A stretch of 64,000 bases of DNA from Candidatus Woesebacteria bacterium RBG_13_46_13 (GTDB lineage: Bacteria > Patescibacteriota > Microgenomatia > UBA8517), in contig MGFR01000001.1 in NCBI GenBank assembly GCA_001791995.1, positions 242,638-306,637 on the forward strand, written 5' to 3'. Below, piece by piece: positions 1 to 64,000 of the stretch. The position numbers and the translations under genes are program-made. Numbering within the stretch: position 1 is the stretch's first letter; each line of letters begins with the position of its first letter. Below the pieces are notes generated by a model. That model was not told the DNA's origin and made no database searches. It worked only from the letters and a program-made list of their open reading frames with translations.

Positions 1-104
1 CGGGAAAGAACCCGGGTGTACATGAAGGCGGTGAAGGCAGGTAAAAGCGAGCATGAACTTTCCGATGATGAAAGAAAAGCCCTAGTAAAGGCTCAAAAAA
101 GCAT

Positions 105-1316
105 ATGAAAGAAAACATATCCGCAAAGATTTCGAAACTTATCGCATCAAAGAAGTTTATGATGGTGGTCTCTTTCGTGGGGCTATATCTTTTGGCTACC
201 GGACTTTCTTTGGCAATATTCTCCTTCTTAAGAAAAGATACGGGGGTGACCTCGGGGGCGGTGGGTTCCACCCGCTCCAAGATCAACCTTGATTTACCCA
301 AAACAGAGGAATGTCCTATCAATGGATTAATGTTTACCAAGGCGGAGAAGGATATTTGGGAAGGCAGAAGGCCCATCACCGCTATGGTTGAAAACCACTC
401 GGACAGCCGTCCTCCATCAGGGCTTTCCAAGGCGGATGTTGTTTATGAGGCCGTGGCCGAAGGCGGCATCACCCGTTTCTTGAGCATCTTCTATTGTGGT
501 GCTGCAGCCGAGGATGTCAAGATTGCACCGGTTCGCTCAGCTAGGATTTATTTTGTCGACTTTGCGGCTGAATATGGGGTCAACCCGATATTTATGCATG
601 TGGGTGGAGCCAACGACTTTTCCGGTTCGGGTGATACTGCCAGGGACGTCAGGGCTCTTGAGACTCTTGAGTCTTTAGGCTGGAGAGTTCCGGGCGGAAA
701 CGATTTCGATACGACCTACGATTCCGGCTACCCGATTTTCTGGAGAAACTACGAAAGGTTGGATAAAACGGTGGCCACGGAGCATACAATGATGGCCTCA
801 CTCGATGCCGCTTATAAAGAGGCAGAAAAGCGCGGGTTTGGAGCCAAAGACGAGGACGGAGTGCGTTGGGACAAGAACTTTGTTTCCTGGAGATTCGCGG
901 ACGATAAGGCCCAGAGCCCCACAGCTAGCGATATCTCTTTCGGCTTCTGGGACAATAAACCCGACTACGATGTCGAGTGGAAATATGACGCTGCCGGAAA
1001 CAAATATCTAAGGTTCAACGGAGGAACGGAGCATACCGATCTTGAAACCAAGACCCAGCTCTCGGCGAAAAACGTAGTCATTCTTTTTGCCAAGGAAAGG
1101 GGACCTGTTGACAGAAACTTGCATATGTTCTATACAACAACCGGGACAGGAAAGGCTCTGATATTTCAAAACGGGGTAGCCATTGAAGGAACTTGGAAGA
1201 AGGAAGCCCGAACATCAAGGACCAAGTTTATGGACGAGAAAGGCAAAGAAATCTCTTTCGTACGCGGTCCTGTCTGGATAGAGATTGTTCCTGCCGGAAA
1301 TAGCGTCAATTACTAA
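105..1316 (+). CDS. DUF3048 (YerB-like) secreted/lipoprotein-family protein with N-terminal TM anchor
   Basis: 403-aa ORF. N-terminal hydrophobic helix. Motifs PITAMVENHSDSRPPSGLSKADVVYEAVAEGGITRF and APVRSARIYFVDFA resemble the DUF3048/YerB family from memory. Confidence 0.55.
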   Translation: MKENISAKISKLIASKKFMMVVSFVGLYLLATGLSLAIFSFLRKDTGVTSGAVGSTRSKINLDLPKTEECPINGLMFTKAEKDIWEGRRPITAMVENHSDSRPPSGLSKADVVYEAVAEGGITRFLSIFYCGAAAEDVKIAPVRSARIYFVDFAAEYGVNPIFMHVGGANDFSGSGDTARDVRALETLESLGWRVPGGNDFDTTYDSGYPIFWRNYERLDKTVATEHTMMASLDAAYKEAEKRGFGAKDEDGVRWDKNFVSWRFADDKAQSPTASDISFGFWDNKPDYDVEWKYDAAGNKYLRFNGGTEHTDLETKTQLSAKNVVILFAKERGPVDRNLHMFYTTTGTGKALIFQNGVAIEGTWKKEARTSRTKFMDEKGKEISFVRGPVWIEIVPAGNSVNY

Positions 1317-1347
1317 AAAACTCCTGCCCCCCAAAGAGATTACATAA

Positions 1348-1932
1348 ATGGCAGAACTTGGAGACATTATCACTTCTAAAGTAAGAATAAAAATTCTTGA
1401 ACTGTTCTTCTCCAACTTGGACGAAATGTATCACGTCAGGGGAATCGTCAGGGAGATCAAAGAGGAAATTAACGCAGTCAGGCGCGAGCTGGAAAGATTC
1501 GAAAATGCCGGAATCCTCAAAAAGGAACCCAGAGGCAACAGGGTTTATTATTGGGTCAGGCCAGATTACCCCCTGTTTGGAGATATCATCTCCATGGTTT
1601 CCAAATCAACGGGACTCGGTAAGTCGATAATCGAGAATCGAGGCAAAATCGGCAAAGTTATCTATGTCATGTTCTCCGGGAGACTTGTCAGGGGCAAGTC
1701 CAGGAAAAGGGAAGACGATGTGGACATTTTGGTTGTCGGGGATATTGTTTTGCCCGAATTGGCTTCCATAATCCGGGCTGAAGAATCCAAGCGCGGTAAA
1801 GAAATAAACTACACGGTGATGAGTAAAGAGGAGTTTGATTTCCGCAAGAAAAGAAGGGACCCGTTTCTTCTGGGGATCTTATCTGGTAGCCGCACCATGG
1901 TCATCGGGGACGAGGAGGAGTTGGTCAGTTAG
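1348..1932 (+). CDS. winged-helix (HTH) DNA-binding regulator-like protein
   Basis: 194-aa ORF. The N-terminus (VRIKILELF...YHVRGIVREIKEEINAVRRELERFENAGILK) looks like an ArsR/MarR-type winged helix. The C-terminal domain is unassigned. Confidence 0.4.
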   Translation: MAELGDIITSKVRIKILELFFSNLDEMYHVRGIVREIKEEINAVRRELERFENAGILKKEPRGNRVYYWVRPDYPLFGDIISMVSKSTGLGKSIIENRGKIGKVIYVMFSGRLVRGKSRKREDDVDILVVGDIVLPELASIIRAEESKRGKEINYTVMSKEEFDFRKKRRDPFLLGILSGSRTMVIGDEEELVS

Positions 1933-1934
1933 AC

Positions 1935-3275
1935 ATGCTTCGGCTTTCTTCTCCTGCCAAGAAAGTTACTCTGATATTTTTCCTCACACTCTTGGCTGGG
2001 TTTATCAGTTTGCCTCATGAGTTTTCTCTTTTCGGCAGGAAATTCACGCGCCCCAATATCAATATCCAATCCGACAGGTTTGACATTCAAAAGAATCTGG
2101 ACCTGGTGCTGGGCCTCGATTTAGCCGGAGGCAGCCATCTGGTGTTTGAAGCGGATTTGGGTAAAATTGCCGATGGGGAGAAGAAGGAAGCTTTAGACGC
2201 TGCAAGAAACATTATCGAGCAGCGAGTAAATATGTTTGGAACTAGTGAGGCTAATGTCCAAACATCGTCCTTTGAAGGTAAGGATAGAATTATCGTTGAA
2301 TTACCAGGAATAAGTGACCCCCGAACCGCATCGGAAATAATAGGCAAAACTGCTCAACTTGATTTTAGGGAGTTTATCAATCCACAAGACGCAACGATTG
2401 GCGCAACTTTGGCTAATACAATTTCGACTGGATTTACCGGAGCGGATTTTAAAAAGGCTTCCCCGGCGTTTGACCAAAATGCGGGGAGACCTGTTATTTC
2501 TTTTGAAACTAAACCTGATGCCGCAAAAAAGTTTGGTGAAATAACAACGAGGCTTGTTGGTAAACCGCTGGCAATATTTCTAGATGCATCTCCGATTTCT
2601 TGGCCGACGGTACAGGAACCAATAACACAAGGAACCGGTCAGATAACAGGGGGGTTTACAGTTGAAGAAACAAAATTTATTTCTAAACTTTTGAACGCAG
2701 GAGCGCTTCCCGTTCCGGTTACCTTAATTGAAGAAAGAACGGTTGGGGCCACCCTGGGAGCCGAATCAATTGCCCGCAGCGTCCGCGCGGGCCTGGTTGG
2801 CCTTTCCATGGTTCTCCTTTTTATGGTTTTGGAGTACGGAAAACTGGGACTGGTGGCGGATATTGGCCTGATTATTTTCGGAGTTTTAACCCTGGCTCTT
2901 TATAAACTAGTTCCGGTCGTGCTCACCCTTCCTGGAATTGCAGGATTTCTTTTGTCTGTAGGAATGGCTGTTGACAGCAACATCCTGATATTTGAGAGAT
3001 TCAAAGAAGAAAAGGTCAGACGGCCCGTGGCCGATGCTTTGGAAGTTTCCTTCGGCAGGGCCTGGGATTCGATCAGGGATGCCAATATCTCAACTTTGGT
3101 TACGGCCTTTGTTCTGGCCAATCCCCTTGATTGGCAATTTCTAAATACATCAGGCCCGGTCAGGGGATTTGCCATCACTCTGGCTTTAGGCATCGGCTTA
3201 AGCCTTTTTACGGGAATCGTTGTATCCCGCAATCTGTTAAGGGTCTTTATCAGAGAGGGTAAGGTAACTAAATAA
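1935..3275 (+). CDS. secD: protein translocase subunit SecD
   Basis: 446 aa. N-terminal TM plus periplasmic domain and a C-terminal six-TM SSD-like region. Sits immediately upstream of secF; typical SecD motifs LGLDLAGG and GxxVDSNILIFERF. Confidence 0.9.
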   Translation: MLRLSSPAKKVTLIFFLTLLAGFISLPHEFSLFGRKFTRPNINIQSDRFDIQKNLDLVLGLDLAGGSHLVFEADLGKIADGEKKEALDAARNIIEQRVNMFGTSEANVQTSSFEGKDRIIVELPGISDPRTASEIIGKTAQLDFREFINPQDATIGATLANTISTGFTGADFKKASPAFDQNAGRPVISFETKPDAAKKFGEITTRLVGKPLAIFLDASPISWPTVQEPITQGTGQITGGFTVEETKFISKLLNAGALPVPVTLIEERTVGATLGAESIARSVRAGLVGLSMVLLFMVLEYGKLGLVADIGLIIFGVLTLALYKLVPVVLTLPGIAGFLLSVGMAVDSNILIFERFKEEKVRRPVADALEVSFGRAWDSIRDANISTLVTAFVLANPLDWQFLNTSGPVRGFAITLALGIGLSLFTGIVVSRNLLRVFIREGKVTK

Positions 3276-3276
3276 T

Positions 3277-4143
3277 ATGAAGTGGATGAAATACAGACTG
3301 GTCTATTTTGCCATTTCGGCCCTGGTAATCGCAGTGGGAGTATTTAGCCTTCTTAAGTGGGGACTGGCCTTTGGGGTGGACTTTAAAGGTGGGGCGATTC
3401 TGGAATATAGATTTAACACAGACGTTTCGGAAGAGAAACTAACTTCGCTTATCGAAGGCACCAAGGCTCAGGTTGCCTCTGTCCAGAAAACCGGCAACGG
3501 TTCCTACATTATCAGGCTTTCGCCTATTTCTATTGAGCAAAAAGAGATAATCGGTGTGCTTCTGGAGAAGAACTTTGAGGCCCAGGAGCTTAGATTTGAA
3601 AACGTCGGTCCATCAATCGGTCCCGAGCTGGTCAAAAAAACACTTTACGCTCTCATCATTTCCGCCACGGCAATTCTGCTTTGGGTTGCCATCCAGTTTA
3701 AGAGCATCAAATTCGGAGCCAGTGCGGTTTTGGCCATGTTCCACGACAGCGTGGTGGTTATCGGAACCTATTCGTTCTTGGGACACTTTTTCGGAGCGGA
3801 GGTGGACTTTCTTTTTGTGACGGCACTTCTGACCATTCTTTCCTTTTCTGTACACGACACCATTGTCGTTTACGACCGAATTCGTGAGAGCCACAAAAAA
3901 CTGGGGGGCAGCGTCACCGAGTTGGCGGATAAGGCCATTTCCGAAACAATGGTCAGGTCTTTAAATAATTCATTTACCATAATCTTCATGCTGGTGGCGC
4001 TTCTCCTTTTGGGAGGGACGACCATCCGCTGGTTTGCGGCGACACTCCTTATCGGAACTGTTTCGGGAACTTACTCTTCGCCCTTTGTGGCGGTCCCGAT
4101 TCTGGTAACCTGGGAGGAGATACAGAAGAAGATTAAAGGCTAA
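3277..4143 (+). CDS. secF: protein translocase subunit SecF
   Basis: 288 aa, polytopic membrane protein. Has FGVDFKGG and the HD(T)IVVYDRIRE motif typical of SecF. Forms an operon pair with secD. Confidence 0.9.
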   Translation: MKWMKYRLVYFAISALVIAVGVFSLLKWGLAFGVDFKGGAILEYRFNTDVSEEKLTSLIEGTKAQVASVQKTGNGSYIIRLSPISIEQKEIIGVLLEKNFEAQELRFENVGPSIGPELVKKTLYALIISATAILLWVAIQFKSIKFGASAVLAMFHDSVVVIGTYSFLGHFFGAEVDFLFVTALLTILSFSVHDTIVVYDRIRESHKKLGGSVTELADKAISETMVRSLNNSFTIIFMLVALLLLGGTTIRWFAATLLIGTVSGTYSSPFVAVPILVTWEEIQKKIKG

Positions 4144-4148
4144 AGCTT

Positions 4149-5501
4149 TTATTTAATTCTTTTCAATTCTTTAACCAACACCTCTTTTTCGTTCGCCAAT
4201 TCTTTTTCGACAACTTTTTCAAAGAGGGCATTTAGTATTTCTCCAACCTTCGGTCCGGGGGCAAGATCAAGTGTCTTCATTACATCGTTTCCGTCTATTT
4301 TCAGATCCCGCACCGTAAAGGGTTGTTTTTGAACTTCGATTAGTCTTTTCTTGAATTCTTCCAACCTCCATGAGGTCTCCCTGGCGCCTCCGCCTAACCT
4401 GTCGGCAACTCTGAGGTAAAGCATGTCGGTAATGTTTTCCTTGCCCACGTTTTTGATAAAGCGTCTTATCGCCGAATCCGTCTGGCGCTCATCCACCGTA
4501 AACTGATGCCACCTGATAAGTGTTACGAATTTATCCGTTTCCTCATTGGAAAACCTCAATCTTTCGGCAATATTTCTGGCGATTTTGGTGGAGATTACCT
4601 CGTGGTTATAAAAGGTAATCACCCCGGTCGGAAGTTTTTTGTAGGTTGCGGGCTTGCCGATATCGTGGATTAGAGTGGCAAAGCGTACCAAAGGATCCGT
4701 TGACTTACAGGCCTTAAGGCTCATCAAAAGGTGGGTGCCCACATCGTAAAGATGGTGCCTGCCCGGAGATTTCTGCTCGACCCCGAAAGCCTTCTCCAGC
4801 TCCGGAAGGATCTCCTGCATCAGACCGGAATTTCTGAAGAGCAATATTCCCTCGTAAGGATTGGGTGAGGCCAGAAGTTTAAAAAGCTCTTCCTTGACCC
4901 GTTCCCTGGCGATTTTACCTATCAAAGCCGCATTCTTCTTTATCGCTTCAAGGGTTGCCTCCTCAATCGTAAAGCCCAACTCTGCGGCGATTCTTAAGGC
5001 TCGCATCATCCTTAAGGCATCTTCGGCAAATCTGACGTTGGCATCTCCCACGGCCCTGACCATCTTTTTGTCCAAATCTTTTTGTCCCCCGAAAAGGTCG
5101 ACTATTTCGTATTCGTGGTCTGCCTTAAGTTTCTCCAGGGCCATGGCGTTGATGGTGAAATCCCGTCTGGCCATGTCCTCTTTAAGCGTCTTGCCCCATT
5201 CGACCCTGTCTGGGCGGCGTGCGTCCGAGTAACCGAATTCTTTTCTGAAGGTGGTTATCTCATAGGGGTTGGTCGAGGAGGCGTCACTCACGCCTACGGT
5301 ACCGAACTCGTTGTCGTAAAATCCGTCGGGAAAAATCTTTAATATTTCCTCGGGGGTGGCACTGGTTGTGAAATCCCAGTCATCAACCGACCTGCCAGTC
5401 AATAAATCCCTGACTGCTCCTCCCACAACATATATTTCGTAGTTATTCTCCGAGAACTTTTTTAAAATTTCCTGTACGAATTCTGGGAGCTGAATTTTCA
5501 T
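4149..5501 (-). CDS. cca: CCA-adding tRNA nucleotidyltransferase with C-terminal HD domain
   Basis: 450 aa. N-terminal PolyA-pol head (GGAVRDLLTGR...DWDFTT) and HD motif (HDIGKP) in the C-terminal half. Confidence 0.85.
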   Translation of the reverse strand: MKIQLPEFVQEILKKFSENNYEIYVVGGAVRDLLTGRSVDDWDFTTSATPEEILKIFPDGFYDNEFGTVGVSDASSTNPYEITTFRKEFGYSDARRPDRVEWGKTLKEDMARRDFTINAMALEKLKADHEYEIVDLFGGQKDLDKKMVRAVGDANVRFAEDALRMMRALRIAAELGFTIEEATLEAIKKNAALIGKIARERVKEELFKLLASPNPYEGILLFRNSGLMQEILPELEKAFGVEQKSPGRHHLYDVGTHLLMSLKACKSTDPLVRFATLIHDIGKPATYKKLPTGVITFYNHEVISTKIARNIAERLRFSNEETDKFVTLIRWHQFTVDERQTDSAIRRFIKNVGKENITDMLYLRVADRLGGGARETSWRLEEFKKRLIEVQKQPFTVRDLKIDGNDVMKTLDLAPGPKVGEILNALFEKVVEKELANEKEVLVKELKRIK

Positions 5502-5549
5502 CGTAATCTAATTATACTTCAGTCATCGGAAAGAAATTAAGGCACAAAT

Positions 5550-7217
5550 ATGAATAATCTTGGATTTAGATGGGAAGTTTTGGAAAAGGCGAAAGTAAAA
5601 GATATTATTCCTACCCTCCTAAGGAATAGAGGTATCACCTCAAAAAAGGACAAAGAGGAATTCTTTAAACCTACTCCGGCGGAGAAGATCTCGGTCAAAG
5701 CGCTGGGTGTAAATCCCAAAGAAATCGCCAAGGCAATTACCAGAATAAAGCTGGCCAGAAAAACGCAGGAAAAAGTAATTGTCTACGGAGATTATGACGC
5801 TGACGGAATTTGCGGGACAGCGATTTTATGGGAAGCACTTTTTACCCGGGGGTTAAATGTCCTGCCCCATATTCCCGAAAGATTTACCGAAGGGTATGGG
5901 CTCAATGTCGAAAGCATCAAAAAACTAAAAAAGGAAGATGAGAATCTGGGCCTGATCATTACGGTAGATCATGGCATTGTGGCAAATACAAAAGTCGATC
6001 TTGCCCGGGAGCTGGGGATAGACGTCATTGTCACCGATCACCACGAGCCGGCAAAGCTTAAGCCTAAAACCTATGCTTTGGTACATACCACCAAAATTTC
6101 CGGTTCGGCCGTTGCTTGGGTATTGGCCAGGGAGATAGGCAAAAAGATTAAAAACGAAAAACCAAAACTCAAAGACCTAAGTTCTTTAGAATTGGCTGCA
6201 ATCGGGACTCTGGCGGATCAGCTGCCCCTGATTGGCCCCAACCGTTCCTTTGCCAAATACGGACTCGAAGCACTGAATAAAACTCAGAGGGTCGGGCTTT
6301 TAGCGCTTTTTAAGGAAGCGGCCATTGTTCCGGGAGAAATTGGTCCTTATGAGGTCGGCTTTATCATTGCCCCGAGAATTAATGCCACAGGGAGGCTGAC
6401 CCACGCGATTGATTCTTTGCGGATTCTTTGCACCAGGAGTGTATCAAGAGCGCAGGAGCTGGCGGAGCATTTGGGCAGAACCAATCTAGAAAGGCAAAGA
6501 ATAGTCCAGGAGGTGGTCGTTCATGCCCGGGAAAGGCTAAAAGGCGGAGTTGGGGAAAGTATTATTATCCTGGCCCACGAAAGCTACCACGAGGGAGTAA
6601 TCGGACTGGCCGCAGCCAAATTGGTTGAAGAATTCTATAGACCGGCAATCGTGCTGTCTAAAAAGGGCGAGATTTCAAAAGCCTCTGCCCGCTCAATATC
6701 GGGTTTTAATATCATTGCGGCAATAAGAAGCCTGAAGCGTCTTTATATCGAAGGGGGTGGACACCCGATGGCAGCGGGCTTTTCGATCAAGACGGTTAAG
6801 ATCCAAAAGTTTTCCAAAGAGATAAATAAACTTTCCAAGAAAGCTCTCACCCCGGAAATACTATCAAAGCGGATTAAAATCGATACCGAGGCCCACTTTA
6901 ATCAATTGAATCAGGCCCTTTATGATAAAATAAAAGCCTTCGAGCCTACTGGGCTTGGGAATCCTGCACCGGTATTTATTACAAGAGACGTCGAAGTCCT
7001 TGAAGCAAGGCGGGTAGGGAAAGAAGGATCTCATTTGAAATTACGTTTGGCAAAGGACGGAATTAATTTTGAAGCGATAGGTTTTGGACTAACCAAGCGC
7101 TTCACCGATTTGGGACAGGCTGAAAAAATGGACATCGTCTACTGCCTTGATGAAAACGTTTTTAACGGCAGAAAAAGCCTGCAGCTAAAGATAAAGGACA
7201 TCAGGAAAAATGCGTGA
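5550..7217 (+). CDS. recJ: single-stranded-DNA-specific exonuclease RecJ
   Basis: 555 aa. DHH motifs (YGDYDADGICG, VTDHHEP) and a DHHA1 C-terminal region (GGGHPMAAG). Confidence 0.9.
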   Translation: MNNLGFRWEVLEKAKVKDIIPTLLRNRGITSKKDKEEFFKPTPAEKISVKALGVNPKEIAKAITRIKLARKTQEKVIVYGDYDADGICGTAILWEALFTRGLNVLPHIPERFTEGYGLNVESIKKLKKEDENLGLIITVDHGIVANTKVDLARELGIDVIVTDHHEPAKLKPKTYALVHTTKISGSAVAWVLAREIGKKIKNEKPKLKDLSSLELAAIGTLADQLPLIGPNRSFAKYGLEALNKTQRVGLLALFKEAAIVPGEIGPYEVGFIIAPRINATGRLTHAIDSLRILCTRSVSRAQELAEHLGRTNLERQRIVQEVVVHARERLKGGVGESIIILAHESYHEGVIGLAAAKLVEEFYRPAIVLSKKGEISKASARSISGFNIIAAIRSLKRLYIEGGGHPMAAGFSIKTVKIQKFSKEINKLSKKALTPEILSKRIKIDTEAHFNQLNQALYDKIKAFEPTGLGNPAPVFITRDVEVLEARRVGKEGSHLKLRLAKDGINFEAIGFGLTKRFTDLGQAEKMDIVYCLDENVFNGRKSLQLKIKDIRKNA

Positions 7218-8712
7218 TTTAAAAAAGAAATTTAAAGATCTTAAGCAAAATATATTGGATTACAATCCGCAGGCTGATATTGGGCAGATTGAGAAAGCCT
7301 GGAATTTTGCGGTTCTGGCCCATACCGAGCAAAAGAGATTAAGCGGTGAGCCTTTCGTGTCTCACCCTTTGGAGGTTGCCCTCAGGCTCGCCAAATGGAA
7401 ACTCGATACAACCTCAATAATTGTGGGGCTACTTCATGACACAGTGGAGGATGGCGGAGCCAAAAGGGAAGATATCGTTGAAGGCTTTGGTGAGGATGTC
7501 GCAGCCCTTGTCGACGGGGTGACAAAGGTCACGGACTTAAGGCTTAAAGGCAGCCGCGAGAGGGAGTTTATCGAGAACTTGAGAAAGATGCTTCTGGTTA
7601 TGGCCAAAGACCTGCGGGTAATACTGGTTAAGCTTGCGGATAGGCTGCATAACATGGAGACCCTCTTTGCCCTTGCCCCGGAGAAACGAAAGATAAATGC
7701 GATAGAAACCTTAGAAATTTATGCCCCCTTGGCCGAAAGACTGGGAATGGGAGAGGTTAAGGGACAACTTGAAGATTTGGCCTTCCCTTATGTTTATCCG
7801 AGCCAGTATAAAAAATTACTGCGGCGCTCAAAACCCTTTTACAAAGAAGCGGAAGGCCATATCAATAAAATGAAAAAGGTTCTTCTCAAAAAGCTTCTGG
7901 AGGAAAATCTAAATGCAGAAATTCATGCCAGGAAAAAGCATTTATTTTCTCTCTGGAAAAAACTGGAGAGGTCGGAAGTCGGTTGGGATTTTGGTAAGGT
8001 TCACGATATTGTGGCGATAAGGATAATTGCCGGAACGGTTGCCCAATGCTATAGCGCTTTGGGTATCGTCCACGGCAACTACAAGCCCGTTCCCTATATC
8101 GGGGTTTCGGATTTTATCGCCCAACCCAAGCCCAACGGCTACCGTTCTATCCACACCAAAGTTTTCGGTCCGGAAGGAAGGATTGTTGAGGTCCAGATCA
8201 GAACCTTTCTGATGCATAAAGAGGCGGAGGAGGGAATCGCTGCCCACTGGGTCTACTCCGATGCCAAGGGAAAAGGAGCCAGCGACGCGATTTTGGAAAA
8301 AGGCGACGTTTTTGCCCCTTCCGAAAAGCTTTCCTGGGTACGCCAGCTTGTGGACTGGCAAAAAGAGATGACGGATTCGGATGAGTTTCTTAAGGCCGTA
8401 AAATTCGACGCTTTAAGACACCGGAATTTTGTTTTTTCTCCCCTGGGGGATGTTTACGATTTGCCGGCTGACTCCACCCCGGTGGATTTTGCCTATGCGG
8501 TCCATACCGATTTGGGCAGGTTCATTACGGGTGCAAAAGTGGACGGGAAAATCGTCCCCTTGGACTACAAACTTAAAAGCGGCCAAGTGGTTGAAATATT
8601 GAAATCCAAAAATCCCAGAACCCCTAATCCCCACTGGGCAGATTTCGTTGTCACAACCTTGGCCAGGCGCGAAATAAACAGGTATTTGAGAAAGACAGGC
8701 CCGACAGAGTAG
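7210..8712 (+). CDS. rel: bifunctional (p)ppGpp synthetase/hydrolase, short RelA/SpoT-family (HD + synthetase + TGS, no ACT)
   Basis: 500 aa. HD motif HDTVED, synthetase motif RKKHLFSLWKKL, TGS-like VFSPLGDVYDLPADSTPVDFAYAVH. Start overlaps the recJ stop (ATGcgTGA). Confidence 0.85.
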   Translation: MRDLKKKFKDLKQNILDYNPQADIGQIEKAWNFAVLAHTEQKRLSGEPFVSHPLEVALRLAKWKLDTTSIIVGLLHDTVEDGGAKREDIVEGFGEDVAALVDGVTKVTDLRLKGSREREFIENLRKMLLVMAKDLRVILVKLADRLHNMETLFALAPEKRKINAIETLEIYAPLAERLGMGEVKGQLEDLAFPYVYPSQYKKLLRRSKPFYKEAEGHINKMKKVLLKKLLEENLNAEIHARKKHLFSLWKKLERSEVGWDFGKVHDIVAIRIIAGTVAQCYSALGIVHGNYKPVPYIGVSDFIAQPKPNGYRSIHTKVFGPEGRIVEVQIRTFLMHKEAEEGIAAHWVYSDAKGKGASDAILEKGDVFAPSEKLSWVRQLVDWQKEMTDSDEFLKAVKFDALRHRNFVFSPLGDVYDLPADSTPVDFAYAVHTDLGRFITGAKVDGKIVPLDYKLKSGQVVEILKSKNPRTPNPHWADFVVTTLARREINRYLRKTGPTE

Positions 8713-8723
8713 AATTTATCAAG

Positions 8724-10115
8724 ATGCAAAGAACTTTGATTTCGGAAACAGCAAAAAAGACGGGAGAAAAAGTGGAACTTTTCGGTTGGATAGACAGCAT
8801 CCGCGACCACGGAAAAATTACCTTCATCGACTTAAGGGACGCAACCGGAATAGTTCAGTGTGTAGGGGAGGCTCTTGACAAGGTTTCGGTCGAAAGCGTG
8901 GTGTCCATTTCCGGTACTGTTGTTGAAAGACCCGAGAATTTAATCAATCCGAACCTCGAAACGGGAAAGTTCGAAATCAAGATTGAAAAGATGGAGATAG
9001 TCTCCAGAGCGGCGGAGCTTCCCATTCCGATTGGGGGAGACGGAGCAGACATCGACGAAGGATTGAGACTTAAATACCGTTATCTGGATTTAAGGCGCCC
9101 CAGAATGGCCAAGAATTTAAGGCTTCGTTCCAAGGTGACGACATTTATCAGAAATTGGTTGACCAAAAAAGATTTTGTGGAGATTGAAACTCCGATATTA
9201 ACCAAGACCACCCCCGAAGGGGCCAGAGATTTTATCGTGCCTTCAAGACTTCAACCTGGCAATTTCTACGCTCTGCCCCAGTCGCCGCAGCAATACAAAC
9301 AATTACTGATGGTTGCGGGCTTTGAGAAATATTTCCAGATTGCCCGCTGTTTTAGGGACGAAGACCCGAGAGCTGATAGGGCCTATGGCGAGTTTAGCCA
9401 ACTCGATTTGGAAATGTCCTTTGTCGAGCAAGAAGACATTCTGAGATTGACAGAAGATCTTTTTAGCGATTTGGTCGCCGAAGTTTTTCCCGAGAAAAAA
9501 ATCAGCTCAAGCCCTTGGCCCAGAATTTCCCACAAAGAAGCCAAAGAAAAATATGGCAGCGATAGGCCGGATTTGAGGAAAGATAAAAACGACAAAGACG
9601 AATTGGCGTTTGCCTGGATTGTGGATTTCCCGCTTTTTACGGAACAATCGAAAGAAGATTTCTATCACGGCTCCGGAGCATCCCGCTGGGCACCGTCACA
9701 TCATATGTTTACCGCTCCCCGTCCTGAAGACATCGCCCTTTTGGACAAAGACCCGGGGAAGGTGCGGGGACTTCAGCACGATTTGGTCTTAAACGGCTAT
9801 GAAGTGGGCGGCGGCAGCGTCAGGATTCACGATGCGGAGATCCAAAAGAAAGTTTTCGATTTGATTGGCTTTTCAGAAAAGCAAAAGGAAGAATTTGCCC
9901 ACATGCTGACGGCTTTTAAGTACGGTGTTCCGCCGCATGGGGGGATTGCTCCCGGCCTGGACAGGTTTTTGATGGTAGTTTTGGGAGAGTCCTCGGTCAG
10001 GGAAACAATTGCATATCCGATGACGGCCGGAGGAACAACCGCGGTCATGGATGCTCCTTCCGAGGCCACCCCAGACCAGCTAAAAGAATTGGGAATAACA
10101 GTACGGGGAAAATAA
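8724..10115 (+). CDS. aspS: aspartyl-tRNA synthetase, short archaeal/non-discriminating type (no GAD insertion)
   Basis: 463 aa. OB-fold N-terminus, class II motifs (FRDEDPRADR, GGGSVRIHD, GIAPGLDR), QSPQ loop. Length argues for the archaeal-type enzyme. Confidence 0.85.
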   Translation: MQRTLISETAKKTGEKVELFGWIDSIRDHGKITFIDLRDATGIVQCVGEALDKVSVESVVSISGTVVERPENLINPNLETGKFEIKIEKMEIVSRAAELPIPIGGDGADIDEGLRLKYRYLDLRRPRMAKNLRLRSKVTTFIRNWLTKKDFVEIETPILTKTTPEGARDFIVPSRLQPGNFYALPQSPQQYKQLLMVAGFEKYFQIARCFRDEDPRADRAYGEFSQLDLEMSFVEQEDILRLTEDLFSDLVAEVFPEKKISSSPWPRISHKEAKEKYGSDRPDLRKDKNDKDELAFAWIVDFPLFTEQSKEDFYHGSGASRWAPSHHMFTAPRPEDIALLDKDPGKVRGLQHDLVLNGYEVGGGSVRIHDAEIQKKVFDLIGFSEKQKEEFAHMLTAFKYGVPPHGGIAPGLDRFLMVVLGESSVRETIAYPMTAGGTTAVMDAPSEATPDQLKELGITVRGK

Positions 10116-11029
10116 TGAAGAAAGGTAACTTCCTCTTCCTGGTTATCCTGAGTTTTATCTTTATCGCCACCTCGGCGTTTGCGATTTCCGGTGGGAAAGA
10201 TATTAGTTTCGGCCAACCTTTAAAGTTTAACTCTCAGAAGTTTTATTCTCCCTTACCTGCCCTAATCGGTAAAGCCCCTTTTCCGATAGTCTCGGCCCAG
10301 GCGGCTCTGGCTATCGATTTGGATTCCGGGATAACTCTTTACGAGAAAGACCCGGACAAAACTCTTCTGCCTGCCTCAACCACCAAGATAGTTACCGCTC
10401 TCGTTGCCCTGGATACCTATCCGGACGATGCGGTTTTGGTAGTTGCCAATCCCAAAGTAGAAGGCCAGAAGATGGGGCTTATCAAAGGAGAAAAGATTAA
10501 AGTGGGGGATTTGCTTTACGGACTATTGGTATACTCCGCCAACGACGCGGCCGAGGTCTTGGCTCAGAATTACCCGGGAGGCAGGGATGCTTTCATCGAG
10601 GGCATGAACGCCAAGGTCCGACAGCTGCACCTGGAACATACCACTTTCAAAAACCCCACCGGACTTGATGGCAACGGGCATCTGACAACCGCCAAGGATT
10701 TAATCAGGGTTGCCTCGGTGGCAATGGAGAACCCGGAATTTGCGCAGATTGTGGGGACAAAGGACATATTGGTCAAAAGCCAGGACGGCAAAATTGCCCA
10801 CCGGTTGACCAACATCAATGAACTCTTGGGTAAGGTCGAGGGAGTCTTAGGGGTAAAGACCGGCTGGACGGAAAACGCCAGAGAGAATCTGGTCACCTAT
10901 ATCGTTCGGGGCAATAAAAGGGTGATGATTGCTCTCTTGGGAAGTCAGGACCGCTTTGGGGAAACCAAGGAGCTTATCGACTGGATTTTTTCCAACTACA
11001 CCTGGGAGCCGGTCAAGTACCCGGTTTAA
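10115..11029 (+). CDS. D-alanyl-D-alanine carboxypeptidase (S11, PBP5-like, low-molecular-weight PBP)
   Basis: 304 aa with signal peptide. SxxK (ASTTK), SxN (YSANDAAE) and KTG (KTGWT) motifs. Confidence 0.85.
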   Translation: MKKGNFLFLVILSFIFIATSAFAISGGKDISFGQPLKFNSQKFYSPLPALIGKAPFPIVSAQAALAIDLDSGITLYEKDPDKTLLPASTTKIVTALVALDTYPDDAVLVVANPKVEGQKMGLIKGEKIKVGDLLYGLLVYSANDAAEVLAQNYPGGRDAFIEGMNAKVRQLHLEHTTFKNPTGLDGNGHLTTAKDLIRVASVAMENPEFAQIVGTKDILVKSQDGKIAHRLTNINELLGKVEGVLGVKTGWTENARENLVTYIVRGNKRVMIALLGSQDRFGETKELIDWIFSNYTWEPVKYPV

Positions 11030-11030
11030 A

Positions 11031-12077
11031 CTATTCTCCGTAGTAATCCGAACTCACCGCCGGCAGATATGCAAAAAAGCCGTTGTCTCCTTCAAAGACC
11101 ACTATCGGCTGGAAAAATTCCGTGTATACTCCCGGGTCGAAATAGGCCAGATAAACCCGCCTGATCTTGACGCTATCGCCTTCTTTGTTCTGGCCGATGG
11201 TGGCAATATACCCCCCGCCCGCATTGAATTCATCCCAGGCGGCCTGAGCCGTTTTAATCGGGTAAGTTGAGGAATTACTCTCATCCACGGAGAAATAGTG
11301 GAATTCCCCGGCAATCATTTGTTTTTCCCTTTCTCTGGCCCCGCTGACAATAAACCAGACATTGGCCTTGGTCGGGTCGGCGGTTAAGCTGGATAGATTG
11401 TCGTAGGTTTTTCTGAAAAAGTAGACTTTAATCAAATCCGACTCCGAAAGGGAAAGGGCCCCAACCAGTTTATCCTCCTGGATTTTCAAAAACTCCGGAC
11501 TGGTGGGTCCGGTTAAGTCCTCGGGCAAAAGATTGGCCGAGGAAAGGTAAGAGCGGACCAAGGAGGCGGCCACTTCTGGTGCCGGAGGCTTTCTTTCCAA
11601 CGGGGAAGGGTCGGTTTTTAAGTCGTAGCTGACAGAAAACACACCGGTCACGATATTCATTTCCAGGGTTGAGGGATTATCCTTGTGCGGGAAACGGTAA
11701 ACGGTTTGGGAGATCTCCTGTTCGCTCGGCAAAAAGCCCAAAGAATTGGCTTTTTCTCTGGCAACCTCCAGAGACAACAGATTGGGGGCAATTTTCGGCA
11801 TGAAAAATACTTTGGCCTGTGTGGGCAGAGTCGGCAGCCCCCCTTCGGGAGTCTCCAAAGAGTAGGTAAGGGCCACCTTCGGCTTTTCCTCAAAAGGCAG
11901 CTTGGGAAGTTTCCCGAAACTCACGGTTGGAGGCGGAGGCGGAGCCGGGAAGAACTTACGATAGACGCTACTGCCTATTCCCCAAAGAATTCTCAGAACT
12001 ACAAGAAAGATAACGAAGAAAATTCCGTAGCGGATAATCCTTCTGGTGGCTATGGCAATCTTGGTTAGAGAGGTCAT
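11031..12077 (-). CDS. hypothetical membrane-anchored protein (proline-rich linker)
   Basis: 348-aa ORF. N-terminal TM, PAPPPPP linker, no recognisable domain. Confidence 0.45.
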   Translation of the reverse strand: MTSLTKIAIATRRIIRYGIFFVIFLVVLRILWGIGSSVYRKFFPAPPPPPTVSFGKLPKLPFEEKPKVALTYSLETPEGGLPTLPTQAKVFFMPKIAPNLLSLEVAREKANSLGFLPSEQEISQTVYRFPHKDNPSTLEMNIVTGVFSVSYDLKTDPSPLERKPPAPEVAASLVRSYLSSANLLPEDLTGPTSPEFLKIQEDKLVGALSLSESDLIKVYFFRKTYDNLSSLTADPTKANVWFIVSGAREREKQMIAGEFHYFSVDESNSSTYPIKTAQAAWDEFNAGGGYIATIGQNKEGDSVKIRRVYLAYFDPGVYTEFFQPIVVFEGDNGFFAYLPAVSSDYYGE

Positions 12078-12163
12078 GCACTTTGAGTATAGCTGTAAGG
12101 TGAAAGGCTATCAATTTTATTTTTTGAATGGCGAATATGGCCAAAAGATTGTAGAATTCAATC

Positions 12164-13468
12164 ATGATTCGAACCCGATTCGCTCCTTCTCCAACAGGTG
12201 CTTTACATATCGGCGGGCTAAGAACCGCTCTTTATTCCTTTGCCCTGGCCAAGCACGATAAAGGGGAGTTTATCTTAAGAATCGAAGACACCGATATTAA
12301 AAGAGAAGTAGAAGGCTCCAAGGAAAGAATTAAAGAAATTCTTAAGCTCTTCGGAATGGACTGGGACGGATATTTTGTCCAATCCGATAGAGCCAGAGAG
12401 GGAATATATAAGAAAGCGGCCGAGGCTCTAGTTGAGGCGGGGCACGCTTTCTATTGCGACTGCAAACCCAGAAACGCCAAAGAAGAAGGTTACTCCAAAG
12501 AATTAAGGGATCCCTGCCGGGATGCGAAAAAGAAAGAAGGGGCGATAAAACTAATGGTTCCGGACGGGGAGCATGTCGGCTTCCGCGATTTCGTGCTGGA
12601 TAAGGAAGTAACCTGGGAAACGTCTACCGTTGCCGATACTACCCTTTTAAAATCGGACGGCTTTCCCACCTACCACCTGGCCGTTGTGGTTGACGATCAC
12701 GATATGGATATTACCCACGTCTTAAGGGGACATGACTGGATGCCCTCAACTCCGGTGCACCTGCTTGTTTATAAATGTCTTGGCTACGAAAAGCCGGAGA
12801 TAGGGCATTTAACCGATATTTTGGATCCCGAAGGGGGAAAGCTTTCCAAGCGCAAGGGAAGCACGTCAGTGGATGGGCTATTAAAAGAAGGATATCTTCC
12901 CGAAGCTGTCTTAAATTTTATCATGCTTTTGGGTTGGGCTCCCAAGGACAACAGAGAACTTTTTAGTCTGGAGGAGTTTGTCAAAGCTTTTGACCACAAA
13001 GGTTTTCAGAAATCGAATCCGGTTTTCAATAAAGAGAAGCTTGATTGGTTTAACGGCGAGTATATCCGCCAAAAATCAGACCCAGAACTATTAGAGGCGT
13101 TTAAACCTTTTATTCCTGAAGGGGCAGATGCAGAGAAAGTAAAAAAAGTTATTCCTCTTATCAAGGACAGGATAAAAACACTTGCGGATTTTAAAACCAT
13201 GGCTGGTTTTCTTTTTGAGGTAAAAACTGTAGATCCGACACAGTTCGGTGAAAACCACAAAATCCATTTACAAAAGGCAGCCCAGGCGATCGCAGGAAGT
13301 AGCGATCTCATGAAAGTTGTTGAAGAAAATAAATTCAAAACCGGAGATTTCTTTATGGACTTAAGGATTGCAATTGCGGGAAGCAGAGTTACCCCTCCGA
13401 TTACCGATTCGATTGCGATATTGGGGAAAGAAGAAACGCTTGCTAGACTAAAAAAGTTTACCGATTAA
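12164..13468 (+). CDS. gltX: glutamyl-tRNA synthetase
   Basis: 434 aa. HIGH-region RFAPSPTGALHIGG and KMSKS variant KLSKRKG. Confidence 0.9.
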   Translation: MIRTRFAPSPTGALHIGGLRTALYSFALAKHDKGEFILRIEDTDIKREVEGSKERIKEILKLFGMDWDGYFVQSDRAREGIYKKAAEALVEAGHAFYCDCKPRNAKEEGYSKELRDPCRDAKKKEGAIKLMVPDGEHVGFRDFVLDKEVTWETSTVADTTLLKSDGFPTYHLAVVVDDHDMDITHVLRGHDWMPSTPVHLLVYKCLGYEKPEIGHLTDILDPEGGKLSKRKGSTSVDGLLKEGYLPEAVLNFIMLLGWAPKDNRELFSLEEFVKAFDHKGFQKSNPVFNKEKLDWFNGEYIRQKSDPELLEAFKPFIPEGADAEKVKKVIPLIKDRIKTLADFKTMAGFLFEVKTVDPTQFGENHKIHLQKAAQAIAGSSDLMKVVEENKFKTGDFFMDLRIAIAGSRVTPPITDSIAILGKEETLARLKKFTD

Positions 13469-13471
13469 AAC

Positions 13472-14440
13472 ATGGGAGGAAAACTGCCGACTCAAACATA
13501 CCAGGGGATTGCCCGTGATAAGGTTGATTTTGATTATCTCCGCAACCACCTGAAGGTCAAACACCTAGAGGCTAAAAACGCCTTCTCCAAAAAGTACCCG
13601 CATGTCGAGAAGTTCCTCAAAGAAAAAGGCCTAGACGTCGGCAAAATCAGAGAACACTCCGCAAAGATAATCGGAGCCGGAGCCTTAACGGGCACTCTTC
13701 TTCTGACCCCTCCGACGGGAACAAAATCCCTACCCCCTCCGCAGGAGGTGTTGGAGAAGGTCAGAGAAAAAGCCTCGGCCGCGGGTCTTCCGCAGAAGAT
13801 TTTGGTGGATAGCTTAGCCGCAGTGCTGCCGGAAAAAACCAGGCCTTTGGATAGAAGCGAGGAAAAATACTTGGAGAGGATATTTGAAGATATTTTGGGA
13901 ATAAAGGCAAAAGCCAATCTGGAAGGGGAACATTTAAATACAAGTTATGGATTGATAGGAGCAGAGCAGCATCTTAAAAGATATCCGGGAGATGTGATAG
14001 GGAACCACGCCCCATATCTAAAGGAAGGTATCGCCCCAGGGCTTGGGGCTTGGGGCTATTTTGCCCGCTCCAGGGCGGATATTTCTCCTTCTCTGGAAGA
14101 AACCGAAAAGTGGTATGCGGTTGTGCAGACCCTGTATCTGCCCGATTGGAGTAGCCGCCAGCCATATCTGCGGGATTGGTACAAATATCGCAAAGTTTTG
14201 ATTGTAAATACCGATAACGGCAATGCGGTTATTGCGGCCATCGCCGATTCCGGCCCGGCGGCCTGGACGGGGAAGCATTTCGGTGGCAGCCCGGAGGTGA
14301 TGGAATATTTGGGAGGTCCGCGTTACAAAAAAGGTCCGGTAGTTCTTTTCTTTGTCGATGACCCCCAGAATAAAGTTCCTTTGGGGCCGGTGGAATATAA
14401 TAAAGTAAACCTGCCGCAGTTGGCTTTGGTAGAAACCTAA
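13472..14440 (+). CDS. RlpA-like double-psi beta-barrel domain protein (septal-ring lytic transglycosylase-like), membrane-anchored
   Basis: 322 aa with TM near residue 65. The C-terminus VLIVNTDNGNAVIAAIADSGPAAWTGKHFGGSPEVMEYLG matches the RlpA DPBB signature (V.V.N..NG.SV.VRINDRGP). Confidence 0.6.
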   Translation: MGGKLPTQTYQGIARDKVDFDYLRNHLKVKHLEAKNAFSKKYPHVEKFLKEKGLDVGKIREHSAKIIGAGALTGTLLLTPPTGTKSLPPPQEVLEKVREKASAAGLPQKILVDSLAAVLPEKTRPLDRSEEKYLERIFEDILGIKAKANLEGEHLNTSYGLIGAEQHLKRYPGDVIGNHAPYLKEGIAPGLGAWGYFARSRADISPSLEETEKWYAVVQTLYLPDWSSRQPYLRDWYKYRKVLIVNTDNGNAVIAAIADSGPAAWTGKHFGGSPEVMEYLGGPRYKKGPVVLFFVDDPQNKVPLGPVEYNKVNLPQLALVET

Positions 14441-14442
14441 TA

Positions 14443-14772
14443 ATGAGCAAACTATTTTTCGATCAGCTTTTGGTTCTTGATGAGGTTGAGGGAGAAATCA
14501 AAAAAATCGCCAAAACCCGGGAAGAGAAAGAAGAGCTTTGGGGATTGGTTGATGAAATGGTTCACCACCGGGTTTTGGGCTGTGTTTTAGATAAGCTTCC
14601 CCGCGAAAACCACGAGGAGTTTTTGGAAAGGTTCCACGCCGCTCCCCAGGATGAATCCCTCTTGGACTACCTAAAGGAAAAAATCGGAGACAATATTGAT
14701 GAGCTGATAAGGCAGGAAATAGGAGATTTGGCTTTCGAACTTCTTGAGGATATCAGGGCCGAGAAGAAGTAA
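14443..14772 (+). CDS. hypothetical small acidic protein
   Basis: 109-aa ORF translationally coupled to the upstream gene. No recognisable domain. Confidence 0.4.
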   Translation: MSKLFFDQLLVLDEVEGEIKKIAKTREEKEELWGLVDEMVHHRVLGCVLDKLPRENHEEFLERFHAAPQDESLLDYLKEKIGDNIDELIRQEIGDLAFELLEDIRAEKK

Positions 14773-15307
14773 TTCTGACCACAATATCCCTCCGCGCCCT
14801 TCCTTTTTGGTCCGTGTCCAAGCCGTAGCCTTCGACCCAAAGATTAGGTATTTCAATACCGAGATAATCAACTGGGACTTTTACCTCTCTGGCATCGCTT
14901 TTGGAGAGCAGGGCGCAGGTTTTTAAAGACTTGGGCCCTCTGGCGTCTATCATGCGCAATAAGGTGTTGAGCGAATAGCCGGTATCCACGATATCCTCAA
15001 CCAGTATTACATTCTTGCCCCGAATGGGGGTTCTGACGTCAAGATTGATAATCGGTTCGCGGGAAGATTTGGTGCCGGAGCCATAACTGGAAAGACTTAT
15101 GTAGTCTATTTCCACATTCGGATTTCTTATTGCCCGTGCCAAATCAACCAGGAAGAAGGTTGCGCCTCTTAAAACCCCGACCAAAACCAGGGATTCTTCC
15201 CCTTCGTAGTCTGCGTCTATCTGTTGGGCCATCTCCGCAATGCGGGTGGATATCTGCTCGCTGGTTAATAAGGTTTCGTAGCGGACGTTTGAGGGTTTTT
15301 CTTTCAC
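14753..15307 (-). CDS. hpt: hypoxanthine-guanine phosphoribosyltransferase
   Basis: 184 aa. PRPP-binding motif VILVEDIVDTGYSL and overall HPRT fold pattern. Confidence 0.88.
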   Translation of the reverse strand: MKEKPSNVRYETLLTSEQISTRIAEMAQQIDADYEGEESLVLVGVLRGATFFLVDLARAIRNPNVEIDYISLSSYGSGTKSSREPIINLDVRTPIRGKNVILVEDIVDTGYSLNTLLRMIDARGPKSLKTCALLSKSDAREVKVPVDYLGIEIPNLWVEGYGLDTDQKGRARRDIVVRITSSRP

Positions 15308-15344
15308 AAAAGAAGATATATCACAGAGCTGTATAATTGAAAAG

Positions 15345-15650
15345 ATGGATAAAAATTATGGAGGAGTAATCTGGACTAACCACGCCCTGGATAAGATGCG
15401 CCAGAGGGGTATGTCCCAATCGGATGCTTGGGCGACTTGGAGGAATCCCCAGCAGTCAAGAAAGGCAAATACACCTGGGGCCTGGGTTTACTATCGTACT
15501 TACGCAAACGAGAAAGTTGAAGTCGTCGCCAAGAAAAACGAAAAAGGGCAGTGGCTCATCCTTTCGGTCTGGAGTAGGCCGGTTTCTGGGGAAAAGCCTA
15601 AGAGCGAATCTTTCCTGAAGTTTTTCTTCCGCAAGCTCTTCCGTGGTTAA
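15345..15650 (+). CDS. DUF4258-like small protein (putative toxin-like)
   Basis: 101 aa. The N-terminus WTNHALDKMRQRGMSQSDAWATWRNP resembles the DUF4258 pattern H...M.ERGIS..EV. Confidence 0.4.
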   Translation: MDKNYGGVIWTNHALDKMRQRGMSQSDAWATWRNPQQSRKANTPGAWVYYRTYANEKVEVVAKKNEKGQWLILSVWSRPVSGEKPKSESFLKFFFRKLFRG

Positions 15651-15784
15651 CCTTTTCGGTGCTTGAAAAACTCAACCTGTCTTAAGCGCTTGAGAGCTTC
15701 TGTCCGTGTTTTGTACGGCCCACCCAGATTTCTTCTGGTCTTTTCCGAAAGAACAAAATAGCCCGCCTTTTTCTTGACGATCAT
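15647..15784 (-). CDS. possible unannotated 45-aa basic ORF convergent with the DUF4258-like gene
   Basis: ATG at 15784 to TAA at 15647-15649, translating to MIVKKKAGYFVLSEKTRRNLGGPYKTRTEALKRLRQVEFFKHRKG. No clear SD. Its stop shares the GGTTAACC palindrome with the DUF4258-like gene stop. Confidence 0.2.
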   Translation of the reverse strand: MIVKKKAGYFVLSEKTRRNLGGPYKTRTEALKRLRQVEFFKHRKG

Positions 15785-15822
15785 GGTTTGATTTTAGCAA
15801 AAAAGGTGTAAGATATTTACTT

Positions 15823-16248
15823 ATGGCAAACAAGAAATACGTAACCCTTTTACTTTTAGCTTTCGGATTCTTCGTCTTCGGAGGGATTTTCTACTCAAAG
15901 TTTATAAAAGGGAATAATAGCCAAAATACGGTTAGCCCAACGCCTACCCAGCAAGTTCAGGGCGAAACAGCTAGCGTTAAAGAATTCACTGTAGACGGCA
16001 CCAACTTTGCCTTTAACCCCAGTGAGATCAGGGTCAAGAAGGGGGACACCGTCAGGATTATTTTCAAAGACGATGACGGTCAGCATAATCTGGTTATCGA
16101 CGGTTATAACGTTTCCACTGACCTTATCGGTCCGGGTAGCCAGGATACGATTGAATTTGTAGCCGATACGGTCGGGGAGTTTGAATACTACTGTTCGGTC
16201 GGAAGCCACAGGGAACTCGGAATGAGCGGAAAACTGGTAGTCGAATAG
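15823..16248 (+). CDS. cupredoxin (plastocyanin/azurin-like blue-copper) domain protein, membrane-anchored
   Basis: 141 aa with N-terminal TM. Type-1 copper ligand pattern H (HNLVIDG) ... YYCSVGSHRELGM (C-x3-H-x4-M). Confidence 0.65.
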   Translation: MANKKYVTLLLLAFGFFVFGGIFYSKFIKGNNSQNTVSPTPTQQVQGETASVKEFTVDGTNFAFNPSEIRVKKGDTVRIIFKDDDGQHNLVIDGYNVSTDLIGPGSQDTIEFVADTVGEFEYYCSVGSHRELGMSGKLVVE

Positions 16249-16254
16249 ACGAAG

Positions 16255-16476
16255 CTAAAGATTCAAAAGTCCGAGGACTCGGTAGATCAGAATAGCCGGC
16301 CAAACCAAAGCCTTCAGGATGCCCAAAAGCCCCTCCGAAAAGGTAGTTGCCTGTTGCAGAAAATAGACCAAGGCGCCGATTAAGCCCAGACCATAGACTG
16401 CCCCCGAGCTTGAGTTACATTTCATTTCTTTCCACTTTTTAATCATATGATTATTCCCCAACGACTGTGGTTCCAC
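16255..16476 (-). CDS. hypothetical small membrane protein
   Basis: 73-aa ORF with two predicted TM helices (GLGLIGALVYFL, LVWPAILIYRVLGLL). Confidence 0.3.
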   Translation of the reverse strand: MEPQSLGNNHMIKKWKEMKCNSSSGAVYGLGLIGALVYFLQQATTFSEGLLGILKALVWPAILIYRVLGLLNL

Positions 16477-17212
16477 CTCCTTCTCCTCCAGAGGATGTAC
16501 CTGGAGCCGTACCAGGATTACCGCCTTCTATGGTTGTTCCGCCGCCCGAGTCACCCCCACCTTCAATTACTGTATTCTGAATGTCAGACCCACCACTTCC
16601 GCCGGCAGAGGTTCCGGGCGCAAACTGCATGGTGCCACCCTCGATAACCACTCCCGCTTCTCCTCCCGGTCCGGTTCCCGGTGCCCAGACATGCTCCACT
16701 TTCTGGAAGAATTCGGTTTGCCCCTCGGTTCCGTTAACCTCAACAATTCTTTCTGCCACCTGATTTACAACCTGTTCCTGAACTTCGATGACGTTTCCTT
16801 TCTCACCCTCGTCAATCTCATTCTTTATTTCCTCCATGGTCTTTTGTTGTTCTATCGTTCTTTCCGCAACCGACTCCAAAGTCTCCCCGTCATCGGTTTT
16901 CCCCAATAAGTTATTTTGTTTTTCTTTAATCTCAAGGTAATTCTGCAAAAGATCTTTCATCTTCTCGTTATTTCCCTCTTGAGCATAACCCTGGGCCAGA
17001 GACAGTCTTTTTTCGGCATGTTTTTCCAAGACCCCCACTTTTCTCTCCAGGCTGAAGGCGAAGAAATATTCAATTCCTTCCTGGATCTTCACTACAATCG
17101 AGTTCTCTGAAGTTAACGCCTGTTGTAAATCAATTGCTTTTGAAGATTTTGGGAGAAAAAGACCGAAGAAGAAGAAAACCAAAACCAGGAGCAATATTCT
17201 CTTAATACCCAT
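16451..17212 (-). CDS. secreted coiled-coil protein with Gly/Ser/Thr-rich C-terminal repeats
   Basis: 253 aa. Signal peptide, long heptad-like region, C-terminal GG(x)GG repeats (GGSGGSD...GGGDSGGGTTIEGG). Confidence 0.5.
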   Translation of the reverse strand: MGIKRILLLVLVFFFFGLFLPKSSKAIDLQQALTSENSIVVKIQEGIEYFFAFSLERKVGVLEKHAEKRLSLAQGYAQEGNNEKMKDLLQNYLEIKEKQNNLLGKTDDGETLESVAERTIEQQKTMEEIKNEIDEGEKGNVIEVQEQVVNQVAERIVEVNGTEGQTEFFQKVEHVWAPGTGPGGEAGVVIEGGTMQFAPGTSAGGSGGSDIQNTVIEGGGDSGGGTTIEGGNPGTAPGTSSGGEGGGTTVVGE

Positions 17213-17344
17213 CTAAGGTAATGATATATCAGCGATACTCAACAAATCAATAAATTACAATTGAGTTATACTTTCGGAGTGCCCGTTTGGCTGAGTATAC
17301 CTGCCCAAAAACATATTTTGTCGTAAAAGTAGTATAAATAAAGT

Positions 17345-17821
17345 ATGGGCATTAACTCCAAAATTGCCAAAGTCCCTTTTTTTGTTCTTTACCTGATACT
17401 TATAACCTTTACCTCATTTAATTGGGTTAGAGTTATCCTGTCCCAAAGTAGCTTTGAATCTTTTCGATCTCTACAACCATGGGATTATTATTTATCCAAT
17501 TTCTTTGCAACTAATTTCGGAATTTCCCAAAAACAATATTTCATTTTTGCTTTCCCCATAATCCTTCTGGGTCTGTATTTTATTCCCAAACTTGTCGGTA
17601 AATTAATGGGTCTGGACAAAAAAACCAACGTCAAAGGAGATAATCATGTTGCCATACTGCTGATTCTTCTTGTCGCACCTTCTACTTTGGGTTTACATAA
17701 ACTTTTTGCGGCAAACTGGAAAAGCTACCTCATGCCAGGAATCATTCTGATAGCTATATTTTCCATCTGGTCATGGTTAGATGAAAAAAAATACAAGACC
17801 AGAGAGAAAAATACCCTATAA
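17345..17821 (+). CDS. hypothetical polytopic membrane protein
   Basis: 158 aa with about four TM helices. AT-rich composition; first gene of the AT-rich block. Confidence 0.5.
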   Translation: MGINSKIAKVPFFVLYLILITFTSFNWVRVILSQSSFESFRSLQPWDYYLSNFFATNFGISQKQYFIFAFPIILLGLYFIPKLVGKLMGLDKKTNVKGDNHVAILLILLVAPSTLGLHKLFAANWKSYLMPGIILIAIFSIWSWLDEKKYKTREKNTL

Positions 17822-17827
17822 ATTGCT

Positions 17828-18502
17828 GTGGCAAATATAGACAATAAAGCAACAAAAGAAATTGGATTAAAGACGGTCTTTACCTTTATCCTAAACGGTT
17901 TATTTTCAGCCTTTTTTGTCACCTCCGGAGTCATAAATTTTAAGGAAAAGAAAATTATTGTCGGTCTTCTATATTTTGTATTGGCTGCTCTTGCCCTTTT
18001 ACCCCACAGATTTTTGAAGGTTACCCAGGCTTTAAAAATAGTTATTCTTATTATTCTTTTTGTCATACTGGCGGGAGTAGCTGCACAAGGTAATCCCATC
18101 GCGGAGCAGAAGTATGAATACTATAAAGTAGGGCAGGAATTTAACTTAAAATTCGGAGACAACACCTTCGCAACGACGGTCCGTAATGTTTCACAGGAAA
18201 CCAAGATAATAGCTCAAGGAAAAGAAGCAACCACATCTGGTCTTTTTCTTGTAGTTAAGGTGGATATTGTTAATCTTGGATCGGAATCGCTTGATTTTAT
18301 TACAGGAAAGGATCCTGAGTTAAAAGACAACCAGAAAAGAGTCTATGCTCTTTACGGGGCAGATATTCCCCAGGGAAAACTACAACCCAGCGTTGCCAAG
18401 AGAGTGTCGTATGTTTTTGAAATTCCCAAAGATTCAAAAGGATTAAGTTTTATTTTCAAAGACAAAACCGATATTGCCAAATCCGTAGATTTGGGGAGGT
18501 AA
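17828..18502 (+). CDS. membrane protein with C-terminal DUF4352-like beta-sandwich domain
   Basis: 224 aa. Three N-terminal TM helices, C-terminal LFLVVKVDIVNLGSESLDF...YVFEIPKD consistent with DUF4352. Confidence 0.45.
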   Translation: MANIDNKATKEIGLKTVFTFILNGLFSAFFVTSGVINFKEKKIIVGLLYFVLAALALLPHRFLKVTQALKIVILIILFVILAGVAAQGNPIAEQKYEYYKVGQEFNLKFGDNTFATTVRNVSQETKIIAQGKEATTSGLFLVVKVDIVNLGSESLDFITGKDPELKDNQKRVYALYGADIPQGKLQPSVAKRVSYVFEIPKDSKGLSFIFKDKTDIAKSVDLGR

Positions 18503-18513
18503 TTTTAGATCAA

Positions 18514-18801
18514 TCATTTCCCCCTTGGAGCCTTCTGATTGGAAAGGGTAGACTTGGAATTAACCAAGGCCTCCTTTTTTGCTTTAGTCCAACTTTTTAG
18601 TTGAATTTCCCTAGTCACAGCTTCTTTCCTAGTTTGGTACTTCTCGGAATAAACGAGGGCAAAAGATGAAAAATAGCGAAGATATTTAGCTGATTTTAAC
18701 GAACTTTTCCGGTGTTCTTTAAGCCTCTTTTCCAGATTGTTTGTTTGGCCGACATAAAGGGTATTTGAGGATGTGCGGAGGATATATATAAAGAAAGGCA
18801 T
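18514..18801 (-). CDS. GIY-YIG nuclease-superfamily small protein (UPF0213/YhbQ-like)
   Basis: 95 aa. FFIYILRTSSNTLYVGQTNNLEKRLKEH is the GIY-YIG signature. Confidence 0.8.
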   Translation of the reverse strand: MPFFIYILRTSSNTLYVGQTNNLEKRLKEHRKSSLKSAKYLRYFSSFALVYSEKYQTRKEAVTREIQLKSWTKAKKEALVNSKSTLSNQKAPRGK

Positions 18802-18869
18802 TGGCTGAGCATACGGGTCTGGACCCTTATAGACCCATTAGTACTGTATCATTCTATTGACGTTTCTTG

Positions 18870-20006
18870 CTATAACGTGAGTGGCTCGTAAATATTTTGG
18901 TCGCTTACTGGAGAAATATATTTCGGGGTGGCGGGAGCAGCTCTCTTTGCGATTTCACCCACAATTACCCTGATTAGTTTTTTTGCCATCCGTTCATTTT
19001 TCTTTAACGATAAGTTCCAATCAATTCCTGGCCTTATATTTCCTTCCATAAGGAACACATTGCCACTGTTGCTTACTACCAAATCTAAAGCATAAAGTTC
19101 ACTATCCACGTCGAGGTCTTGAGCGATGCGTTCGGCAAAGACGCGTACCTTTAGCGGCACTTCTTTTAAGGTTATATAGTGAAGTTCACCACCTTGATGT
19201 TCATTACAGCGGAAATCTCCCTTTTTTGCTCTCCTGATATAGACCTGGACAACTCTTTGCCCTACATAGATCATGCGAATATCTATAAACCCCGCGCTTT
19301 TGTTGTAAGCATAGCCGGTATTAAATTGAGCGAATGGCTGAAGTATAAATGAAATATTTTTATTTTTACGCATGATATTTAAAATATCTTTTTGGGGATT
19401 TAATGAGTCCACCAAATAAACATTGTTTCCTCCGGAACCGTATCTGTCCTTGAGAACAAATCTGTTTGAAAAGTCAGAGGCATGAGGATGAGCCGCGGTA
19501 AGTACCCTGATTTTATTTAGCGCAGCATGAACGCCAACAGAGCTTTTATTTGTAACAGCTACTGTTGGAATAGCAAAATCTTCAAGTACACGATATGTCT
19601 TTTGTTTGTCATAAAAAAGTGAGAAGAATGCCGGGCTATTAAATGGTCTTACTTTTGGATCGGAAAAAAGAATATTTATCCGTTGTTTTTGTTTTGAATT
19701 AACCGGAGATAATTTTTCAAAAATAAACTGTGAGTAACACGGCTGGTTTACTTTGATCCATTTGTTGTTTTTATATAACCAGTAACAACTTGCTGTTCCG
19801 CCTCCGATTATATCTTTAGAAGTGACAAAAGCGGATTTTAAATTATTTTTCTCACACGTTTTAAGGAAGTATGAGTAGGACTCATTATAATTAGTCCTAC
19901 CTTTACTTAGTTGGAAAGGTGACAGTACATTGTTATTCGATGAAGCGCTTGCGGCAATTGCGTTGGTGTAAACGACAAGAACATCAAAGGTTTTTATTTT
20001 AGTCAT
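18870..20006 (-). CDS. ATP-grasp family ligase (RimK/GshB-like), function unknown
   Basis: 378 aa. ATP-grasp-like motifs (RYGSGGNNVYLV, CNEHQGGELHYITL, EGNIRPGIDW). Strongly AT-rich compared with flanking housekeeping genes. Confidence 0.55.
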   Translation of the reverse strand: MTKIKTFDVLVVYTNAIAASASSNNNVLSPFQLSKGRTNYNESYSYFLKTCEKNNLKSAFVTSKDIIGGGTASCYWLYKNNKWIKVNQPCYSQFIFEKLSPVNSKQKQRINILFSDPKVRPFNSPAFFSLFYDKQKTYRVLEDFAIPTVAVTNKSSVGVHAALNKIRVLTAAHPHASDFSNRFVLKDRYGSGGNNVYLVDSLNPQKDILNIMRKNKNISFILQPFAQFNTGYAYNKSAGFIDIRMIYVGQRVVQVYIRRAKKGDFRCNEHQGGELHYITLKEVPLKVRVFAERIAQDLDVDSELYALDLVVSNSGNVFLMEGNIRPGIDWNLSLKKNERMAKKLIRVIVGEIAKRAAPATPKYISPVSDQNIYEPLTL

Positions 20007-20150
20007 AAGAATGTGCGAAGTAATTAATTTAATTCTCGTGAAGGCAAGCAGAATTAAATATTATAAGCAACTTACCGAGTATACACGAATTTACCTATAA
20101 TTGCTTGTAGAGCTAGCTTAGCTGAGCGGGTCGGTCTAGAACCTTATATT

Positions 20151-21371
20151 CTATTTTTCCCCAACCGGCTTTTCACCCTTTTTAATGGATACCAACGCTT
20201 TTTGAAGTTTCATTCCCGCTTCCCAAGACAATTCATCACCCTCGTACTCGCACCTATATAAACCCTGCAGATTCGAGGGAATCTTAACCCGTTTATCCCA
20301 AACCAAAATTACTCTCTCGTCATAAAGAACAAACGCTGTACCGATTTCTATTAGGACGTTTTGATTAATTTCAAATGAAGTTTTGGTCTCTTCTTCCGGA
20401 CTTTTATCTGCAGAGACGCTTATGACAGCAGCCTGACACTCTCTCATCTGATCGAGAATTTTTTTGGGGACTGGTATAGCTGTCGTTTCCTCCTCTTCGG
20501 CAACTACTGGTTCAAAGCCTCCTAATTCAAGTGAGGTTTTAATCTGATCAAGAATTTTCGAGTTTTTTCCATGAGAGATAAACACTTTGAGGGTTTGACT
20601 TGCCGCAGGGGGTTCGGATACGATGGGTGTTGTCGATTCTTCTTGTTCTTGAGGCTCTTGTTCCAAAAGTGTTTCCGGGGCGGTTGTTGGTTGTTGAGTG
20701 CCAACCGCATCGGTTTTTGAAAGTTGCACAAACAAATTGCCCGTTATATTCGCTAAGATTCCTACAAAATTTCCATTTTCTTTAAGAATACCGAGAGCTT
20801 CTTTGGCCCTTTCAGACGGTACCCCCATACCGACAAGAACATTAATGGCTATATCTTCTCTGGGAAATTTATTACGATCATACTTCTCATAAAAACTCTT
20901 GAGTATTCTGGGATTTAAAGCTGCTTTTATTAGGGCCTGTTTGTCTTGGTTCTCTTCGGTGGGCATAATTATTTTACGACCCAGATCTGTTAATCCAACC
21001 TCTTTGGCGTTATATCCCCCCGTCGTCAAACCATAGGCAACGGAAGCCCCGGTTAGATATCGCCAGTCTGAGCTTGTGGGAGACCTATTTATCGCGCCAG
21101 CTATGTCTAAAGGGGTTGCCGACTTAGCGGCAAAATTATCAACAAGAGCTTTGGCTATAACTAAAGACTCCTTCAACGTCACACGAGGAAAATCGGTTTG
21201 AGACAGAATTGAAAATTTTTTAGTTCCTGTTTCTCCTGTCATTGCACGAACATTATAAACACAAGTATTTCGGCCTGTCAAGTGTTTGTTCTGCCCAATA
21301 TCTGATTGTCTTTTAAACTTAACGTGCCCGGATAATTGGCGTGTCGTACGAATATTCCATGAATAAATCAT
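20151..21371 (-). CDS. two-domain protein: unknown N-terminal domain + C-terminal TIR-like nucleotide-binding domain (COG4271/DUF1863 type)
   Basis: The C-terminal 140 aa (KVFISHGKNSKILDQIKTSLELGGFEPVV...AAVISVSAD...NQNVLIEIGTAF...ERVILVWDKRVKIPSNLQGLY) align closely with the COG4271 consensus KVFIVHGHD..LGLEPIIL..AVVLLTPDD..RQNVIFELGYF..ERVCALYKGGVELPSDYSGVLY. The longest ORF reaches 21458 and would overlap tRNA-Gln, so the start is placed at the internal Met at 21371. The true start is uncertain (Met at 21242 also possible). Confidence 0.6.
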   Translation of the reverse strand: MIYSWNIRTTRQLSGHVKFKRQSDIGQNKHLTGRNTCVYNVRAMTGETGTKKFSILSQTDFPRVTLKESLVIAKALVDNFAAKSATPLDIAGAINRSPTSSDWRYLTGASVAYGLTTGGYNAKEVGLTDLGRKIIMPTEENQDKQALIKAALNPRILKSFYEKYDRNKFPREDIAINVLVGMGVPSERAKEALGILKENGNFVGILANITGNLFVQLSKTDAVGTQQPTTAPETLLEQEPQEQEESTTPIVSEPPAASQTLKVFISHGKNSKILDQIKTSLELGGFEPVVAEEEETTAIPVPKKILDQMRECQAAVISVSADKSPEEETKTSFEINQNVLIEIGTAFVLYDERVILVWDKRVKIPSNLQGLYRCEYEGDELSWEAGMKLQKALVSIKKGEKPVGEK

Positions 21372-21428
21372 CGGTTTTGAAGGTGTTTTAGGGCTATTCG
21401 AGGCGTCTCGGTCACTGGGGTGCCCTGT

Positions 21429-21503
21429 TTGGCTGCGGGATAGGGATTCGAACCCCAATACCAGCCTCCAGAGGGCTGTGTCCTACCGTTAGACGATCCC
21501 GCA
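21429..21503 (-). tRNA. tRNA-Gln (anticodon CUG)
   Basis: Reverse complement folds as a 75-nt cloverleaf: acceptor TGCGGGA/TCCCGCA with the U1-A72 pair typical of bacterial tRNA-Gln, anticodon stem CAGCC/GGCTG, loop CTCTGGA, T-loop TTCGAAT, encoded CCA. Confidence 0.85.
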
Positions 21504-21542
21504 ATGTGGCATAATTATAGCAAATAAGGGTAAAATATTCGT

Positions 21543-21893
21543 ATGCTAAAGTCTTTCTATCTTTTGGTAGTTGCCCACTTTGTCGCGGACTTTATTCTTC
21601 AGGGACACTTCCTGTCGGTTAAGAAAAGGGGATTGAATAAGTATATGCTGGCCCACACGGCCATTATGGCTTTGGCTTTCTTCCTGCCCCTCATCAATTA
21701 TCCTTCCGGAAAGGTGGTTCTGGGAACGGCTATTATTCTTGTCGTTCATGCCCTGATTGATGCGGTGAGGGGGGAATCAACACGGATTTTTAAAGTTGTC
21801 CCCGGAACCTATCTTTATGCGTTTTCCTTGGGCCTGGACCAGATTGCCCATATAACTACGCTCTATTTCGTCTTCACCAGGTTGATAATCTAA
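21543..21893 (+). CDS. DUF3307-like small membrane protein
   Basis: 116 aa, three TM helices. The N-terminus LLVVAHFVADFILQ is typical of DUF3307. Confidence 0.45.
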   Translation: MLKSFYLLVVAHFVADFILQGHFLSVKKRGLNKYMLAHTAIMALAFFLPLINYPSGKVVLGTAIILVVHALIDAVRGESTRIFKVVPGTYLYAFSLGLDQIAHITTLYFVFTRLII

Positions 21894-21969
21894 GCCCCAT
21901 AGTATATAATCCAGCCTCGTTCGTTGACAACTTCGAAAGCAGCTGGAGAAGCCAAAAAGGGAGGCTACG

Positions 21970-22260
21970 ATGCAAAAGCCAGGGGAATTCGTACATGCAG
22001 GAATGGAAAGAGCTCGAAGGAAGATCTCGCCTGCGGTAATCGTTCTTTCTCTCGTGCTCTTCGTCGGTTTGCTGGTGGGCATAAAGATGCTCTTCGGCGA
22101 GCCAACCTCGGCAGAAGCATTTGCCGCGGCATTCGTTTGTCCGGAAGCACCGGCACCCTTCGTTCTTCAGCAGAACTTGGTCGCCGATGTTGACGGGCAG
22201 CGGCTCTACATCGCCTGCGCCTGGGTAGGAGGTCTTCCTCAAGAAGCCCCTTTACCGTAA
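21970..22260 (+). CDS. small TM protein, possibly the frameshifted N-terminal part of the downstream 3D-domain gene
   Basis: 96 aa with one TM (AVIVLSLVLFVGLLVGI). GC-rich. Ends 36 nt before the 3D-domain ORF, in a different frame. Confidence 0.3.
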   Translation: MQKPGEFVHAGMERARRKISPAVIVLSLVLFVGLLVGIKMLFGEPTSAEAFAAAFVCPEAPAPFVLQQNLVADVDGQRLYIACAWVGGLPQEAPLP

Positions 22261-22295
22261 GCGCGGGGGTTGCCGAGCCTGTTTCTGCCGCCGGC

Positions 22296-22622
22296 TTGGT
22301 AGCCACTGGAGAAACCGTCCTTGTGAGGACATCGCACTACTGGCCGCCCTTGGGTGGGCCAAACTGCGCTCGCTTTGAAAACGGCGAGTGCGTCAGCAGG
22401 ATGTCCAGCGGGGAAGCCTGGCAGGATTGGACCGAACGGGCAATCGCTTGCCCTACCGAATGGGAATTCGGCACACGGCTTGAGGTTGCCGGGCGTGAGT
22501 GGGTCTGCATGGACCGCGGCGGAGCCATCGTAATTGAAGATGGAATCGCCTGGGTCGACATGCTCACTCCAGTTGGACTGTTTCCGCACGGAACGGTTCT
22601 TGAAGCAACGCTTGTTCGTTGA
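22296..22622 (+). CDS. 3D (Asp-Asp-Asp) domain protein, YuiC/MltA-C-terminal-like cell-wall binding/lytic domain
   Basis: 108 aa with TTG start. SHYWPPLGGPNCARFENGE...VAGREWVCMDRGGAIVIEDGIAWVDM matches the 3D-domain signature. GC-rich patch. Confidence 0.55.
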   Translation: MVATGETVLVRTSHYWPPLGGPNCARFENGECVSRMSSGEAWQDWTERAIACPTEWEFGTRLEVAGREWVCMDRGGAIVIEDGIAWVDMLTPVGLFPHGTVLEATLVR

Positions 22623-22640
22623 ATAGCTTTCGAAGTTGAT

Positions 22641-22686
22641 TGCCGGGGGCAAAATCTATCTCGTGAGAGATGATCAGCCCCCGGCA
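22641..22686 (+). terminator. 10-bp perfect-stem hairpin after the 3D-domain gene
   Basis: tgccgggggc ...26-nt loop... gcccccggca. No strong T-tract follows. Confidence 0.35.
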
Positions 22687-23069
22687 TTCGCTTTCGCATT
22701 AAACATCCGCCTGGTTCTTGTCCAGCCTACGTCCCTTCGGGAATCTTGATCAGAGACCAGCCCTTCCTTGTGAGATCGAGCCTACCGTCCCTTTTCTGCC
22801 GAATAATACCGGCTCTCCTTGGCAACTTGGTTGCCTTACTGTTGAGGAAAGCGTGACGCGTCATCCTCTTCTGAACCCCCTCCGCAAGTTCTACCAGCAG
22901 GAGCAAAGAACAACGCGAGCAACCCAACCTCTTCAGGAACTTTTCGAGCTTGGTGAAGTCGTAGGCAGACACTGTTCCCTCCGCAGAGAATGGTGTTCGG
23001 ACTTACCCAGGCTAGTCGGCGGACATTTAATGTGCGACAGTAGCAAAATTCTACGCTTTAGCCTCAAAA

Positions 23070-23100
23070 TTGTCAACCGATTAGAGAATGTGGGTATAAT
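23070..23100 (+). promoter_or_regulatory. sigma70-like promoter (TTGTCA ... TATAAT) just upstream of the GSDH-like gene
   Basis: -35-like ttgtca at 23070-23075 and tataat at 23095-23100 with a 19-nt spacer. The ORF's TTG start is only 9 nt downstream, so the real start may be internal or the mRNA leaderless. Confidence 0.35.
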
Positions 23101-23108
23101 AAAAAACG

Positions 23109-24245
23109 TTGAAAAAATTATTACCCTTGCTAATAATTGCAGTTTTAATTGGAGCTTTATTTCTACTTGGCCAAAAATACCTCCGTTCCAATGTCAATAT
23201 CGATATTCTGACCCAGATAGCTCAACCCGGGAAAAATAGCGAAAAATCCCTGCCCTCAAGCTCCCAGCTTGCGGGTTTGGAGATCTTTGCAGATCTTAAG
23301 GGGGCTTTGCCCCGGGCTCTGGCCTTTGACAAAAACGGAGTTCTTTTCGCCTCCGTCCCCGCCCAGGGCAAAATTATTGCCCTGCCCGATGCAAACAGAG
23401 ACGGCAAGGCGGATAGGATTGTTGAAGTAATAACCGGTTTGTCTCGGCCGCACGGTATCGCCTTTGACGGGAATTTTATATATATCGGGGAAACCGACAA
23501 GGTAGTGCGGGCCAGCTACAATGCCGATAACTTCACTATTGGGTCTTTGCAAACTCTTTTTTCTTTGCCGGATGGAGGCAGACACTTTACCCGAACGATA
23601 AGAGTCCTGAAAGATAAACTTTATACTTCCGTGGGCTCCTCCTGCGATACCTGTGTCGAAAAGGATGAGTATCGTGCTGCTATTTTGGTTTCTAATCTCG
23701 ACGGGAGCGGGTTGAGGGTTTTTGCCAGAGGTTTAAGAAATAGCGTATTTTTTACCTTCGATTCTCAAGGAAAACTCTGGGGAGCGGATATGGGTAGGGA
23801 TTTCTTGGGAGATAACCTACCCCCGGATGAGATAAATATTATTGAGGACGGCAAAGACTACGGTTGGCCTTATTGTTATGGGGATAGGCTTAGGGATAGC
23901 AATTTTATGCCCGGTCAAAAGACTGACTACTGCTTAAGTACGCAAAGCCCTCTTTATCAGCTGCCTGCGCACGTTGCTCCTTTAGGCGTGGTTTTCGATA
24001 AAGACGGAAATTTATTGGTGGCGCTACACGGCTCATGGAATTCGACTGTTCCCGTTGGTTATAAAATTGTTAAACTTAATCTAACCAAAGGAAAGGTCGT
24101 CCAGGTAGACGATTTTGTAACGGGGTTTATTACGCCCGCAGGTAAAGTTGTGGGACGACCGGTGGATTTGATTTTCAATAAAGAAGGAGAGCTTTTTGTC
24201 TCCGACGATTACGCTGGAGTTATTTATTTATTGCGCACAAAATGA
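23109..24245 (+). CDS. PQQ-dependent soluble sugar dehydrogenase / sorbosone dehydrogenase (YliI-like) beta-propeller protein, secreted
   Basis: 378 aa with signal/TM. Repeated beta-propeller blades (PRALAFDKNGVLF, PHGIAFDGNFIYIG, GRPVDLIFNKEGELFVSDD) typical of the GSDH family. Confidence 0.6.
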   Translation: MKKLLPLLIIAVLIGALFLLGQKYLRSNVNIDILTQIAQPGKNSEKSLPSSSQLAGLEIFADLKGALPRALAFDKNGVLFASVPAQGKIIALPDANRDGKADRIVEVITGLSRPHGIAFDGNFIYIGETDKVVRASYNADNFTIGSLQTLFSLPDGGRHFTRTIRVLKDKLYTSVGSSCDTCVEKDEYRAAILVSNLDGSGLRVFARGLRNSVFFTFDSQGKLWGADMGRDFLGDNLPPDEINIIEDGKDYGWPYCYGDRLRDSNFMPGQKTDYCLSTQSPLYQLPAHVAPLGVVFDKDGNLLVALHGSWNSTVPVGYKIVKLNLTKGKVVQVDDFVTGFITPAGKVVGRPVDLIFNKEGELFVSDDYAGVIYLLRTK

Positions 24246-24982
24246 TGGGATTTATAAGTTCGATATTTTTAGGAATCATTCAGGGCTTAACCGAATTTCT
24301 GCCGGTTTCATCCTCGGGGCATTTGGTTTTGGCCCAGAGCCTTATTCCGGGATTTAGACAGCCGGGAATACTTTTTGACGTGATCCTACATTTTGCGACA
24401 CTTTTTGCGGTTTTATTCTACTTCAGGAAAGGAATATTTAAGCTTGGTTTGGGCTATCTTTGGTATCTGGCAGTCGGTACTGTTCCTGCTGTTGTCATCG
24501 GGTTCTTGTTCAAAGATGCGATTGAGGGGATGTTCCAATCAGCCAAGTTTCTGGGGTTTGAGTTTATGATTTCGGGGCTTATCAATCTGGCGATTTATAA
24601 GATAAAACCCGGCAAGAAGGCAGTCAATGCCAAGAATTCCTTTTTAACCGGAATTGCCCAGGCGGTGGCTATTATCCCCGCCATCTCCAGGTCGGGTTCA
24701 ACCATTTTTAGCGGTGTGGCCCAGGGCATTGAGCCCAAAAAGGCGGTTGAATTCTCATTCCTTTTATCCGTACCTGCCATTTTGGGAGCCAACATTCTGG
24801 AAATTGCCAGCCATGGACCGGGAGGGGGCTTTGTAGTTTCCGATTATCTGGTCGGATTTGTAGCTGCTTTTGCTTCGGGCTTTTTTGCGATCGGTTTGGT
24901 TCTAAAACTTCTTTTAAACAGGAAGTTCAAATTCTTCGCTTACTACTGCTTTATTCTGGGGGCGATAACGCTTCTCATTTAG
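24242..24982 (+). CDS. uppP: undecaprenyl-diphosphate phosphatase
   Basis: 246 aa. N-terminal GIIQGLTEFLPVSSSGHL signature. Overlaps the upstream stop (ATGA). Confidence 0.88.
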   Translation: MMGFISSIFLGIIQGLTEFLPVSSSGHLVLAQSLIPGFRQPGILFDVILHFATLFAVLFYFRKGIFKLGLGYLWYLAVGTVPAVVIGFLFKDAIEGMFQSAKFLGFEFMISGLINLAIYKIKPGKKAVNAKNSFLTGIAQAVAIIPAISRSGSTIFSGVAQGIEPKKAVEFSFLLSVPAILGANILEIASHGPGGGFVVSDYLVGFVAAFASGFFAIGLVLKLLLNRKFKFFAYYCFILGAITLLI

Positions 24983-25353
24983 AGGATCTTCGGCAGAAAA
25001 AGAAACCCACCGACAATCAAAGAGAGGGCGGCGGAAACAAAAACCGCTGCGGCGGAGACGTCCTTGGCTACCTTGGCCTTGGCTCTTGTCCTGGGGCTCA
25101 CTATGTCGACAATTGCTTCAAGAGTGGTATTTATTAGCTCGAGAATAAAAACAAAGGCGATGGTAAAAAACAGCACTATCCACTCAAATCTGGAAAACTT
25201 CAGATAATAGGCCAGAGCCGCGGCAATGATGCCGATTACCAGGTGGATCCTTAAGTTGGGTTCATTTTTCAAAGCCAGCTTAATGCCCGAAAAAGCGTAG
25301 GAAAAGCTAGCCAGGGTCGAGTGGGACTTGCTCATATTAAAAGTATAACCCAA
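24979..25353 (-). CDS. dgkA: diacylglycerol kinase / undecaprenol kinase family
   Basis: 124 aa, three TM. ELINTTLEAIVD motif of the DgkA family. Confidence 0.8.
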   Translation of the reverse strand: MGYTFNMSKSHSTLASFSYAFSGIKLALKNEPNLRIHLVIGIIAAALAYYLKFSRFEWIVLFFTIAFVFILELINTTLEAIVDIVSPRTRAKAKVAKDVSAAAVFVSAALSLIVGGFLFLPKIL

Positions 25354-25406
25354 AAACCCACTTCTTAACCAATAGCCATTAATCTGGGGGTGTGCTAGGA
25401 TAATTT

Positions 25407-26084
25407 ATGGCCAAAAAGAGAAACCATAAAAATATCCTTTTCTTTATAATTGGAGTTCCTGTTTTTCTCATCGTTGCTCTGGGGCTGATCTCTTTCACCG
25501 CCAAGAAGTCGCTTTTTAGCGCCAATGCCTGCGGGTGCACCATCTCCGAGAATATCGACCCCAACGCCAAAGAAGGAACTTTTGAAGGAAAGAAAGTGAA
25601 CGTTCCTGCGCTTGCGGGAGAGATCAAGGAACCTGTTTTGGGTGCCTCCTCGGCCGAACGTTGGATCGAGGTTGACCTTTCCGAGCAGAAAATCAGGGCT
25701 TGGGAGGGCAGCCAGTTGTATCTGGAATCTCTGGTTTCAACCGGGCTACCCTGGTGGCCTACTCCTCAAGGGGAATTTCGCATCTGGGCCAAGGCGAGAG
25801 CCACCAAAATGGAGGGGGGTTCGGGCAGATACTATTACTACCTGCCCAATGTTCCCTACGTGATGTTTTTTGAGAACGGGGAGGTGCCCGGCTGGAGGGG
25901 CTTTAGCCTGCACGGAACCTACTGGCACAACGATTTCGGCAGGGTACATTCCCACGGTTGCGTAAATTTACCCACCCCGATTGCCGAGAAGCTTTTCTAC
26001 TGGACCAACCCGGCCTCGGAAGGCAAGGGTTTTATCCGGACCGATGCAGCCAATCCCGGCACCCGCATAGTTATTCATGAATGA
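25407..26084 (+). CDS. L,D-transpeptidase (YkuD domain)
   Basis: 225 aa with N-terminal TM. Catalytic LHGTYWHNDFGRVHSHGCVNLP motif. Confidence 0.8.
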   Translation: MAKKRNHKNILFFIIGVPVFLIVALGLISFTAKKSLFSANACGCTISENIDPNAKEGTFEGKKVNVPALAGEIKEPVLGASSAERWIEVDLSEQKIRAWEGSQLYLESLVSTGLPWWPTPQGEFRIWAKARATKMEGGSGRYYYYLPNVPYVMFFENGEVPGWRGFSLHGTYWHNDFGRVHSHGCVNLPTPIAEKLFYWTNPASEGKGFIRTDAANPGTRIVIHE

Positions 26085-26580
26085 GATTCTTCTACTGGAT
26101 AGAGGCAGTTGGCTGATTGCATTTTTGGCCAGCTTTCTGGTTTGGATAATGTTCGGAGGTTTGATTGTCCTTTGGCTTATCGACGGTAGGATAAAAAAAG
26201 AACAGGCCCTGCACGCGTTTCTGGCGGCCACCTTTGCCTGGCTGGTTGCCGAGATGCTCAAGACCTTAATTCCCTCCACCCGGCCTTTTGCCATCAACGG
26301 CTATTCGCCGCTGACCCTTACGGTTCCGACGGACAATTCTTTTCCCTCGTCCCACGAAGCTCTGTCTTTTGCCATGGCAGCCAGTATCTGGCTGCACGAC
26401 AAAAAACTGGGGACGGTCTTTGTAATCGGGGCGGCCCTCGTCGGGGCGGGCAGGGTCCTGGCCAATGTCCATTTCGTTTTCGATATTGTAGCCGGAGCGG
26501 GGATTGGAATCATGATTGCTCTGGCTGTATATAAGATGCACCTCCACCAATTATTTTCCCCTAAGTCAAAAAAGCCTTGA
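26077..26580 (+). CDS. PAP2-family phosphatase (undecaprenyl-PP/phosphatidate phosphatase-like)
   Basis: 167 aa membrane protein. PAP2 motifs KxxxxxxRP (LIPSTRP), PSSH (FPSSHEA) and SRxxxxxHxxxD (GRVLANVHFVFDIVAG). Confidence 0.8.
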   Translation: MNEILLLDRGSWLIAFLASFLVWIMFGGLIVLWLIDGRIKKEQALHAFLAATFAWLVAEMLKTLIPSTRPFAINGYSPLTLTVPTDNSFPSSHEALSFAMAASIWLHDKKLGTVFVIGAALVGAGRVLANVHFVFDIVAGAGIGIMIALAVYKMHLHQLFSPKSKKP

Positions 26581-26610
26581 CATTTAGCAGACGTGTTGTT
26601 AGACTGCTAA
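26577..26610 (+). promoter_or_regulatory. lon promoter with CIRCE-like HrcA-operator inverted repeat
   Basis: TTGACA at 26577-26582; TTAGCAGAC-N9-GACTGCTAA at 26584-26610, versus the CIRCE consensus TTAGCACTC-N9-GAGTGCTAA. It overlaps the spacer and a tagact -10, 22 nt upstream of the lon ATG. Confidence 0.55.
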
Positions 26611-26631
26611 ATACTTTTGTGAAATTTAGTT

Positions 26632-29049
26632 ATGATTGAAGAAGCAACAGTGATCAGACGGGTGCCGATAGTTGCGGTCAGGGGTTCCGTAATTTTTCCC
26701 CATACGGATACGCTTTTGTCTTTCGGCAGACCCAAATCCACAGCCGCCATCAATACCGCTTTCCAGGAAGACAGGGTGATAGCAATATTTACCCAGAAAG
26801 ACGCTAGAACCAGTGACCCGATGGAGGAGGATCTTTATAAAGTCGGGACCATTGCCACTATTACGCAGATGATGTCCACCGAAGGGGAGATTCATGCCCT
26901 GGTGCGGGGACAGGCAAGGATCAAAATAGAAGAGATAATCTCCAGCGAGCCATATCTTCTGGGTAAGGTCATCGAGCTTAAAGAGGAAGAAGGGGAGGCC
27001 GATGAGGTCAAAGCTTTGGCCAGTCAGCTCGCGGATCTATTTAAAAAAGCCATAAATTTAGGTAAACAGGCGGAGATTATGGCCGTGATGCGGCTTATTT
27101 CCGGTCCGGTTGAGCCGATGGAGCTGGTCGATCAGGTTGCGGCCCTCTTGGAGGTCAAAACCGTTGAAAAACAGAAGCTTCTGGAAACCCTTTCGGTCAA
27201 GAAAAGAATGCAAAGGGTCTTGGAGCTTATTGCCAAAGAGGTCAATATCTTGGATTTGGAAAGGACCATCTCCAGCAAAACCCAGCAAAGATTCGAGGAT
27301 CAGATGCGCAAAGCCATGCTCAGGGAGAAGAAAAGAACAATCGAAGAGGAGCTCGGTGAGGAAGAAGGCGAGCTTTCCTCCGATGAGGCCAAGGAATACA
27401 AGGAAAAGATAGTCGAGGCCAAGATGCCCAAGGATGTCCGCGAAAAGGCGGAAAAAGAGCTCAAAAAACTAATCCAGCTTTCTCCCCATAATCCCGAGGG
27501 AGGTTATATCCGAAACTACCTCGACTGGTTGGTCGATATGCCCTGGGCCAAGCTTACCCCGAATAATGTCTCCATCAAAAATGCCGCCAAAATTCTTGAG
27601 GATAGGCATTACGGCATGAAGAAAGCCAAAGAAAGAATCCTCGAGTTTTTGGCCGTCATGAAGATTAAGCAAGCCGTTAAGGGCAAGGGAAACAATGAGA
27701 GTCAGCCGACAATTCTCTGCTTTATCGGACCTCCCGGAGTAGGTAAGACCTCAATCGGCAAATCCATAGCCGAGGCATTGGGTAGAAAGTTTGTCAGGGT
27801 TTCTTTGGGAGGAATCAGAGACGAGGCGGAGATAAGAGGCCACAGGCGCACTTATGTTGGTGCCCTTCCGGGAAGAATAATCCAGGGAATCAAAAACGCC
27901 GGTACAAAAAATCCGGTCTTTATGCTGGACGAGATAGACAAAATCGGGGTTGACTTCAGGGGAGACCCCTCAAGTGCTCTTCTGGAAGCACTGGATCCCG
28001 AACAGAACAGGGAATTCTCCGACCACTATTTGGAGGTTCCTTTCGATTTGTCCGAGGTGATGTTTATCGCCACCGGCAACATGCTGGATACAATCCCGCC
28101 CGCCTTAAAAGACAGAATGGAGATTATCGGTTTTCCGGGCTACACCGAGGAAGAAAAATTGCATATCGCCAAGGATTTCCTTTGGCCAAAACAGGTCAGG
28201 CTGCACGGATTGGAAAGCAAGAAAATGGTGCTTGCCAAGGCGGCTATGTCCGAAATTGTCAACCGCTATACCCGGGAAGCCGGGGTTCGCGAGCTGGAAA
28301 GAAACCTGGCCTCGATCTGCCGCAAGGTGGCCAGAATGGTTGCCGAAGGCAAAAAGCCTACCAAGAAAATAGGGGTGGAGGATATCCATAAATTCCTAGG
28401 CCCACAGAAATTCTCTTCCTTAATTGCCGAGAAACAGGACGAAGTGGGAATGAGCACCGGCCTGGCGGTAACCGCAACCGGAGGAGAAATTCTCTTTATC
28501 GAAGTTGCCTTAATGCCGGGTAAGGGAAAGCTCACCCTGACCGGACAGCTGGGAGAGGTTATGCAGGAATCGGCCAAGGCGGCCTTCACCTGGGCCAAAG
28601 CCCACTTCGATATGCTGGGGCTTAAAAGTAATTTCGGACAAGATATCGATGTCCATATTCATGTTCCCGAAGGCGCTGTTCCCAAAGACGGGCCGTCGGC
28701 AGGCAATGCGATAACCACAGCCCTAGTTTCGGCCTTAACGGGGATACCGGTCAAGAGAAACGTGGGAATGACAGGGGAGATTACCTTAAGAGGTAGAGTT
28801 TTGGAGATCGGCGGAGTAAAAGAGAAGGTAATTGCGGGCCACAGGGCTGGGCTTAAGACGATAATTCTTCCCAAAGACAACAAGAAGGATTTGGAAGATA
28901 TCCCCGAGGCAGTCAAGAAGGATATTAAATTTGTCTATGTTTCAAGAATCGAGGAAGTGCTTTCAACCGCGATGAAAGCCTGGCCACCGAAAGGGACGGT
29001 CAATCAGAAAAAGTTCACCCCGATTCCCACCCTGCTTGCCGCAAATTAG
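26632..29049 (+). CDS. lon: ATP-dependent Lon protease (LonA)
   Basis: 805 aa. N-terminal LON domain, Walker A GPPGVGKTS, C-terminal protease domain with catalytic S (PKDGPSAG) and K. Confidence 0.93.
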   Translation: MIEEATVIRRVPIVAVRGSVIFPHTDTLLSFGRPKSTAAINTAFQEDRVIAIFTQKDARTSDPMEEDLYKVGTIATITQMMSTEGEIHALVRGQARIKIEEIISSEPYLLGKVIELKEEEGEADEVKALASQLADLFKKAINLGKQAEIMAVMRLISGPVEPMELVDQVAALLEVKTVEKQKLLETLSVKKRMQRVLELIAKEVNILDLERTISSKTQQRFEDQMRKAMLREKKRTIEEELGEEEGELSSDEAKEYKEKIVEAKMPKDVREKAEKELKKLIQLSPHNPEGGYIRNYLDWLVDMPWAKLTPNNVSIKNAAKILEDRHYGMKKAKERILEFLAVMKIKQAVKGKGNNESQPTILCFIGPPGVGKTSIGKSIAEALGRKFVRVSLGGIRDEAEIRGHRRTYVGALPGRIIQGIKNAGTKNPVFMLDEIDKIGVDFRGDPSSALLEALDPEQNREFSDHYLEVPFDLSEVMFIATGNMLDTIPPALKDRMEIIGFPGYTEEEKLHIAKDFLWPKQVRLHGLESKKMVLAKAAMSEIVNRYTREAGVRELERNLASICRKVARMVAEGKKPTKKIGVEDIHKFLGPQKFSSLIAEKQDEVGMSTGLAVTATGGEILFIEVALMPGKGKLTLTGQLGEVMQESAKAAFTWAKAHFDMLGLKSNFGQDIDVHIHVPEGAVPKDGPSAGNAITTALVSALTGIPVKRNVGMTGEITLRGRVLEIGGVKEKVIAGHRAGLKTIILPKDNKKDLEDIPEAVKKDIKFVYVSRIEEVLSTAMKAWPPKGTVNQKKFTPIPTLLAAN

Positions 29050-29086
29050 TTTTTTAGCCTCAAACCTGATAGAATAACCCTACCGC

Positions 29087-29159
29087 GGCCCCATCGTCTA
29101 GCGGTCTAGGACACTAGGTTCTCATCCTAGAAACCTGGGTTCGAGTCCCAGTGGGGTCA
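29087..29159 (+). tRNA. tRNA-Glu (anticodon CUC), CCA not encoded
   Basis: Cloverleaf GGCCCCA|TC|GTCT-AGCGGTCTA-GGAC|A|CTAGG-TTCTCAT-CCTAG|AAAC|CTGGG-TTCGAGT-CCCAG|TGGGGTC|A. The D-arm TCGTCTAG.GG..TAGGACAC is typical of bacterial tRNA-Glu. Confidence 0.85.
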
Positions 29160-29444
29160 CACATTTGGATTCTGCAGAATTTTTATGGCTTTACCGAGGA
29201 CAATAGCTTCCGCAATTTTTTTGTGAGCACTGCCTATTACTCGGGCGAATGTGGGCTGAGAAATTTTCATTTTCTCCGCCGAGCCAATTTGATCTAATCC
29301 ATCAACTTCATATAACTTCAAGGCCTCAAGCTCATCTGGCTCAAGAACTACTTCTTCTAGGAAACGCAAAGGAACCCCCCGAGGTTTGAAGTAGTAAACA
29401 TCAGGATTATACCGAAGTCTGCGGGGAATTTTTGGTCTTGGCAT
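29157..29444 (-). CDS. DUF134 (UPF0251) predicted sigma-70-region-4-like DNA-binding protein
   Basis: 95 aa. MPRPKIPRR...YFKPRGVPLRFLEEVVLEPDELEALKLYEVDGLDQIGSAEKMKISQPTFARVIGSAHKKIAEAI matches the DUF134 family pattern. Confidence 0.7.
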   Translation of the reverse strand: MPRPKIPRRLRYNPDVYYFKPRGVPLRFLEEVVLEPDELEALKLYEVDGLDQIGSAEKMKISQPTFARVIGSAHKKIAEAIVLGKAIKILQNPNV

Positions 29445-29460
29445 AGGGATCTCCTTAACC

Positions 29461-29703
29461 TTACTTACTTAGTTCTTCCTCTTCCTTTTTTACATCCTCA
29501 AGTTCTTCTTCGAGAGCCTTTTTATAATCGGCAAGAACTTTTCTTTGGTCCTGCCTATCCTGCGGCCACGCCCAACGAAAATATCTACCCAAACCCCTAT
29601 TGTGATGGTGCAAGTGAGCTGGTCCGAAACCAAAACAAGGACCAAATCCTCTTCCGGTACCCGGTCCCATTCCCATCGGTCCTGCTCCGTCAAATTTTGG
29701 CAT
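29461..29703 (-). CDS. DUF5320-family small protein (Gly/Pro-rich N-terminus, coiled-coil acidic C-terminus)
   Basis: Start chosen at the internal ATG at 29703 (MPKFDGAGPMGMGPGTGRGFGPCFGFGP), which has a strong SD (ggaggggg). This is the typical DUF5320 N-terminus and a conserved partner of DUF134 genes. The 116-aa upstream extension lacks an RBS. Confidence 0.6.
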   Translation of the reverse strand: MPKFDGAGPMGMGPGTGRGFGPCFGFGPAHLHHHNRGLGRYFRWAWPQDRQDQRKVLADYKKALEEELEDVKKEEEELSK

Positions 29704-29926
29704 ATTTCTCACCCCCTCCGTAAGTAATAATGAATACTTATTCAGTATATGAGGTGTTTTGGGCTTTGTCAACAAATGCGGACAAAATTGAAGTTCGAGG
29801 AATCTTCCCACAAATCTCTCAATACAGCCACAAATCTACTAATCTGAAAGTTCGGGTAACGTAATCGTGGGTCACCGGATACCTTTTCTGCAAAAATTGG
29901 TTTCAAGGAGTAGAATATAGTTACTT

Positions 29927-29942
29927 GCCCGAGATATCGGGC
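29927..29942. promoter_or_regulatory. 16-bp perfect palindrome GCCCGAGATATCGGGC in the divergent intergenic region
   Basis: Perfect dyad around an EcoRV-like GATATC centre, followed by ATTTTT and a TTGACA -35 at 29956-29961, 53 nt upstream of the membrane-gene ATG. Confidence 0.4.
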
Positions 29943-29994
29943 ATTTTTGTGCACCTTGACAATCCCGTCACAGATTCGCCACAAGGAGGGCGAG

Positions 29995-30489
29995 ATGAAG
30001 AAAGAATGGCTCTATTATGTGCCGATCGTACTCTACGGGGTCATCTGGTTCTGGATCTTTTCGGCAAGCGCCAGGGCTGGGTGTAGCGAAAACGATCCCA
30101 TGGTGGGACTTTCGGGCCTGTGTCTGGCGCGGCGCATTGCGGGCATGAGCTGTTTTGCGATCTATCTCGGCGTCTGGACCTTCCTCGGTATCCATGTTGC
30201 CATGGGCAAGGGCCGGAATCCCATCATGGGCGCCATTGTGGGATTTACGCTGCAGTTCATGGGCTGTCTCGGTATGATGATGATGGAGCCCAGGCGGGAC
30301 AACGCAGGGCAGATGATGCACTGGAATGAGTACAAGCATCTGACGAAGGAGCAACGCGAAGCCATTCGTCCCGTGAAGGTTCCGGACACTCCTCAAGACA
30401 AAAGGAGGAAAAAGATCGTTATCGCGATCGCCATTTTCACCGTCCTGGTGATGGTATTCCAAGTTCTGAAAAACCTGGGGAAAATCTGA
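29995..30489 (+). CDS. hypothetical membrane protein (GC-rich gene)
   Basis: Start at the ATG at 29995 preceded by AAGGAGGG. 164 aa with four TM helices; visibly higher GC than neighbours. The same-length antisense ORF (29968..30510 minus) is regarded as a high-GC shadow ORF. Confidence 0.5.
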   Translation: MKKEWLYYVPIVLYGVIWFWIFSASARAGCSENDPMVGLSGLCLARRIAGMSCFAIYLGVWTFLGIHVAMGKGRNPIMGAIVGFTLQFMGCLGMMMMEPRRDNAGQMMHWNEYKHLTKEQREAIRPVKVPDTPQDKRRKKIVIAIAIFTVLVMVFQVLKNLGKI

Positions 30490-30502
30490 TGACAAGGTGC
30501 GG

Positions 30503-30543
30503 GGGCACATACCTGACGCAAGTTAAGGGTGTGCCCTCTTTTT
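30503..30543 (+). terminator. rho-independent terminator after the membrane gene
   Basis: Stem gggcaca/tgtgccc at 30503-30509 and 30530-30536, followed by TCTTTTTAT. Confidence 0.6.
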
Positions 30544-30564
30544 ATGCGCGCTAGGCACATTTTC

Positions 30565-30593
30565 TTGACAAAAAGGTTTAAGCAGTCTAAAAT
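30565..30593 (+). promoter_or_regulatory. near-consensus sigma70 promoter of greA
   Basis: TTGACA (30565-30570), 17-nt spacer, TAAAAT (30588-30593). Confidence 0.6.
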
Positions 30594-30675
30594 TCTCTTT
30601 CAGTTGGTAAATTCTACTCTTTCCCCCGCAAGGGGATATTTTTTTACCACACACGGCCGAAAATCGGCGAAAAAT

Positions 30676-31137
30676 ATGGCAAAACAGGTTCAAATGACGA
30701 AGGAAGGCATCGAGACCTTAAGAAAAGAGCTTGACGAGTTGGTCAATGACAAAAGACCAAAACTTGTCGAGCGGCTTGCCAATGCCAGACAGCAGGGAGA
30801 CCTAACCGAAAACAGCGATTATGCCAACGCCAAGGAAGAACTGGAATTTCTCGATGGCAGAATTGATGAGCTGGAAGACGTTCTTAAAACTGCAACCGTG
30901 GTTAAGGCCAACGGCAAAGCACAGGGTGTAGATATCGGTGCGAGGGTTACGGTTAAGGTCAACGGGGACAGACATATTTTTGATATCGTCGGCGAATGGG
31001 AAGCGGACCCGGTCAACAAGAAAATTTCTCCGGAATCTCCTTTGGGACAGGCTTTGGTCGGCAAAAGAGTGGGAGATAAAGTCGAAGTTGAAGCTCCGGC
31101 AGGAAAACTCAAGTACGAAATCCTCGCAATCGAGTAA
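30676..31137 (+). CDS. greA: transcription elongation factor GreA
   Basis: Start set at MAKQVQMTKEGIETLRKELDEL (internal Met of the 202-aa ORF, downstream of the promoter). 153 aa with an N-terminal coiled coil and a C-terminal FKBP-like domain. Confidence 0.85.
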   Translation: MAKQVQMTKEGIETLRKELDELVNDKRPKLVERLANARQQGDLTENSDYANAKEELEFLDGRIDELEDVLKTATVVKANGKAQGVDIGARVTVKVNGDRHIFDIVGEWEADPVNKKISPESPLGQALVGKRVGDKVEVEAPAGKLKYEILAIE

Positions 31138-31161
31138 CCCCTTTGCTACAATAGCCTCAAG

Positions 31162-32733
31162 GTGTATTGGGCAGACAAGATAGCCAAAGAGATTATCGCT
31201 TCGGGAAAATATAAACCCTTCTGGGTTGATGATATGAAGACTCCCTCGGGTTTTGCCCACGTAGGCTCCCTAAGGGGTCCTCTTATCCACAGCGTCATCT
31301 TCAGAGCCATGAAGGATGCCAGTAAAGGAAAGGTCGTCTATACCTTTGTTTTTAACGATTTTGACCCGGCCGATGAGCTTCCCCCGGAGTTTAAAGACGG
31401 GCTTTCCCAATATCTGGGTTTCCCTTTAAAGAAAGTTCCCTCTCCAAAAAAGGAATTCGCAAACCTCGGTGATCTTTTGGTCGATGATTTGAGAAAAACC
31501 ATGGAGGCCTTGGGGGTTGAAGCGGAGTTTCTTTCTTCCTGGGAGCTTTACCACGAAGGAAAATTTGATGCGGTGATAAGAGAGGCTCTGGATAGTGCCG
31601 AAAAAATTCAGGACATTTATCAGAAAGTCTCGGGAAGTAAAAAAAGAGAGAAAGGCTGGTTGCCATTTCAGGTTATTTGCGAGGGCTGCGGCAAGCTCGG
31701 CACGACCAGGGTTTTTGCCTGGGACGGCAAGGAAGTTTCCTATAAATGTGAACCCAATCTGGTTACCTGGGCCAAAGGATGCGGACACGAAGGGAAAATT
31801 AGCCCCTTCGGAGGCAACGGCAAGCTTCCCTGGAAAGTCGATTGGGCCGCCCACTGGAAAGTAGTGGGGGTAACGATAGAGGGTGCAGGCAAAGACCATG
31901 CATCCGCCGGGGGTTCGTACGATATTGCTATGACCCTTTGCGACGAAGTATTTCACTACCCCCGGCCCTATAAATTGCCTTACGAGTTTTTCCTGATAGG
32001 GGGAAGGAAGATGTCTTCCTCAAAGGGCTTGGGACTTAAAGCCCACGATTTGGTTAAAATTCTGCCTCCCGAGTTGGGGAGATTTCTTTTCACCCGGACC
32101 GACTACAGGCAGCAGATTAACTTTGACCCCATGGAAACGATGGCGATTCCCGACCTTTTTGACGAATACGATAAGTGCTGGCAAGCCTATATCGAGGGGT
32201 CCGATGAGGATTTAGCCAGAGCCTTTGAACTGGCTCAGATAAAAAGCGTTCCGGAGAAAACTTCCATGTTTTTACCCCGCTTCAGAGAGGTTGCGCAGGT
32301 AATACAAATGCCCAATACGGAGCCTGAAACCTATTTTGCAGAGAAAAAGGGAGAGAAGTTGGAAAATACAGAGGATGAGATTCTTAAAGAGAGAATCATA
32401 TATGCAAAAGTCTGGGTCGAGCAGTATGCTCCAGAGACAGAAAGATTTAAGGTCGAAACCCACACGAAAACAATTTCTACCCAAGCCCATATCGTCGAGT
32501 CGGATCAAGTGTTTTTCTCAAAGCTGGTAAAGGCTATCCAAGAAGAAAAAACACCCGATGGGCTGGAGAAAACCCTTTACACAATCATCAAGGAATCAGG
32601 ATTTACCCCCAAAGAGGCTTTTGTAAAAATCTACCGGGTGCTAATCGGCAAGGATTACGGACCCAAGGCCGCCTGGCTTATCTGGGAGAGTAAAGAGAAA
32701 GCACTTACCCTTTTTAAGGAGGTTTCAAAGTGA
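31162..32733 (+). CDS. lysS: lysyl-tRNA synthetase, class I (archaeal-type LysK)
   Basis: 523 aa. HIGH-like TPSGFAHVGSLRG, KLPWKVDWAAHWKVV, AGKDHASAGGS and the KMSKS variant KMSSSKG match class-I LysRS (compare Borrelia LysS). Confidence 0.8.
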   Translation: MYWADKIAKEIIASGKYKPFWVDDMKTPSGFAHVGSLRGPLIHSVIFRAMKDASKGKVVYTFVFNDFDPADELPPEFKDGLSQYLGFPLKKVPSPKKEFANLGDLLVDDLRKTMEALGVEAEFLSSWELYHEGKFDAVIREALDSAEKIQDIYQKVSGSKKREKGWLPFQVICEGCGKLGTTRVFAWDGKEVSYKCEPNLVTWAKGCGHEGKISPFGGNGKLPWKVDWAAHWKVVGVTIEGAGKDHASAGGSYDIAMTLCDEVFHYPRPYKLPYEFFLIGGRKMSSSKGLGLKAHDLVKILPPELGRFLFTRTDYRQQINFDPMETMAIPDLFDEYDKCWQAYIEGSDEDLARAFELAQIKSVPEKTSMFLPRFREVAQVIQMPNTEPETYFAEKKGEKLENTEDEILKERIIYAKVWVEQYAPETERFKVETHTKTISTQAHIVESDQVFFSKLVKAIQEEKTPDGLEKTLYTIIKESGFTPKEAFVKIYRVLIGKDYGPKAAWLIWESKEKALTLFKEVSK

Positions 32734-33320
32734 TTACGCGAGAGCAAGCTCTAAAACTTCTTCACGACAATATGGATTCTGCCAATTTAAGACGGCATTG
32801 CTATTCTGTCGAGGCGGTAATGAAAGCTTTGGCGAAGTATTTCAAGCAGGACGAGGCCAAATGGGCAGTTGTGGGACTTTTGCACGACAGTGATTACGAA
32901 AAAACAAAAGACACTCCGGAAAAGCACACTCTTCTGACCGTGGAATGGTTGAAGGAGGCAGGGGAGGGCGACCCGGAAATTATTTCCGCGATTCTTTCCC
33001 ATAACTACGCGCATTTGGTCGAGCCGGATATAGGCAACAGTACCGCCAAGGCTCCGGCAAACGAAATGGAATGGTCGCTTTATTGCTGCGACGAACTCAC
33101 CGGTCTTATCGTTGCCGTTGCCCTAGTCAAACCGGACAAGACTTTGGCGTCAGTTACCGTAGATTCCGTAATGAACAAATGGAAGGAGAAAAGCTTTGCC
33201 GCGGGGGTAAAAAGGGAACAGATAGAAAAGTGTGAGGAAAAACTTAATATTCCTTTAAGGGAATTTGTTGGAATTGCCTTAGAGGCGATGCAGGGAATTT
33301 CTGTGGATTTAGGATTATAA
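32730..33320 (+). CDS. HD-domain phosphohydrolase
   Basis: 196 aa. The H...HD motif (RRHCYSVEAV...GLLHDSDYE) is typical of the HD/HDIG superfamily. Confidence 0.7.
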   Translation: MITREQALKLLHDNMDSANLRRHCYSVEAVMKALAKYFKQDEAKWAVVGLLHDSDYEKTKDTPEKHTLLTVEWLKEAGEGDPEIISAILSHNYAHLVEPDIGNSTAKAPANEMEWSLYCCDELTGLIVAVALVKPDKTLASVTVDSVMNKWKEKSFAAGVKREQIEKCEEKLNIPLREFVGIALEAMQGISVDLGL

Positions 33321-33327
33321 TCTGATT

Positions 33328-34560
33328 ATGTTAGATATCACTTTTGTCCGAGAAAACAAGCAAAAAGTTAAAGACGGAGTTGCCGCAAAACAGCTTGATC
33401 CCAAGATAGTTGATGAGGTTTTGTCTCTGGATGAAAAAAGGAGAAAGCTGATCGGCCAAATTGAGGAGTTGCGTGCAAAAAGGAATAAGGCGGCTGGAGA
33501 AAAGGATATAGCAGCGGGTAAGGCAATTAAAGAAGAGTTAAAAGATAAGGAACCAGAGCTTACGAAGATAGAGGCGGAATACAAAAAGACTTTGTCGGAA
33601 ATTCCCAATCTTCCGGCTGAAGATGTCAAAGAAGGCAAAGACGAGAGGGAAAATGAAGTGGTTAGAAAATGGGGCGAGGTTAAAAAACACGGCTTTACAC
33701 CCAAAGACCACCTGGCCCTCGGTGAGGCTTTGGGGATTATCGACATTGAGAGAGCTTCAAAGGTTTCCGGTGCACGCTTTGCCTACCTGAAAGGCGATGC
33801 GGTTCGGCTGGAATTCGCCCTGATTCAGTTTGCCCTCGAAACACTCTGTGCCCAAGGCTTTATCCCGGTTGTTCCGCCAGTTCTCATCAAGAAAGACATG
33901 ATGGGAGGAATGGGTTATTTGGAGCACGGCGGAGAAGAGGATATGTATGTTTTCGACAAAGACGGACTGGTTTTGGTTGGAACCTCGGAGCAATCCCTTG
34001 GTCCGATGCATGCTGGGGAAGTCTTTGACGGCAAGACCCTGCCGGCCCGTTATGTCGGATTTTCTTCCTGTTTCAGGCGCGAATCCGGCTCCTACGGAAA
34101 AGACACACGGGGAATCTTAAGGGTTCATCAGTTCGATAAAGTCGAAATGTTTTCATTCATCCTGCCGGAAGATTCCGACAAAGAGCATGAATATCTCTTG
34201 GGTCTGGAAGAGAAATTCCTGCAAGCTTTGGAAATTCCATATCAGGTTGTAAAAATGTGCTCCGGCGATTTGGGTGCACCGGCCGCCAGGAAGTACGATT
34301 TGGAAGCTTGGATGCCAGGACAGGATACCTACCGTGAAGTCACCTCCACCTCAACAACAACGGATTATCAGGCCAGACGCCTAAACATCAAATATAAAGA
34401 GGGGGATAAAGGGGGGTATGTGCATACCCTAAACGGAACAGCTTTTGCCATCGGCCGAACAATTATTGCCATATTGGAAAATTACCAGGAGAAAGACGGC
34501 TCGGTTGTCGTTCCCGAAGTTCTCCGCAAGTGGGTAGGGAAGGATAAAATTACTGCCTAA
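33328..34560 (+). CDS. serS: seryl-tRNA synthetase
   Basis: 410 aa. N-terminal coiled-coil arm and class II motifs (FRRESGSYGKDTRGILRVHQF, GDLGAPAARKYDLEAW, NGTAFAIGRTI). Confidence 0.92.
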   Translation: MLDITFVRENKQKVKDGVAAKQLDPKIVDEVLSLDEKRRKLIGQIEELRAKRNKAAGEKDIAAGKAIKEELKDKEPELTKIEAEYKKTLSEIPNLPAEDVKEGKDERENEVVRKWGEVKKHGFTPKDHLALGEALGIIDIERASKVSGARFAYLKGDAVRLEFALIQFALETLCAQGFIPVVPPVLIKKDMMGGMGYLEHGGEEDMYVFDKDGLVLVGTSEQSLGPMHAGEVFDGKTLPARYVGFSSCFRRESGSYGKDTRGILRVHQFDKVEMFSFILPEDSDKEHEYLLGLEEKFLQALEIPYQVVKMCSGDLGAPAARKYDLEAWMPGQDTYREVTSTSTTTDYQARRLNIKYKEGDKGGYVHTLNGTAFAIGRTIIAILENYQEKDGSVVVPEVLRKWVGKDKITA

Positions 34561-34568
34561 GTCTAATT

Positions 34569-35144
34569 ATGGTTGAGGCGAAATTCAGAATTTCCCCGCC
34601 CGAACGAAAAAATCTTGAAGATAAGTTCTTCGCAATGTTGTTTTTGCCGAAGTTTCAGGAAGCCCTTACGGCATGTGCAGAAAAAACAACAGAGACAGGG
34701 CTAGAGACGGGATTTGAAGTAGTTTCTTACCCCAAAGAGCCCTTTTGGATAGAAGATGTCAGGGTTGGAGGGGTCGACGGAATGGCAATGTCCAGGGTTT
34801 TTAAAGAAATAGACGGGGAAGGAGAGCAGGGATATAAATTCGGCGAGTATTTCCATTTCCATTTTCATCCGGGAAGCAAAGACCTGGCCATTCCTTCCCC
34901 TGACGACCTTAAGGCCTTTCAGGATAAAGTAGATCAACCCCAATACATGGGAGTCGGCAGTGTGGACGATGACGGGAAAATAACCATTTTTGTCATTAAA
35001 AAACCGCAATACCGGCTAATCGGATACGATATGCAGTATTACGAAGAACAAGTTGACGGAGTGGGTAGCTACGGAGAACTCCAAGAACTTCTGCAAACAA
35101 TTTCGCTGACCGGTTTTGTTGTTGAGGTGAAAACTACTTCTTAG
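34569..35144 (+). CDS. hypothetical protein (weak JAB/MPN-like HxH...S..D motif)
   Basis: 191 aa. HFHFHPGSKDLAIPSPDD is reminiscent of a JAMM motif but the spacing is atypical. No confident assignment. Confidence 0.35.
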   Translation: MVEAKFRISPPERKNLEDKFFAMLFLPKFQEALTACAEKTTETGLETGFEVVSYPKEPFWIEDVRVGGVDGMAMSRVFKEIDGEGEQGYKFGEYFHFHFHPGSKDLAIPSPDDLKAFQDKVDQPQYMGVGSVDDDGKITIFVIKKPQYRLIGYDMQYYEEQVDGVGSYGELQELLQTISLTGFVVEVKTTS

Positions 35145-36300
35145 AATAGTATTTTTTACCGGTTAGCTTTTCCGGCAGATAGCTTTCCGTATCGTATTTT
35201 TCGTAGCCTTCCCCGTAGCCAACTTCCTTCATCAGTTTGGTTACCGGATTTCTGATTTTTAAAGGAACCGGAAGGTTTCCGTGCTTCCTGACATCGGAAA
35301 GCGCAGCCATATAGGCGTTATAGGCGGAGCGGTCTTTTTTGGCCAGGGCGAGGTAAACCACTCCCGCCGCCAAATTTTCCTGACATTCGGGAAATCCGAT
35401 TGTGTCGCAGGCCCTGAAGACCTCATTGGCAACAACCAATGCGGTTGGAGAGGCAACATCTTCTGAGGCAAAAACCACCATCCTTCTGGCGATATACAAA
35501 GGGTCCTGCCCGGCCTCAACCATTCTGGCCAGATAATAAAGTGCGGCATCAACGTCGGAAGCCCTCATGCTTTTAATAAAAGCCGAGATAACGTTGTAGT
35601 AATCTTCTCCTTTTTTGTCGAAGGTGTATTGCCGTTTCTGCAGGGCCTGTTCAATTGTCTGCAGGGAAAGTTTTTTGGATTTGGAAAGATTGGAGGCAAT
35701 CTCGAGAACCACCAGGGCTACCCTGGCATCACCGTTTGAGCTTTCGAGCAAGAATTTTCTGGTTTTCTCGTCGAGTTTTACTTTCAAATGTTTTTCTCCT
35801 CGTCTGACGATTGTTGCCAGTTCTTTTTCGGTCAGCTGGTTTAAAAGCAGAACGCGGGTTCTGGATAGCAAAGGGCCGATTACCTCAAACGAAGGGTTTT
35901 CGGTGGTGGCACCTATTAAGGTAATGTCTCCTCTTTCCACAAACGGCAGCAGTTTAGCCTGTTGGGCTTTGTTGAATCGGTGGATTTCGTCGATGACCAA
36001 AACCGGAGGAAAAAGGTTTTTCTGCTTCATAATCTTTTCGATATCTTTAATCGAAGTTGAAACCGCGGAGAATTCAAAGTATTCTCTTTTAAGCTCGGTG
36101 GCGATGATTCGTGCAAGAGTAGTTTTTCCGCTTCCCGGAGGCCCCCAAAAAATAAGAGAAGGGAAAAATCCTTCCTTCTTGGCCGATAAAAGCAGTTTGG
36201 TAATTACTCCGTCTTTACCTACCAGGTGGGTCTGCCCCACAAAACCGGACAACTTTTTGGGTCTTAAAAGTTCGGGAAGAGGAAGATTCATCGTCCGCAC
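35134..36300 (-). CDS. rarA: replication-associated recombination protein A (AAA+ ATPase RarA/MgsA)
   Basis: 388 aa. Walker A GPPGSGKTTLARIIA, Walker B VLVIDEIHRFNKAQQ and the MgsA C-terminal helical domain. Confidence 0.9.
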   Translation of the reverse strand: MRTMNLPLPELLRPKKLSGFVGQTHLVGKDGVITKLLLSAKKEGFFPSLIFWGPPGSGKTTLARIIATELKREYFEFSAVSTSIKDIEKIMKQKNLFPPVLVIDEIHRFNKAQQAKLLPFVERGDITLIGATTENPSFEVIGPLLSRTRVLLLNQLTEKELATIVRRGEKHLKVKLDEKTRKFLLESSNGDARVALVVLEIASNLSKSKKLSLQTIEQALQKRQYTFDKKGEDYYNVISAFIKSMRASDVDAALYYLARMVEAGQDPLYIARRMVVFASEDVASPTALVVANEVFRACDTIGFPECQENLAAGVVYLALAKKDRSAYNAYMAALSDVRKHGNLPVPLKIRNPVTKLMKEVGYGEGYEKYDTESYLPEKLTGKKYYSKK

Positions 36301-36377
36301 ATTTTATACCCAAACAAAATCCGAAGTAAAGAGCTGGTAGATTTACGAACTGGGTATTAAGCTTTAAGATATCGCTA

Positions 36378-37004
36378 ATGCTGGGGACAAAAGTTATCGA
36401 AGAAGTCCGTTCTGCCCTCAACGGAAAGATCGAGGTGGTAAAGTCCGTCGGGTTCGGCACCTATATCAAAGTTGAAGGCCTTACCCAATCCGGAGGGGTT
36501 GTATATGAGGTTTGGCAAAGCACCCTGAAAAAGGTCAAGGGTAAAAAATTAGACATTCAAAGAAGCCTCATCTTGGGTTTAGGCGGCGGAAGTGCGGCCA
36601 AGCTGGTCAAAAAATATTGGCGAGAGGCCAAAATAACCGGTGTGGACATTGACCCGGTGATGGTAAGGTTGGGGGAAAAGTACCTCGATCTTAAGGATGT
36701 TGAAATTCGGGTAGAGGATGCAGAGAAGTTTATTGGTAGAGAGGTTGCGGCCGGTACCAAGTACGACCTGATCCTTATCGATATGTATATCGGGGATACC
36801 GTTCCCGAGAAGTTCCAGTCGGACAAATTTATTAAGACTATTCATACAATGTTGGGCCAGGGCGGAGTCGCGATTTTCAACAGGCTTTACTTCGGAGAAA
36901 AAAGATCTGAGGCGGTGAAGTTTGGCAACAAACTAGAAAAGGCTTTTTTGAATGTTGAGTATGTCTACCCTGAAGCGAACCTGATGTTTGTTTGTCTTAA
37001 ATAG
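36378..37004 (+). CDS. spermidine-synthase-like class I SAM-dependent methyltransferase
   Basis: 208 aa. GLGGGSAAK SAM-binding loop, ITGVDIDP and ILIDMYIGD (the PABS-like D-x-x-D region). Confidence 0.6.
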   Translation: MLGTKVIEEVRSALNGKIEVVKSVGFGTYIKVEGLTQSGGVVYEVWQSTLKKVKGKKLDIQRSLILGLGGGSAAKLVKKYWREAKITGVDIDPVMVRLGEKYLDLKDVEIRVEDAEKFIGREVAAGTKYDLILIDMYIGDTVPEKFQSDKFIKTIHTMLGQGGVAIFNRLYFGEKRSEAVKFGNKLEKAFLNVEYVYPEANLMFVCLK

Positions 37005-38148
37005 CCTGCTTGGCTCTGGCTTCTTTGTAGAATTTCTTGATTGAAACAGTAAGCGCTCCCAGCCCGAAAAGCAGAACAAATAATTTGACGAATCCCGCCG
37101 CAAAAGGAATTAGGCTGACCAGGAAAAAGACCAAGACTCCCAAGGCATAAGCCCAGTTGTCACTGGTTTTACCGGAGACAATTTTCTTGCCTGCCCAGAA
37201 AAACACAAAGACTTTGGCCAGGTAAAGCGCAACAAAATATAGCGCAAAAAGTATCAGGGCAATGGGGAATCCGATGATTGTTAGCATCAAAATTACTAGT
37301 GCCAGGGGTGTGAGAAATACCAGCAGAAAACCTTTGCCCAGACTTTTCCAGGGCGATTTCTCGAGAGTGGCTGCGACCTTACCTACAAACCCGGGGAAGA
37401 GATTCAAAAGGATAAGCCCAATCACCAGTAGCGAAAGGGAGCTGATGAGTTTGCCCGAGACCTGGGCCTTCCAGATATTTTGGGTAATCATCTTTGTATC
37501 CAGTTTGGATGGGGAAAGCTCAACCGGGGATTTATTAAAGACAGTTTTCCCGACAATCTTGGCGCTGGGGTCGATTTGGGCTTCATGGTCTGCCCAATAG
37601 GTGAAATCCTTGGTAACCTGGGCACCTGAGGTCAATCTTATTTCTCCGGCTGCGACATCAAGTCTCCCCCCGACCTGATCCGAGACCGTGACGTTGCCTC
37701 CGGCAATTTCCACGTTTCCGGCAACGGGGGTTGAAAGGGTGATGTTACCGCCCGCAACGACCAAAGCTCCTCCCACGCTGGCACCTTTGGCAATGTCGAT
37801 ATTTCCGCCGGCAACGGTAATGTTTTTACCGACCTTGCCGCTTATCGTGACTTGCCCTCCGAAGACTCTCACGTCTTGGGTTACCTCGCCGTCAACCTTG
37901 ACGTTTCCGCCGGCCACCAATAAATCTCCGTCAACCTTGCCGCTGACGGTAATTTCTCCGCCGGCCGCATAGACATCGCCAATAACCACTCCGGAGATAT
38001 CAACCGTTTCCCCATAGGCAAAATAGGGATTTTCACTGATAGTTTTGTCTTTGGCCAGGGAGAAATTTTTACTTTGGGCTTTTACCGAGGTGGCCGAGAA
38101 GAGAAAGAGCAGAAAAAGGGAAAGTAATAACGAAATTATTTTTCTCAC
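36997..38148 (-). CDS. bactofilin-like polymer-forming (beta-helical repeat) protein with C-terminal multi-TM anchor
   Basis: 383 aa with signal peptide. More than 8 repeats of VxGxVxGD(L)xVAGGNVxV (DUF583/bactofilin-type), followed by about four TM helices. Confidence 0.6.
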   Translation of the reverse strand: MRKIISLLLSLFLLFLFSATSVKAQSKNFSLAKDKTISENPYFAYGETVDISGVVIGDVYAAGGEITVSGKVDGDLLVAGGNVKVDGEVTQDVRVFGGQVTISGKVGKNITVAGGNIDIAKGASVGGALVVAGGNITLSTPVAGNVEIAGGNVTVSDQVGGRLDVAAGEIRLTSGAQVTKDFTYWADHEAQIDPSAKIVGKTVFNKSPVELSPSKLDTKMITQNIWKAQVSGKLISSLSLLVIGLILLNLFPGFVGKVAATLEKSPWKSLGKGFLLVFLTPLALVILMLTIIGFPIALILFALYFVALYLAKVFVFFWAGKKIVSGKTSDNWAYALGVLVFFLVSLIPFAAGFVKLFVLLFGLGALTVSIKKFYKEARAKQAI

Positions 38149-38229
38149 CTCAATTATTGTAGGGAATTATTTTCCACAATGTCAAGGATTGAGGGTGAAT
38201 AGTTAAGGCTGAATTGATAGAATAGATAC

Positions 38230-40935
38230 GTGCTGAACATATTCTCAAGATTTCTTGATATCAACAAAAGAGAAGTTGATAGGCTTGCAAAAATAGTTGC
38301 CGAGATAAACTCTTTCGCTGCCAAGATTAAGAAGTTTAAAGAAAAAGACTTTGCCGCAAAGACCAAAGAGTTCAAAGGCCGCATAGAAAAAGGTGAACCC
38401 CTGGAGAGTATCCTGCCGGAGGCTTTTGCCTTGGTCAAGGAAGCTTCCTGGAGAGCCATCGGCTTAAGGCATTTTGACGTACAGCTTTTGGCCGCCACCG
38501 CTCTTTTTGAAGGCAAGGTGATTGAGCAGAAAACGGGTGAAGGAAAAACTCTTTCGGCAATTCCCGCCCTATATCTGCGGGCTCTTACCGGTAAGGGAGT
38601 GCACTTGGTTACGGTTAACGACTATCTGGCCCGCCGAGACGCCGGCTGGAACGGACCAACCTTTAATCTTTTGGGTTTAACCGTGGGCTCGATTATTCAG
38701 GAAACCAAATCTTTTGTCTTTGACCCCGAATTTTCGGATACCAGCCACGGGGATGAGCGACTGTCTCATCTTAAGCCATCCGAGAGAAAGCTTGCCTATC
38801 AGGCCGATGTTACCTACGGAACCAATAACGAATTCGGTTTCGATTACCTCCGGGATAACATGGTGGGCACCCTTGAGGAGATGGTGCAAAGGGGACACCA
38901 CTATGCAATCGTCGACGAGGTAGACTCAATCTTAATCGATGAGGCGCGAACTCCTCTGATAATCTCCGCTCCGGATACGGAGCCTACCGACAAATACTAC
39001 AAATTTGCCCAGCTGGTGGGGAAGCTTAATCCCGACACTGACTATTCGGTTGATGAGAAAGCCAAAAGTGCGACCTTAACCGAGCACGGGATAACCAAGG
39101 TCGAAAAGATTTTGGGGGTGGAGAATCTTTACGAAAAAGATTTCGAGTCAATCCATCATATCGAAAATGCCCTGCGGGCCCGCACTCTTTATCTTCGGGA
39201 TAAAGATTATGTGGTCAAAGACGACAAGGTAACCATCGTTGATGAATTTACGGGCAGGCTGATGATCGGACGGCGCTGGAGCGACGGATTGCACCAGGCG
39301 GTTGAGGCCAAAGAAGAAGTCCATATCCAGCAGGAGTCCAAAACTCTGGCAACCATCTCCTTCCAGAATTACTTCAGAATGTACGAAGTGCTTTCGGGAA
39401 TGACCGGTACAGCATCAACCGAAGCGGAAGAGTTTAAGAAGATTTACAAACTCGAAGTTGTTGTCGTCCCAACCCATAAGCCGATGGTCAGGGACGACAA
39501 CCCCGATTCGATATATAAAACCTTAAGGGCCAAGTACGGGGCGGTAGTTGCCGAGATAGAAGAAAAACACAAGAAGGGTCAGCCCGTTTTGGTTGGAACG
39601 ACTTCAATTGAGAAGAACGAGATTATCTCGGAGTACCTAAAAAGAAGAAAAATTCCCCATAACATTCTTAACGCCAAGAACCACGAAAGAGAAGCCATGA
39701 TTATTGCCGAAGCGGGTAAGCCGGGTGGCGTGACGGTTGCTACCAACATGGCCGGCCGGGGTGTGGACATTGTTTTGGGCGGGGCCATGCCGGAAAGGGT
39801 GGAAGGGACTACCACCGAAAAATGGAAAACGACAAACCAGTACAAAAAGTGGGAAGAGGCGCACCAAAAAGTTGTGGCCGCAGGAGGGCTACACGTTCTC
39901 GGCACCGAAAGACATGAGTCCCGCCGCATTGATAATCAGCTCAGGGGCCGTTCCGGTCGTCAGGGGGATCCCGGTTCCTCCAAATTCTTCCTTTCCCTGG
40001 AGGATGATTTGATGCGGATTTTCGGAGGCGAGGCGATCTCTTCGATTATGGATAGGCTAAATCTGCCCGAGGAGATGCCCATTGAAAACGCTCTGGTGAG
40101 TCGGGCCATCGAGCAGGCCCAGGTTAAAGTGGAAGGGTTCCATTTTGACATCAGAAAGCGCTTGGTAGAGTTTGACGATGTTGCCAATCAGCAGCGGGAG
40201 ATAGTATATAAGCTAAGAAAAAGAATACTCGAATCGACTGACTTAAAAGAGGAAATTGTCTCCAAGCTTTCCCAGCAGATAGACAGGATTTTGCTTATCT
40301 CCTGGCCCGAATTTTCCCCCAAGCCGGATTACGAAAGGGTTTTGGTATCATTCTTGGATATCGTTCCTTTTGACGAGGCCTCGATCAAAAGAGTCAAAGG
40401 GGAGCTGTCCAAACGAACCATTAAGGAAGAGATAAAGCAGCTTCTGGAAAAGGTGATAGCGGATGTCCATAAAACTAGGGAAGAGCAGGTGGGAGCGGAG
40501 GTTATGAGGCAGATTGAAAAATACGCCTATCTGGGCTCCATCGACCATCTTTGGATTGACCATATTGACCACATCGACGATTTGAGGGAAGGAATCGGGC
40601 TTAGAGCCTACGGACAGCGCGATCCCTTAGTCGAGTTTAAGGCTGAAGCCTACGGGATGTTCGAAGGGTTGATAGACAAAATAGATGAAGAGCTTTCCCA
40701 CAGGATATTCAGAATTGGGGTGGCCATGCCCCAGCCGGAGATACCTCTTGCCCAAGCCAGGGAAAATATCGACAAATCCGACACCACGGGGCTAGCTGGA
40801 GATGCCCAAGAAACTGCCCAAAGCGGGGAGCCTGCATTTGCCGAGAAAAGTAAAATTGGCCGCAACGATCCCTGCTGGTGCGGCAGCGGCAAAAAATGGA
40901 AGAAGTGTCATTACCCCAATCCCGGACCTGCGTAA
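38230..40935 (+). CDS. secA: preprotein translocase ATPase SecA
   Basis: 901 aa with GTG start. DEAD motor motifs, a preprotein-crosslinking domain and a C-terminal zinc finger CWCGSGKKWKKCH. Confidence 0.95.
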   Translation: MLNIFSRFLDINKREVDRLAKIVAEINSFAAKIKKFKEKDFAAKTKEFKGRIEKGEPLESILPEAFALVKEASWRAIGLRHFDVQLLAATALFEGKVIEQKTGEGKTLSAIPALYLRALTGKGVHLVTVNDYLARRDAGWNGPTFNLLGLTVGSIIQETKSFVFDPEFSDTSHGDERLSHLKPSERKLAYQADVTYGTNNEFGFDYLRDNMVGTLEEMVQRGHHYAIVDEVDSILIDEARTPLIISAPDTEPTDKYYKFAQLVGKLNPDTDYSVDEKAKSATLTEHGITKVEKILGVENLYEKDFESIHHIENALRARTLYLRDKDYVVKDDKVTIVDEFTGRLMIGRRWSDGLHQAVEAKEEVHIQQESKTLATISFQNYFRMYEVLSGMTGTASTEAEEFKKIYKLEVVVVPTHKPMVRDDNPDSIYKTLRAKYGAVVAEIEEKHKKGQPVLVGTTSIEKNEIISEYLKRRKIPHNILNAKNHEREAMIIAEAGKPGGVTVATNMAGRGVDIVLGGAMPERVEGTTTEKWKTTNQYKKWEEAHQKVVAAGGLHVLGTERHESRRIDNQLRGRSGRQGDPGSSKFFLSLEDDLMRIFGGEAISSIMDRLNLPEEMPIENALVSRAIEQAQVKVEGFHFDIRKRLVEFDDVANQQREIVYKLRKRILESTDLKEEIVSKLSQQIDRILLISWPEFSPKPDYERVLVSFLDIVPFDEASIKRVKGELSKRTIKEEIKQLLEKVIADVHKTREEQVGAEVMRQIEKYAYLGSIDHLWIDHIDHIDDLREGIGLRAYGQRDPLVEFKAEAYGMFEGLIDKIDEELSHRIFRIGVAMPQPEIPLAQARENIDKSDTTGLAGDAQETAQSGEPAFAEKSKIGRNDPCWCGSGKKWKKCHYPNPGPA

Positions 40936-40938
40936 AGA

Positions 40939-42096
40939 ATGGATTTTTCTTTTGAGGTTTCAAAGAAAGACAAAAAAAGTCTGGCCCGGGCGGGAGTTAT
41001 CCATACGTCTCATGGGGATATTTTAACCCCAGCATTTTCCCCCGTTGCCACCAAGGCCTCGGTTAAAACCCTGACCCCCGATGATTTAAGAGCAGCAAAG
41101 ACCCAGGTAGTTTTGGGTAATACCTATCATCTTTATTTAAAACCCGGCACAGAAACTTTAAAAAAGTTTGGCGGCTTCGGTCCGTTTATGAGATGGCATG
41201 GTCCAACCATCTCCGATAGCGGTGGCTATCAGGTCTCATTTTTAAGATCCAAGTCGGAGGATGGGAGGCTGGTAAAGATTACGGATAAGGGAGCGATATT
41301 TTCCTCTTATCTGGATGGCTCCAGACACTTGATTACACCGGAAAAATCCATGGAGATTCAAAAGATATTGGCTGCTGACATTATCATGGCTTTTGATCAG
41401 CCCCTGGGAAGTGATTATTCTCCCCTGAAGAAAAAAGAAGCTTTCGAGAGGACGATGAAGTGGGAAGAACGGTCATTCTCCGCCTGGAAAAAACTCAAAA
41501 GCAACCAGGCCCTTTACGGAATTGTTCAGGGAGATATCGATAGAAGCTTAAGAAGGAAATCTTTGAAGTTTGTTCTTTCTCTGGGTTTTCCAGGAATTGC
41601 CATGGGCGGGGAATCAATTGGAGTCAGCCCCAAAATTACGGCCGAAACTCTTGATGCGGTGGCAGATATTCTTCCTCTCGATAAACCCCTGCATGCATTG
41701 GGACTTGGGGGAGGACCCGAGGGAATATTTACTGCAGTACAAAGAGGAGTGGATACTTTCGATAACACTTCAATCACCCGAATGGCCAGAACGGGCTTAC
41801 TCTTTATCTACCCCGAAGACGGGGGGAGTATTTCCAATAAATTTAGGATAGATATAGAAAAATCGAAATTCAAAAATGCAAGAGCCCCCATCAGCAATAA
41901 ATGCAGTTGTTATACCTGCAAAAATTTTTCTGCCGCCTATCTCCACCATCTTTTTTTGACCAGAGAGCTTTTGGGACTGCGGCTTGCCAGTATCCACAAT
42001 GTTTTTTTTGTTAACGATTTAATGGAACGAATCAGAAATTCGATTCTGGAAGGAGATTTTCGGGCTTTTAAGAAATACTGGTTGAATAGGGGTTGA
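40939..42096 (+). CDS. tgt: queuine tRNA-ribosyltransferase (tRNA-guanine transglycosylase)
   Basis: 385 aa. TIM-barrel motifs and the zinc site CSCYTCKNFSAAYLHHL (CxCxxC...H). Confidence 0.88.
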   Translation: MDFSFEVSKKDKKSLARAGVIHTSHGDILTPAFSPVATKASVKTLTPDDLRAAKTQVVLGNTYHLYLKPGTETLKKFGGFGPFMRWHGPTISDSGGYQVSFLRSKSEDGRLVKITDKGAIFSSYLDGSRHLITPEKSMEIQKILAADIIMAFDQPLGSDYSPLKKKEAFERTMKWEERSFSAWKKLKSNQALYGIVQGDIDRSLRRKSLKFVLSLGFPGIAMGGESIGVSPKITAETLDAVADILPLDKPLHALGLGGGPEGIFTAVQRGVDTFDNTSITRMARTGLLFIYPEDGGSISNKFRIDIEKSKFKNARAPISNKCSCYTCKNFSAAYLHHLFLTRELLGLRLASIHNVFFVNDLMERIRNSILEGDFRAFKKYWLNRG

Positions 42097-42130
42097 CAAA
42101 TATTATTTAAGTAGATAAACTGGCGCCCAC

Positions 42131-42775
42131 ATGGACGAGAACCCGCAGGAAGAGCAAATAAACCAAGAAGTTGCTGAAGAAAAAACCCCGGAAGTCGGTT
42201 TTCCGATGGCCGCTCCCAAACCGAAATCCAAAATTAATAAACTGGTTATCTTTGCACTTGTACTTTTGGTGCTAGTAGGCGGAGGAATATTCCTTTTCAC
42301 CCGCAGTTCCAAAGACAAAACTGAAGATATTTCCCCGACACCGGCGGTAGAAGGATTGACCTCTCCCACCGCGACAACCTCTCCTTCGGTAACCCCTACC
42401 TCTATCGATAAATCGAAGATTTCAATCGAGATTCAAAACGGAACCGGAATCCCAGGGGAGGCGGCTTACCTTGAGACTCAGCTTAAAAGCCTGGGGTATA
42501 AAGATTTCAAGGTCGGAAATGCCGAAGACCAAACGGAAACGATAACTACAGTGACTTTCGCAAAGAGCCTTTCCTCAAGTATAGTTGACGAGATCACCAA
42601 AAAACTTGAAGAGGTCTATAAGGACGTGGAAACTAAAACATCAAGCACCCAGAAAGTAGATATTCTTATCGTTACTGGTCTTAAGAAGGGAGCAACCCCC
42701 AAGCCGACCACAACCACAACTCCGACTCCGACAAAAACTCCCACAGCGACCCCAACCGCAACTCCTTCTACCTAA
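42131..42775 (+). CDS. LytR_C (LytR/CpsA/Psr C-terminal) domain protein with TM anchor and Thr/Pro-rich tail
   Basis: 214 aa. TM helix, then ISIEIQNGTGIPGEAAYLETQLKSLGYKDFKVGNAEDQTETITTVTFAKS (LytR_C pattern), then a TTPTPTKTPTATPTATP tail. Confidence 0.65.
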   Translation: MDENPQEEQINQEVAEEKTPEVGFPMAAPKPKSKINKLVIFALVLLVLVGGGIFLFTRSSKDKTEDISPTPAVEGLTSPTATTSPSVTPTSIDKSKISIEIQNGTGIPGEAAYLETQLKSLGYKDFKVGNAEDQTETITTVTFAKSLSSSIVDEITKKLEEVYKDVETKTSSTQKVDILIVTGLKKGATPKPTTTTTPTPTKTPTATPTATPST

Positions 42776-42790
42776 AACGAGGTATAATAA

Positions 42791-43255
42791 TTGTGTATGG
42801 ATGCTGTCCGGATTCTTGGGCAAACTTTTGATTTAAACCTGGGAAAATTAACCTTTTCCCCTTCATATGTCCAGGCAGGGGCAATAGTCTTTCTGCTTTT
42901 TCTCCTGGTCTTAACCATGGCCCAGTTCAGGAGGCACTTGATGGGCTGGTCCTTAAAAGGAGGGGTCTTTGGCTTATTTATCGGCTTTACCTTGGCCCTT
43001 ATCTTGGAAGGATTTTTGATAGTCGGGGGCAAAACCGCGGTTACCGAACTGGTGGGCTGGAAAAATGCGCCTAAGCCCCTACTGGTTGCCTTGGAAGCCG
43101 GAAGGAGTAAGCTTGTTGCCGTCTTGGGAGTAACTGACGAAATTCCCACCTCAAACGCCGAAGTCAGGGCCACAACCGAGAAAGTTGTTGGCGATTATCA
43201 GAGCCTAAGCCCAGAAGAGGCCAAGTCCGTGCGCAGAATGATTTGCCTCCCCTAA
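42791..43255 (+). CDS. hypothetical membrane protein
   Basis: 154 aa with two TM helices. No recognisable domain. Confidence 0.4.
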   Translation: MCMDAVRILGQTFDLNLGKLTFSPSYVQAGAIVFLLFLLVLTMAQFRRHLMGWSLKGGVFGLFIGFTLALILEGFLIVGGKTAVTELVGWKNAPKPLLVALEAGRSKLVAVLGVTDEIPTSNAEVRATTEKVVGDYQSLSPEEAKSVRRMICLP

Positions 43256-43276
43256 AGCTGATATACTTCGTTTATC

Positions 43277-44359
43277 ATGCAGGACCTACGGCAGCAAGTT
43301 ACCGAGTTGGAGGCTAAAATGCAGAATTTGTTATCCTCCATCAGCCTGACCGACAAAAAAACCCAACTCAACGCCCTTGAGGCCAAAACTTTAGATCCCG
43401 CTCTTTGGGAAAATCCCGAGGCGGCCAAATCGCTTTTGCAGGAATTCTCCGATACCAAGCAAGAAATTGAGCAGATGGAAACTCTTACTCAAGAGATATC
43501 CCTTCTGAAAGAATTGGTCCAGGACGAGAAAACCCAGGAGGGGCTGGAGAATGAAATCAGAAAAACCCAGTCAGCCCTGGAAAAGCTCATCCTTAAGTCC
43601 TTCTTGGCTGGAAAGTACGACAAGAAGAACGCTCTGGTTTCGATACATGCGGGCCAAGGTGGTACCGAGGCCATGGATTGGGCCAATATGCTCTTAAGGA
43701 TGTATCTGCGTTTTTGCCAAAGAAGAGATTGGGAAACACACGTTCTCGATACCACAGCCGGGGAGGAGGCGGGAGTAAAAAGCGTAACCTTCAAAGTCGC
43801 CGGTGCCTACGCCTACGGATACCTTAAAGGGGAATCTGGAACACACCGGCTGGTCAGGCAATCTCCTTTTAATGCCGACAATTTGAGACAAACCTCTTTT
43901 GCCCTGGTGGAGGTCTTACCTGAACTCACCGAGGTTGACCTGCCGGATATCGTCATCAAAGACGAGGACTTGGACTGGCAATTTTTCAGGGCCAGCTCTC
44001 AAGGCGGGCAAAACGTTCAGAAAGTATCCAGCGCGGTGAGATTGACCCATATTCCCACCAAAATCGTGGTTACGGCCCAGTCGGAGAGATTCCAGGAACA
44101 AAACAGGAAAAACGCCCTGGATCTTTTGAGGTCCAAGCTTTGGCTCTTGGAGGAGCTTAAGGCCGACGAAACCAAAAAAGAGCTTAAGGGTCAGTACCGA
44201 CCTGCTTCCTGGGGAAACCAAATCCGCTCGTACGTGCTGCATCCCTATAAAATGGTCAAAGACCTAAGAACGGAGGTTGAAACCTCAAACTCGGAAGCGG
44301 TTCTTGACGGTGAGATTGATGAATTTATCGAAGCCGAACTAAAATTGAGCGGTCACTAG
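43277..44359 (+). CDS. prfB: peptide chain release factor 2, contiguous ORF without the programmed +1 frameshift
   Basis: 360 aa. SPF tripeptide (RQSPFNADN) specific for RF2, GGQ motif (SSQGGQNVQKV), and a single uninterrupted frame from Met1. Confidence 0.9.
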   Translation: MQDLRQQVTELEAKMQNLLSSISLTDKKTQLNALEAKTLDPALWENPEAAKSLLQEFSDTKQEIEQMETLTQEISLLKELVQDEKTQEGLENEIRKTQSALEKLILKSFLAGKYDKKNALVSIHAGQGGTEAMDWANMLLRMYLRFCQRRDWETHVLDTTAGEEAGVKSVTFKVAGAYAYGYLKGESGTHRLVRQSPFNADNLRQTSFALVEVLPELTEVDLPDIVIKDEDLDWQFFRASSQGGQNVQKVSSAVRLTHIPTKIVVTAQSERFQEQNRKNALDLLRSKLWLLEELKADETKKELKGQYRPASWGNQIRSYVLHPYKMVKDLRTEVETSNSEAVLDGEIDEFIEAELKLSGH

Positions 44360-44402
44360 ACACTATTCACTAATAAGTATTTCTTGTGTTATAGTAAGAT
44401 TC

Positions 44403-44879
44403 ATGGAGCAGACAGCCACACCTACGCCCACCCCAAAGATACCGGTTGCCATGGGGTCGGTCGTTAAAAAGTTTCCCAAATTCGATATCAAAGGTTCGGC
44501 AATTCTGATCGCAGGGGTGGTTCTGGTGATTTTGGCCGGAATCGGCACCGGCTGGTTACTTTCCGGCAGGGCAAAGATTGCAGGGAGTTCTTCCCAAACC
44601 GTCCCGGGAGCGGAAACCGGTCCCAAGGAAGCCGGATTGGCGGATGAAAAAACATTCAGAGATACAGCTGAGGGAACTTTGGAAGAAGGCGGTATTGCCG
44701 GAGAGGGGACTCACCACTTGGTGCGCGACGGCGGGCCCAGCCAAAATGTGTACCTAACCTCAACCGTAATCGATTTGGAAAGCTTTGTCGGCAAAAAAGT
44801 TCAGGTTTGGGGAGAGACGATATCGGCGCGTAAAGCAGGCTGGCTAATGGATATCGGCAAAATTAAGGTCGTACAATAA
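44403..44879 (+). CDS. hypothetical membrane-anchored protein
   Basis: 158 aa. One TM helix after a Pro/Thr-rich N-terminus. Confidence 0.4.
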   Translation: MEQTATPTPTPKIPVAMGSVVKKFPKFDIKGSAILIAGVVLVILAGIGTGWLLSGRAKIAGSSSQTVPGAETGPKEAGLADEKTFRDTAEGTLEEGGIAGEGTHHLVRDGGPSQNVYLTSTVIDLESFVGKKVQVWGETISARKAGWLMDIGKIKVVQ

Positions 44880-45981
44880 CTCCATCGGGCGTTCTTCCAC
44901 CCAGAAATCCGTCGTCAAAATTATGAAATTCTGCGTATTGGTTTCTTAGCAAATTGAGTGACTCCCGCTCTTTCGCATAATCCGGAAGGGTTTTGCGAAG
45001 AGAAATTGTAAACGTAAGTCTGGCGTCGGAAGGCCAGCTTCTGTGCCTGGCGGGAGATGCGGGATTTACCGGCTCTTCATTTAAGACCAGGTCTGCCGAG
45101 AAAGAAAAATATAAAGGCGGTGAACCCGGCAAAACCCTGAATCTGTAGTCGGAATGTAAGGGGTACCACTCAACCGTTGCGTCGGAGTTGGCCCTGGTTA
45201 TGGCCCTATCCAGGGGGTTTTCTCCATATTGGAGATTGGGGCTGTGGGTTACCCTGGCAACCTCTTCGGTTAGCCCCATCGCACTTGCGAGAAAAACACA
45301 TTTGGACATGGTGGTGACGCTTGCACAGACCCCCCCGGCATCAACATATCCTCCTATCAAAAACCTTTCGGCGTTTCTATGGATTACTCCAGACATATCA
45401 AGGTAAGAATAAACACTTCCGGGGGTAAGAGGTCCATTTTCTTGCTGCCATTCCGAGATGCAGGTTAGGGCGGTTAAAATGTTATATATTTTACTCGGAT
45501 AAATTCTGCTCCTGTCGGAGAATGCATAGGTAGCCACAATATCTTCGTTCTTCCTTCTAAGGCTGCCATTCATGATCTCCATCCTTGATTCATCTTGGCT
45601 AAAGCCAACAACTACATGCATTAAAGGGGGATATATTCCCGTTGCATGGGGAACATCGGCCACCCAAGCAACAGGACCCAGAGCTCCGGGAACCTCATAG
45701 CCTCTTTCCGGTCTAATGGGGGTAAGGATATCCAAAGGGAGCCCGTTAAAATGTACCCACTCCGGATAGTAGTAGGAATTGCCCGGCAAGGTTGAATCAA
45801 TGAGAGAGCCTCCACGGGTCAGAGTCTCTATGTAGACCGGGGTATCCTGGGTAATAAATTTAGGCAAATCGGTCAGGGGTTCGCGGGTTTCAACTTCTTT
45901 AGCTGAGGGGAGGACCATAGAAAAAGCTGCGGTCCCCGCAACTTTTAAAAAATCTCTTCGGCTAAGGCGTTCTTTTTCCAT
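44863..45981 (-). CDS. Tat-signal secreted VanW-like domain protein
   Basis: 372 aa. Twin-arginine signal MEKERLSRRDFLKVAGTAAFSMVLPSA. GGVCASVTTMSKCVFLASAMGL resembles the VanW G(G)GVCQ(V)STTLY motif. Confidence 0.5.
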   Translation of the reverse strand: MEKERLSRRDFLKVAGTAAFSMVLPSAKEVETREPLTDLPKFITQDTPVYIETLTRGGSLIDSTLPGNSYYYPEWVHFNGLPLDILTPIRPERGYEVPGALGPVAWVADVPHATGIYPPLMHVVVGFSQDESRMEIMNGSLRRKNEDIVATYAFSDRSRIYPSKIYNILTALTCISEWQQENGPLTPGSVYSYLDMSGVIHRNAERFLIGGYVDAGGVCASVTTMSKCVFLASAMGLTEEVARVTHSPNLQYGENPLDRAITRANSDATVEWYPLHSDYRFRVLPGSPPLYFSFSADLVLNEEPVNPASPARHRSWPSDARLTFTISLRKTLPDYAKERESLNLLRNQYAEFHNFDDGFLGGRTPDGVIVRP

Positions 45982-46689
45982 TTATTCTTCGGGTATATGG
46001 GGAGAGTTTTTTAACCTCCTTAAGTATCTTTGAATAAGCTCGGCCGGGTCGACAAAAAACCTGTTGATGTAGCTCACTGGAGCTCTATTTGGATACCACC
46101 AGGGGTCTTCCTGCCAGTGGCGCTCAAAAAGCTCGCGGTTGCCGGCATCAAAGTGCAAGTGGCTGAAGCCGTTAGGCCATCCGCTTTTGCCCATTGTTCC
46201 AATAATTTCTCCGGCTCTGTAGTTAGTTCCGACTTCGGCATCCCAGCTGTCCAGATGGCAGTAGCGCGTGTAGATTAAAGTTCCGTCGGGAAGCCTGTGG
46301 CAAAACATGGCAATTTTCCCCAAATCCCTGTAGTCTCCGTCTCCGACAAAAACACAAACGCCGTTCATGATAAGCCTCAGAGGAGTTCCCAAGTCCTCGT
46401 CAAAATCTCCGCAGTTAAAATCGACTCCGATATGATGGCCTCCGTCAAGGGAATAATCCACATTTACGGTTTCCTGAAGATGTCTATAGCCCAGTCCCGG
46501 GAAAACACCGTCCCCCATAATTGCCTCCAGGTCGTTTCCGAAAGGGGGCAAAGAGTAAGTTGCGGTCCTCTCCGGAAAAACATCAAGCGGGAGCTCGGGC
46601 GATTCGCCTTCTTTGCGGGGCATGGCAAAAGAGGCCCCGAGCATTGTCGCAGCTTTCAAAAAATCTCTACGCGATAATTCTTTAGACAT
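45982..46689 (-). CDS. Tat-signal secreted M23-family (LytM) metallopeptidase
   Basis: 235 aa. Tat signal SRRDFLKAATMLGASFAMP. M23 motifs HxxxD (GHHIGVDF) and HxH (FSHLHFD). Confidence 0.75.
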   Translation of the reverse strand: MSKELSRRDFLKAATMLGASFAMPRKEGESPELPLDVFPERTATYSLPPFGNDLEAIMGDGVFPGLGYRHLQETVNVDYSLDGGHHIGVDFNCGDFDEDLGTPLRLIMNGVCVFVGDGDYRDLGKIAMFCHRLPDGTLIYTRYCHLDSWDAEVGTNYRAGEIIGTMGKSGWPNGFSHLHFDAGNRELFERHWQEDPWWYPNRAPVSYINRFFVDPAELIQRYLRRLKNSPHIPEE

Positions 46690-46802
46690 AGACTATAAGG
46701 GGGCAGAAGTTGTGATATTAAACCACATTTCTTCCAAAAATACAATCTATAGGGTAGTTTTGCAGGATAAATTTGAATTAGGCTGATACAATAAATGCGG
46801 AG

Positions 46803-46841
46803 ATAGGACAATTTGATTTCTGCCCCAACCTGTCCTATAAT
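46803..46841 (+). promoter_or_regulatory. consensus sigma70 promoter (TTGATT-17-TATAAT) bracketed by an 8-bp inverted repeat
   Basis: ttgatt at 46813-46818 and tataat at 46836-46841. ATAGGACA (46803-46810) is the reverse complement of TGTCCTAT (46831-46838), overlapping the -10. Oriented toward the TadG-like gene. Confidence 0.5.
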
Positions 46842-46972
46842 GCTCTTACTTAACTGATATTCCAGGGGTTGCCCCTGTTGCAAGTATCGTTAACTACAAG
46901 CTCTTTTACAAGGCAAGAGAGAAGATCCGTGTAAGTCAATCTCTCCCGACTCGGGAGGAAAGGAGTAGGAAG

Positions 46973-48058
46973 ATGAACGCTTGGTCTAGAACCAAGGCCT
47001 TCCTGTCGAGAAGGGAGGCCCAGCGTGGCCAGGTGCTTATCATACTGGCCTTCGGGTTGGTGTTTTTGGCGGCCCTCGTCGGTCTGATGATCGATGTGGG
47101 TATCTACACTACCAACAACATCATTGCCCACAACAACGCAGCGGTTGGTTGTGTCACGGCTGCAGAGGCATACCGCAGAGGCGGAAGCGCATCAGGCGCA
47201 TTTGCCGATATTCTGCAGCAAAACGGGATGCAGCCGGCCACCTATTCTCCGAACGAAGGGACGGGTTTAACCCTCACCCGGGGTTTGGAGAATATGGGAG
47301 ACGGAAGCTGGCGGGCAGCTGTCACTTGGCAGCAGCCGACCGGTTTCTTGGGCATCGTGGGAATCCGCGAGATGACAATCCGCGGCAGATCCCGATGCGT
47401 TGGTCGCGACTCTGGGGGACTGGCACCGATTGCCGTTCGGCAAAGTGCCGTTGAGGATTCGCTCTACGGACTCCCCCCCGAGGAGTACAGCATCCTGGGA
47501 CGTGACCCTTCTTGGGATTTGGCGGACGTTGAGTCCGGTACCAACTTCCGGGGAGCGGTCTTTCTCCACATGTGGTGCGTGCCGTCGACTGATCCGAACT
47601 GCCCGAACATCCGCTATTTCTACCCACTGACCGAGGCACCTCCCACAGCCCAGACTCAAAAGAGGCTGGTGGAGGATTGCTTCAGGGGCATCAACTGCTC
47701 GATCTGGCCCGGGGTAGACCAACGCCTGCCAATCGTGGCGGGTACCTCCGACAACCAGATCTGCCATGCTTTTCAGGATGGCGGTTGGGAAGTCGGGGAC
47801 AAGGTGGTGGTCATCGTTTTCGACGGGGAGGTCTATGACCCCGATCCCACTTACGGCAACTGGGAGAATGTGGCCGTCGTGGGCTATGCGGTCTACGAGA
47901 TAACCCAATTTGAGCCGAATCCCAATAACTGCAACAACGTGATCGCTCGGCTCGCCTCGGACAGGATTTACGACAGCCTGGATGACATCCCGGCCGACGT
48001 GATCCTTTTGAGGTCTCGGGAAATCTCGTGGGACTACGGAGGATCAATCCCATGGTAG
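46973..48058 (+). CDS. TadG/TadE-like N-terminal domain (Flp-pilus-assembly pseudopilin-like) protein, high-GC
   Basis: 361 aa. The N-terminus RREAQRGQVLIILAFGLVFLAALVGLMIDVG matches the Tad_N/TadG family. The C-terminal domain is unassigned. Clearly GC-richer than the backbone. Confidence 0.55.
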   Translation: MNAWSRTKAFLSRREAQRGQVLIILAFGLVFLAALVGLMIDVGIYTTNNIIAHNNAAVGCVTAAEAYRRGGSASGAFADILQQNGMQPATYSPNEGTGLTLTRGLENMGDGSWRAAVTWQQPTGFLGIVGIREMTIRGRSRCVGRDSGGLAPIAVRQSAVEDSLYGLPPEEYSILGRDPSWDLADVESGTNFRGAVFLHMWCVPSTDPNCPNIRYFYPLTEAPPTAQTQKRLVEDCFRGINCSIWPGVDQRLPIVAGTSDNQICHAFQDGGWEVGDKVVVIVFDGEVYDPDPTYGNWENVAVVGYAVYEITQFEPNPNNCNNVIARLASDRIYDSLDDIPADVILLRSREISWDYGGSIPW

Positions 48059-48450
48059 CCAGAAGGAAGGACAAGGGACAGGGCCTGGTCGAGTTCGCCT
48101 TGATCGCCCCGATCCTGATACTGCTCCTGCTTTTGGCCATTGACCCCTTCTTCAAGGCGGTCAATATCGCCCTCGCCAAGTACTACACGTTTCAGGCCGC
48201 GCGGGAGGCGTCGATCTTTCTGGCTGACGGGACTCACTCCTGTGATTCCTGGGTCCGCTCACACGTGAGCGAACCTACTCTCCTGATGGGAACCGGCTGG
48301 ACACTTGAAATCGCACCGTGTCCTACCGACTCGTCTTGGAGTCAGGTCAGCGGGAGCACCGTCACTGCTACCTTCAACTGGGAGCAGTCCACCGTCTGGT
48401 GGGAAGGTCCTTGGACCGGAGCGATGGTGACCCGCGACGTCTTCCAGTGA
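48052..48450 (+). CDS. TadE-like protein, high-GC
   Basis: Start at the ATG overlapping the upstream stop (cATGGtag). RKDKGQGLVEFALIAPILILLLLLAIDPFFKAVNIALAKYYTFQAAREA matches the TadE family (PF07811). Confidence 0.55.
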   Translation: MVARRKDKGQGLVEFALIAPILILLLLLAIDPFFKAVNIALAKYYTFQAAREASIFLADGTHSCDSWVRSHVSEPTLLMGTGWTLEIAPCPTDSSWSQVSGSTVTATFNWEQSTVWWEGPWTGAMVTRDVFQ

Positions 48451-48454
48451 GTCA

Positions 48455-48499
48455 GGAGGGTACCTGGTTAGCGACCTAATTGGTCAACAGGTACCCTCC
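48455..48499. terminator. 12-bp perfect-stem hairpin between convergent genes
   Basis: ggagggtacctg (48455-48466) ...21-nt loop... caggtaccctcc (48488-48499). Sits between the TadE-like gene (plus) and the amidase/M23 gene (minus). Confidence 0.5.
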
Positions 48500-48534
48500 G
48501 TACAATCTCTCTTGCCTTGTTAGTTTTTTTGAAG

Positions 48535-50220
48535 TTATTCTTCTCTGAGTTCCCGCGGACTATTTACTTCTTGAGACCTTTGTTCGATAAATTCAACAGG
48601 ATTAATATATCTGTTTCTTATCCATGTAGCATTTACCCCCGAGGGGGCGTAAGGTCTATGGCCCATATCGGTGTCCCAGGTGGCCCCATAGGCAATCGCC
48701 AAATGCAGATGGCTGTCGAGTTGTCCGCCCGAGGCGCCCATTGTGCCTATCACCTGGCCTTTTCGGGTAATTACCCCAACCCTGAGGTTAATATCGTTTA
48801 AGTGTCCGTAAAGACTGATTACCTCGCTGCCTTCGGGTAGTCGATGGCGGATGATGACGGTTTTACCCAGCCCATGGCCCGGAATTTCTTCTGCGTAAAT
48901 ACACTCGCCGTTGGCAACGGCCTTGATGGGTGTTCCCAAATCGGAATTGATTACTCCTTGAGGACCCGTATTAATATCTACACCTTCGTGATTTTCGGGA
49001 CTTAGATAGGTATTGCCCAATCTGATGTCTCCATCGATGGGCATTCTGAAAGAATCCGCAATCGGGATGGGTGCTCCTTCCCTAAAGGCCGCATCATAGA
49101 CTTCCCAGTATTTACTTCTTGCTTCCCAGTCGAATACTTCAACAGGGTACCCCCAGGTCGTTAAAACCAGATAGTCCCGGATGAATTTAAAATATCTTCT
49201 GGCTGCTTCTTTTTTATCTACCCCGTCCCTTTCGAAAGGTCCAAAAACAAGCTCCTTGGCAGCATTTTCCTCTTCGGTTAAGGCTTTAGCGCCCAATAAA
49301 AGCTTTAACTCGGCCAGATAGGCCCTGCCGGGATCTATTCTATCCAGTTGAACTTCGTAGTGACCCACAAGGTTAGTGGCGGGAATGCTGTCTCTTTTCA
49401 TAATGGCCCAGATAACGCTTAAGAGATTAGCCGTTTTTTGATTATCGGGATGGGTCTCCGAGTCGAAATCTCTACCGGTTACCTCTATTGCCCAGGAATA
49501 CCAGTTGGGGTCGGTGGAGCGGCGAAACCAGTCTTGGGCCGGAGAGATTACCCCTTGGGGAAATCCATTTTCCCTGCCCAGCCGATAAAGAGAGCTTAGG
49601 TAATGGTTAGCGCCCCTGTTGTATCCTTCGTAATCCAAGGGAATGGCGATGTGGGAGGCAAGAGTTGCGTCTCCCAACCTCGGGGTTTGCGTTTGGACAA
49701 TTGAGACAGGGCTTTCAAGTGTTGCCGGTGCCCCCGGGGGAATACTGCCGACCAGAAAATGGGCACTGGTTGTTGTTTCGTAGGATGTTCCTCCCAGGGT
49801 AGAGATATTTCTGCGTCCGTCAAAACCCCAAATATAATTTTGGATGGTGGTTTCGGGATCCGCCGAATCCGAAAACCAGTGCAGCACTATTGCCCTGGGC
49901 CTGTCCGTTCTTAACCTGTCGGCCTCACGATTTCTCCGCCGGCTCCATTCGGTGGGGAAAAACGGTGCTTGTCCGCGGATGGCCCCGTTTCTGCCCAAAA
50001 GAGACAGAAACCCGTCTTCGTTGATTAGGGTCGGTGGGGTTAACTCGATGATGCCCCTGGGGTATTCGGGGAGTCTATCCAGCGATAGAGTGGGCCATTC
50101 GCCCTCCGGAGGAAGGGATCGCAAGGATTCTGGAACAAAAGCAGATGCCGCAGTCAATCCGCTAAGTTTGAGAAAGTCCCTTCTTGATAATTTATCCAAA
50201 CCGTCTGTTTCCTTCATCAA
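48535..50220 (-). CDS. Tat-signal secreted bifunctional cell-wall hydrolase: N-acetylmuramoyl-L-alanine amidase-like (Amidase_2) + C-terminal M23 peptidase
   Basis: 561 aa. Tat signal LSRRDFLKLSGLTAASAFVP. The middle region (RAIVLHWFSD...TTSAHFLVGS) is Amidase_2/PGRP-like. The C-terminus carries M23 HxxxD (HEGVDIN) and HxH (SHLHLAI) motifs. Confidence 0.65.
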   Translation of the reverse strand: MMKETDGLDKLSRRDFLKLSGLTAASAFVPESLRSLPPEGEWPTLSLDRLPEYPRGIIELTPPTLINEDGFLSLLGRNGAIRGQAPFFPTEWSRRRNREADRLRTDRPRAIVLHWFSDSADPETTIQNYIWGFDGRRNISTLGGTSYETTTSAHFLVGSIPPGAPATLESPVSIVQTQTPRLGDATLASHIAIPLDYEGYNRGANHYLSSLYRLGRENGFPQGVISPAQDWFRRSTDPNWYSWAIEVTGRDFDSETHPDNQKTANLLSVIWAIMKRDSIPATNLVGHYEVQLDRIDPGRAYLAELKLLLGAKALTEEENAAKELVFGPFERDGVDKKEAARRYFKFIRDYLVLTTWGYPVEVFDWEARSKYWEVYDAAFREGAPIPIADSFRMPIDGDIRLGNTYLSPENHEGVDINTGPQGVINSDLGTPIKAVANGECIYAEEIPGHGLGKTVIIRHRLPEGSEVISLYGHLNDINLRVGVITRKGQVIGTMGASGGQLDSHLHLAIAYGATWDTDMGHRPYAPSGVNATWIRNRYINPVEFIEQRSQEVNSPRELREE

Positions 50221-50348
50221 GAGTGTACTTTAAATGGTGAGAATTTTGAATACTTTAATAAAGTGAAGTGCTGGAGCAGGGATATCCTTGTGAGGATATT
50301 GTCATCTTGCGATGACCCCCTGCTCCAGCAAAGTGCTTCGTGTGCTTG

Positions 50349-51971
50349 TTAGTTAGCCCTGACGTAGCCCATCCGCTCGAATTCCTCGATACGGGATTCC
50401 CCGACTTCGATGGGGATTTGGGTGGTTGGATGAATCATTTTCACCCTGCCCTCCGTATGCTCCGGATCGGGACTGTAGCGGATTCCCCTCATGGTTTCGG
50501 GCTGGCGTGGTCTGGTGGGCTCATCGACCTGGACGGGAACCTGTTCGGCTCCTATCCTTCTGGGGCGACCGCCCTTGGCGCGGAGCTTGTTGTCCTCCAC
50601 CTCCAGACGTTGGTTGACGCGTTGCTCGCGCTTGGCCATCGCCTCATCGATTGCATTGGTGACTTCGATGAGGTGGCTCCATTGGTAGGTAGCCCACAAG
50701 GCGGGGACTTCAGTCCCAAGCCTGACCAAAACGCTGTCCCAGTTGGGATCTTCGGGGAGACTGACCTGATAGCCATCCGTAAGTACGGTCTCTTTCTCTT
50801 TGAGATCCGCGACCCGTTTCTGCAGGGCCAGGATGACTTTCTGCCAGTTAACAAGTTCCCCGACGTCCTTGGCGGCGCTGTCCAGCTGCGCTCCGATTTC
50901 TCCGAGGACCAGATCCAGCTCGTCCCACTTGTGGACATCCGCCCACAAGACTGGAACATGCTGGGTGAGTACCCCCGAGACTTCGACAAGCGCATCCGGC
51001 TCGGAAGGCACTGCGCCTTCGACGAGCGAGTCGTTCAGGAACTGGACGAAGCGGTCCCTGGTGGAATCCAGCCTGGCCTCCAGTTTTGCAATGTCGGAAG
51101 CCTTCTTGATGAATCCGTGCTGGATATCCGCTGAGGCCTTCTCCACGAACTCGGCGATGACCTCGGGGTCGGTTCCTTGCTCCTTGGCCAGGGCAATCTG
51201 ACTCCTACACCAGACGATGTAGGGCCGTATCATGCCCAGCTTCAGAATTTTGGATCCGTCCCCAACCGGAGATTCGGAGAGCTCCAGAAGTCCAGGAATA
51301 TTCCTGGACTTAGCGAGAGCCCTATGGCTCCGCTCCTTGCGTACGAGGTAGCCGAGGGCATAGCGGAAAGCCTTTTCGGCACCCGCCAGCCTCTTCCACC
51401 GACGTGCACGTTCCAACTCCTCAGCCTTCTTGAGTTTCTCGTGCTCCTCGATGAGAACCGGGAGCTCGATTGGGGTAATCTTGCGACCGCCCCAAAACTG
51501 GTTGGGAGTTGTTGCGTACTCCAGTTTCTCAATGAGCTGTTTCTGCTCTCGGGCCAATGTTTCAGTTCTGGCCAAGAGCTTCTTCAAGCCCTTGATGGAG
51601 TACTGCGATATCTGCAGGAATCGGTCGGGGGCTTTATCCTCCTGATACCAGAAGGTTACCCACCAACCCCAGAAACCGCCGAGCCTCTCGGTCAGAGGCG
51701 GGGAGAGTTCCTGGTAAGCGTCGTACACGCTGGTGTAGAGCTTTTCGATTTCTCCGCAGATGTTGACTGCCTTTCCACCGACCCTGATGACGATGTCGCG
51801 GTAGTCGAAATAGAGCTTACCGGTCCACGTCCACTCCTCCTCGATGCTGTTCCAGAGCTCGGTAATCGCAAGCATCAACTTGCGCTTGTTTCTCCCGTGG
51901 ACAACCAGGAGGATTACCGAGAAAACCAGTAGGGCGACCATAATGCCACCCCGAATCCAAAGGCCGTTCAT
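50349..51971 (-). CDS. hypothetical membrane-anchored 540-aa protein, GC-rich orphan
   Basis: Longest ORF of the patch, with an N-terminal TM (IMVALLVFSVILLVV) and no recognisable domain. The plus-strand ORFs 50340..51134 and 51177..51932 are treated as shadow ORFs of this GC-rich gene. Confidence 0.45.
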   Translation of the reverse strand: MNGLWIRGGIMVALLVFSVILLVVHGRNKRKLMLAITELWNSIEEEWTWTGKLYFDYRDIVIRVGGKAVNICGEIEKLYTSVYDAYQELSPPLTERLGGFWGWWVTFWYQEDKAPDRFLQISQYSIKGLKKLLARTETLAREQKQLIEKLEYATTPNQFWGGRKITPIELPVLIEEHEKLKKAEELERARRWKRLAGAEKAFRYALGYLVRKERSHRALAKSRNIPGLLELSESPVGDGSKILKLGMIRPYIVWCRSQIALAKEQGTDPEVIAEFVEKASADIQHGFIKKASDIAKLEARLDSTRDRFVQFLNDSLVEGAVPSEPDALVEVSGVLTQHVPVLWADVHKWDELDLVLGEIGAQLDSAAKDVGELVNWQKVILALQKRVADLKEKETVLTDGYQVSLPEDPNWDSVLVRLGTEVPALWATYQWSHLIEVTNAIDEAMAKREQRVNQRLEVEDNKLRAKGGRPRRIGAEQVPVQVDEPTRPRQPETMRGIRYSPDPEHTEGRVKMIHPTTQIPIEVGESRIEEFERMGYVRAN

Positions 51972-52163
51972 CGAATCCTCCTTAGGCTGTTAGCCTGTGA
52001 TACCAGATTTTTGCACACAAAGCTGTTAAGGTGCGCCCTCTTCGGGCATACGGAATAATACCTCCTCGCTGGTTAAAAATCAAATAATATAGGATGTAAG
52101 CTTGTTTTGGCGACTAGCTTTAGTTGCTTTCATTTGCTACCCTAAGAAAGAATAATTTCTGCC

Positions 52164-52904
52164 GTGATTCAATTTAAAAAAGTCAGCAAATCCTTCGGGA
52201 CAATCAAGGCTCTGGAAGAGGTCTCCTTTGAGGTCGGGAAAGGAGAGTTTGTCTATATCACCGGCCCCTCCGGAGCCGGCAAAACCACACTTCTGAAGCT
52301 TATCCTCAGGGAGTATCAACCCGACTCCGGGGAGATAGTCCTGGAGGGGGTAGATATCACCAAACTTTCCGATGAACAAATTCCAGAATACCGCCAAAAG
52401 ATAGGGGTGGTTTTCCAGGATTTTAAAGTCTTACCCGAAAGAACCGTCAGGGAAAACGTAGAGGTTTCTTTGGCTGTTATCGGAGTTGCCCAAGAGGCAT
52501 GGTCGGCCAGAGTCGGTCAGGTTTTAAAACTGGTGGGGCTGGCCGAAAGAGCCGATCTTTTTCCCAACCAACTTTCCGGAGGAGAAATCCAAAGGGTTTC
52601 TTTGGCACGGGCATTGGTGGTTAATCCGAAAATTATTCTCGCCGATGAACCGACCGGAAACTTGGACTGGGAAACGGCGGATTCAATGATGGAGCTTTTC
52701 GAGAAAATCAACAAAGAGGGGAAAACAATAATTATGGCGACCCACAACAAAGTAATCGTCGATAAATTCAAAAAAAGGGTGATTAAGCTCAAGGGCGGGA
52801 AGAACGTGGGCAAGGAAAAGGTTCACGAGCTGGAAAAAGAGCCCAAAAAAGAAGAAAATGAAAAAGGGGAAGGCAAGATGAAGGTTAAGGTGGAGGAAGT
52901 ATGA
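52164..52904 (+). CDS. ftsE: cell-division ABC ATPase FtsE
   Basis: 246 aa. Walker A GPSGAGKTT, signature LSGGEIQRVSLARAL, Walker B ILADEPTGNLD, and a Lys/Glu-rich C-terminal tail. Confidence 0.88.
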   Translation: MIQFKKVSKSFGTIKALEEVSFEVGKGEFVYITGPSGAGKTTLLKLILREYQPDSGEIVLEGVDITKLSDEQIPEYRQKIGVVFQDFKVLPERTVRENVEVSLAVIGVAQEAWSARVGQVLKLVGLAERADLFPNQLSGGEIQRVSLARALVVNPKIILADEPTGNLDWETADSMMELFEKINKEGKTIIMATHNKVIVDKFKKRVIKLKGGKNVGKEKVHELEKEPKKEENEKGEGKMKVKVEEV

Positions 52905-53815
52905 ATATCCATTTCAAAACCGCATTCGATTATATAAAAAGGGCTCCTTTTCAGGCCCTATCGGCCATCTCGGTTCTGACCCTGACCTTCTTCGTATCGA
53001 CAATGGTGGCAGTTCTGGCCTATTCATCCGGCAATCTCCTGAAGTATTTCGAGACCAGACCTCAGGTAATTGCCTTCCTTAAAAATGAAGTTACCCCCCA
53101 GGATGTTTCGGCGCTTCAAAACAAACTCACCGCGGATGAGCGGGTGAAAGAGGTCCGCTATGTTTCCAAAGAAGAAGCTCTAAACATTTACAAAGAGGCC
53201 ACATCAGATAACCCGCTATTATCGGAACTGGTCAGCCCGTCGATTTTCCCGGCGTCTTTGGAGTTTTCCTTGGCAAATTTAAGTTATGCGGAGGATATTA
53301 TTGCCCAGGTTAAAAAAGAATCTATTGTCGACCAGGTCGGTTTTACCGCCAGCCTTGGGGGAGAATCTACCCTTCAGGACGTTGTTTCCAGGCTCAAAAC
53401 CATCACCCTTTATGTCAGAATTGGGGGTATGGTTTTGGTCGGGATGCTGGGTGCCGTGTCGTTTCTGGTGCTTATCGTCATCATCGGCATGCGGATGGCA
53501 ACCCGCAAGGGGGAGATTGAAATACTGGATTTAATCGGGGCCACCCCGAAATTTATCCGGAGCCCGATTGTCATTGAAGCTCTGATTTATTCCTTTGCCG
53601 GGGTACTCTTGGGCTGGGCCATATCGTTTCTCTTTTGGCTCTACGTAACCCCCAATATCGTTGCCTACTTTGGGGAAATCCCGGTTCTGCCCAAAGGCAC
53701 TTGGGATTTTCTTATCCTGCTGGTAATTATTTTGGGGGCGGAGCTTTTGATTGGTTCTTTATTGGCGCTTTTGGGAAGCATGCTTGCGGTCTCCCGTGCC
53801 AAGAGAACCCGATGA
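52901..53815 (+). CDS. ftsX: cell-division permease-like protein FtsX
   Basis: 304 aa. Four TM helices with a large first extracellular loop. Overlaps the ftsE stop. Confidence 0.8.
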   Translation: MNIHFKTAFDYIKRAPFQALSAISVLTLTFFVSTMVAVLAYSSGNLLKYFETRPQVIAFLKNEVTPQDVSALQNKLTADERVKEVRYVSKEEALNIYKEATSDNPLLSELVSPSIFPASLEFSLANLSYAEDIIAQVKKESIVDQVGFTASLGGESTLQDVVSRLKTITLYVRIGGMVLVGMLGAVSFLVLIVIIGMRMATRKGEIEILDLIGATPKFIRSPIVIEALIYSFAGVLLGWAISFLFWLYVTPNIVAYFGEIPVLPKGTWDFLILLVIILGAELLIGSLLALLGSMLAVSRAKRTR

Positions 53816-54939
53816 GAGAAACAGTAAAAAAAATTCTTCTTCTGGCCACAGTCTTTGCTCTCGTCTTCTTCGGTCTAAAAATTAGAAATGTCTTGGCCGA
53901 GGCCTGCGCAGACAAGACAAATCTCAACGACAGAATTAACTGCTACGAGGATGAGCTTTCCCGCCTTGGGGCGCAATCCAAAACTCTTTCTAACCAGATT
54001 GCCCAGTTCGATGCCCAGATAAAACTCACCACCCTTAAGATATCCCAGACAGAGGAAAAAATTTCTCTTCTGGGAGGAAGGATAGACCAGCTGGAAGGCT
54101 CTCTGGATGCTCTTTCGGCCGCATTTAGCTCAAGAGCGGTAGAAACCTACAAGATGGCCAGGGTCGGGGACCCGGTTTTACTTATCGTTTCGGCTCCGGA
54201 TTTGGGTGGAGCAATTTCGAGATTCCACTATTTGCAAAGAATCCAGGAGGCGGACAGGGATTTACTGCAAAAGCTTCAGACCGCCCAAGATACATATAAG
54301 GTAGAAAAGACCGACCAGGAGCAACTGCAGGATGAGCTTGAGAAACAGAAAGCCAACTTAGATGCGCAGAAGAAAGCAAAAAATGCACTTTTAGCCCAGA
54401 CCAAAAACGACGAAAAGAGATATCAGCAGCTTTTGAGTCAGGCCATTGCGGAGAAAGCAGCAGTTGAGCGGGCGCTGGTGTCCGGTGTCAAAGTTGGCCC
54501 GGTTAAAAGAGGCGATCCAATAGCTTTGGTAGGTAACTCCGGGTATCCGGGTTGCTCTACGGGAAAGCATTTACACTTTGAAATCCGAAAAAACAATACG
54601 TGGGTGGATCCGGGAGGCTATCTCTCCGGAAAAACCGTCATCGATGAACAAAACGGAGGAGGTAACGTCAGCTTGGGCTCGGGTAGCTGGCCTTGGCCAA
54701 TAGAAGATACGGTTCGCCTCACACAATTTTATGGGCATACTCCGTATTCTTGGAAGTATGCCTACTCGGGCGGGCTCCACACCGGATATGACATGGTTTC
54801 AACTTCAAGCGATGTAATAAGAGCTCCTGCGGACGGAACTCTCTTTAAGTCTGCACAATCCTGTGGCTCCAGTACAATAAACATCGCTTACATCGAGCAT
54901 GGGGATAATGTGGTTAGTCTTTATCTCCACGTCCAGTAA
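53812..54939 (+). CDS. EnvC-like coiled-coil M23 peptidase-domain protein (FtsEX-associated), with an additional C-terminal M23-like module
   Basis: Start at MRETVKK (ATG overlapping the ftsX stop, ATGA). TM/signal, coiled coil, M23-like GNSGYPGCSTGKHLHFEIR, and a second HxGxD...HxH-like segment (GLHTGYDM...LYLHVQ). Confidence 0.7.
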   Translation: MRETVKKILLLATVFALVFFGLKIRNVLAEACADKTNLNDRINCYEDELSRLGAQSKTLSNQIAQFDAQIKLTTLKISQTEEKISLLGGRIDQLEGSLDALSAAFSSRAVETYKMARVGDPVLLIVSAPDLGGAISRFHYLQRIQEADRDLLQKLQTAQDTYKVEKTDQEQLQDELEKQKANLDAQKKAKNALLAQTKNDEKRYQQLLSQAIAEKAAVERALVSGVKVGPVKRGDPIALVGNSGYPGCSTGKHLHFEIRKNNTWVDPGGYLSGKTVIDEQNGGGNVSLGSGSWPWPIEDTVRLTQFYGHTPYSWKYAYSGGLHTGYDMVSTSSDVIRAPADGTLFKSAQSCGSSTINIAYIEHGDNVVSLYLHVQ

Positions 54940-54942
54940 ATC

Positions 54943-55782
54943 ATGCCCAAAATCCTGTCGGCTGCAATAATATATATTGTTGCAGTTCTTCTTCTCTCGA
55001 CCTTCCCAATATCAGCAAAAGCGCAGGTGGTGATAAATGAGTTTAGTTCTGGAACCACTTCGGACTGGATAGAACTTTATAATGTTTCAACACAATCTGC
55101 CAATTTATCGACCTACATCCTTAAAGACTCGGGATCTAACGACAAAACTCTATCAGGGGATATTCCTCCTTCAGGTTTTGTGTCTTTCAATTTCAGCAAT
55201 TGGTTAAATAACGACGCGGATACGGTGCGGCTATTTAACGGCAGTGATTTGGTAAATTCTATTGCTTATGGAGGAGAAGGAAATGTTTGTAGTGCGGGGA
55301 GTGGTCAGTCAATAGGCAGATATCCTGACGGTAACAATACAGTGGAACGCTTTATTACTTCGACAAGAGATGCATCCAATAATAGTGTCACACTTGACCC
55401 CTGTCCTACTCCAACCCCGACTCCAACACCCACTCCCACGCCAACTGCTACTCCCACACCAACACCAACGCCGACACCAACCCCAACTCCAACTCCGACT
55501 AAAACTCCTACCCCAACTGCCAAGGCAACCGCAAAACCCACTGTTTCTGCAGATAAAGTGGATGAAGCCGAAGAAGTGGTTTTGGGATTAAGGAATGAGC
55601 TGGCGACGGAAACCCCCACACCGGCTTTGGTTGCATCCGAACAAAAGAAAAAATTCCCGATTGGCGCAGTAATTTTGATAATAGTGGGAACTGTGTTGGT
55701 GGCGGGATCCGGTTTTGTATTATTTAAGAAAATGAGGCAAGATATAAGTCAGAGCGGAGAAGATGTTAACCAAGATAATTAG
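54943..55782 (+). CDS. lamin-tail-domain (LTD) surface protein with PT-repeat linker and C-terminal TM anchor
   Basis: 279 aa with signal peptide. LTD pattern QVVINEF...DWIELYN...RLFNGSDLV, a (PT)n linker, and a C-terminal hydrophobic helix plus basic tail. Confidence 0.65.
   Translation: MPKILSAAIIYIVAVLLLSTFPISAKAQVVINEFSSGTTSDWIELYNVSTQSANLSTYILKDSGSNDKTLSGDIPPSGFVSFNFSNWLNNDADTVRLFNGSDLVNSIAYGGEGNVCSAGSGQSIGRYPDGNNTVERFITSTRDASNNSVTLDPCPTPTPTPTPTPTPTATPTPTPTPTPTPTPTPTKTPTPTAKATAKPTVSADKVDEAEEVVLGLRNELATETPTPALVASEQKKKFPIGAVILIIVGTVLVAGSGFVLFKKMRQDISQSGEDVNQDN
55405..55540 (+). repeat. imperfect hexanucleotide (CCNACN)n repeat encoding the Pro-Thr linker
   Basis: About 22 tandem ACNCCN units, visible directly in the DNA. 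Confidence 0.8.
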
Positions 55783-56176
55783 ATTTTGGGTTCCGGTAGT
55801 TGCTTGGGCTGTCCTTATTTTTACCTTCTCCTCGGAGGCGCTTCCGGCTACTTCCAGATTTTACTGGAAGGATTTTGTGGTAAAAAAAAGCGCCCACCTT
55901 ATCGAATATTCGGTTTTTGCCACCCTTATCTACCGGGCCTTTATCAATAGCGGAGTGGAGAAGAAGAAATCTGTTCTTTATGCTTTTCTTCTTGCGGTTT
56001 TTTACGGAGCGACCGATGAGTTCCATCAGTCTTTTACCCCAGGAAGGGAACCGACGCTAAGGGATTTATTTTTTGATACAATTGGGGCTGGTTTTGCGTC
56101 TTATTACATATGGAAGTTATTACCCAAAGCGCCGAAGAGACTAAAGATTTTGGCAGAAAAACTGCAGCTAACTTAA
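55763..56176 (+). CDS. VanZ-family membrane protein
   Basis: 137 aa. KSAHLIEYSVFATLIYRAF and FYGATDEFHQSFTPGREPTLRDLFFDTIGAG match VanZ-like (PF04892). Confidence 0.7.
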   Translation: MLTKIIRFWVPVVAWAVLIFTFSSEALPATSRFYWKDFVVKKSAHLIEYSVFATLIYRAFINSGVEKKKSVLYAFLLAVFYGATDEFHQSFTPGREPTLRDLFFDTIGAGFASYYIWKLLPKAPKRLKILAEKLQLT

Positions 56177-56529
56177 ATGGAGGGCAGACTCTTGCCTTAA
56201 CCGGCGATTTAGGCAGCGGGAAAACAACCTTTGTTCAAGGGTTTGCCGAAGGCCTTGGGCATATAGGCAGAATAATTTCTCCGACCTTCATCCTTATGCG
56301 CAAATACGACTTACCCGATGGTGATTTTTATCACGTTGACCTTTACCGCTTTGAAGACAATGTTGAGAAAGAGGTTGAGAATATCGGCTTGAGAGATATT
56401 TGGGGTAACAAAGATAATATTGTGGTTATCGAGTGGGCGGAGAAGATTAAAAACTTGCTTCCCGAAAATACGAAATGGCTAAAATTCGAGATGGTGGGGG
56501 AAAACGAAAGGAAAATAACAGTCGAATGA
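56110..56529 (+). CDS. tsaE: tRNA t6A37 biosynthesis ATPase TsaE (YjeE)
   Basis: 139 aa. P-loop GDLGSGKTTFVQG with conserved SPTF and DLYRF segments. The predicted start overlaps the VanZ gene by 67 nt, so the start is uncertain. Confidence 0.75.
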   Translation: MEVITQSAEETKDFGRKTAANLNGGQTLALTGDLGSGKTTFVQGFAEGLGHIGRIISPTFILMRKYDLPDGDFYHVDLYRFEDNVEKEVENIGLRDIWGNKDNIVVIEWAEKIKNLLPENTKWLKFEMVGENERKITVE

Positions 56530-57503
56530 GAATTTTGGTAACAGGCGGTGCCGGATATGTAGGAAGCCATATTGTTGAGGCGCTTGTCGCTGCAAAACAC
56601 AAAGTTGTAGTTTTTGACGATTTATCTATGGGTCATAGGCAAGCGGTACACCCGCGTGCAGAATTTTTCAAAGGAGACTTAAGGAAAAAGGCAGACGTTG
56701 CAAAAGTTTTTAAGAAGTACAAATTCGATGCTGTTTTTCATTTTGCGGCAAGAAGCCTGGTCGGACAGTCGATGCGTGATCCGATGCTTTACCTTGGGGA
56801 CAATGTCGTTTCCGCCGTAAACCTTTTCGAGGAGATGATCAAAAACGAGGTCGGCAAATTTATTCTTTCCTCAACGGCCAATCTTTTCGGCGACCCTACA
56901 AAAATTCCCATATCCGAAAAAGAAGCAATTACTCCGGGAAGCCCTTATGGGGAGAGCAAAAACATTATCGAAAGAGAACTTTTCTGGTTGGATAAAACTG
57001 TTGGTATGAAATACGCTTGTTTGCGCTATTTCAATGCTGCCGGCGCATCTTTGTCGGGGAGAATAGGAGAGGATCACAGAAGGGAAACTCATTTAATTCC
57101 TTGCCTAATCTCTGCTGCTTTGGAGAATAAGAAATTTATCGTTAACGGGAATGACTATAAAACCCCGGACGGAACCTGTATCAGAGATTATGTTCACGTC
57201 AGCGATTTGGCCAGGGCACACCTCTTGGCCCTGAAGGCGATTGGTTTAAAAAGCCGTATTTATAATCTCGGCAGCGGTAAGGGCTACTCCATTATTGAGG
57301 TGATAAGAACGGTTGAGACGGAAACTGGGAAAAAGATTAATTTTGGTTTTGGTCCCAGGAGAGCCGGTGACCCGGATAAATTAATTGCCTCCTCGGCAAG
57401 GATAAAAAGAGAATTGGGATGGAAGCCTAAATATTCTTTAACGGAAATTGTGGAAACCGCTTATAAGTGGCACTTAAGCCATCCGAAAGGATACGCAAAA
57501 TGA
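56526..57503 (+). CDS. galE: UDP-glucose 4-epimerase
   Basis: Start at MRILVTGGAGYVGSH (ATGA overlap with tsaE). Rossmann motif GxxGxxG and the YxxxK catalytic dyad (SPYGESK). 325 aa. Confidence 0.85.
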   Translation: MRILVTGGAGYVGSHIVEALVAAKHKVVVFDDLSMGHRQAVHPRAEFFKGDLRKKADVAKVFKKYKFDAVFHFAARSLVGQSMRDPMLYLGDNVVSAVNLFEEMIKNEVGKFILSSTANLFGDPTKIPISEKEAITPGSPYGESKNIIERELFWLDKTVGMKYACLRYFNAAGASLSGRIGEDHRRETHLIPCLISAALENKKFIVNGNDYKTPDGTCIRDYVHVSDLARAHLLALKAIGLKSRIYNLGSGKGYSIIEVIRTVETETGKKINFGFGPRRAGDPDKLIASSARIKRELGWKPKYSLTEIVETAYKWHLSHPKGYAK

Positions 57504-57805
57504 AACTTTATATCGATACCTCCAGCAGAGAAGAAATCGTTGTTGGTCTTGGTAGCAAGAGGTTTAAAACAAATGCCAAAGAAAATGCGTCGCAAAAGCT
57601 ACTCTCTTTTATAGACGAGATTCTAAAAAAAGAAGGCGTTTCGATTAATCAGATAACCGAGATCGAGGTAAATACCGGCCCGGGATCTTTTACCGGCTTA
57701 AGGGTTGGAGTTGCCATCGCCAACACTTTGGGTTGGGCCTTGGATATTCCGGTCAACGGCAAAAATCTTCGCAAGGGTGAAAAAGTGGACATAAAATACT
57801 CTTGA
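57500..57805 (+). CDS. TsaB-like N-terminal domain protein (short, about 101 aa)
   Basis: MKLYIDTSSREEIVVGL ... TGPGSFTGLRVGVAIANTLGWALDIP matches the N-terminal half of TsaB/YeaZ. A full-length TsaB is about 220 aa. ATGA overlap with galE. Confidence 0.5.
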   Translation: MKLYIDTSSREEIVVGLGSKRFKTNAKENASQKLLSFIDEILKKEGVSINQITEIEVNTGPGSFTGLRVGVAIANTLGWALDIPVNGKNLRKGEKVDIKYS

Positions 57806-57866
57806 GAATATAATCCGGGTGCTCGTTAATATAACTGCGGATACAGGCAAGAAAGGAGAAAGGGAG

Positions 57867-58115
57867 ATGAAAGGACGGCTGGTTCTTAAGGTCCGTCCCA
57901 AGAAGGGTGCGAGTATTACGTTTCTGTCTTCCGTCTTGGCGGGCAGCATACCGGCTGTAGTTGCCAAAACCGTGTCGGGTGGAAAGGCGACCTTTGAACC
58001 CGACAAGGACGGGAACTTCGAAGTCAGACTTCTTGACGAGACCTTTGAAGGTCAACTCAAGAGGCTTCTGGAAAGCACAAGCTTCGAAGTCCTGGAACTC
58101 CAGGAAGTCGCCTGA
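57867..58115 (+). CDS. hypothetical small protein
   Basis: 82 aa from the internal Met (MKGRLVLKV...). No recognisable domain. Confidence 0.3.
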   Translation: MKGRLVLKVRPKKGASITFLSSVLAGSIPAVVAKTVSGGKATFEPDKDGNFEVRLLDETFEGQLKRLLESTSFEVLELQEVA

Positions 58116-58199
58116 TGTTGCCTCGCCGCAGAGTTAGCCCTCCTTATTACTGCTTCTTGTCCCCAGGAGGGCTTTTCTCTTCTTATTTGCCATAGCAAT

Positions 58200-58997
58200 T
58201 TGAAATATGTATTATTATTTCTATACATGAGAAGGTTAGTTTTCTTAGGCTTCGCTTTCGCTTTCCTTTTTGGGTTATTTATGACCCCTGTTCTTTCGGC
58301 AAAACCGACTGATATCCCCGAAGAAGACGGGATTTATGACGAGCCAGGACATCCCGGAGTGAAAGTTAGGGTTTTTGTGCACAGGGAAAGACCTGCTAAG
58401 CCCAGTACACCACCCACCCTTGTTTGTGAACTCACCGACCCGAGTTCCCCCGCTATCGTTGGAAAAGAGGCCTGGAAACTGCCATCAACTTGGACTTATA
58501 ACCTAAATCCTTCCAGTGTTCCTGCCTCGGTCGGCTCCGGAAGTTTGCAAACAATTGCAGCAAACGGATTTAATGATTGGCAGAGCGCATCCGGGAATAA
58601 AGTCCATTTTGCCAGAGGCTCGGATACGACAGTCTCGAGACAAGCGTATGACGGCGTTAACGTAGTTACCTGGGGAAGAACTTCAGGAAGCGCCTTGGGG
58701 GTTACCTATATAAGGTATAACGGTACAACAGGTGAGGCTTTAGACGTGGATACTATTATGAATAGCAAGTTTACCTGGAGCTGGTCAAACTCCGTTAGTT
58801 GCGCCTACTCTTCAACCTATGATGCGGAAAATATTATGACCCACGAGCTGGGACACTGGCTGGGTTTGACCGATGAGTACGATGCAGCCAACTATCAAAA
58901 CGCGACAATGTACGGATATGGCGCCAAAGGAGAAGTGAAGAAAGTTACCTTAACCACTGGAGATAGCGCGGGCGCATTCGCTATCTATAATCCTTGA
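58200..58997 (+). CDS. secreted metzincin zinc metalloprotease (snapalysin/M7-like HExxHxxGxxD with Met-turn)
   Basis: 265 aa with signal peptide. HELGHWLGLTDEYD (compare snapalysin HETGHVLGLPD) and a downstream Met-turn-like ATMYGYG. Confidence 0.65.
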   Translation: MKYVLLFLYMRRLVFLGFAFAFLFGLFMTPVLSAKPTDIPEEDGIYDEPGHPGVKVRVFVHRERPAKPSTPPTLVCELTDPSSPAIVGKEAWKLPSTWTYNLNPSSVPASVGSGSLQTIAANGFNDWQSASGNKVHFARGSDTTVSRQAYDGVNVVTWGRTSGSALGVTYIRYNGTTGEALDVDTIMNSKFTWSWSNSVSCAYSSTYDAENIMTHELGHWLGLTDEYDAANYQNATMYGYGAKGEVKKVTLTTGDSAGAFAIYNP

Positions 58998-59590
58998 TGA
59001 CAAAACCCAAAATACTTCATTTTTTGGGAAACCTTTTAATCTTCATCGCTGCCGTAATTTTGGTTCTTACCTTTACTCCCGTATTTGAGCAGGAAGCCAA
59101 GTACCAGATCAAGCACACTTTCAATTCGCCTTACAAAGAAAAAGATTTAACCCCGCCCAATACGGATTTTGCCATCGTCATACCCAAAATAGGTGCGGTT
59201 GCACCGGTTATTGCCAACACCGACCCCTTGGACCCCAAAAAATACATGCCCGTTTTGTATAAAGGGGTTGCCCACGCCAAAGGAACGGCTTTCCCCGGAG
59301 AGTTTGGAAACACTTATATTTTCGCCCACTCGACGGACACTTTTTATAATGTGGGCCGCTATAACGCCGTTTTTTACCTGATTGGCAAGCTCGAGAAGGG
59401 GGACGAGATAGATATTTACTATAAGGGTGAGAAGATCGTCTATGAGGTAGTGGAAAAGAAGGTTGTTGGGGCTGATGCCGTAAAGTATCTGGGGAAGCTG
59501 GGAGAGTGGAACACCTTGACTCTGCAGACCTGCTACCCACCGGGGACAACCCTTAAAAGGCTGGTAGTTGTGGCCAATGAAAAAATATAG
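58994..59590 (+). CDS. sortase (TLxTC catalytic motif)
   Basis: 198 aa. N-terminal TM anchor, catalytic His region (YIFAHST) and the active-site TLQTC motif. Confidence 0.8.
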   Translation: MMTKPKILHFLGNLLIFIAAVILVLTFTPVFEQEAKYQIKHTFNSPYKEKDLTPPNTDFAIVIPKIGAVAPVIANTDPLDPKKYMPVLYKGVAHAKGTAFPGEFGNTYIFAHSTDTFYNVGRYNAVFYLIGKLEKGDEIDIYYKGEKIVYEVVEKKVVGADAVKYLGKLGEWNTLTLQTCYPPGTTLKRLVVVANEKI

Positions 59591-59647
59591 GCCCATAATT
59601 TGACAATTAAAGACAAAAAATGTATAAATCACTAACTGCCCCAATAA

Positions 59648-62600
59648 ATGAGCCAAAAACTGCTTAAACGCGTCTTTTCGGCCATAGCCGCATTTTCACT
59701 TCTGGTGAACTCTATTTCCGCGCCTCTTACGGTTTACGCACAGAACGCTGGAAATTCTCCATTAGCCGCCGATCCGCCCCATACGCCTAATCCATCCGGA
59801 AACCTTGACCAATGTAGCAATGGATCCTCAGTTTCTCCCACGAATCCTTGCACTTGGGTAAATGGAAACCTGAATAGCAATCAAGCACATTATGTAGAAG
59901 GACAATCGGTGCCATATAGACTTATCATGGAAGATTTGCCGGTCTCCTCGTCTATAACCCTGACGCTAGGATATGATATCAAACACAGTGATAAGCACGC
60001 TCTTGATTACTTAACCCACTTTAACCGATTAGAACCCCACAGCCCTTTTGGGCATACTGCTGAAACGATAGACCCAGCAAGTGGGATATCTGGACTATCT
60101 GCGACGGTGACAACCTATTCAATCCCGTCCCCGAGCTCGGTTGGTTCACCAGTGAGTGGGCAACCAACAACAAGTTTTGATGCGCTTCCAGCTGGGGAAA
60201 AATTGATGACTCTCTATGGTGGAACAATTAACGATATCGTTTACAACACTCAGGGGGACCTAACCGATTCACAAGCAGAGACAAGAATAGATATCATTTT
60301 TACCGCTGATAGCGCGACCGCTGTCTTAGCTTGGGGGGGTCATATTGCGAGTAGACTCGACTGGGGTTTTGATGGGTTAACCCCCAGATCGGCCAGCGGA
60401 ATTAGCGGTTCCCCTTATCACATGAGGCAGATAAGCTGGACTATAGGAAATCTGGGGAATCAAGACAGGTCTCTACAGGCAGGAGCAGTGATACCTCCTG
60501 GAAATTTGACTATCATTAAGCAGATAGAACCACCTGATTCTACTCTTTGGGATTTTTCTGTGACAGGCCCCAATAGCTATACAAACAGTATTCAGGACTT
60601 GGGGGATGGAGGTCAATCGGTATTGAGCGTGGCCCCAGGAACATACACCATAACCGAAACAACCAGTCAGGATTATTCCCCAAGTGTTACCTGCAACACG
60701 GGCGAAAGTGGCTCCGGAAGCGTCCAGGTTGATATTTCTTCGACAGAGAACGTGGTGTGCACTTTTGTAAACACCCTACAGCCGGCCCATTTGACGCTGG
60801 TTAAAACAATTACGATTGACAATGGAGGTGTAGCCACAGTAGCTGATTGGACTTTAAGCGCAAGTGGAACCACACCAATTTCAGGAACTTCTGGAAGCGG
60901 TGCAGTTACAAATGCAGCAGTATATTCGGGAACATACTCTCTCTCCGAGAGTGGGCCTTCAGGCTATACCCCGAGTGCCTGGAGTTGTATTAAAAACGCA
61001 GGGCAACCTATAGAAGGAAATTCGATAGTTCTCGCTCCGAACGATACGGCGGTTTGTACGATTAACAATGACGACATTTCTCCTTCGCTCACACTTGATA
61101 AGGTGTTGATCAAGGACAATGGAGGCAATGCACAGGAAAGCGACTGGACCCTAACCGCAACTGGTCCGACGCCTCTTTCTGGTCCTGGGGCGGCCGGCTC
61201 TGCAGATGTTGTAAGCGGATCAGGATTTTCAGCTGGGACTTATACTCTTTCCGAATCAGAAGGACCAGAGGGGTATTCTTCTAGCGCCTGGAGTTGTACA
61301 GGAACGGCTACCCAAAACGGAAACGAGATTACTCTAGCATTGGGTCAAACAGCCACCTGTACTGTTACAAATAATGATATTGCACCGACTCTTACCCTCG
61401 TCAAGACAGTATCGAACGACAATGGAGGAACAAAAGTCGTTTCCGATTTCCCGCTTTTTATAAACGGCGTTTCCGCCACAAGCGGGGTTGCCTACCCCTT
61501 AATGGCCAATACGCTCTATACGGCAACAGAAACACAGGATGAGGATTATCAAGCATTTCCTTGGGGTACGGACTGTGCACCAGATGGCACCATAACTCTC
61601 CAGCTTGGGGAGAATAAAACTTGCACAATTTTGAATGACGATATTGCTCCCACATTAACTTTGGTAAAGAGCGTTTTCAATGATTACGGGGGCAATAACC
61701 TCGTTTCCGATTTTTACCTCTATATCAACGATCTTTTGGTAACAAGCGGGGTACCAAATACCCTTAACGCAGGAAGTTATACAGCTAGCGAAGGCCCGTT
61801 GTCAGGCTATACTCCTTCAAGCTGGGGTGGCGATTGTAGTGCAGGCGGGGCAGTGACGCTTCTTCCGGGAGATAATAAAACCTGTACTATATCAAACAGC
61901 GATACCCCGGCGTCAATAACTTTGACTAAAGTTGTAATTAGTGACAATGGCGGAAACGCTGGAGTCAACGACTTTGGTTTAAGTATAGGTGGCGCCCCCG
62001 TCAGTTCTGGGACTACAAGGCAAGTAAATTCGAATACTCCGATTACCATAGACGAAATTGGCCTTACGGGCTACGGTTTCGTTTCGATAACAGGCGATGC
62101 GAAGTGTCCGGCACAGTTGGGTGGAACAGTAACCCTGAATGAAGGAGAAAGCGTAAGTTGTACCATAACGAACGATGATGAGGCGCCAACTATCACTTTG
62201 GTTAAAGATGTCATAAATGACAATGGAGGGTTAGCTGGAGAAAACGATTTTGGCCTAACAATAGGTGGAACAGGGGTAAATTCAAATCAAACCCTAACCG
62301 TTGTTGCAAACACCCCGTACGTCATTACCGAGGCCGGAAAGACGGGCTACGCGTTTGTGTCAATATCCGGCGCAGGCTGTCCGGCTGAGCTCGGGGGAAC
62401 AGTTACTCCTAACGAAGGGGAAGATATTGTTTGTACCATTACAAACGATGATGTTTCCCCGACCGTAACCTTAAATAAAATAGTCAGAGGGGGAGAGGCA
62501 GGAGTCAACGACTTTGGCTTAACGGTTGGAGGGCAGGGAGTCAATTCCGGCCAAACAGTAAATGTAACAGCCAACACCCCGATTGGATTAAACGAAGCAG

Positions 62601-63964
62601 GCCTTGACGGCTATAGTTTTGATTCGATAACAGGTGCCGGTTGCCCATCTACATTAGGAGGAACCGTTACTTTAGGCGAGGGAGGAAGCATCACCTGTAC
62701 AATTATTAACACGAGAGATATTGGAGATATCTCGGGTTATAAATTTGAAGACCTGAACGGTAACGGAGATTGGGATGACGGTGAACCCGGATTGGCGGGT
62801 TGGACGATCGAGCTCTGGGGTGGGCAGGAAGACTTAATCGATTCTACGGTAACCTCAGCAGATCCCCTCGGAGAATACGGGTTTGAGAATATTCCGACTG
62901 GTGAGTATGCTGTTTGCGAGGTATTAGAGGACGGCTGGACACAAACTTATCCTCAAGGATGCCATTTCTTCACTCTTACGAAAGAAGGCATACAAGGATT
63001 AGATTTTGGCAACTTTAGGTTGGCCTCAATCGGGGACTTTATTTGGCGAGATAATGATGGGGATGGACTACAAGACCCAGGGGAACCAGGGATAGTAGGA
63101 ATTGGGGTAAACCTATATCTTGATGACGACGGAACCCCGGGATTAAATACTTCCACAGACTTACTAGTTGCCAGTGACATAACCGACGGAACCGGGGCAT
63201 ATCTGTTTGAAAATCTTGGCCCGGGCGAATACTTCACAGACGTTATCGAATCTACTTTGCCTGTAGGGTATTCCAATACGACCCCAGATCCTGTTGGGCC
63301 TATTATTTTGAGCTCCGGTGAAATCTATCTGCTTGCAGACGTCGGCTATGTTCCTCCCGTCAAGGAAATCAGAATCGAAAAGTCGAACGATAAGGAAGGC
63401 GGAGCAACAGCTGGAGATATCGTTACTTATTCTTTAGTTATTTCAAACACGGGAGATGTGGCTATCGGCGACGTAATCGTGACGGATGTATTACCCGGCG
63501 GATTCATATATGAAAACGGATCAACTTCAATCACAGGGGCTCCAGATGTTGAACCTGGAGTGGCGGGAAGTATTCTTACTTGGGATATCGGCACAGTATT
63601 TCCCAAAGAGCCGGTTACGATTATTTACCAGGCAAAAATTTCCTCGGAGCTGCCGGCAGGATCTTACAAGAACTATGCAACTTGCGAGGGACAGATAGGG
63701 GGAATTATTCCCCAGAATGGACCAGAGGAACGTGTTGCTGTGTATGAATCGGAACCGATAAGCTGTAATATCGATGATTCGGATGTTTCACTTGGTCAGT
63801 CCTTTAGCTACGGCGGAAAGCTTACGCCCCAGGTTTTAGGTGCGGCAACCGAACTTCCCGCTACGGGTAACTCAACCGGAATTCTGATCTTTGCCATCGC
63901 CGCAGGTCTTGGGGGATTTGCTCTTAAGCTGAGAGAAAAGAGGACAAAACATGCAAAAAACTAA
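59648..63964 (+). CDS. giant LPxTG-anchored surface protein with tandem Ig-like (prealbumin/SdrD-B-like) repeats and a DUF11-like domain
   Basis: 1438 aa with signal peptide. Seven or eight tandem repeats of about 95 aa (PTLTLVKxVxNDNGG...CTITNDD), SdrD-B-like segments (GYKFEDLNGNGDWDDGEPGLAGWTIEL), a DUF11-like region (DIVTYSLVISNTGDVAIGDVIVTDVLPGGFIY), and a C-terminal sorting signal LPATG (63854-63868) plus hydrophobic stretch plus KLREKRTKHAKN. Confidence 0.8.
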   Translation: MSQKLLKRVFSAIAAFSLLVNSISAPLTVYAQNAGNSPLAADPPHTPNPSGNLDQCSNGSSVSPTNPCTWVNGNLNSNQAHYVEGQSVPYRLIMEDLPVSSSITLTLGYDIKHSDKHALDYLTHFNRLEPHSPFGHTAETIDPASGISGLSATVTTYSIPSPSSVGSPVSGQPTTSFDALPAGEKLMTLYGGTINDIVYNTQGDLTDSQAETRIDIIFTADSATAVLAWGGHIASRLDWGFDGLTPRSASGISGSPYHMRQISWTIGNLGNQDRSLQAGAVIPPGNLTIIKQIEPPDSTLWDFSVTGPNSYTNSIQDLGDGGQSVLSVAPGTYTITETTSQDYSPSVTCNTGESGSGSVQVDISSTENVVCTFVNTLQPAHLTLVKTITIDNGGVATVADWTLSASGTTPISGTSGSGAVTNAAVYSGTYSLSESGPSGYTPSAWSCIKNAGQPIEGNSIVLAPNDTAVCTINNDDISPSLTLDKVLIKDNGGNAQESDWTLTATGPTPLSGPGAAGSADVVSGSGFSAGTYTLSESEGPEGYSSSAWSCTGTATQNGNEITLALGQTATCTVTNNDIAPTLTLVKTVSNDNGGTKVVSDFPLFINGVSATSGVAYPLMANTLYTATETQDEDYQAFPWGTDCAPDGTITLQLGENKTCTILNDDIAPTLTLVKSVFNDYGGNNLVSDFYLYINDLLVTSGVPNTLNAGSYTASEGPLSGYTPSSWGGDCSAGGAVTLLPGDNKTCTISNSDTPASITLTKVVISDNGGNAGVNDFGLSIGGAPVSSGTTRQVNSNTPITIDEIGLTGYGFVSITGDAKCPAQLGGTVTLNEGESVSCTITNDDEAPTITLVKDVINDNGGLAGENDFGLTIGGTGVNSNQTLTVVANTPYVITEAGKTGYAFVSISGAGCPAELGGTVTPNEGEDIVCTITNDDVSPTVTLNKIVRGGEAGVNDFGLTVGGQGVNSGQTVNVTANTPIGLNEAGLDGYSFDSITGAGCPSTLGGTVTLGEGGSITCTIINTRDIGDISGYKFEDLNGNGDWDDGEPGLAGWTIELWGGQEDLIDSTVTSADPLGEYGFENIPTGEYAVCEVLEDGWTQTYPQGCHFFTLTKEGIQGLDFGNFRLASIGDFIWRDNDGDGLQDPGEPGIVGIGVNLYLDDDGTPGLNTSTDLLVASDITDGTGAYLFENLGPGEYFTDVIESTLPVGYSNTTPDPVGPIILSSGEIYLLADVGYVPPVKEIRIEKSNDKEGGATAGDIVTYSLVISNTGDVAIGDVIVTDVLPGGFIYENGSTSITGAPDVEPGVAGSILTWDIGTVFPKEPVTIIYQAKISSELPAGSYKNYATCEGQIGGIIPQNGPEERVAVYESEPISCNIDDSDVSLGQSFSYGGKLTPQVLGAATELPATGNSTGILIFAIAAGLGGFALKLREKRTKHAKN
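60500..62720 (+). repeat. tandem array of about 285-nt coding repeats (Ig-like domains) inside the giant adhesin gene
   Basis: Seven or eight diverged copies, each starting P(S/T)LTL(V/D)K...DNGG and ending CT(I/V)xNDD. Confidence 0.7.
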
Positions 63965-64000
63965 AATAGCAACATTGTTACTTGGATTCTTGGCAGGCTT
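63948..64000 (+). CDS. 5' end of a further secreted-protein gene (partial, signal peptide only)
   Basis: ATG at 63948 overlaps the end of the giant gene. MQKTKIATLLLGFLAG is a signal-peptide-like start. Truncated by the window end. Confidence 0.3.

Follow-up and report, generated by a model that had tools for sequence, protein, structure and literature searches.

We propose that two overlapping genes of an ultrasmall bacterium (Patescibacteria), ORF1 and ORF2, constitute an orphan "tip" module, made of minor pilins for a type IV filament of Tad/Flp (type IVc) flavour, that uses machinery encoded elsewhere, and we assign this reading a probability of roughly 55%. Both proteins would enter the membrane by means of an N-terminal class III signal and would be cleaved by a prepilin peptidase encoded at another site, after which the pair may prime or cap a filament built by machinery that is also encoded elsewhere. 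The large, Cys-rich C-terminal domain of ORF1 would then form the exposed functional end, acting in adhesion or partner recognition, and expression would proceed from the pair's own conserved promoter and structured leader. In what follows, "window" denotes the whole 64-kb stretch of DNA that was analysed, and related loci are designated by numbers such as L001. The genes under discussion are these:

46973-48058 (+): ORF1, TadG-like large minor-pilin-like protein of 361 aa with 8 Cys; N-terminal RGQ motif, then a hydrophobic helix
48052-48450 (+): ORF2, TadE-like small pseudopilin of 132 aa counted from the ATG; motif KG/QGLVEF, 2 invariant Cys
48535-50220 (-): secreted M23 peptidase/amidase_2 protein with a TAT-like signal and ordinary GC; genomic context only
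50349-51971 (-): partner gene for a 540-aa protein with an N-terminal transmembrane segment, the rest predicted to be all-helical; recurrent, and GC-rich like the pair

A TadG-like and a TadE-like protein

The start ATGs of ORF1 and ORF2 are the same as in their homologues, and the two frames share the 7 nt ATGGTAG, not the 4-nt ATGG overlap given in an earlier, sequence-only reading of this DNA. The same reading had recognized the products as TadG/TadE-like, and homology searches agree with it. ORF2 matches Pfam TadE (PF07811) over residues 9-31 with 25.2 bits against a cut-off of 22.9, and precomputed PF07811 matches are present in several of its homologues. Pfam Tad (PF13400) is matched by 15 of the 34 ORF1 family members, with a best E-value of 1.2e-06. 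In addition, phmmer aligns ORF1 residues ~17-160 to proteins of 600-800 aa that carry the same Tad domain, two of which also give sub-threshold matches to Tad_C (PF09977), and one Tad protein matching ORF1, from Kallotenue, is named TadG-related. ORF1 itself has no match in Pfam (E <= 0.1) or in NCBIfam.

Both proteins carry motifs typical of prepilins. In ORF2, the class III signal (KG/QGLVEFALIAPIL) has Gly at -1 and Glu at +5 and is followed by a hydrophobic helix, and G9, Q10, E14, C64 and C90 are invariant in 15 ORF2 sequences. The corresponding G19 and Q20 are invariant throughout the ORF1 family, in which motifs, cysteines and reading frames are intact across 34 aligned sequences with 23-89% protein identity to ORF1. 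The N-terminal hydrophobic helix of ORF1 ends in a D-x-G motif (RGQVLIILAFGLVFLAALVGLMIDVG). Unlike ORF2, ORF1 (motif RG/QVLII) has no Glu at +5, as is expected for the tip-most subunit of a filament. For example, the largest minor subunit of type II secretion, GspK, lacks Glu at +5, carries an inserted domain and caps its filament. The present pair resembles this case in that ORF2 has the Glu and ORF1 does not, although we detected no sequence or fold similarity to GspK and there is no type II secretion context.

A single-chain AF2 model of ORF1 (pLDDT 86.5) consists of a helix (residues 2-68), four strands (103-156) and an extra domain (157-361). Judged from this order of secondary-structure elements, the N-terminal part appears to be pilin-like, and the eight cysteines are compatible with an extracytoplasmic location. 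TadG proteins commonly have a vWA or other adhesion domain at the C-terminus, and no such domain was recognized in the C-terminal domain of ORF1 by Pfam, by fold comparison with PDB and BFVD, or by PDB sequence. Indeed, a Foldseek search with the ORF1 model against PDB and BFVD gave nothing at E < 0.1, and profile searches with the ORF1, ORF2 and partner families found no significant sequence match in PDB. That ORF1 is without a Pfam match, and that its fold is unmatched among solved structures, speaks against a tip module.

Orphan status of the pair

The earlier statement that no Tad machinery adjoins the pair is borne out over a larger region. Pfam searches of the whole 64-kb window revealed no cpaF/tadA, tadB/C or prepilin peptidase family, and for a further 8 kb, beyond the start of the window, the precomputed Pfam annotation includes no Tad or type IV machinery. 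Motif scans of the window and related loci found no T2SSE Walker A motif, and no A24 peptidase motif in any called gene. Across seven contexts, no filament ATPase, platform protein, prepilin peptidase or major pilin lies within ~10 kb of the pair, with the exception of a Flp-like ORF in a phage contig, which is the only one in the related loci; a separate motif scan detected no Flp-like ORF in the window. These absences, from the window plus 8 kb and from the ~10-kb flanks in all seven contexts, count against the tip-module reading.

The chromosomal cassettes contain only two pilin-like genes. The N-methyl motif G/[FM][ST][LI][IVL]E, searched for as a regular expression, was absent from the window and from 29 loci in all six-frame translations, and both ORF1 and ORF2 carry Gln at +1, unlike the N-methyl pilins of T4aP. 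Type IV pili are described as nearly universal in Patescibacteria, or their machinery (PilBCDT) as present in most of them, and in TM7x pilins are also encoded apart from the two machinery loci (PMC11623550; PMC10469934). If a normal pilD/pilBC or tad locus exists elsewhere in the genome, the two proteins would be orphan minor pilins of a fairly ordinary kind.

Promoter, leader and 3' elements

The following elements surround the two genes:

46803-46838 (+): 8-bp inverted repeat spanning the promoter, operator-like; arms ATAGGACA (46803-46810) and TGTCCTAT (46831-46838)
46813-46841 (+): sigma-70-type promoter, TTGATT-17-TATAAT; 10 of 12 consensus positions
46848-46972 (+): 5' leader of ~125 nt, conserved across loci
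46863-46877 (+): leader hairpin CAGGGG/CCCCTG
46908-46922 (+): leader purine motif ACAAGGCAAGAGAGA, the left arm of a 15-nt inverted repeat
46943-46957 (+): leader hairpin CTCCCGA/TCGGGAG
46953-46965 (+): Shine-Dalgarno-like run GGGAGGAAAGGAG
48455-48499 (+): 3' hairpin with a 12-bp perfect stem, GGAGGGTACCTG/CAGGTACCCTCC
48506-48520 (+): TCTCTCTTGCCTTGT, exact reverse complement of the leader purine motif, the right arm
48524-48530 (+): run of 7 T after TCTCTCTTGCCTTGT

Loci of differing genomic contexts share an invariant -10 hexamer and a conserved -35 region (GGACAATTTGATT). A scan of 2.3 kb gave 2 sites resembling TTGATT-17-TATAAT where 1.4 were expected, which is not an enrichment. The promoter had previously been called perfect; it is present upstream of the pair and conserved in relatives, but with 10 of 12 consensus positions matched it does not deserve that word. 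The inverted repeat that was said to overlap it is also present, unique in the window, and had 0 matches in 100 shuffles. L004, L005 and L011 retain it, L012 has a degraded form, and L001 and L016 lack it. Control by a repressor, for which the repeat had been taken as a sign, is thus doubtful: the repeat is real, but it is kept in close relatives only.

In a search of ~500 kb with nhmmer, the leader profile matched solely upstream of this gene pair. Just two short leader hairpins are supported by RNAalifold, with one compensatory pair, and the Shine-Dalgarno-proximal hairpin is kept in L016 by means of altered bases (CTTCC/GGAAG). The leader's overall folding energy is ordinary (z = -0.48), and no Rfam family was found for it at either gathering or permissive thresholds. 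A strong 3' hairpin occupies the same place in all leader-bearing loci, with a different sequence in L016 and L012. Together, the conserved leader and the bracketing 15-nt repeat make up a compact regulatory feature without an Rfam match.

Composition, synteny and mobility

ORF1 (GC 0.583, GC3 0.702) and ORF2 (GC 0.594, GC3 0.752) are the GC-richest genes of the window. Measured against 51 window genes (mean GC 0.476, sd 0.042; mean GC3 0.517, sd 0.087), their z-scores are 2.5 and 2.8 for GC and 2.1 and 2.7 for GC3, respectively. The claim that the pair is GC-richer than its neighbours therefore passes the statistical check that had been suggested for it, although the pair is not the sole outlier, since the partner gene (GC 0.571, GC3 0.717) is a second one.

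One explanation for this composition, raised in the sequence-only reading, is that the genes are inert cargo, recently captured from a foreign high-GC donor, and GC and GC3 values 2-3 sd above those of the window genes would fit such an origin. However, relatives with 69-94% protein identity have the pair at the same site, and its motifs, cysteines and frames are intact over the entire 23-89% identity range of the 34 sequences. The ORF1 family is small, and all of its named full-length homologues belong to Patescibacteria. Moreover, promoter, leader and 3' elements are under purifying selection, while loci share only 35-47% identity at the four-fold synonymous sites of ORF1. The conservation data contradict the cargo explanation, which we consider very improbable.

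The GC3 of the pair is 0.67-0.76 in leader-bearing loci (L007/L016 excepted) despite the low identity of synonymous sites, and hence the GC excess is maintained and not the remnant of a recent transfer. Two candidate causes of the excess were rejected: recent transfer, on the grounds of synteny and low synonymous-site identity, and expression-linked codon bias, because GC3 is 0.50 in the HU gene of this genome. The proposed horizontal acquisition of a high-GC insert therefore survives in part. The pair is a compositional outlier and its movement as a cassette is real, but this movement was not recent, as is evident from the shared site in relatives and the retained GC3. An identical arrangement of promoter, leader and gene pair occurs in three chromosomal contexts, whereas related gene pairs are found in a fourth and in phage contigs; carriers of the cassette include GCA_035256625.1 and GCA_022868165.1. 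Because the named homologues are from Patescibacteria, and because the pair is compositionally native in a WWE3-like lineage of GC ~0.58, the donor pool, if there was one, more likely consisted of higher-GC Patescibacteria or their phages than of a foreign phylum.

Neighbouring genes and a recurrent partner

The partner is homologous to a convergent 528-aa gene that adjoins the pair in L017 (E = 7e-10) and to a 507-aa gene in L007 (E = 2e-9). Membrane-anchored, helical proteins of ~500-560 aa thus recur beside the pair in three chromosomal contexts. The partner is absent beside the pair in L001, and between relatives with ORF1 proteins 81% identical it has been exchanged for an allele of 22% identity. 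It has no match in Pfam, PDB or PADLOC, whether EzrA-like or of another family, and its AF2 model was kept out of the fold search because of low confidence (pLDDT 56). A PADLOC search of the pair, the partner and the neighbours found no defence family. No such recurrent helical membrane protein figures in known Tad or T4P systems, and in this respect the partner counts against a tip module.

The surroundings might point to a different role, in which ORF1 and ORF2 would be stand-alone membrane-anchored envelope proteins, not pilus subunits, that function with the helical partner and cell-wall hydrolases in envelope remodelling or division. The partner's presence in three chromosomal contexts and the lack of filament machinery near any copy are consistent with this role, as are the M23 peptidases flanking the pair both in the window and in L017, the FtsEX genes and further M23 gene downstream in the window-type locus, and the mraZ-mraW-PBP genes that the pair abuts in L001. 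Nevertheless, adjacency to M23 and division genes is weak evidence, because such genes are dense in these small genomes. This also bears on the previous proposal that the pair acts with adjacent hydrolases, which we would retain only in a weak form: an M23 gene adjoins the pair in two of the four chromosomal contexts, yet the window has many such genes. In addition, the invariant G/Q...E+5 of ORF2 and the GQ of ORF1 are hallmarks of filament subunits processed by a peptidase, and a Flp-like pilin accompanies one of the phage copies. Since the partner is also missing beside the pair in L001, matches no EzrA-like or other family and has a poor model, we judge a role as envelope proteins to be unlikely.

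Phage-borne relatives

Homologues of the pair are also carried by phages. A terminase-bearing IMG/VR contig (L009, with large and small terminase genes) has consecutive genes for a TadG-like protein, a TadE-like protein and a Flp-like pilin. KG/Q- or RG/Q-type motifs are present in all three, and the last of them matches Flp_Fap weakly. No T2SSE Walker A motif is present in ~50 kb of this contig (positions 10076-60209 of 60209), and for this reason it probably depends on host machinery. We read a neighbouring ORF as a possible LPXTG-like protein. In a second type of element (L002, L003, L019 and L020), which has Erf-like, replication-initiator, methylase and HTH_17 genes, the homologues adjoin a sortase. 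The phage forms add either an ORF of 79-85 aa or the Flp-like pilin. Neither ORF1 nor ORF2 matched GenBank phages in tblastn searches, the leader pattern had no match in IMG/VR, and the leader-bearing form was found in neither collection.

It is conceivable that the genes are a phage-derived surface-conversion module (moron) that alters or blocks the type IV filaments of the host, for example to achieve superinfection exclusion or changed partner attachment, and that the chromosomal copies have been domesticated. This possibility is suggested by the homologues in the terminase-bearing contig and in the second element type, by the sortase and the possible LPXTG-like ORF beside them, by the outlying composition of the pair in low-GC hosts, and by the exchange of the partner for a 22%-identical allele while ORF1 is 81% identical. 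The chromosomal cassettes, however, are without surrounding phage genes and are syntenic in diverged relatives, and the form with the leader has come to light in neither IMG/VR nor GenBank phages; PADLOC gave no match either. We therefore consider a moron quite unlikely, although this idea overlaps with a tip module and does not exclude one.

Comparison with known filament tips

The tip-module reading, which we prefer, has a parallel in Myxococcus. This organism uses four interchangeable TadE/F/G "Tip" complexes; Tip4 belongs to kil-gene cluster II and distinct tip-gene clusters encode the others, while the large TadG-like subunit has a C-terminal domain without a PDB homologue (PMC12075869). 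A Tip of this type is predicted to be a heteromer that bundled N-terminal helices hold together. Like the KilL/M/N Tip (PMC12075869), the present pair combines a small TadE-type pseudopilin having G/xxxxE[FY] with a large TadG-type subunit made of a pilin-like N-terminal part and a C-terminal module of unknown fold. Its location away from machinery likewise recalls the several tip clusters that are distinct from kil-gene cluster II. However, there are two genes here and not three co-encoded TadE-, TadF- and TadG-like minor pilins, and no copy of the ORF1/ORF2 family was seen adjoining any machinery. The presence of two pilin-like genes where Tip complexes have three is a point against the tip module. 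Further features set the pair apart from Tad Tips: it has a promoter and leader of its own, both conserved, it is flanked by an inverted repeat of 15 nt, relatives of it occur in phages, and a helical membrane protein recurs as its partner. Moreover, the host is a monoderm-like Patescibacterium, and it is T4aP, not Tad, that has been described there.

Another comparison is offered by PilX1 and PilX2 of TM7x (PMC11623550), which are also large pilin-like proteins of Patescibacteria with extra C-terminal domains, are proposed to be tip proteins, and lack a predicted canonical PilD signal. TM7x likewise has pilin genes at a locus apart from its machinery loci. This likeness is one of description. 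The TM7x pilins are of T4aP type, whereas the N-termini of ORF1 and ORF2 are of Tad/Flp type (G/Q, no Phe at +1) and show no N-methyl motif.

To our knowledge, all cultivated Patescibacteria live attached to other microbes. In the one experimentally tested lineage, Saccharibacteria TM7x, type IV pili mediate attachment (PMC11623550). A portable tip module, if true, would thus be a concrete candidate for setting and changing partner specificity in Patescibacteria, the relevant features being tip-type pilins with a novel exposed domain, phage-carried relatives, and a partner gene swapped for a distant allele between close relatives. A broader proposal, tentative and unlikely as a whole, is that promoter, leader, TadG-like gene, TadE-like gene and terminator form a self-contained "pilus-tip cassette" that is exchanged among Patescibacteria lineages, with phages carrying related pairs, bracketed by the 15-nt repeat and with its composition maintained. 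Such a cassette might re-tool the tip of the resident type IV filament and so change host or partner recognition or phage susceptibility, while the repeat might provide a layer of control through mRNA end pairing or DNA inversion. What is new here are the phage copies (one with a Flp-like pilin), the recurrent helical partner, the conserved promoter and leader, and the 15-nt inverted repeat.

The bracketing 15-nt inverted repeat

The 15-nt inverted repeat is perfect in the window and brackets the coding segment, with the promoter outside the left arm. Both arms are present with 0-1 mismatch in the window, L001/L010, L004, L005/L006/L013, L011, L012 and L007/L016. Conservation of the arms while synonymous sites are 35-47% identical fits recognition by a protein better than simple RNA pairing. 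A comparison of leader and trailer by duplexfold was uninformative because long loops are allowed. Pairing between 3'UTR and 5'UTR is known in bacterial mRNAs, as in icaR of S. aureus and hbs of B. subtilis. As in those mRNAs, a 3' segment of the putative transcript is perfectly complementary to a segment of its own 5' leader, and this is conserved here; unlike them, the pairing partner would be the purine motif ~20 nt upstream of the Shine-Dalgarno hairpin and not the Shine-Dalgarno sequence itself.

Alternatively, the arms could be recombination sites at which the 1.6-kb two-gene segment inverts relative to a fixed promoter, resulting in phase-variable expression (inverton-like). Inversion switches classically act on genes for surface structures and pilins, and both the placement of the perfect repeats around the coding segment, with the promoter beyond the left arm, and the conservation of the arms in spite of diverged synonymous sites would be in keeping with such a switch. 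Nevertheless, we regard inversion as improbable: the segment has one orientation in all assemblies examined (window, L001, L004, L005, L010, L011, L012, L013 and L016), there is no recombinase gene in the flanks, and the arms are also compatible with 5'UTR-3'UTR pairing in the mRNA. In the inverted orientation, the predicted junction of left flank, repeat and inverted interior would read GCTCTTTTACAAGGCAAGAGAGATTGTACGG.

The gene pair and its family

The gene content of the window is typical of Patescibacteria (SecDF, RelA, aminoacyl-tRNA synthetases, Lon, SecA, RF2, FtsEX and many M23 peptidases). Within it, ORF1 and ORF2 form an orphan, compositionally odd TadG/TadE-like pair. The cassette they form is old and conserved, and its named homologues come only from Patescibacteria and their phages. 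It is not a recent high-GC insert, and to that extent departs from the high-GC insertion proposed from the sequence alone. The features of the locus are:

46813-46841, predicted promoter of the pair, TTGATT-17-TATAAT
46908-46922, arm ACAAGGCAAGAGAGA of a 15-nt inverted repeat, in the leader
46973-48058, + strand, ORF1, 361 aa
48052-48450, + strand, ORF2, 132 aa counted from ATG
48455-48499, hairpin with a 12-bp stem, after ORF2
48506-48520, repeat arm TCTCTCTTGCCTTGT, six nt past the 3′ hairpin
50349-51971, − strand, 540-aa predicted helical membrane protein ("partner")

The TadG/TadE-like character suggested earlier is supported for ORF2 by a match to Pfam TadE (25.2 bits, above the curated cut-off of 22.9) and for ORF1 by its family, in which 15 of 34 aligned members match Pfam Tad (PF13400); ORF1 itself has no Pfam or NCBIfam match. 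The genes share seven nucleotides (ATGGTAG) rather than the ATGG first noted. ORF2 begins at a Met common to its homologues and carries the class III prepilin motif with Glu at +5 (KG/QGLVEF), and G9, Q10, E14 and two Cys are invariant in an alignment of 15 relatives.

Invariant positions in the ORF1 family are G19 and Q20 (RGQ) and several Cys, and the Glu at +5 is absent. Relatives number 81 among 1.84 billion representatives and, at E ≤ 1e-3, only 25 among 5.8 billion clustered proteins; every full-length homologue with a name comes from Patescibacteria, including candidate division WWE3. Residues ~17-160 also align to PF13400-bearing proteins of 600-800 aa, two of which have sub-threshold Tad_C matches and one of which, from Kallotenue (Chloroflexota), is named TadG-related. 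The AF2 model of ORF1 (pLDDT 86.5) starts with a long N-terminal helix (2-68), continues with four strands forming a sheet (103-156) and closes with one more domain (157-361). Going by the order of its predicted secondary structure, ORF1 would combine a pilin-like module with an accessory domain; searches with the model and the sequence profile revealed no resemblance in PDB or BFVD.

Chromosomal contexts and a proposed tip module

Comparison with related loci (L numbers) places the pair in four chromosomal contexts:

Context 1: prfB...M23, pair, M23-amidase, ~540-560-aa gene, ftsEX (window, L004, L005/L006/L013, L011, L012)
Context 2: pair adjoining mraZ-mraW-PBP (L001/L008/L010)
Context 3: an unrelated site (L007/L016)
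Context 4: pair 3′ of rpsB-tsf-frr-rseP (L017/L018)

The sequence-only reading had found no Tad machinery adjacent to the pair, and broader scans agree. Pfam searches of essentially all large window ORFs gave no T2SSE/TadA ATPase, TadB/C platform protein or A24 prepilin peptidase, and the precomputed annotation of 8 kb beyond the window lists none of these either. A motif scan of the window gave no Flp-like ORF. Regular expressions for TGSGK[ST], GGGDxK and G[FM]TLIE matched no called gene in ~496 kb (the window and 29 loci), and filament machinery is absent from the flanks in all seven contexts, four chromosomal and three phage or phage-like.

The best-supported reading, for which we would put the probability at roughly 0.55, is that ORF1 and ORF2 together make up an orphan "tip" module of minor pilins. 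ORF2, with its E5, would supply the small subunit. ORF1, large and lacking E5, would sit nearest the tip and display a novel Cys-rich domain. A prepilin peptidase would cut each protein at G/Q, and the products would be added to a filament whose machinery is encoded elsewhere. The Kil pilus of Myxococcus offers a precedent: its four TadE/F/G tips are interchangeable, kil-gene cluster II encodes one of them and separate tip-gene clusters the rest, and a domain of unknown fold is part of its large TadG-like subunit (PMC12075869). Nearly all Patescibacteria are reported to have type IV pilus machinery, PilD included, and one locus with pilin genes in TM7x lies apart from the machinery loci (PMC11623550, PMC10469934).

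Conserved leader and bracketing repeat

The promoter, described earlier as perfect, matches 10 of 12 consensus positions. The 8-bp inverted repeat said to overlie it is real and unique in the window, yet only close relatives keep it. Downstream of the promoter lies a ~125-nt leader in which four elements are conserved: a hairpin on the 5′ side (CAGGGG/CCCCTG), the purine block ACAAGGCAAGAGAGA, a second hairpin (CTCCCGA/TCGGGAG) and GGGAGGAAAGGAG directly before the ATG. Promoter and leader elements are kept at the DNA level in L004, L005, L011, L012, L001/L010 and L007/L016, across three chromosomal contexts and with ORF1 identity down to 50%; in L016 the last hairpin is retained through altered bases (CTTCC/GGAAG). 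Searched as an nhmmer profile, the leader is matched only 5′ of this gene pair in the window and related loci, and there is no Rfam match.

Beyond the 3′ hairpin, TCTCTCTTGCCTTGT is the exact reverse complement of ACAAGGCAAGAGAGA and is followed by seven T. Both arms, with a 13-nt invariant core, occur in every leader-bearing locus despite 35-47% synonymous-site identity; L017 and the phage copies lack them. The invariance of the arms leaves no covariation to draw on. Judged from sequence, candidate roles are pairing between the 5′ and 3′ UTRs of the mRNA, or sites for a protein or recombinase. The last of these raises the possibility of an inversion switch. The bracketed segment, however, has one orientation in all assemblies compared and no recombinase gene lies near the pair, which argues mildly against such a switch.

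Base composition

As had been claimed, the pair is markedly GC-rich: no other coding sequence in the window reaches the GC of ORF1 and ORF2 (GC 0.583/0.594, GC3 0.702/0.752, z 2.1-2.8). Where genome GC is 0.40-0.49 and the flanks are sizeable (L001, L004, L005, L007/L016, L010, L012), the pair lies ~7-15 GC points above its flanks at every chromosomal locus; in the WWE3-like L017, with genome GC ~0.58, it is compositionally native. Bias linked to high expression does not account for the excess, because GC3 is only 0.50 in HU from the genome to which the window belongs. Four-fold sites under identical amino acids are 35-47% identical between the window and other leader-bearing loci, yet GC3 of the pair is 0.67-0.76 in these loci, except L007/L016 (0.50-0.56). 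Since GC3 stays high despite this divergence, we infer that the excess is maintained and is not the fading trace of a recent transfer. A much less likely rival to the tip module is that the pair is inert foreign cargo.

In a separate 1-kb stretch of the window (22001-23000), GC of 0.567 is also well above the neighbours; it holds only a 173-aa ORF (22718-23239) with no Pfam match, overlapping the start of a GSDH/NHL-like gene.

A recurrent, predicted helical partner

The pair's GC excess is shared by the partner, the next GC-richest gene in the window (GC 0.571, GC3 0.717). After an N-terminal transmembrane segment and the residues RNKRK, this 540-aa protein is predicted as all-helical in a low-confidence model, and no Pfam, PDB or PADLOC family matches it. 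It is homologous to a convergent 528-aa gene adjoining the pair in L017 (11549-13135; E 7e-10) and to a 507-aa gene adjoining it in L007 (8350-9873; E 2e-9); genes at the partner position also occur in L004 (12037-13710) and L012 (3729-5402), and across these loci the protein measures ~500-560 aa. Between the window and L004 the proteins at this position are 22% identical, against 81% for ORF1, a gap suggesting that the allele was replaced or evolves very fast. A rival to the tip module is that ORF1 and ORF2 are stand-alone envelope proteins working with this partner and with hydrolases; the partner recurs beside the pair in three different genomic contexts, and is not beside it in L001.

The partner gene has its own promoter-like site (TTGATT-17-TATTAT) and a 3′ hairpin with a 12-bp stem, GCTGGAGCAGGG/CCCTGCTCCAGC (50221-50348 and 51972-52163, − strand). 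These signals resemble those of the pair in style, and the ACAAGGCAAGAGAGA motif is absent.

Phage and phage-like copies

Relatives of the pair occur in three phage or phage-like contexts: L009, an IMG/VR contig (UViG_3300037518_000230) with large and small terminase genes, and two groups (L002/L003/L014/L015 and L019/L020) with Erf-like, replication-initiator, methylase and HTH_17 genes. In L009 (10007-12022) the order is TadG-like, TadE-like (EKG/QSLVEF) and an Flp-type pilin ORF, the last ending as a textbook Flp-type pilin (GRG/QSMLEYAILIVLVAIIVLVILSLLGPSIGNLFSNVVSNV) with a weak Pfam Flp_Fap match (19 bits). The ~50 of 60 kb recovered from this contig hold no T2SSE-type Walker A motif, so the phage module probably depends on machinery of the host. 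In the second phage type the module consists of four genes (L002 9070-12537; L019 5786-8458), which encode a TadG-like protein, a protein of 79-85 aa, a TadE-like protein and a membrane-anchored helical protein of 283-291 aa; in L002 a sortase gene lies immediately upstream. Alongside the tip module, these copies bring in phage-derived surface conversion as a rival explanation.

Directly upstream of the pilin-like genes of L009 is the gene for a secreted protein which, by our reading, carries an LPXTG-like sorting signal at its C terminus.

Other features of the window

The pair's neighbourhood is unusually dense in hydrolases. Four secreted proteins lie within 10 kb, at 44863-46689 (−), 48535-50220 (−) and 53812-54939 (+). 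Three have TAT-like signals (a 372-aa protein of unknown family, a 235-aa M23 peptidase and a 561-aa M23 + amidase_2 protein), and the fourth is encoded by an M23-like gene 3′ of ftsEX. Further away, at 58994-63964, a sortase gene precedes one for a 1438-aa protein with SpaA-type prealbumin-fold repeats, SdrD_B and DUF11; this protein, 11 kb from the pair, may serve as an adhesin or pilus subunit anchored by sortase.

A low-GC island (17345-21458, GC 0.35-0.43) beside tRNA-Gln (21430-21503) looks like an acquired defence-type islet; it encodes a CAP12/Pycsar-type TIR effector domain protein (20151-21458, −), a RimK-like ATP-grasp protein (18870-20006, −) and a DUF4352 protein.

Follow-up and report, generated by a model that had tools for sequence, protein, structure and literature searches.

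The 64-kb window, i.e. the whole stretch of DNA analysed here, comes from a tiny uncultured CPR bacterium (Woesebacteria, Patescibacteria) and contains three genes co-oriented on the + strand that encode a metzincin, a sortase, and a giant protein of 1438 aa (Table 1). An earlier note on this DNA had taken these three genes as the full toolkit for a wall-anchored adhesin. All three reading frames are real, but the conserved unit extends past the end of the window into a fourth gene, and the metzincin is only an occasional part of it.

Table 1. Features of the sortase locus, with positions counted from the first nucleotide of the window.
Feature	Position	Strand	Basis
82-aa cytoplasmic-looking protein (MKGRLVLKVRPKKG...LELQEVA)	57867..58115	+	ORF list; conserved upstream neighbour
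Promoter-like TTGCCA-17-TATTAT before metzincin ATG	58187..58215	+	consensus scan only
Secreted MMP-like metzincin, accessory	58227..58997	+	Pfam Peptidase_M10, AF2 fold, homologue alignment
Sortase, type II membrane protein	58997..59590	+	PF04203; N-terminal membrane anchor
Sigma-70-type promoter of giant, TTGACA-17-TATAAA, TG directly before -10	59600..59628	+	read from sequence
Giant signal peptide, aa 1-32, ...SLLVNSISAPLTVYA/Q	59648..59743	+	sequence
Head domain, aa 33-286, unannotated beta-sandwich	59744..60505	+	AF2 model
Stalk of eight SpaA_4/SpaA_2 (CnaB-like) repeats, aa 287-1023	60506..62716	+	Pfam, repeat alignment
Two SdrD_B domains, aa 1024-1237	62717..63358	+	Pfam E 1.9e-27
CLIPPER (DUF11) domain, aa 1238-1385, conserved stalk base	63359..63802	+	PF01345 E 2.3e-10, TIGR01451
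Cell-wall sorting signal: LPATG (63854-63868), hydrophobic segment, tail KLREKRTKHAKN, stop	63854..63964	+	sequence
Fourth gene start (MQKTKIATLLLGFLAG...), truncated by window end	63951..64000	+	overlap; homologues in relatives

The longest reading frame of the metzincin (58200-58997, 265 aa) opens with TTG at 58200, but translation likely begins with the ATG of 58227 (MRRLVFLGF...). Behind its signal peptide, the protein carries HELGHWLGLTD as zinc site and ATMYGY as Met-turn; H206, E207, H210, G213, D216, and M228 are invariant among 38 homologues. The signal peptide agrees with the earlier note, whose label snapalysin-like holds for the HExxHxxGxxD motif with snapalysin's Asp ligand. However, the NCBIfam snapalysin model reaches 16.9 bits (cutoff 300), while Pfam (Peptidase_M10, 28.6 bits, cutoff 24) and the fold of the AF2 model (pLDDT 88; best PDB matches karilysin and MMP-13, E 3e-6, target-normalised TM 0.66-0.72) point to matrixins. 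The protease shares the metzincin fold and Met-turn with the bacterial matrixin-like karilysin of Tannerella forsythia and with Streptomyces snapalysin, and its Asp third ligand with the latter, although its sequence is no more than 14-22% identical to MMP catalytic domains. Unlike karilysin and snapalysin, it is one of a family of ~255-aa proteins spread across CPR (553 homologues), which have an N-terminal beta-hairpin extension plus two invariant Cys. A metzincin gene is located directly 5' of the sortase in five loci (the window, L085, L086, L087, and L008), and a second metzincin-like family fills this slot in four further ones, making it an optional accessory of a subset of loci. The metzincin stop codon and the sortase start codon overlap (ccTTGATGaca; TGA 58995-58997, ATG 58997-58999), and this TGATG overlap, together with two metzincin-like families in one slot, argues against its presence being pure chance. 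The promoter-like site before the metzincin, preceded by a terminator-like hairpin (58153-58170), is weak evidence because the number of sites in the scan was not above shuffle expectation.

The sortase (58994/58997-59590, 198/197 aa) matches PF04203 (E 8.5e-24) and NCBIfam TIGR01076 (48.8 bits, cutoff 39.35). With its N-terminal membrane segment and the catalytic residues H111 (FAHSTD), C179 (TLQTC), and R188, a triad invariant in 31 homologues, it is the membrane-anchored enzyme that had been proposed. A Patescibacteria/Woesebacteria entry in the database has the identical sequence (100%), and the enzyme falls into a Microgenomates clade with the signature TLQTCYPPGT. All NCBIfam models of classes A-F scored far below their cutoffs; the best-scoring class and the closest solved structures were class C and class D, with 55 bits against a cutoff of 160 for class C and only ~50 bits to PDB class C/D enzymes. 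Because no A-F class accommodates the enzyme, the specificity of a characterised class cannot be assumed for it.

The giant gene (59648-63964) has a promoter of its own, whose TTGAC and TGTATAAA are unchanged across six loci amid diverged intergenic DNA; the automatic scan missed it because it demands T as the last base of the -10 hexamer. The signal peptide is 56-97% identical among relatives, even where the passenger region differs. The C-terminus (...TELPATG-NSTGILIFAIAAGLGGFAL-KLREKRTKHAKN) combines the motif with a 19-residue hydrophobic stretch and a tail containing six K/R, and closer analysis confirmed it as a valid sorting signal. This is the sole convincing LPxTG-type tail among all window ORFs with 60 aa or more, and 26 sortase-adjacent giants end in LPATG, LPAAG, or LPDTG (LP[AD][TA]G) followed by a transmembrane segment and a K/R tail. 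None of the NCBIfam LPXTG-anchor models matched the giant at E<=0.01.

Between these termini, seven or eight tandem Ig-like domains with SdrD_B and DUF11 modules had been anticipated, and Pfam annotation resolved eight SpaA-type (SpaA_2 in eight stretches, E 1.1e-87, and SpaA_4), two SdrD_B (1.9e-27), and one DUF11/CLIPPER domain (2.3e-10). The SpaA-type repeats are delimited at aa 287, 382, 481, 582, 670, 757, 849, and 940 and share 16-67% pairwise identity, with no tandem repeat at the DNA level in the stalk. All eight contain LT[LI]xK ... E ... CT[IVF]xN, with a Lys/Glu/Asn triad typical of isopeptide-forming domains, and two Cys; at the triad position, the first SdrD_B has Lys (GYKFED) and the second Arg, no Lys (FIWRDND). 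Triads and frequent disulfides in SpaA_2/SpaA_4 were described in work on isopeptide domains of fibrillar adhesins (PMC12617251), where DUF11 was renamed CLIPPER and its isopeptide chemistry given. Most stalk domains are probably locked by internal Lys-Asn isopeptide bonds and disulfides. The head, ~250 aa long, was modelled by AF2 with high scores (pLDDT 94.6, pTM 0.90), has no sequence match in Pfam, NCBIfam, or PDB and no PDB structure match at E<=1e-3, and is presumed to be the ligand-binding tip. Its family comprises 2436 clusters (E<=1e-3), mostly N-terminal in long proteins, and in other phyla is joined to T9SS, PKD, HYR, SprB, or disintegrin modules.

Comparison with the nearest relative (L085) revealed a patchwork: signal peptide (97% identity), second SdrD_B (83%), CLIPPER (74%; 38-48% in other relatives), and C-terminus (98%) are retained, while the head is absent and the stalk only 25% identical. 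Giants of other relatives possess a VWA head. Between such close relatives, head and stalk are exchanged, whereas the signal peptide and the anchor end stay conserved.

The fourth gene lies in the +1 frame relative to the giant and overlaps its last 14 nt at an A6 run, and full-length homologues with the same overlap occur in L082-L085 and L087. In relatives, it encodes ~300 aa with a signal peptide, Ig-like and Fn3 domains (the fn3 match is weak, 20.3 bits and below cutoff), an acidic linker, a membrane anchor, and a basic tail; of 27 sequences, at least 90% retain a Lys where the Fn3 domain begins (Y-x-K-E). The gene accompanies 28/28 of the LPxTG-type giants examined, is absent where a sortase locus lacks a giant, and in eight species-level genomes forms an in-frame fusion with the giant, following its sorting signal. 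On the other side of the cassette, the 82-aa protein has homologues in the equivalent place in L085/L086 (the two copies being 100% identical), L082 (65% identical to the L085 copy), and L083 (34%), gave no match in a Pfam search, and is of uncertain membership in the system. Genes for peptidoglycan hydrolysis (FtsEX, M23/PcsB-like, Amidase_2) are located just upstream and, together with the complete peptidoglycan pathways reported for Microgenomates (PMC7143001), indicate a wall-building cell; the Sec genes SecA and SecDF are encoded inside the window.

The organism is a CPR bacterium, but the expectation that such a locus would be rare in one proved wrong. We found 3324 sortase homologues as well as 151 species-level loci, the latter from Woese-, Shapiro-, Gottesman-, Curtiss-, and Levybacteria, and the sortase-giant pair reappears in ~30 related loci, the giant gene being placed 20-130 nt 3' of the sortase in ~25/30 of the closest species-level loci and 5/5 closer metagenomic relatives. 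The passages of Meheust et al. 2019 (PMC6744442) on this subject report that over half of all CPR genomes encode the sortase family, which is 'near ubiquitous in Microgenomates'. Their sortase fam000526 matches the phyletic pattern of ours, an equation that we infer from annotation and distribution; the fam000526 passages give distribution only and do not describe substrates, the sortase-giant-Fn3 cassette, or fusions. The sortase-adhesin kit is therefore common in the CPR group.

Taken together, the cassette likely encodes a sortase-dependent, non-polymerised, wall-anchored surface-display fibre with a recognition head on a Woesebacteria (CPR/Patescibacteria) cell. The giant would be expressed from its conserved promoter, exported via Sec by its signal peptide, and held in the membrane by the C-terminal hydrophobic segment and basic tail, where Cys179 of the membrane-anchored sortase would cut LPATG between Thr and Gly. 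The sortase would then move it onto a surface amine acceptor, most likely a peptidoglycan precursor, as in Gram-positive bacteria. In the resulting single fibre, a rigid stalk of 11 Ig-like domains might place the head some tens of nanometres off the cell, where it could bind a partner cell or surface. The downstream Ig/Fn3 membrane protein, seemingly coupled to the giant in translation, probably acts at the fibre base, while the metzincin, coupled likewise to the sortase, may serve in processing, in shedding, or in attacking the surface of the partner. The exchange of heads and stalks with the anchor end kept, and the VWA heads in relatives, suggest a role in partner recognition; adhesion itself we infer from architecture, since the head lacks a known ligand or structural relative.

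Housekeeping sortases of Firmicutes/Actinobacteria, e.g. Staphylococcus aureus SrtA, are likewise N-terminally anchored cysteine transpeptidases with a His/Cys/Arg triad and TLxTC, and their substrates are single non-polymerised proteins with a Sec signal peptide, LPxTG, hydrophobic segment, and basic tail. In contrast to SrtA, the window sortase fails the class A model along with all others, belongs to a Microgenomates clade, and is encoded adjacent to its substrate with a fixed third partner. Staphylococcal SdrD and other MSCRAMMs also carry SdrD_B repeats beside an LPXTG anchor, but the giant lacks their N2-N3 ligand-binding A region, and its head has no significant match to a solved structure. 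Fibrillar adhesins (Protein Sci 2025, PMC12617251; CLIPPER structure 9IFR) have the same tandem SpaA_2, SpaA_4, SdrD_B, and CLIPPER families, the same Lys/Glu/Asn positions and disulfides, and the same layout of distal head, repetitive stalk, and proximal anchor. They differ in that our host is a CPR bacterium, the head is unannotated, and the bonds are predicted here from conserved residues; the word 'Patescibacteria' is absent from the main text of that survey.

Other readings of the locus are less convincing. An anchored giant without adhesive function, acting as spacer, protective coat, nutrient or ion binder, or phage decoy beside an unrelated metzincin, is unlikely, even though the head has no known ligand and the metzincin occupies so few loci. 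SdrD_B-type domains of known proteins bind calcium, which also speaks for this reading. Against it stand the fibrillar adhesin architecture of a distal head on an isopeptide-domain stalk (PMC12617251), the exchange of heads and stalks and the VWA heads noted above, and the widely inferred host attachment of CPR bacteria, as put in the relevant passages of PMC6744442. A sortase-assembled pilus, with a class C polymerase, the giant as pilin, and further pilin genes beyond the window, is largely refuted and very improbable. The class C/D affinity of the enzyme fits such pili (Corynebacterium diphtheriae, streptococci), and their SpaA-type domains share E-box-like YxLxE(S/T)xxPxGY motifs with the giant, but the low scores to both the class C model and the solved structures argue otherwise. 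Moreover, the sortase has neither a DP[FWY] lid motif nor a C-terminal membrane anchor, so that it is not of the pilus-polymerising type, and the giant sequence contains no YPK pilin motif. Genes downstream in relatives encode the Fn3 membrane protein without LPxTG, a CAP-domain protein, and an RNaseH-like protein rather than pilins. A typical pilin measures ~500 aa, compared to 1438 aa for the giant.

Somewhat more doubtful than the non-adhesive giant is a protein acceptor, in which the sortase would attach the cleaved giant to the N-terminus or conserved Lys of the co-encoded Ig/Fn3 membrane protein. The constant company of the two genes, their 14-nt overlap, the Y-x-K-E Lys, and the fusions, which would yield equal amounts made where the sortase acts, all favour it. 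On the other hand, no pilin motif is recognisable, a one-base change in the A-run could neutrally join the frames with sortase cleavage re-separating the parts, and adjacency fits a non-covalent platform or chaperone role equally well. To our knowledge, sortase joining of such a giant to an Fn3 protein has no precedent. If true, the product would be a membrane-rooted two-protein fibre, comparable to a pilus shaft joined to its basal subunit. As a peptidoglycan-anchored display fibre, our preferred reading, the cassette is of a known kind and unexceptional within it, apart from a few modest additions; worth noting are its always-present fourth partner gene and its unannotated tip domain.

The best-supported model for this locus is conventional sortase-mediated display of the giant protein, the LPATG-bearing product of its third gene. 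The three co-oriented genes that the earlier note had described at 58200-63964 were recovered as ORFs on the forward strand, and their essentials had been read correctly. The membrane-anchored TLQTC sortase of the earlier note has an N-terminal membrane segment, ILHFLGNLLIFIAAVILVLTF, and matches Pfam PF04203 (84.1 bits, cutoff 26.6; MEROPS C60) and NCBIfam TIGR01076 (sortase family, 48.8, cutoff 39.35). H111, C179 (in TLQTC) and R188 are invariant among 31 homologues, which share TLQTCYPPGT as a family signature. The enzyme stays below the NCBIfam cutoffs for class C (55.4 vs 160), D (50.4 vs 165), E (35.7 vs 160) and F (24.7 vs 166), and no class A or class B model matched at E<=0.01; judged by sequence, its clade is outside classes A-F. 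The 64-kb window holds no second sortase.

Features of the sortase cassette, its neighbours and counterparts in related genomes (L numbers denote sortase loci of related genomes)
Feature	Position	Strand	Description
Metzincin ORF	58200-58997	+	265 aa; Peptidase_M10 28.6 bits vs cutoff 24 (Pfam PF00413)
Sortase ORF	58994-59590	+	198 aa; Pfam Sortase E 8.5e-24
Giant ORF	59648-63964	+	1438 aa; Pfam SpaA_2, SpaA_4, SdrD_B, DUF11
Giant, signal peptide	residues 1-32		
Giant, head domain	residues 33-286; window 59744-60505		
Giant, eight repeats	residues 287-1023		
Giant, two SdrD_B domains	residues 1024-1237		
Giant, CLIPPER/DUF11	residues 1238-1385		
Giant, LPATG	residues 1403-1407		
Fourth gene, start	63951-64000	+	MQKTKIATLLLGFLAG; frame opened by the last 50 nt of the window, overruns its end
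Fourth-gene homologues	L082 15586-16509; L083 14889-15806; L084 14410-15324; L085 16016-16912; L087 11178-12074		
Giant-Fn3 fusions	L003 10678-17109; L004 10883-16411; L006 977-6454; L008 10689-13562; L009 10666-17823; L012 10619-13915; L020 10677-16829; L028 10701-15626		
Alternative metzincin-like genes	L082 9208-9990; L007 6437-7216; L011 9246-10007; L016 9031-9900		
82-aa protein gene	57867-58115; L082 7259-7507; L083 9702-9950; L085 9688-9936	+ (window)	
Adjoining cell-wall remodelling gene	48535-50220	-	Amidase_2 + M23 protein, TAT signal
Adjoining cell-wall remodelling genes	52164-54939; 54943-55782	+; +	FtsE/FtsX, PcsB-like coiled-coil M23, secreted lamin-tail-domain protein

The giant ends in TELPATG, a hydrophobic segment, NSTGILIFAIAAGLGGFAL, and a positively charged tail, KLREKRTKHAKN. 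The sorting signal proposed in the earlier note is thus valid, and among all ORFs of at least 60 aa in the window it is the only convincing case of motif, hydrophobic segment and basic tail, while the NCBIfam LPXTG-anchor model gave no match to the giant at E<=0.01. A 383-aa ORF at 36997-38148 (-), free of Pfam matches, carries a hydrophobic segment and basic tail after IPFAA and was rejected as LPxTG-like. The seven or eight tandem Ig-like domains with SdrD-B and DUF11 modules read from the sequence correspond in Pfam to eight SpaA_2 stretches (289 bits, E 1.1e-87), two SdrD_B domains (96 bits, 1.9e-27) and DUF11 (41 bits, 2.3e-10), with SpaA_4 at 68 bits, all over cutoff; the sole NCBIfam match was TIGR01451 (DUF11 repeat). 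According to a survey of isopeptide domains, SpaA_2, SpaA_4 and SdrD_B carry Lys/Glu/Asn triads and SpaA_2 often has disulfides; the survey also renames DUF11 as CLIPPER (PMC12617251). With positions assigned after that survey, all eight SpaA-type repeats have Lys in the first strand (LT[LI]xK), Glu within an E-box-like YxxxE(S/T)xxxxGY, Asn in the last strand (CT[IVF]xN) and two Cys; the first SdrD_B domain also has the triad (K1032, GYKFED), which the second lacks, with Arg in place of the Lys. By these triad positions the stalk domains qualify as candidate isopeptide-bond domains. The repeats fall into three subtypes with pairwise protein identities of 16-67%, and Tandem Repeats Finder detected no DNA-level tandem repeat in the giant gene; recent slippage in repeat copy number is unlikely because the repeats are old.

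The head of the giant had no sequence match in Pfam, NCBIfam or PDB. An AF2 model built with 49 homologues in the alignment is mostly beta (pLDDT 94.6, pTM 0.90) and found no PDB match in Foldseek at E<=1e-3; nor does the head correspond to the N-terminal A region with N2-N3 IgG-like subdomains of SdrD-like MSCRAMMs. Its family comprises 2436 clusters at E<=1e-3 and 641 at E<=1e-30, usually at residues ~30-300 of proteins of 500-2700 aa. Bacteroidota isolates (Christiangramia, Cesiribacter) have heads at 50-65% identity, as do MAGs labelled Zixibacteria, Chloroflexota, Acidobacteriota, Verrucomicrobiota and Thermoplasmatales; partners in other phyla include not only PKD, HYR, SprB or disintegrin repeats with T9SS sorting domains but also SpaA/CLIPPER stalks. 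Conserved motifs of the head include AHYxEGxSxPYR, GYDIK, LAWGGHIAS, ISGSPYHMR and LGNQDRSL. The head is put forward as a candidate new domain family without a solved structural relative. Moreover, the giant of the nearest relative (L085) shares the signal peptide (97% identity), second SdrD_B (83%), CLIPPER (74%) and C-terminus (98%) with that of the window and lacks the head, with just 25% identity in the stalk; in L084 a VWA domain replaces the head, and giant length varies from 1256 to 1871 aa in the six closest loci. Sequence comparison thus indicates that the head is swappable, not fixed, within the Woesebacteria cassette. GC and GC3 gave no anomaly suggestive of recent horizontal transfer of the head (0.479 vs 0.474 for the window) and do not differ from those of the remainder of the giant gene; therefore, the swap is not visibly recent.

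The first gene was called a snapalysin-like metzincin in the earlier note, of which the second word stands and the first does not. Its likeliest start is ATG 58227, giving MRRLVFLGFAFAFLFGLFMTPVLSA/KP, over TTG 58200. The zinc motif HELGHWLGLTD and the Met-turn ATMYGY are invariant among 38 homologues, and the closest folds to the AF2 model (pLDDT 88) were MMP catalytic domains, led by karilysin and MMP-13 (E 3e-6, probability 1.00, target-normalised TM 0.66-0.72), in line with the Peptidase_M10 assignment. Snapalysin (NCBIfam NF033628, MEROPS M7) was rejected at 16.9 bits against a cutoff of 300, and the PDB snapalysin chains 1c7k and 4hx3 aligned over the 26-residue zinc motif only (E 0.54). 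The best NCBIfam match, "myxosortase-dependent metalloprotease" (53.6 vs 250), was read as generic metzincin similarity with no sortase link. The protein is best called MMP-like, with Asp as third zinc ligand. Homologues number 553; most have 255-265 aa and come from CPR sources, e.g. Daviesbacteria, Moranbacteria and Microgenomates. The metzincin TGA overlaps the sortase ATG (cc-TTGATG-aca), which on sequence is a classic arrangement for translational coupling. The gene lies directly upstream of the sortase in the window and in L085, L086, L087 and L008, and within 4-6 kb in L009 and L010. In four loci (L082, L007, L011, L016) the same slot is filled by another metzincin-like family (QEVGHTFGLDH ... 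CMDY), and in other loci an epimerase gene abuts the sortase. The slot being variable, the protease is a recurrent but dispensable accessory. Members of the alternative family are secreted, ~260 aa long, have Gln for the first His and give only weak Reprolysin matches.

A fourth gene opens at the window end. Its start matches that of a ~300-aa gene found after the giant in L083, L084 and L085, where the 14-nt overlap recurs, and gene content past the window end is inferred from such relatives. In full-length homologues the encoded protein begins with a signal peptide, continues through an Ig-like domain with two Cys and an Fn3-like domain (weak Pfam fn3, 20.3 bits) to an acidic linker, and ends in a membrane segment and a basic tail; it has no LPxTG. 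BLAST with the L085 copy found the module in 27 loci; counting the partial copy of the window, all 28 loci with an LPxTG-type giant have it, and none of the sortase loci without a giant does. In-frame fusions of giant and module occur in eight species-level genomes, in the order head, stalk, LPATG or LPAAG, membrane segment and basic stretch, followed by the former signal peptide, Ig, Fn3 and membrane segment. In six of the eight an internal sorting signal is still intact, 351-365 residues before the end, and L020 and L028 show "LGAATGS" where LPxTG is expected. The giant/fourth-gene overlap of the window spans an A6 run (GCA AAA AAC TAA), and the new ATG lies in the +1 frame, so that a one-base change or slip there would create the same fusion. 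Strong genomic evidence thus ties the Fn3 membrane protein to the working of the sortase-giant pair, where it may serve as acceptor, platform or chaperone.

These observations allow several readings of how the giant reaches the surface. A class C pilus system was rejected, as it fails every defining feature tested in the sequences: the sortase stretch between membrane anchor and first strand, EQEAKYQIKHTFNSPYKEKDLTPPNTDF, has no DP(F/W/Y) lid motif, the enzyme ends ...VVVANEKI with no hydrophobic segment and hence no C-terminal membrane anchor, YPK of the pilin motif YPKN is nowhere in the giant, and the downstream genes in relatives encode an Fn3 membrane protein, a CAP-domain protein and an RNaseH-like protein, not pilins. 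The earlier note had named a sortase of a pilin-polymerising class as grounds for refuting its reading; this sortase is not of that type. Under conventional display, the giant would be exported by Sec, retained through its C-terminal signal, cleaved by Cys179 of the sortase at LPAT/G and transferred to a surface amine. Peptidoglycan would be the default acceptor because wall-remodelling genes adjoin the locus (M23/PcsB-like with FtsEX, Amidase_2), because peptidoglycan pathways are reported to be essentially complete in Microgenomates (PMC7143001), and because the sortase has housekeeping-sortase architecture.

The strict co-occurrence and the fusions bear on the acceptor. The sortase might join the giant to its Fn3 partner, a protein acceptor that we regard as quite improbable next to the case for peptidoglycan. 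A broader version, which we consider unlikely, is an undescribed three-part machine in which a CPR-specific sortase outside A-F, an LPATG giant and an obligatory Ig/Fn3 protein act together, with the latter as ligation or assembly base, and not simply peptidoglycan. If true, ultra-small bacteria would have a membrane-rooted fibre with a swappable head, the repeated in-frame fusions would serve as natural "Rosetta stone" evidence of partnership, and a large unannotated binding domain found across phyla would have this head as its founding example. Conventional sortase-mediated display remains the reading we prefer, and the fibrillar-adhesin architecture with its variable tip suggests a role of the giant in adhesion.

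In all likelihood the giant gene is expressed from a promoter of its own: the 57 nt between it and the sortase gene hold TTGACA-17-TATAAA with TG directly ahead of the -10 element (59600-59628, +), and TTGAC and TGTATAAA are invariant in six loci despite a diverged spacer. The short leader before the giant gene also holds a conserved CT(A/T)(A/T)CTG(C/T)CC element. The chromosomal neighbourhood of the window recurs in five closer metagenomic relatives, with sortase identity of 75-87% or metzincin identity of 86%, in the order FtsE-FtsX-M23-...-TsaE-epimerase-TsaB fragment-(variable slot)-sortase-giant-~300-aa gene-CAP-domain gene. The window is otherwise of housekeeping content (SecA, SecDF, RecJ, RelA/SpoT, Lon, aminoacyl-tRNA synthetases including class I LysRS). 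Just upstream of the cassette, an 82-aa protein with no signal peptide or Pfam match is conserved in the closest relatives, and a 540-aa ORF at 50349-51971 (-) likewise has no Pfam match. L082 encodes a second, shorter sortase (161 aa, TLYTC) after a gene for a 327-aa secreted protein ending in ...LGATG, hydrophobic segment and basic tail (7635-9163), which may be a second enzyme-substrate pair with a variant motif. TasA/camelysin-like signal peptides (...GA(F/Y)FSDTE...) occur near sortases in L018 (~10860 onward), L049, L056 and L083 (5073-6266), and these proteins might be related to non-sortase fibres, e.g. CPR Pam pili. The Pam pilus assembles by donor-strand exchange and is unrelated to the sortase cassette (bioRxiv 10.64898/2026.03.03.709456).

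The earlier suggestion that such a cassette would be rare in a CPR bacterium is wrong, as Meheust et al. 2019 (PMC6744442) describe a sortase family that occurs in over half of the CPR genomes and, in their words, is "near ubiquitous in Microgenomates"; CPR sortases or sortase-motif proteins are also mentioned in genome papers (PMC7143001, PMC5220378, PMC4736985). The sortase of the window matches "MAG TPA: sortase [Patescibacteria group bacterium]" (UniRef "Candidatus Woesebacteria") at 100% identity and has 3324 homologues at E<=1e-5. A scan with one genome per species yielded 151 loci; ORFs were called in the best 80, which are almost all from Woese-, Shapiro-, Gottesman-, Curtiss-, Levybacteria or unnamed Patescibacteria, and compared with the proteins of the window. 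Of the 30 closest loci (sortase identity 47-66%), about 25 have a giant of 900-2400 aa, with a signal peptide of the same type, that starts 20-130 nt past the sortase; at more distant loci (39-45%) the giant is absent. In 26 sortase-adjacent giants, LPATG, LPAAG or LPDTG precedes a membrane segment and K/R residues. Many records, among them L002, L004, L005, L007 and L009, are GTDB records titled [quoted passage not shown]; on CPR-type cassettes these look like placeholder or wrong labels, and title-based taxon counts would mislead.

The cassette is thus an expected feature of Microgenomates and no rarity, slightly above routine for its sortase outside A-F, its strictly co-occurring and sometimes fused fourth gene, its swappable head and the unannotated head family. 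The sortase is a short, soluble-domain enzyme with a defined, predicted natural substrate and is fit for biochemistry, and the cassette brings to light an unannotated head domain that it shares with Bacteroidota secretion substrates. CPR bacteria are thought to live attached to other microbes, and to our knowledge their contact molecules have been identified only in a few cultivated Saccharibacteria, where most are type IV and Pam pili. An exchangeable tip is an expected trait of a host-range determinant. In Woesebacteria and related Microgenomates, the widely conserved cassette offers a concrete candidate for a contact fibre with covalent anchoring.
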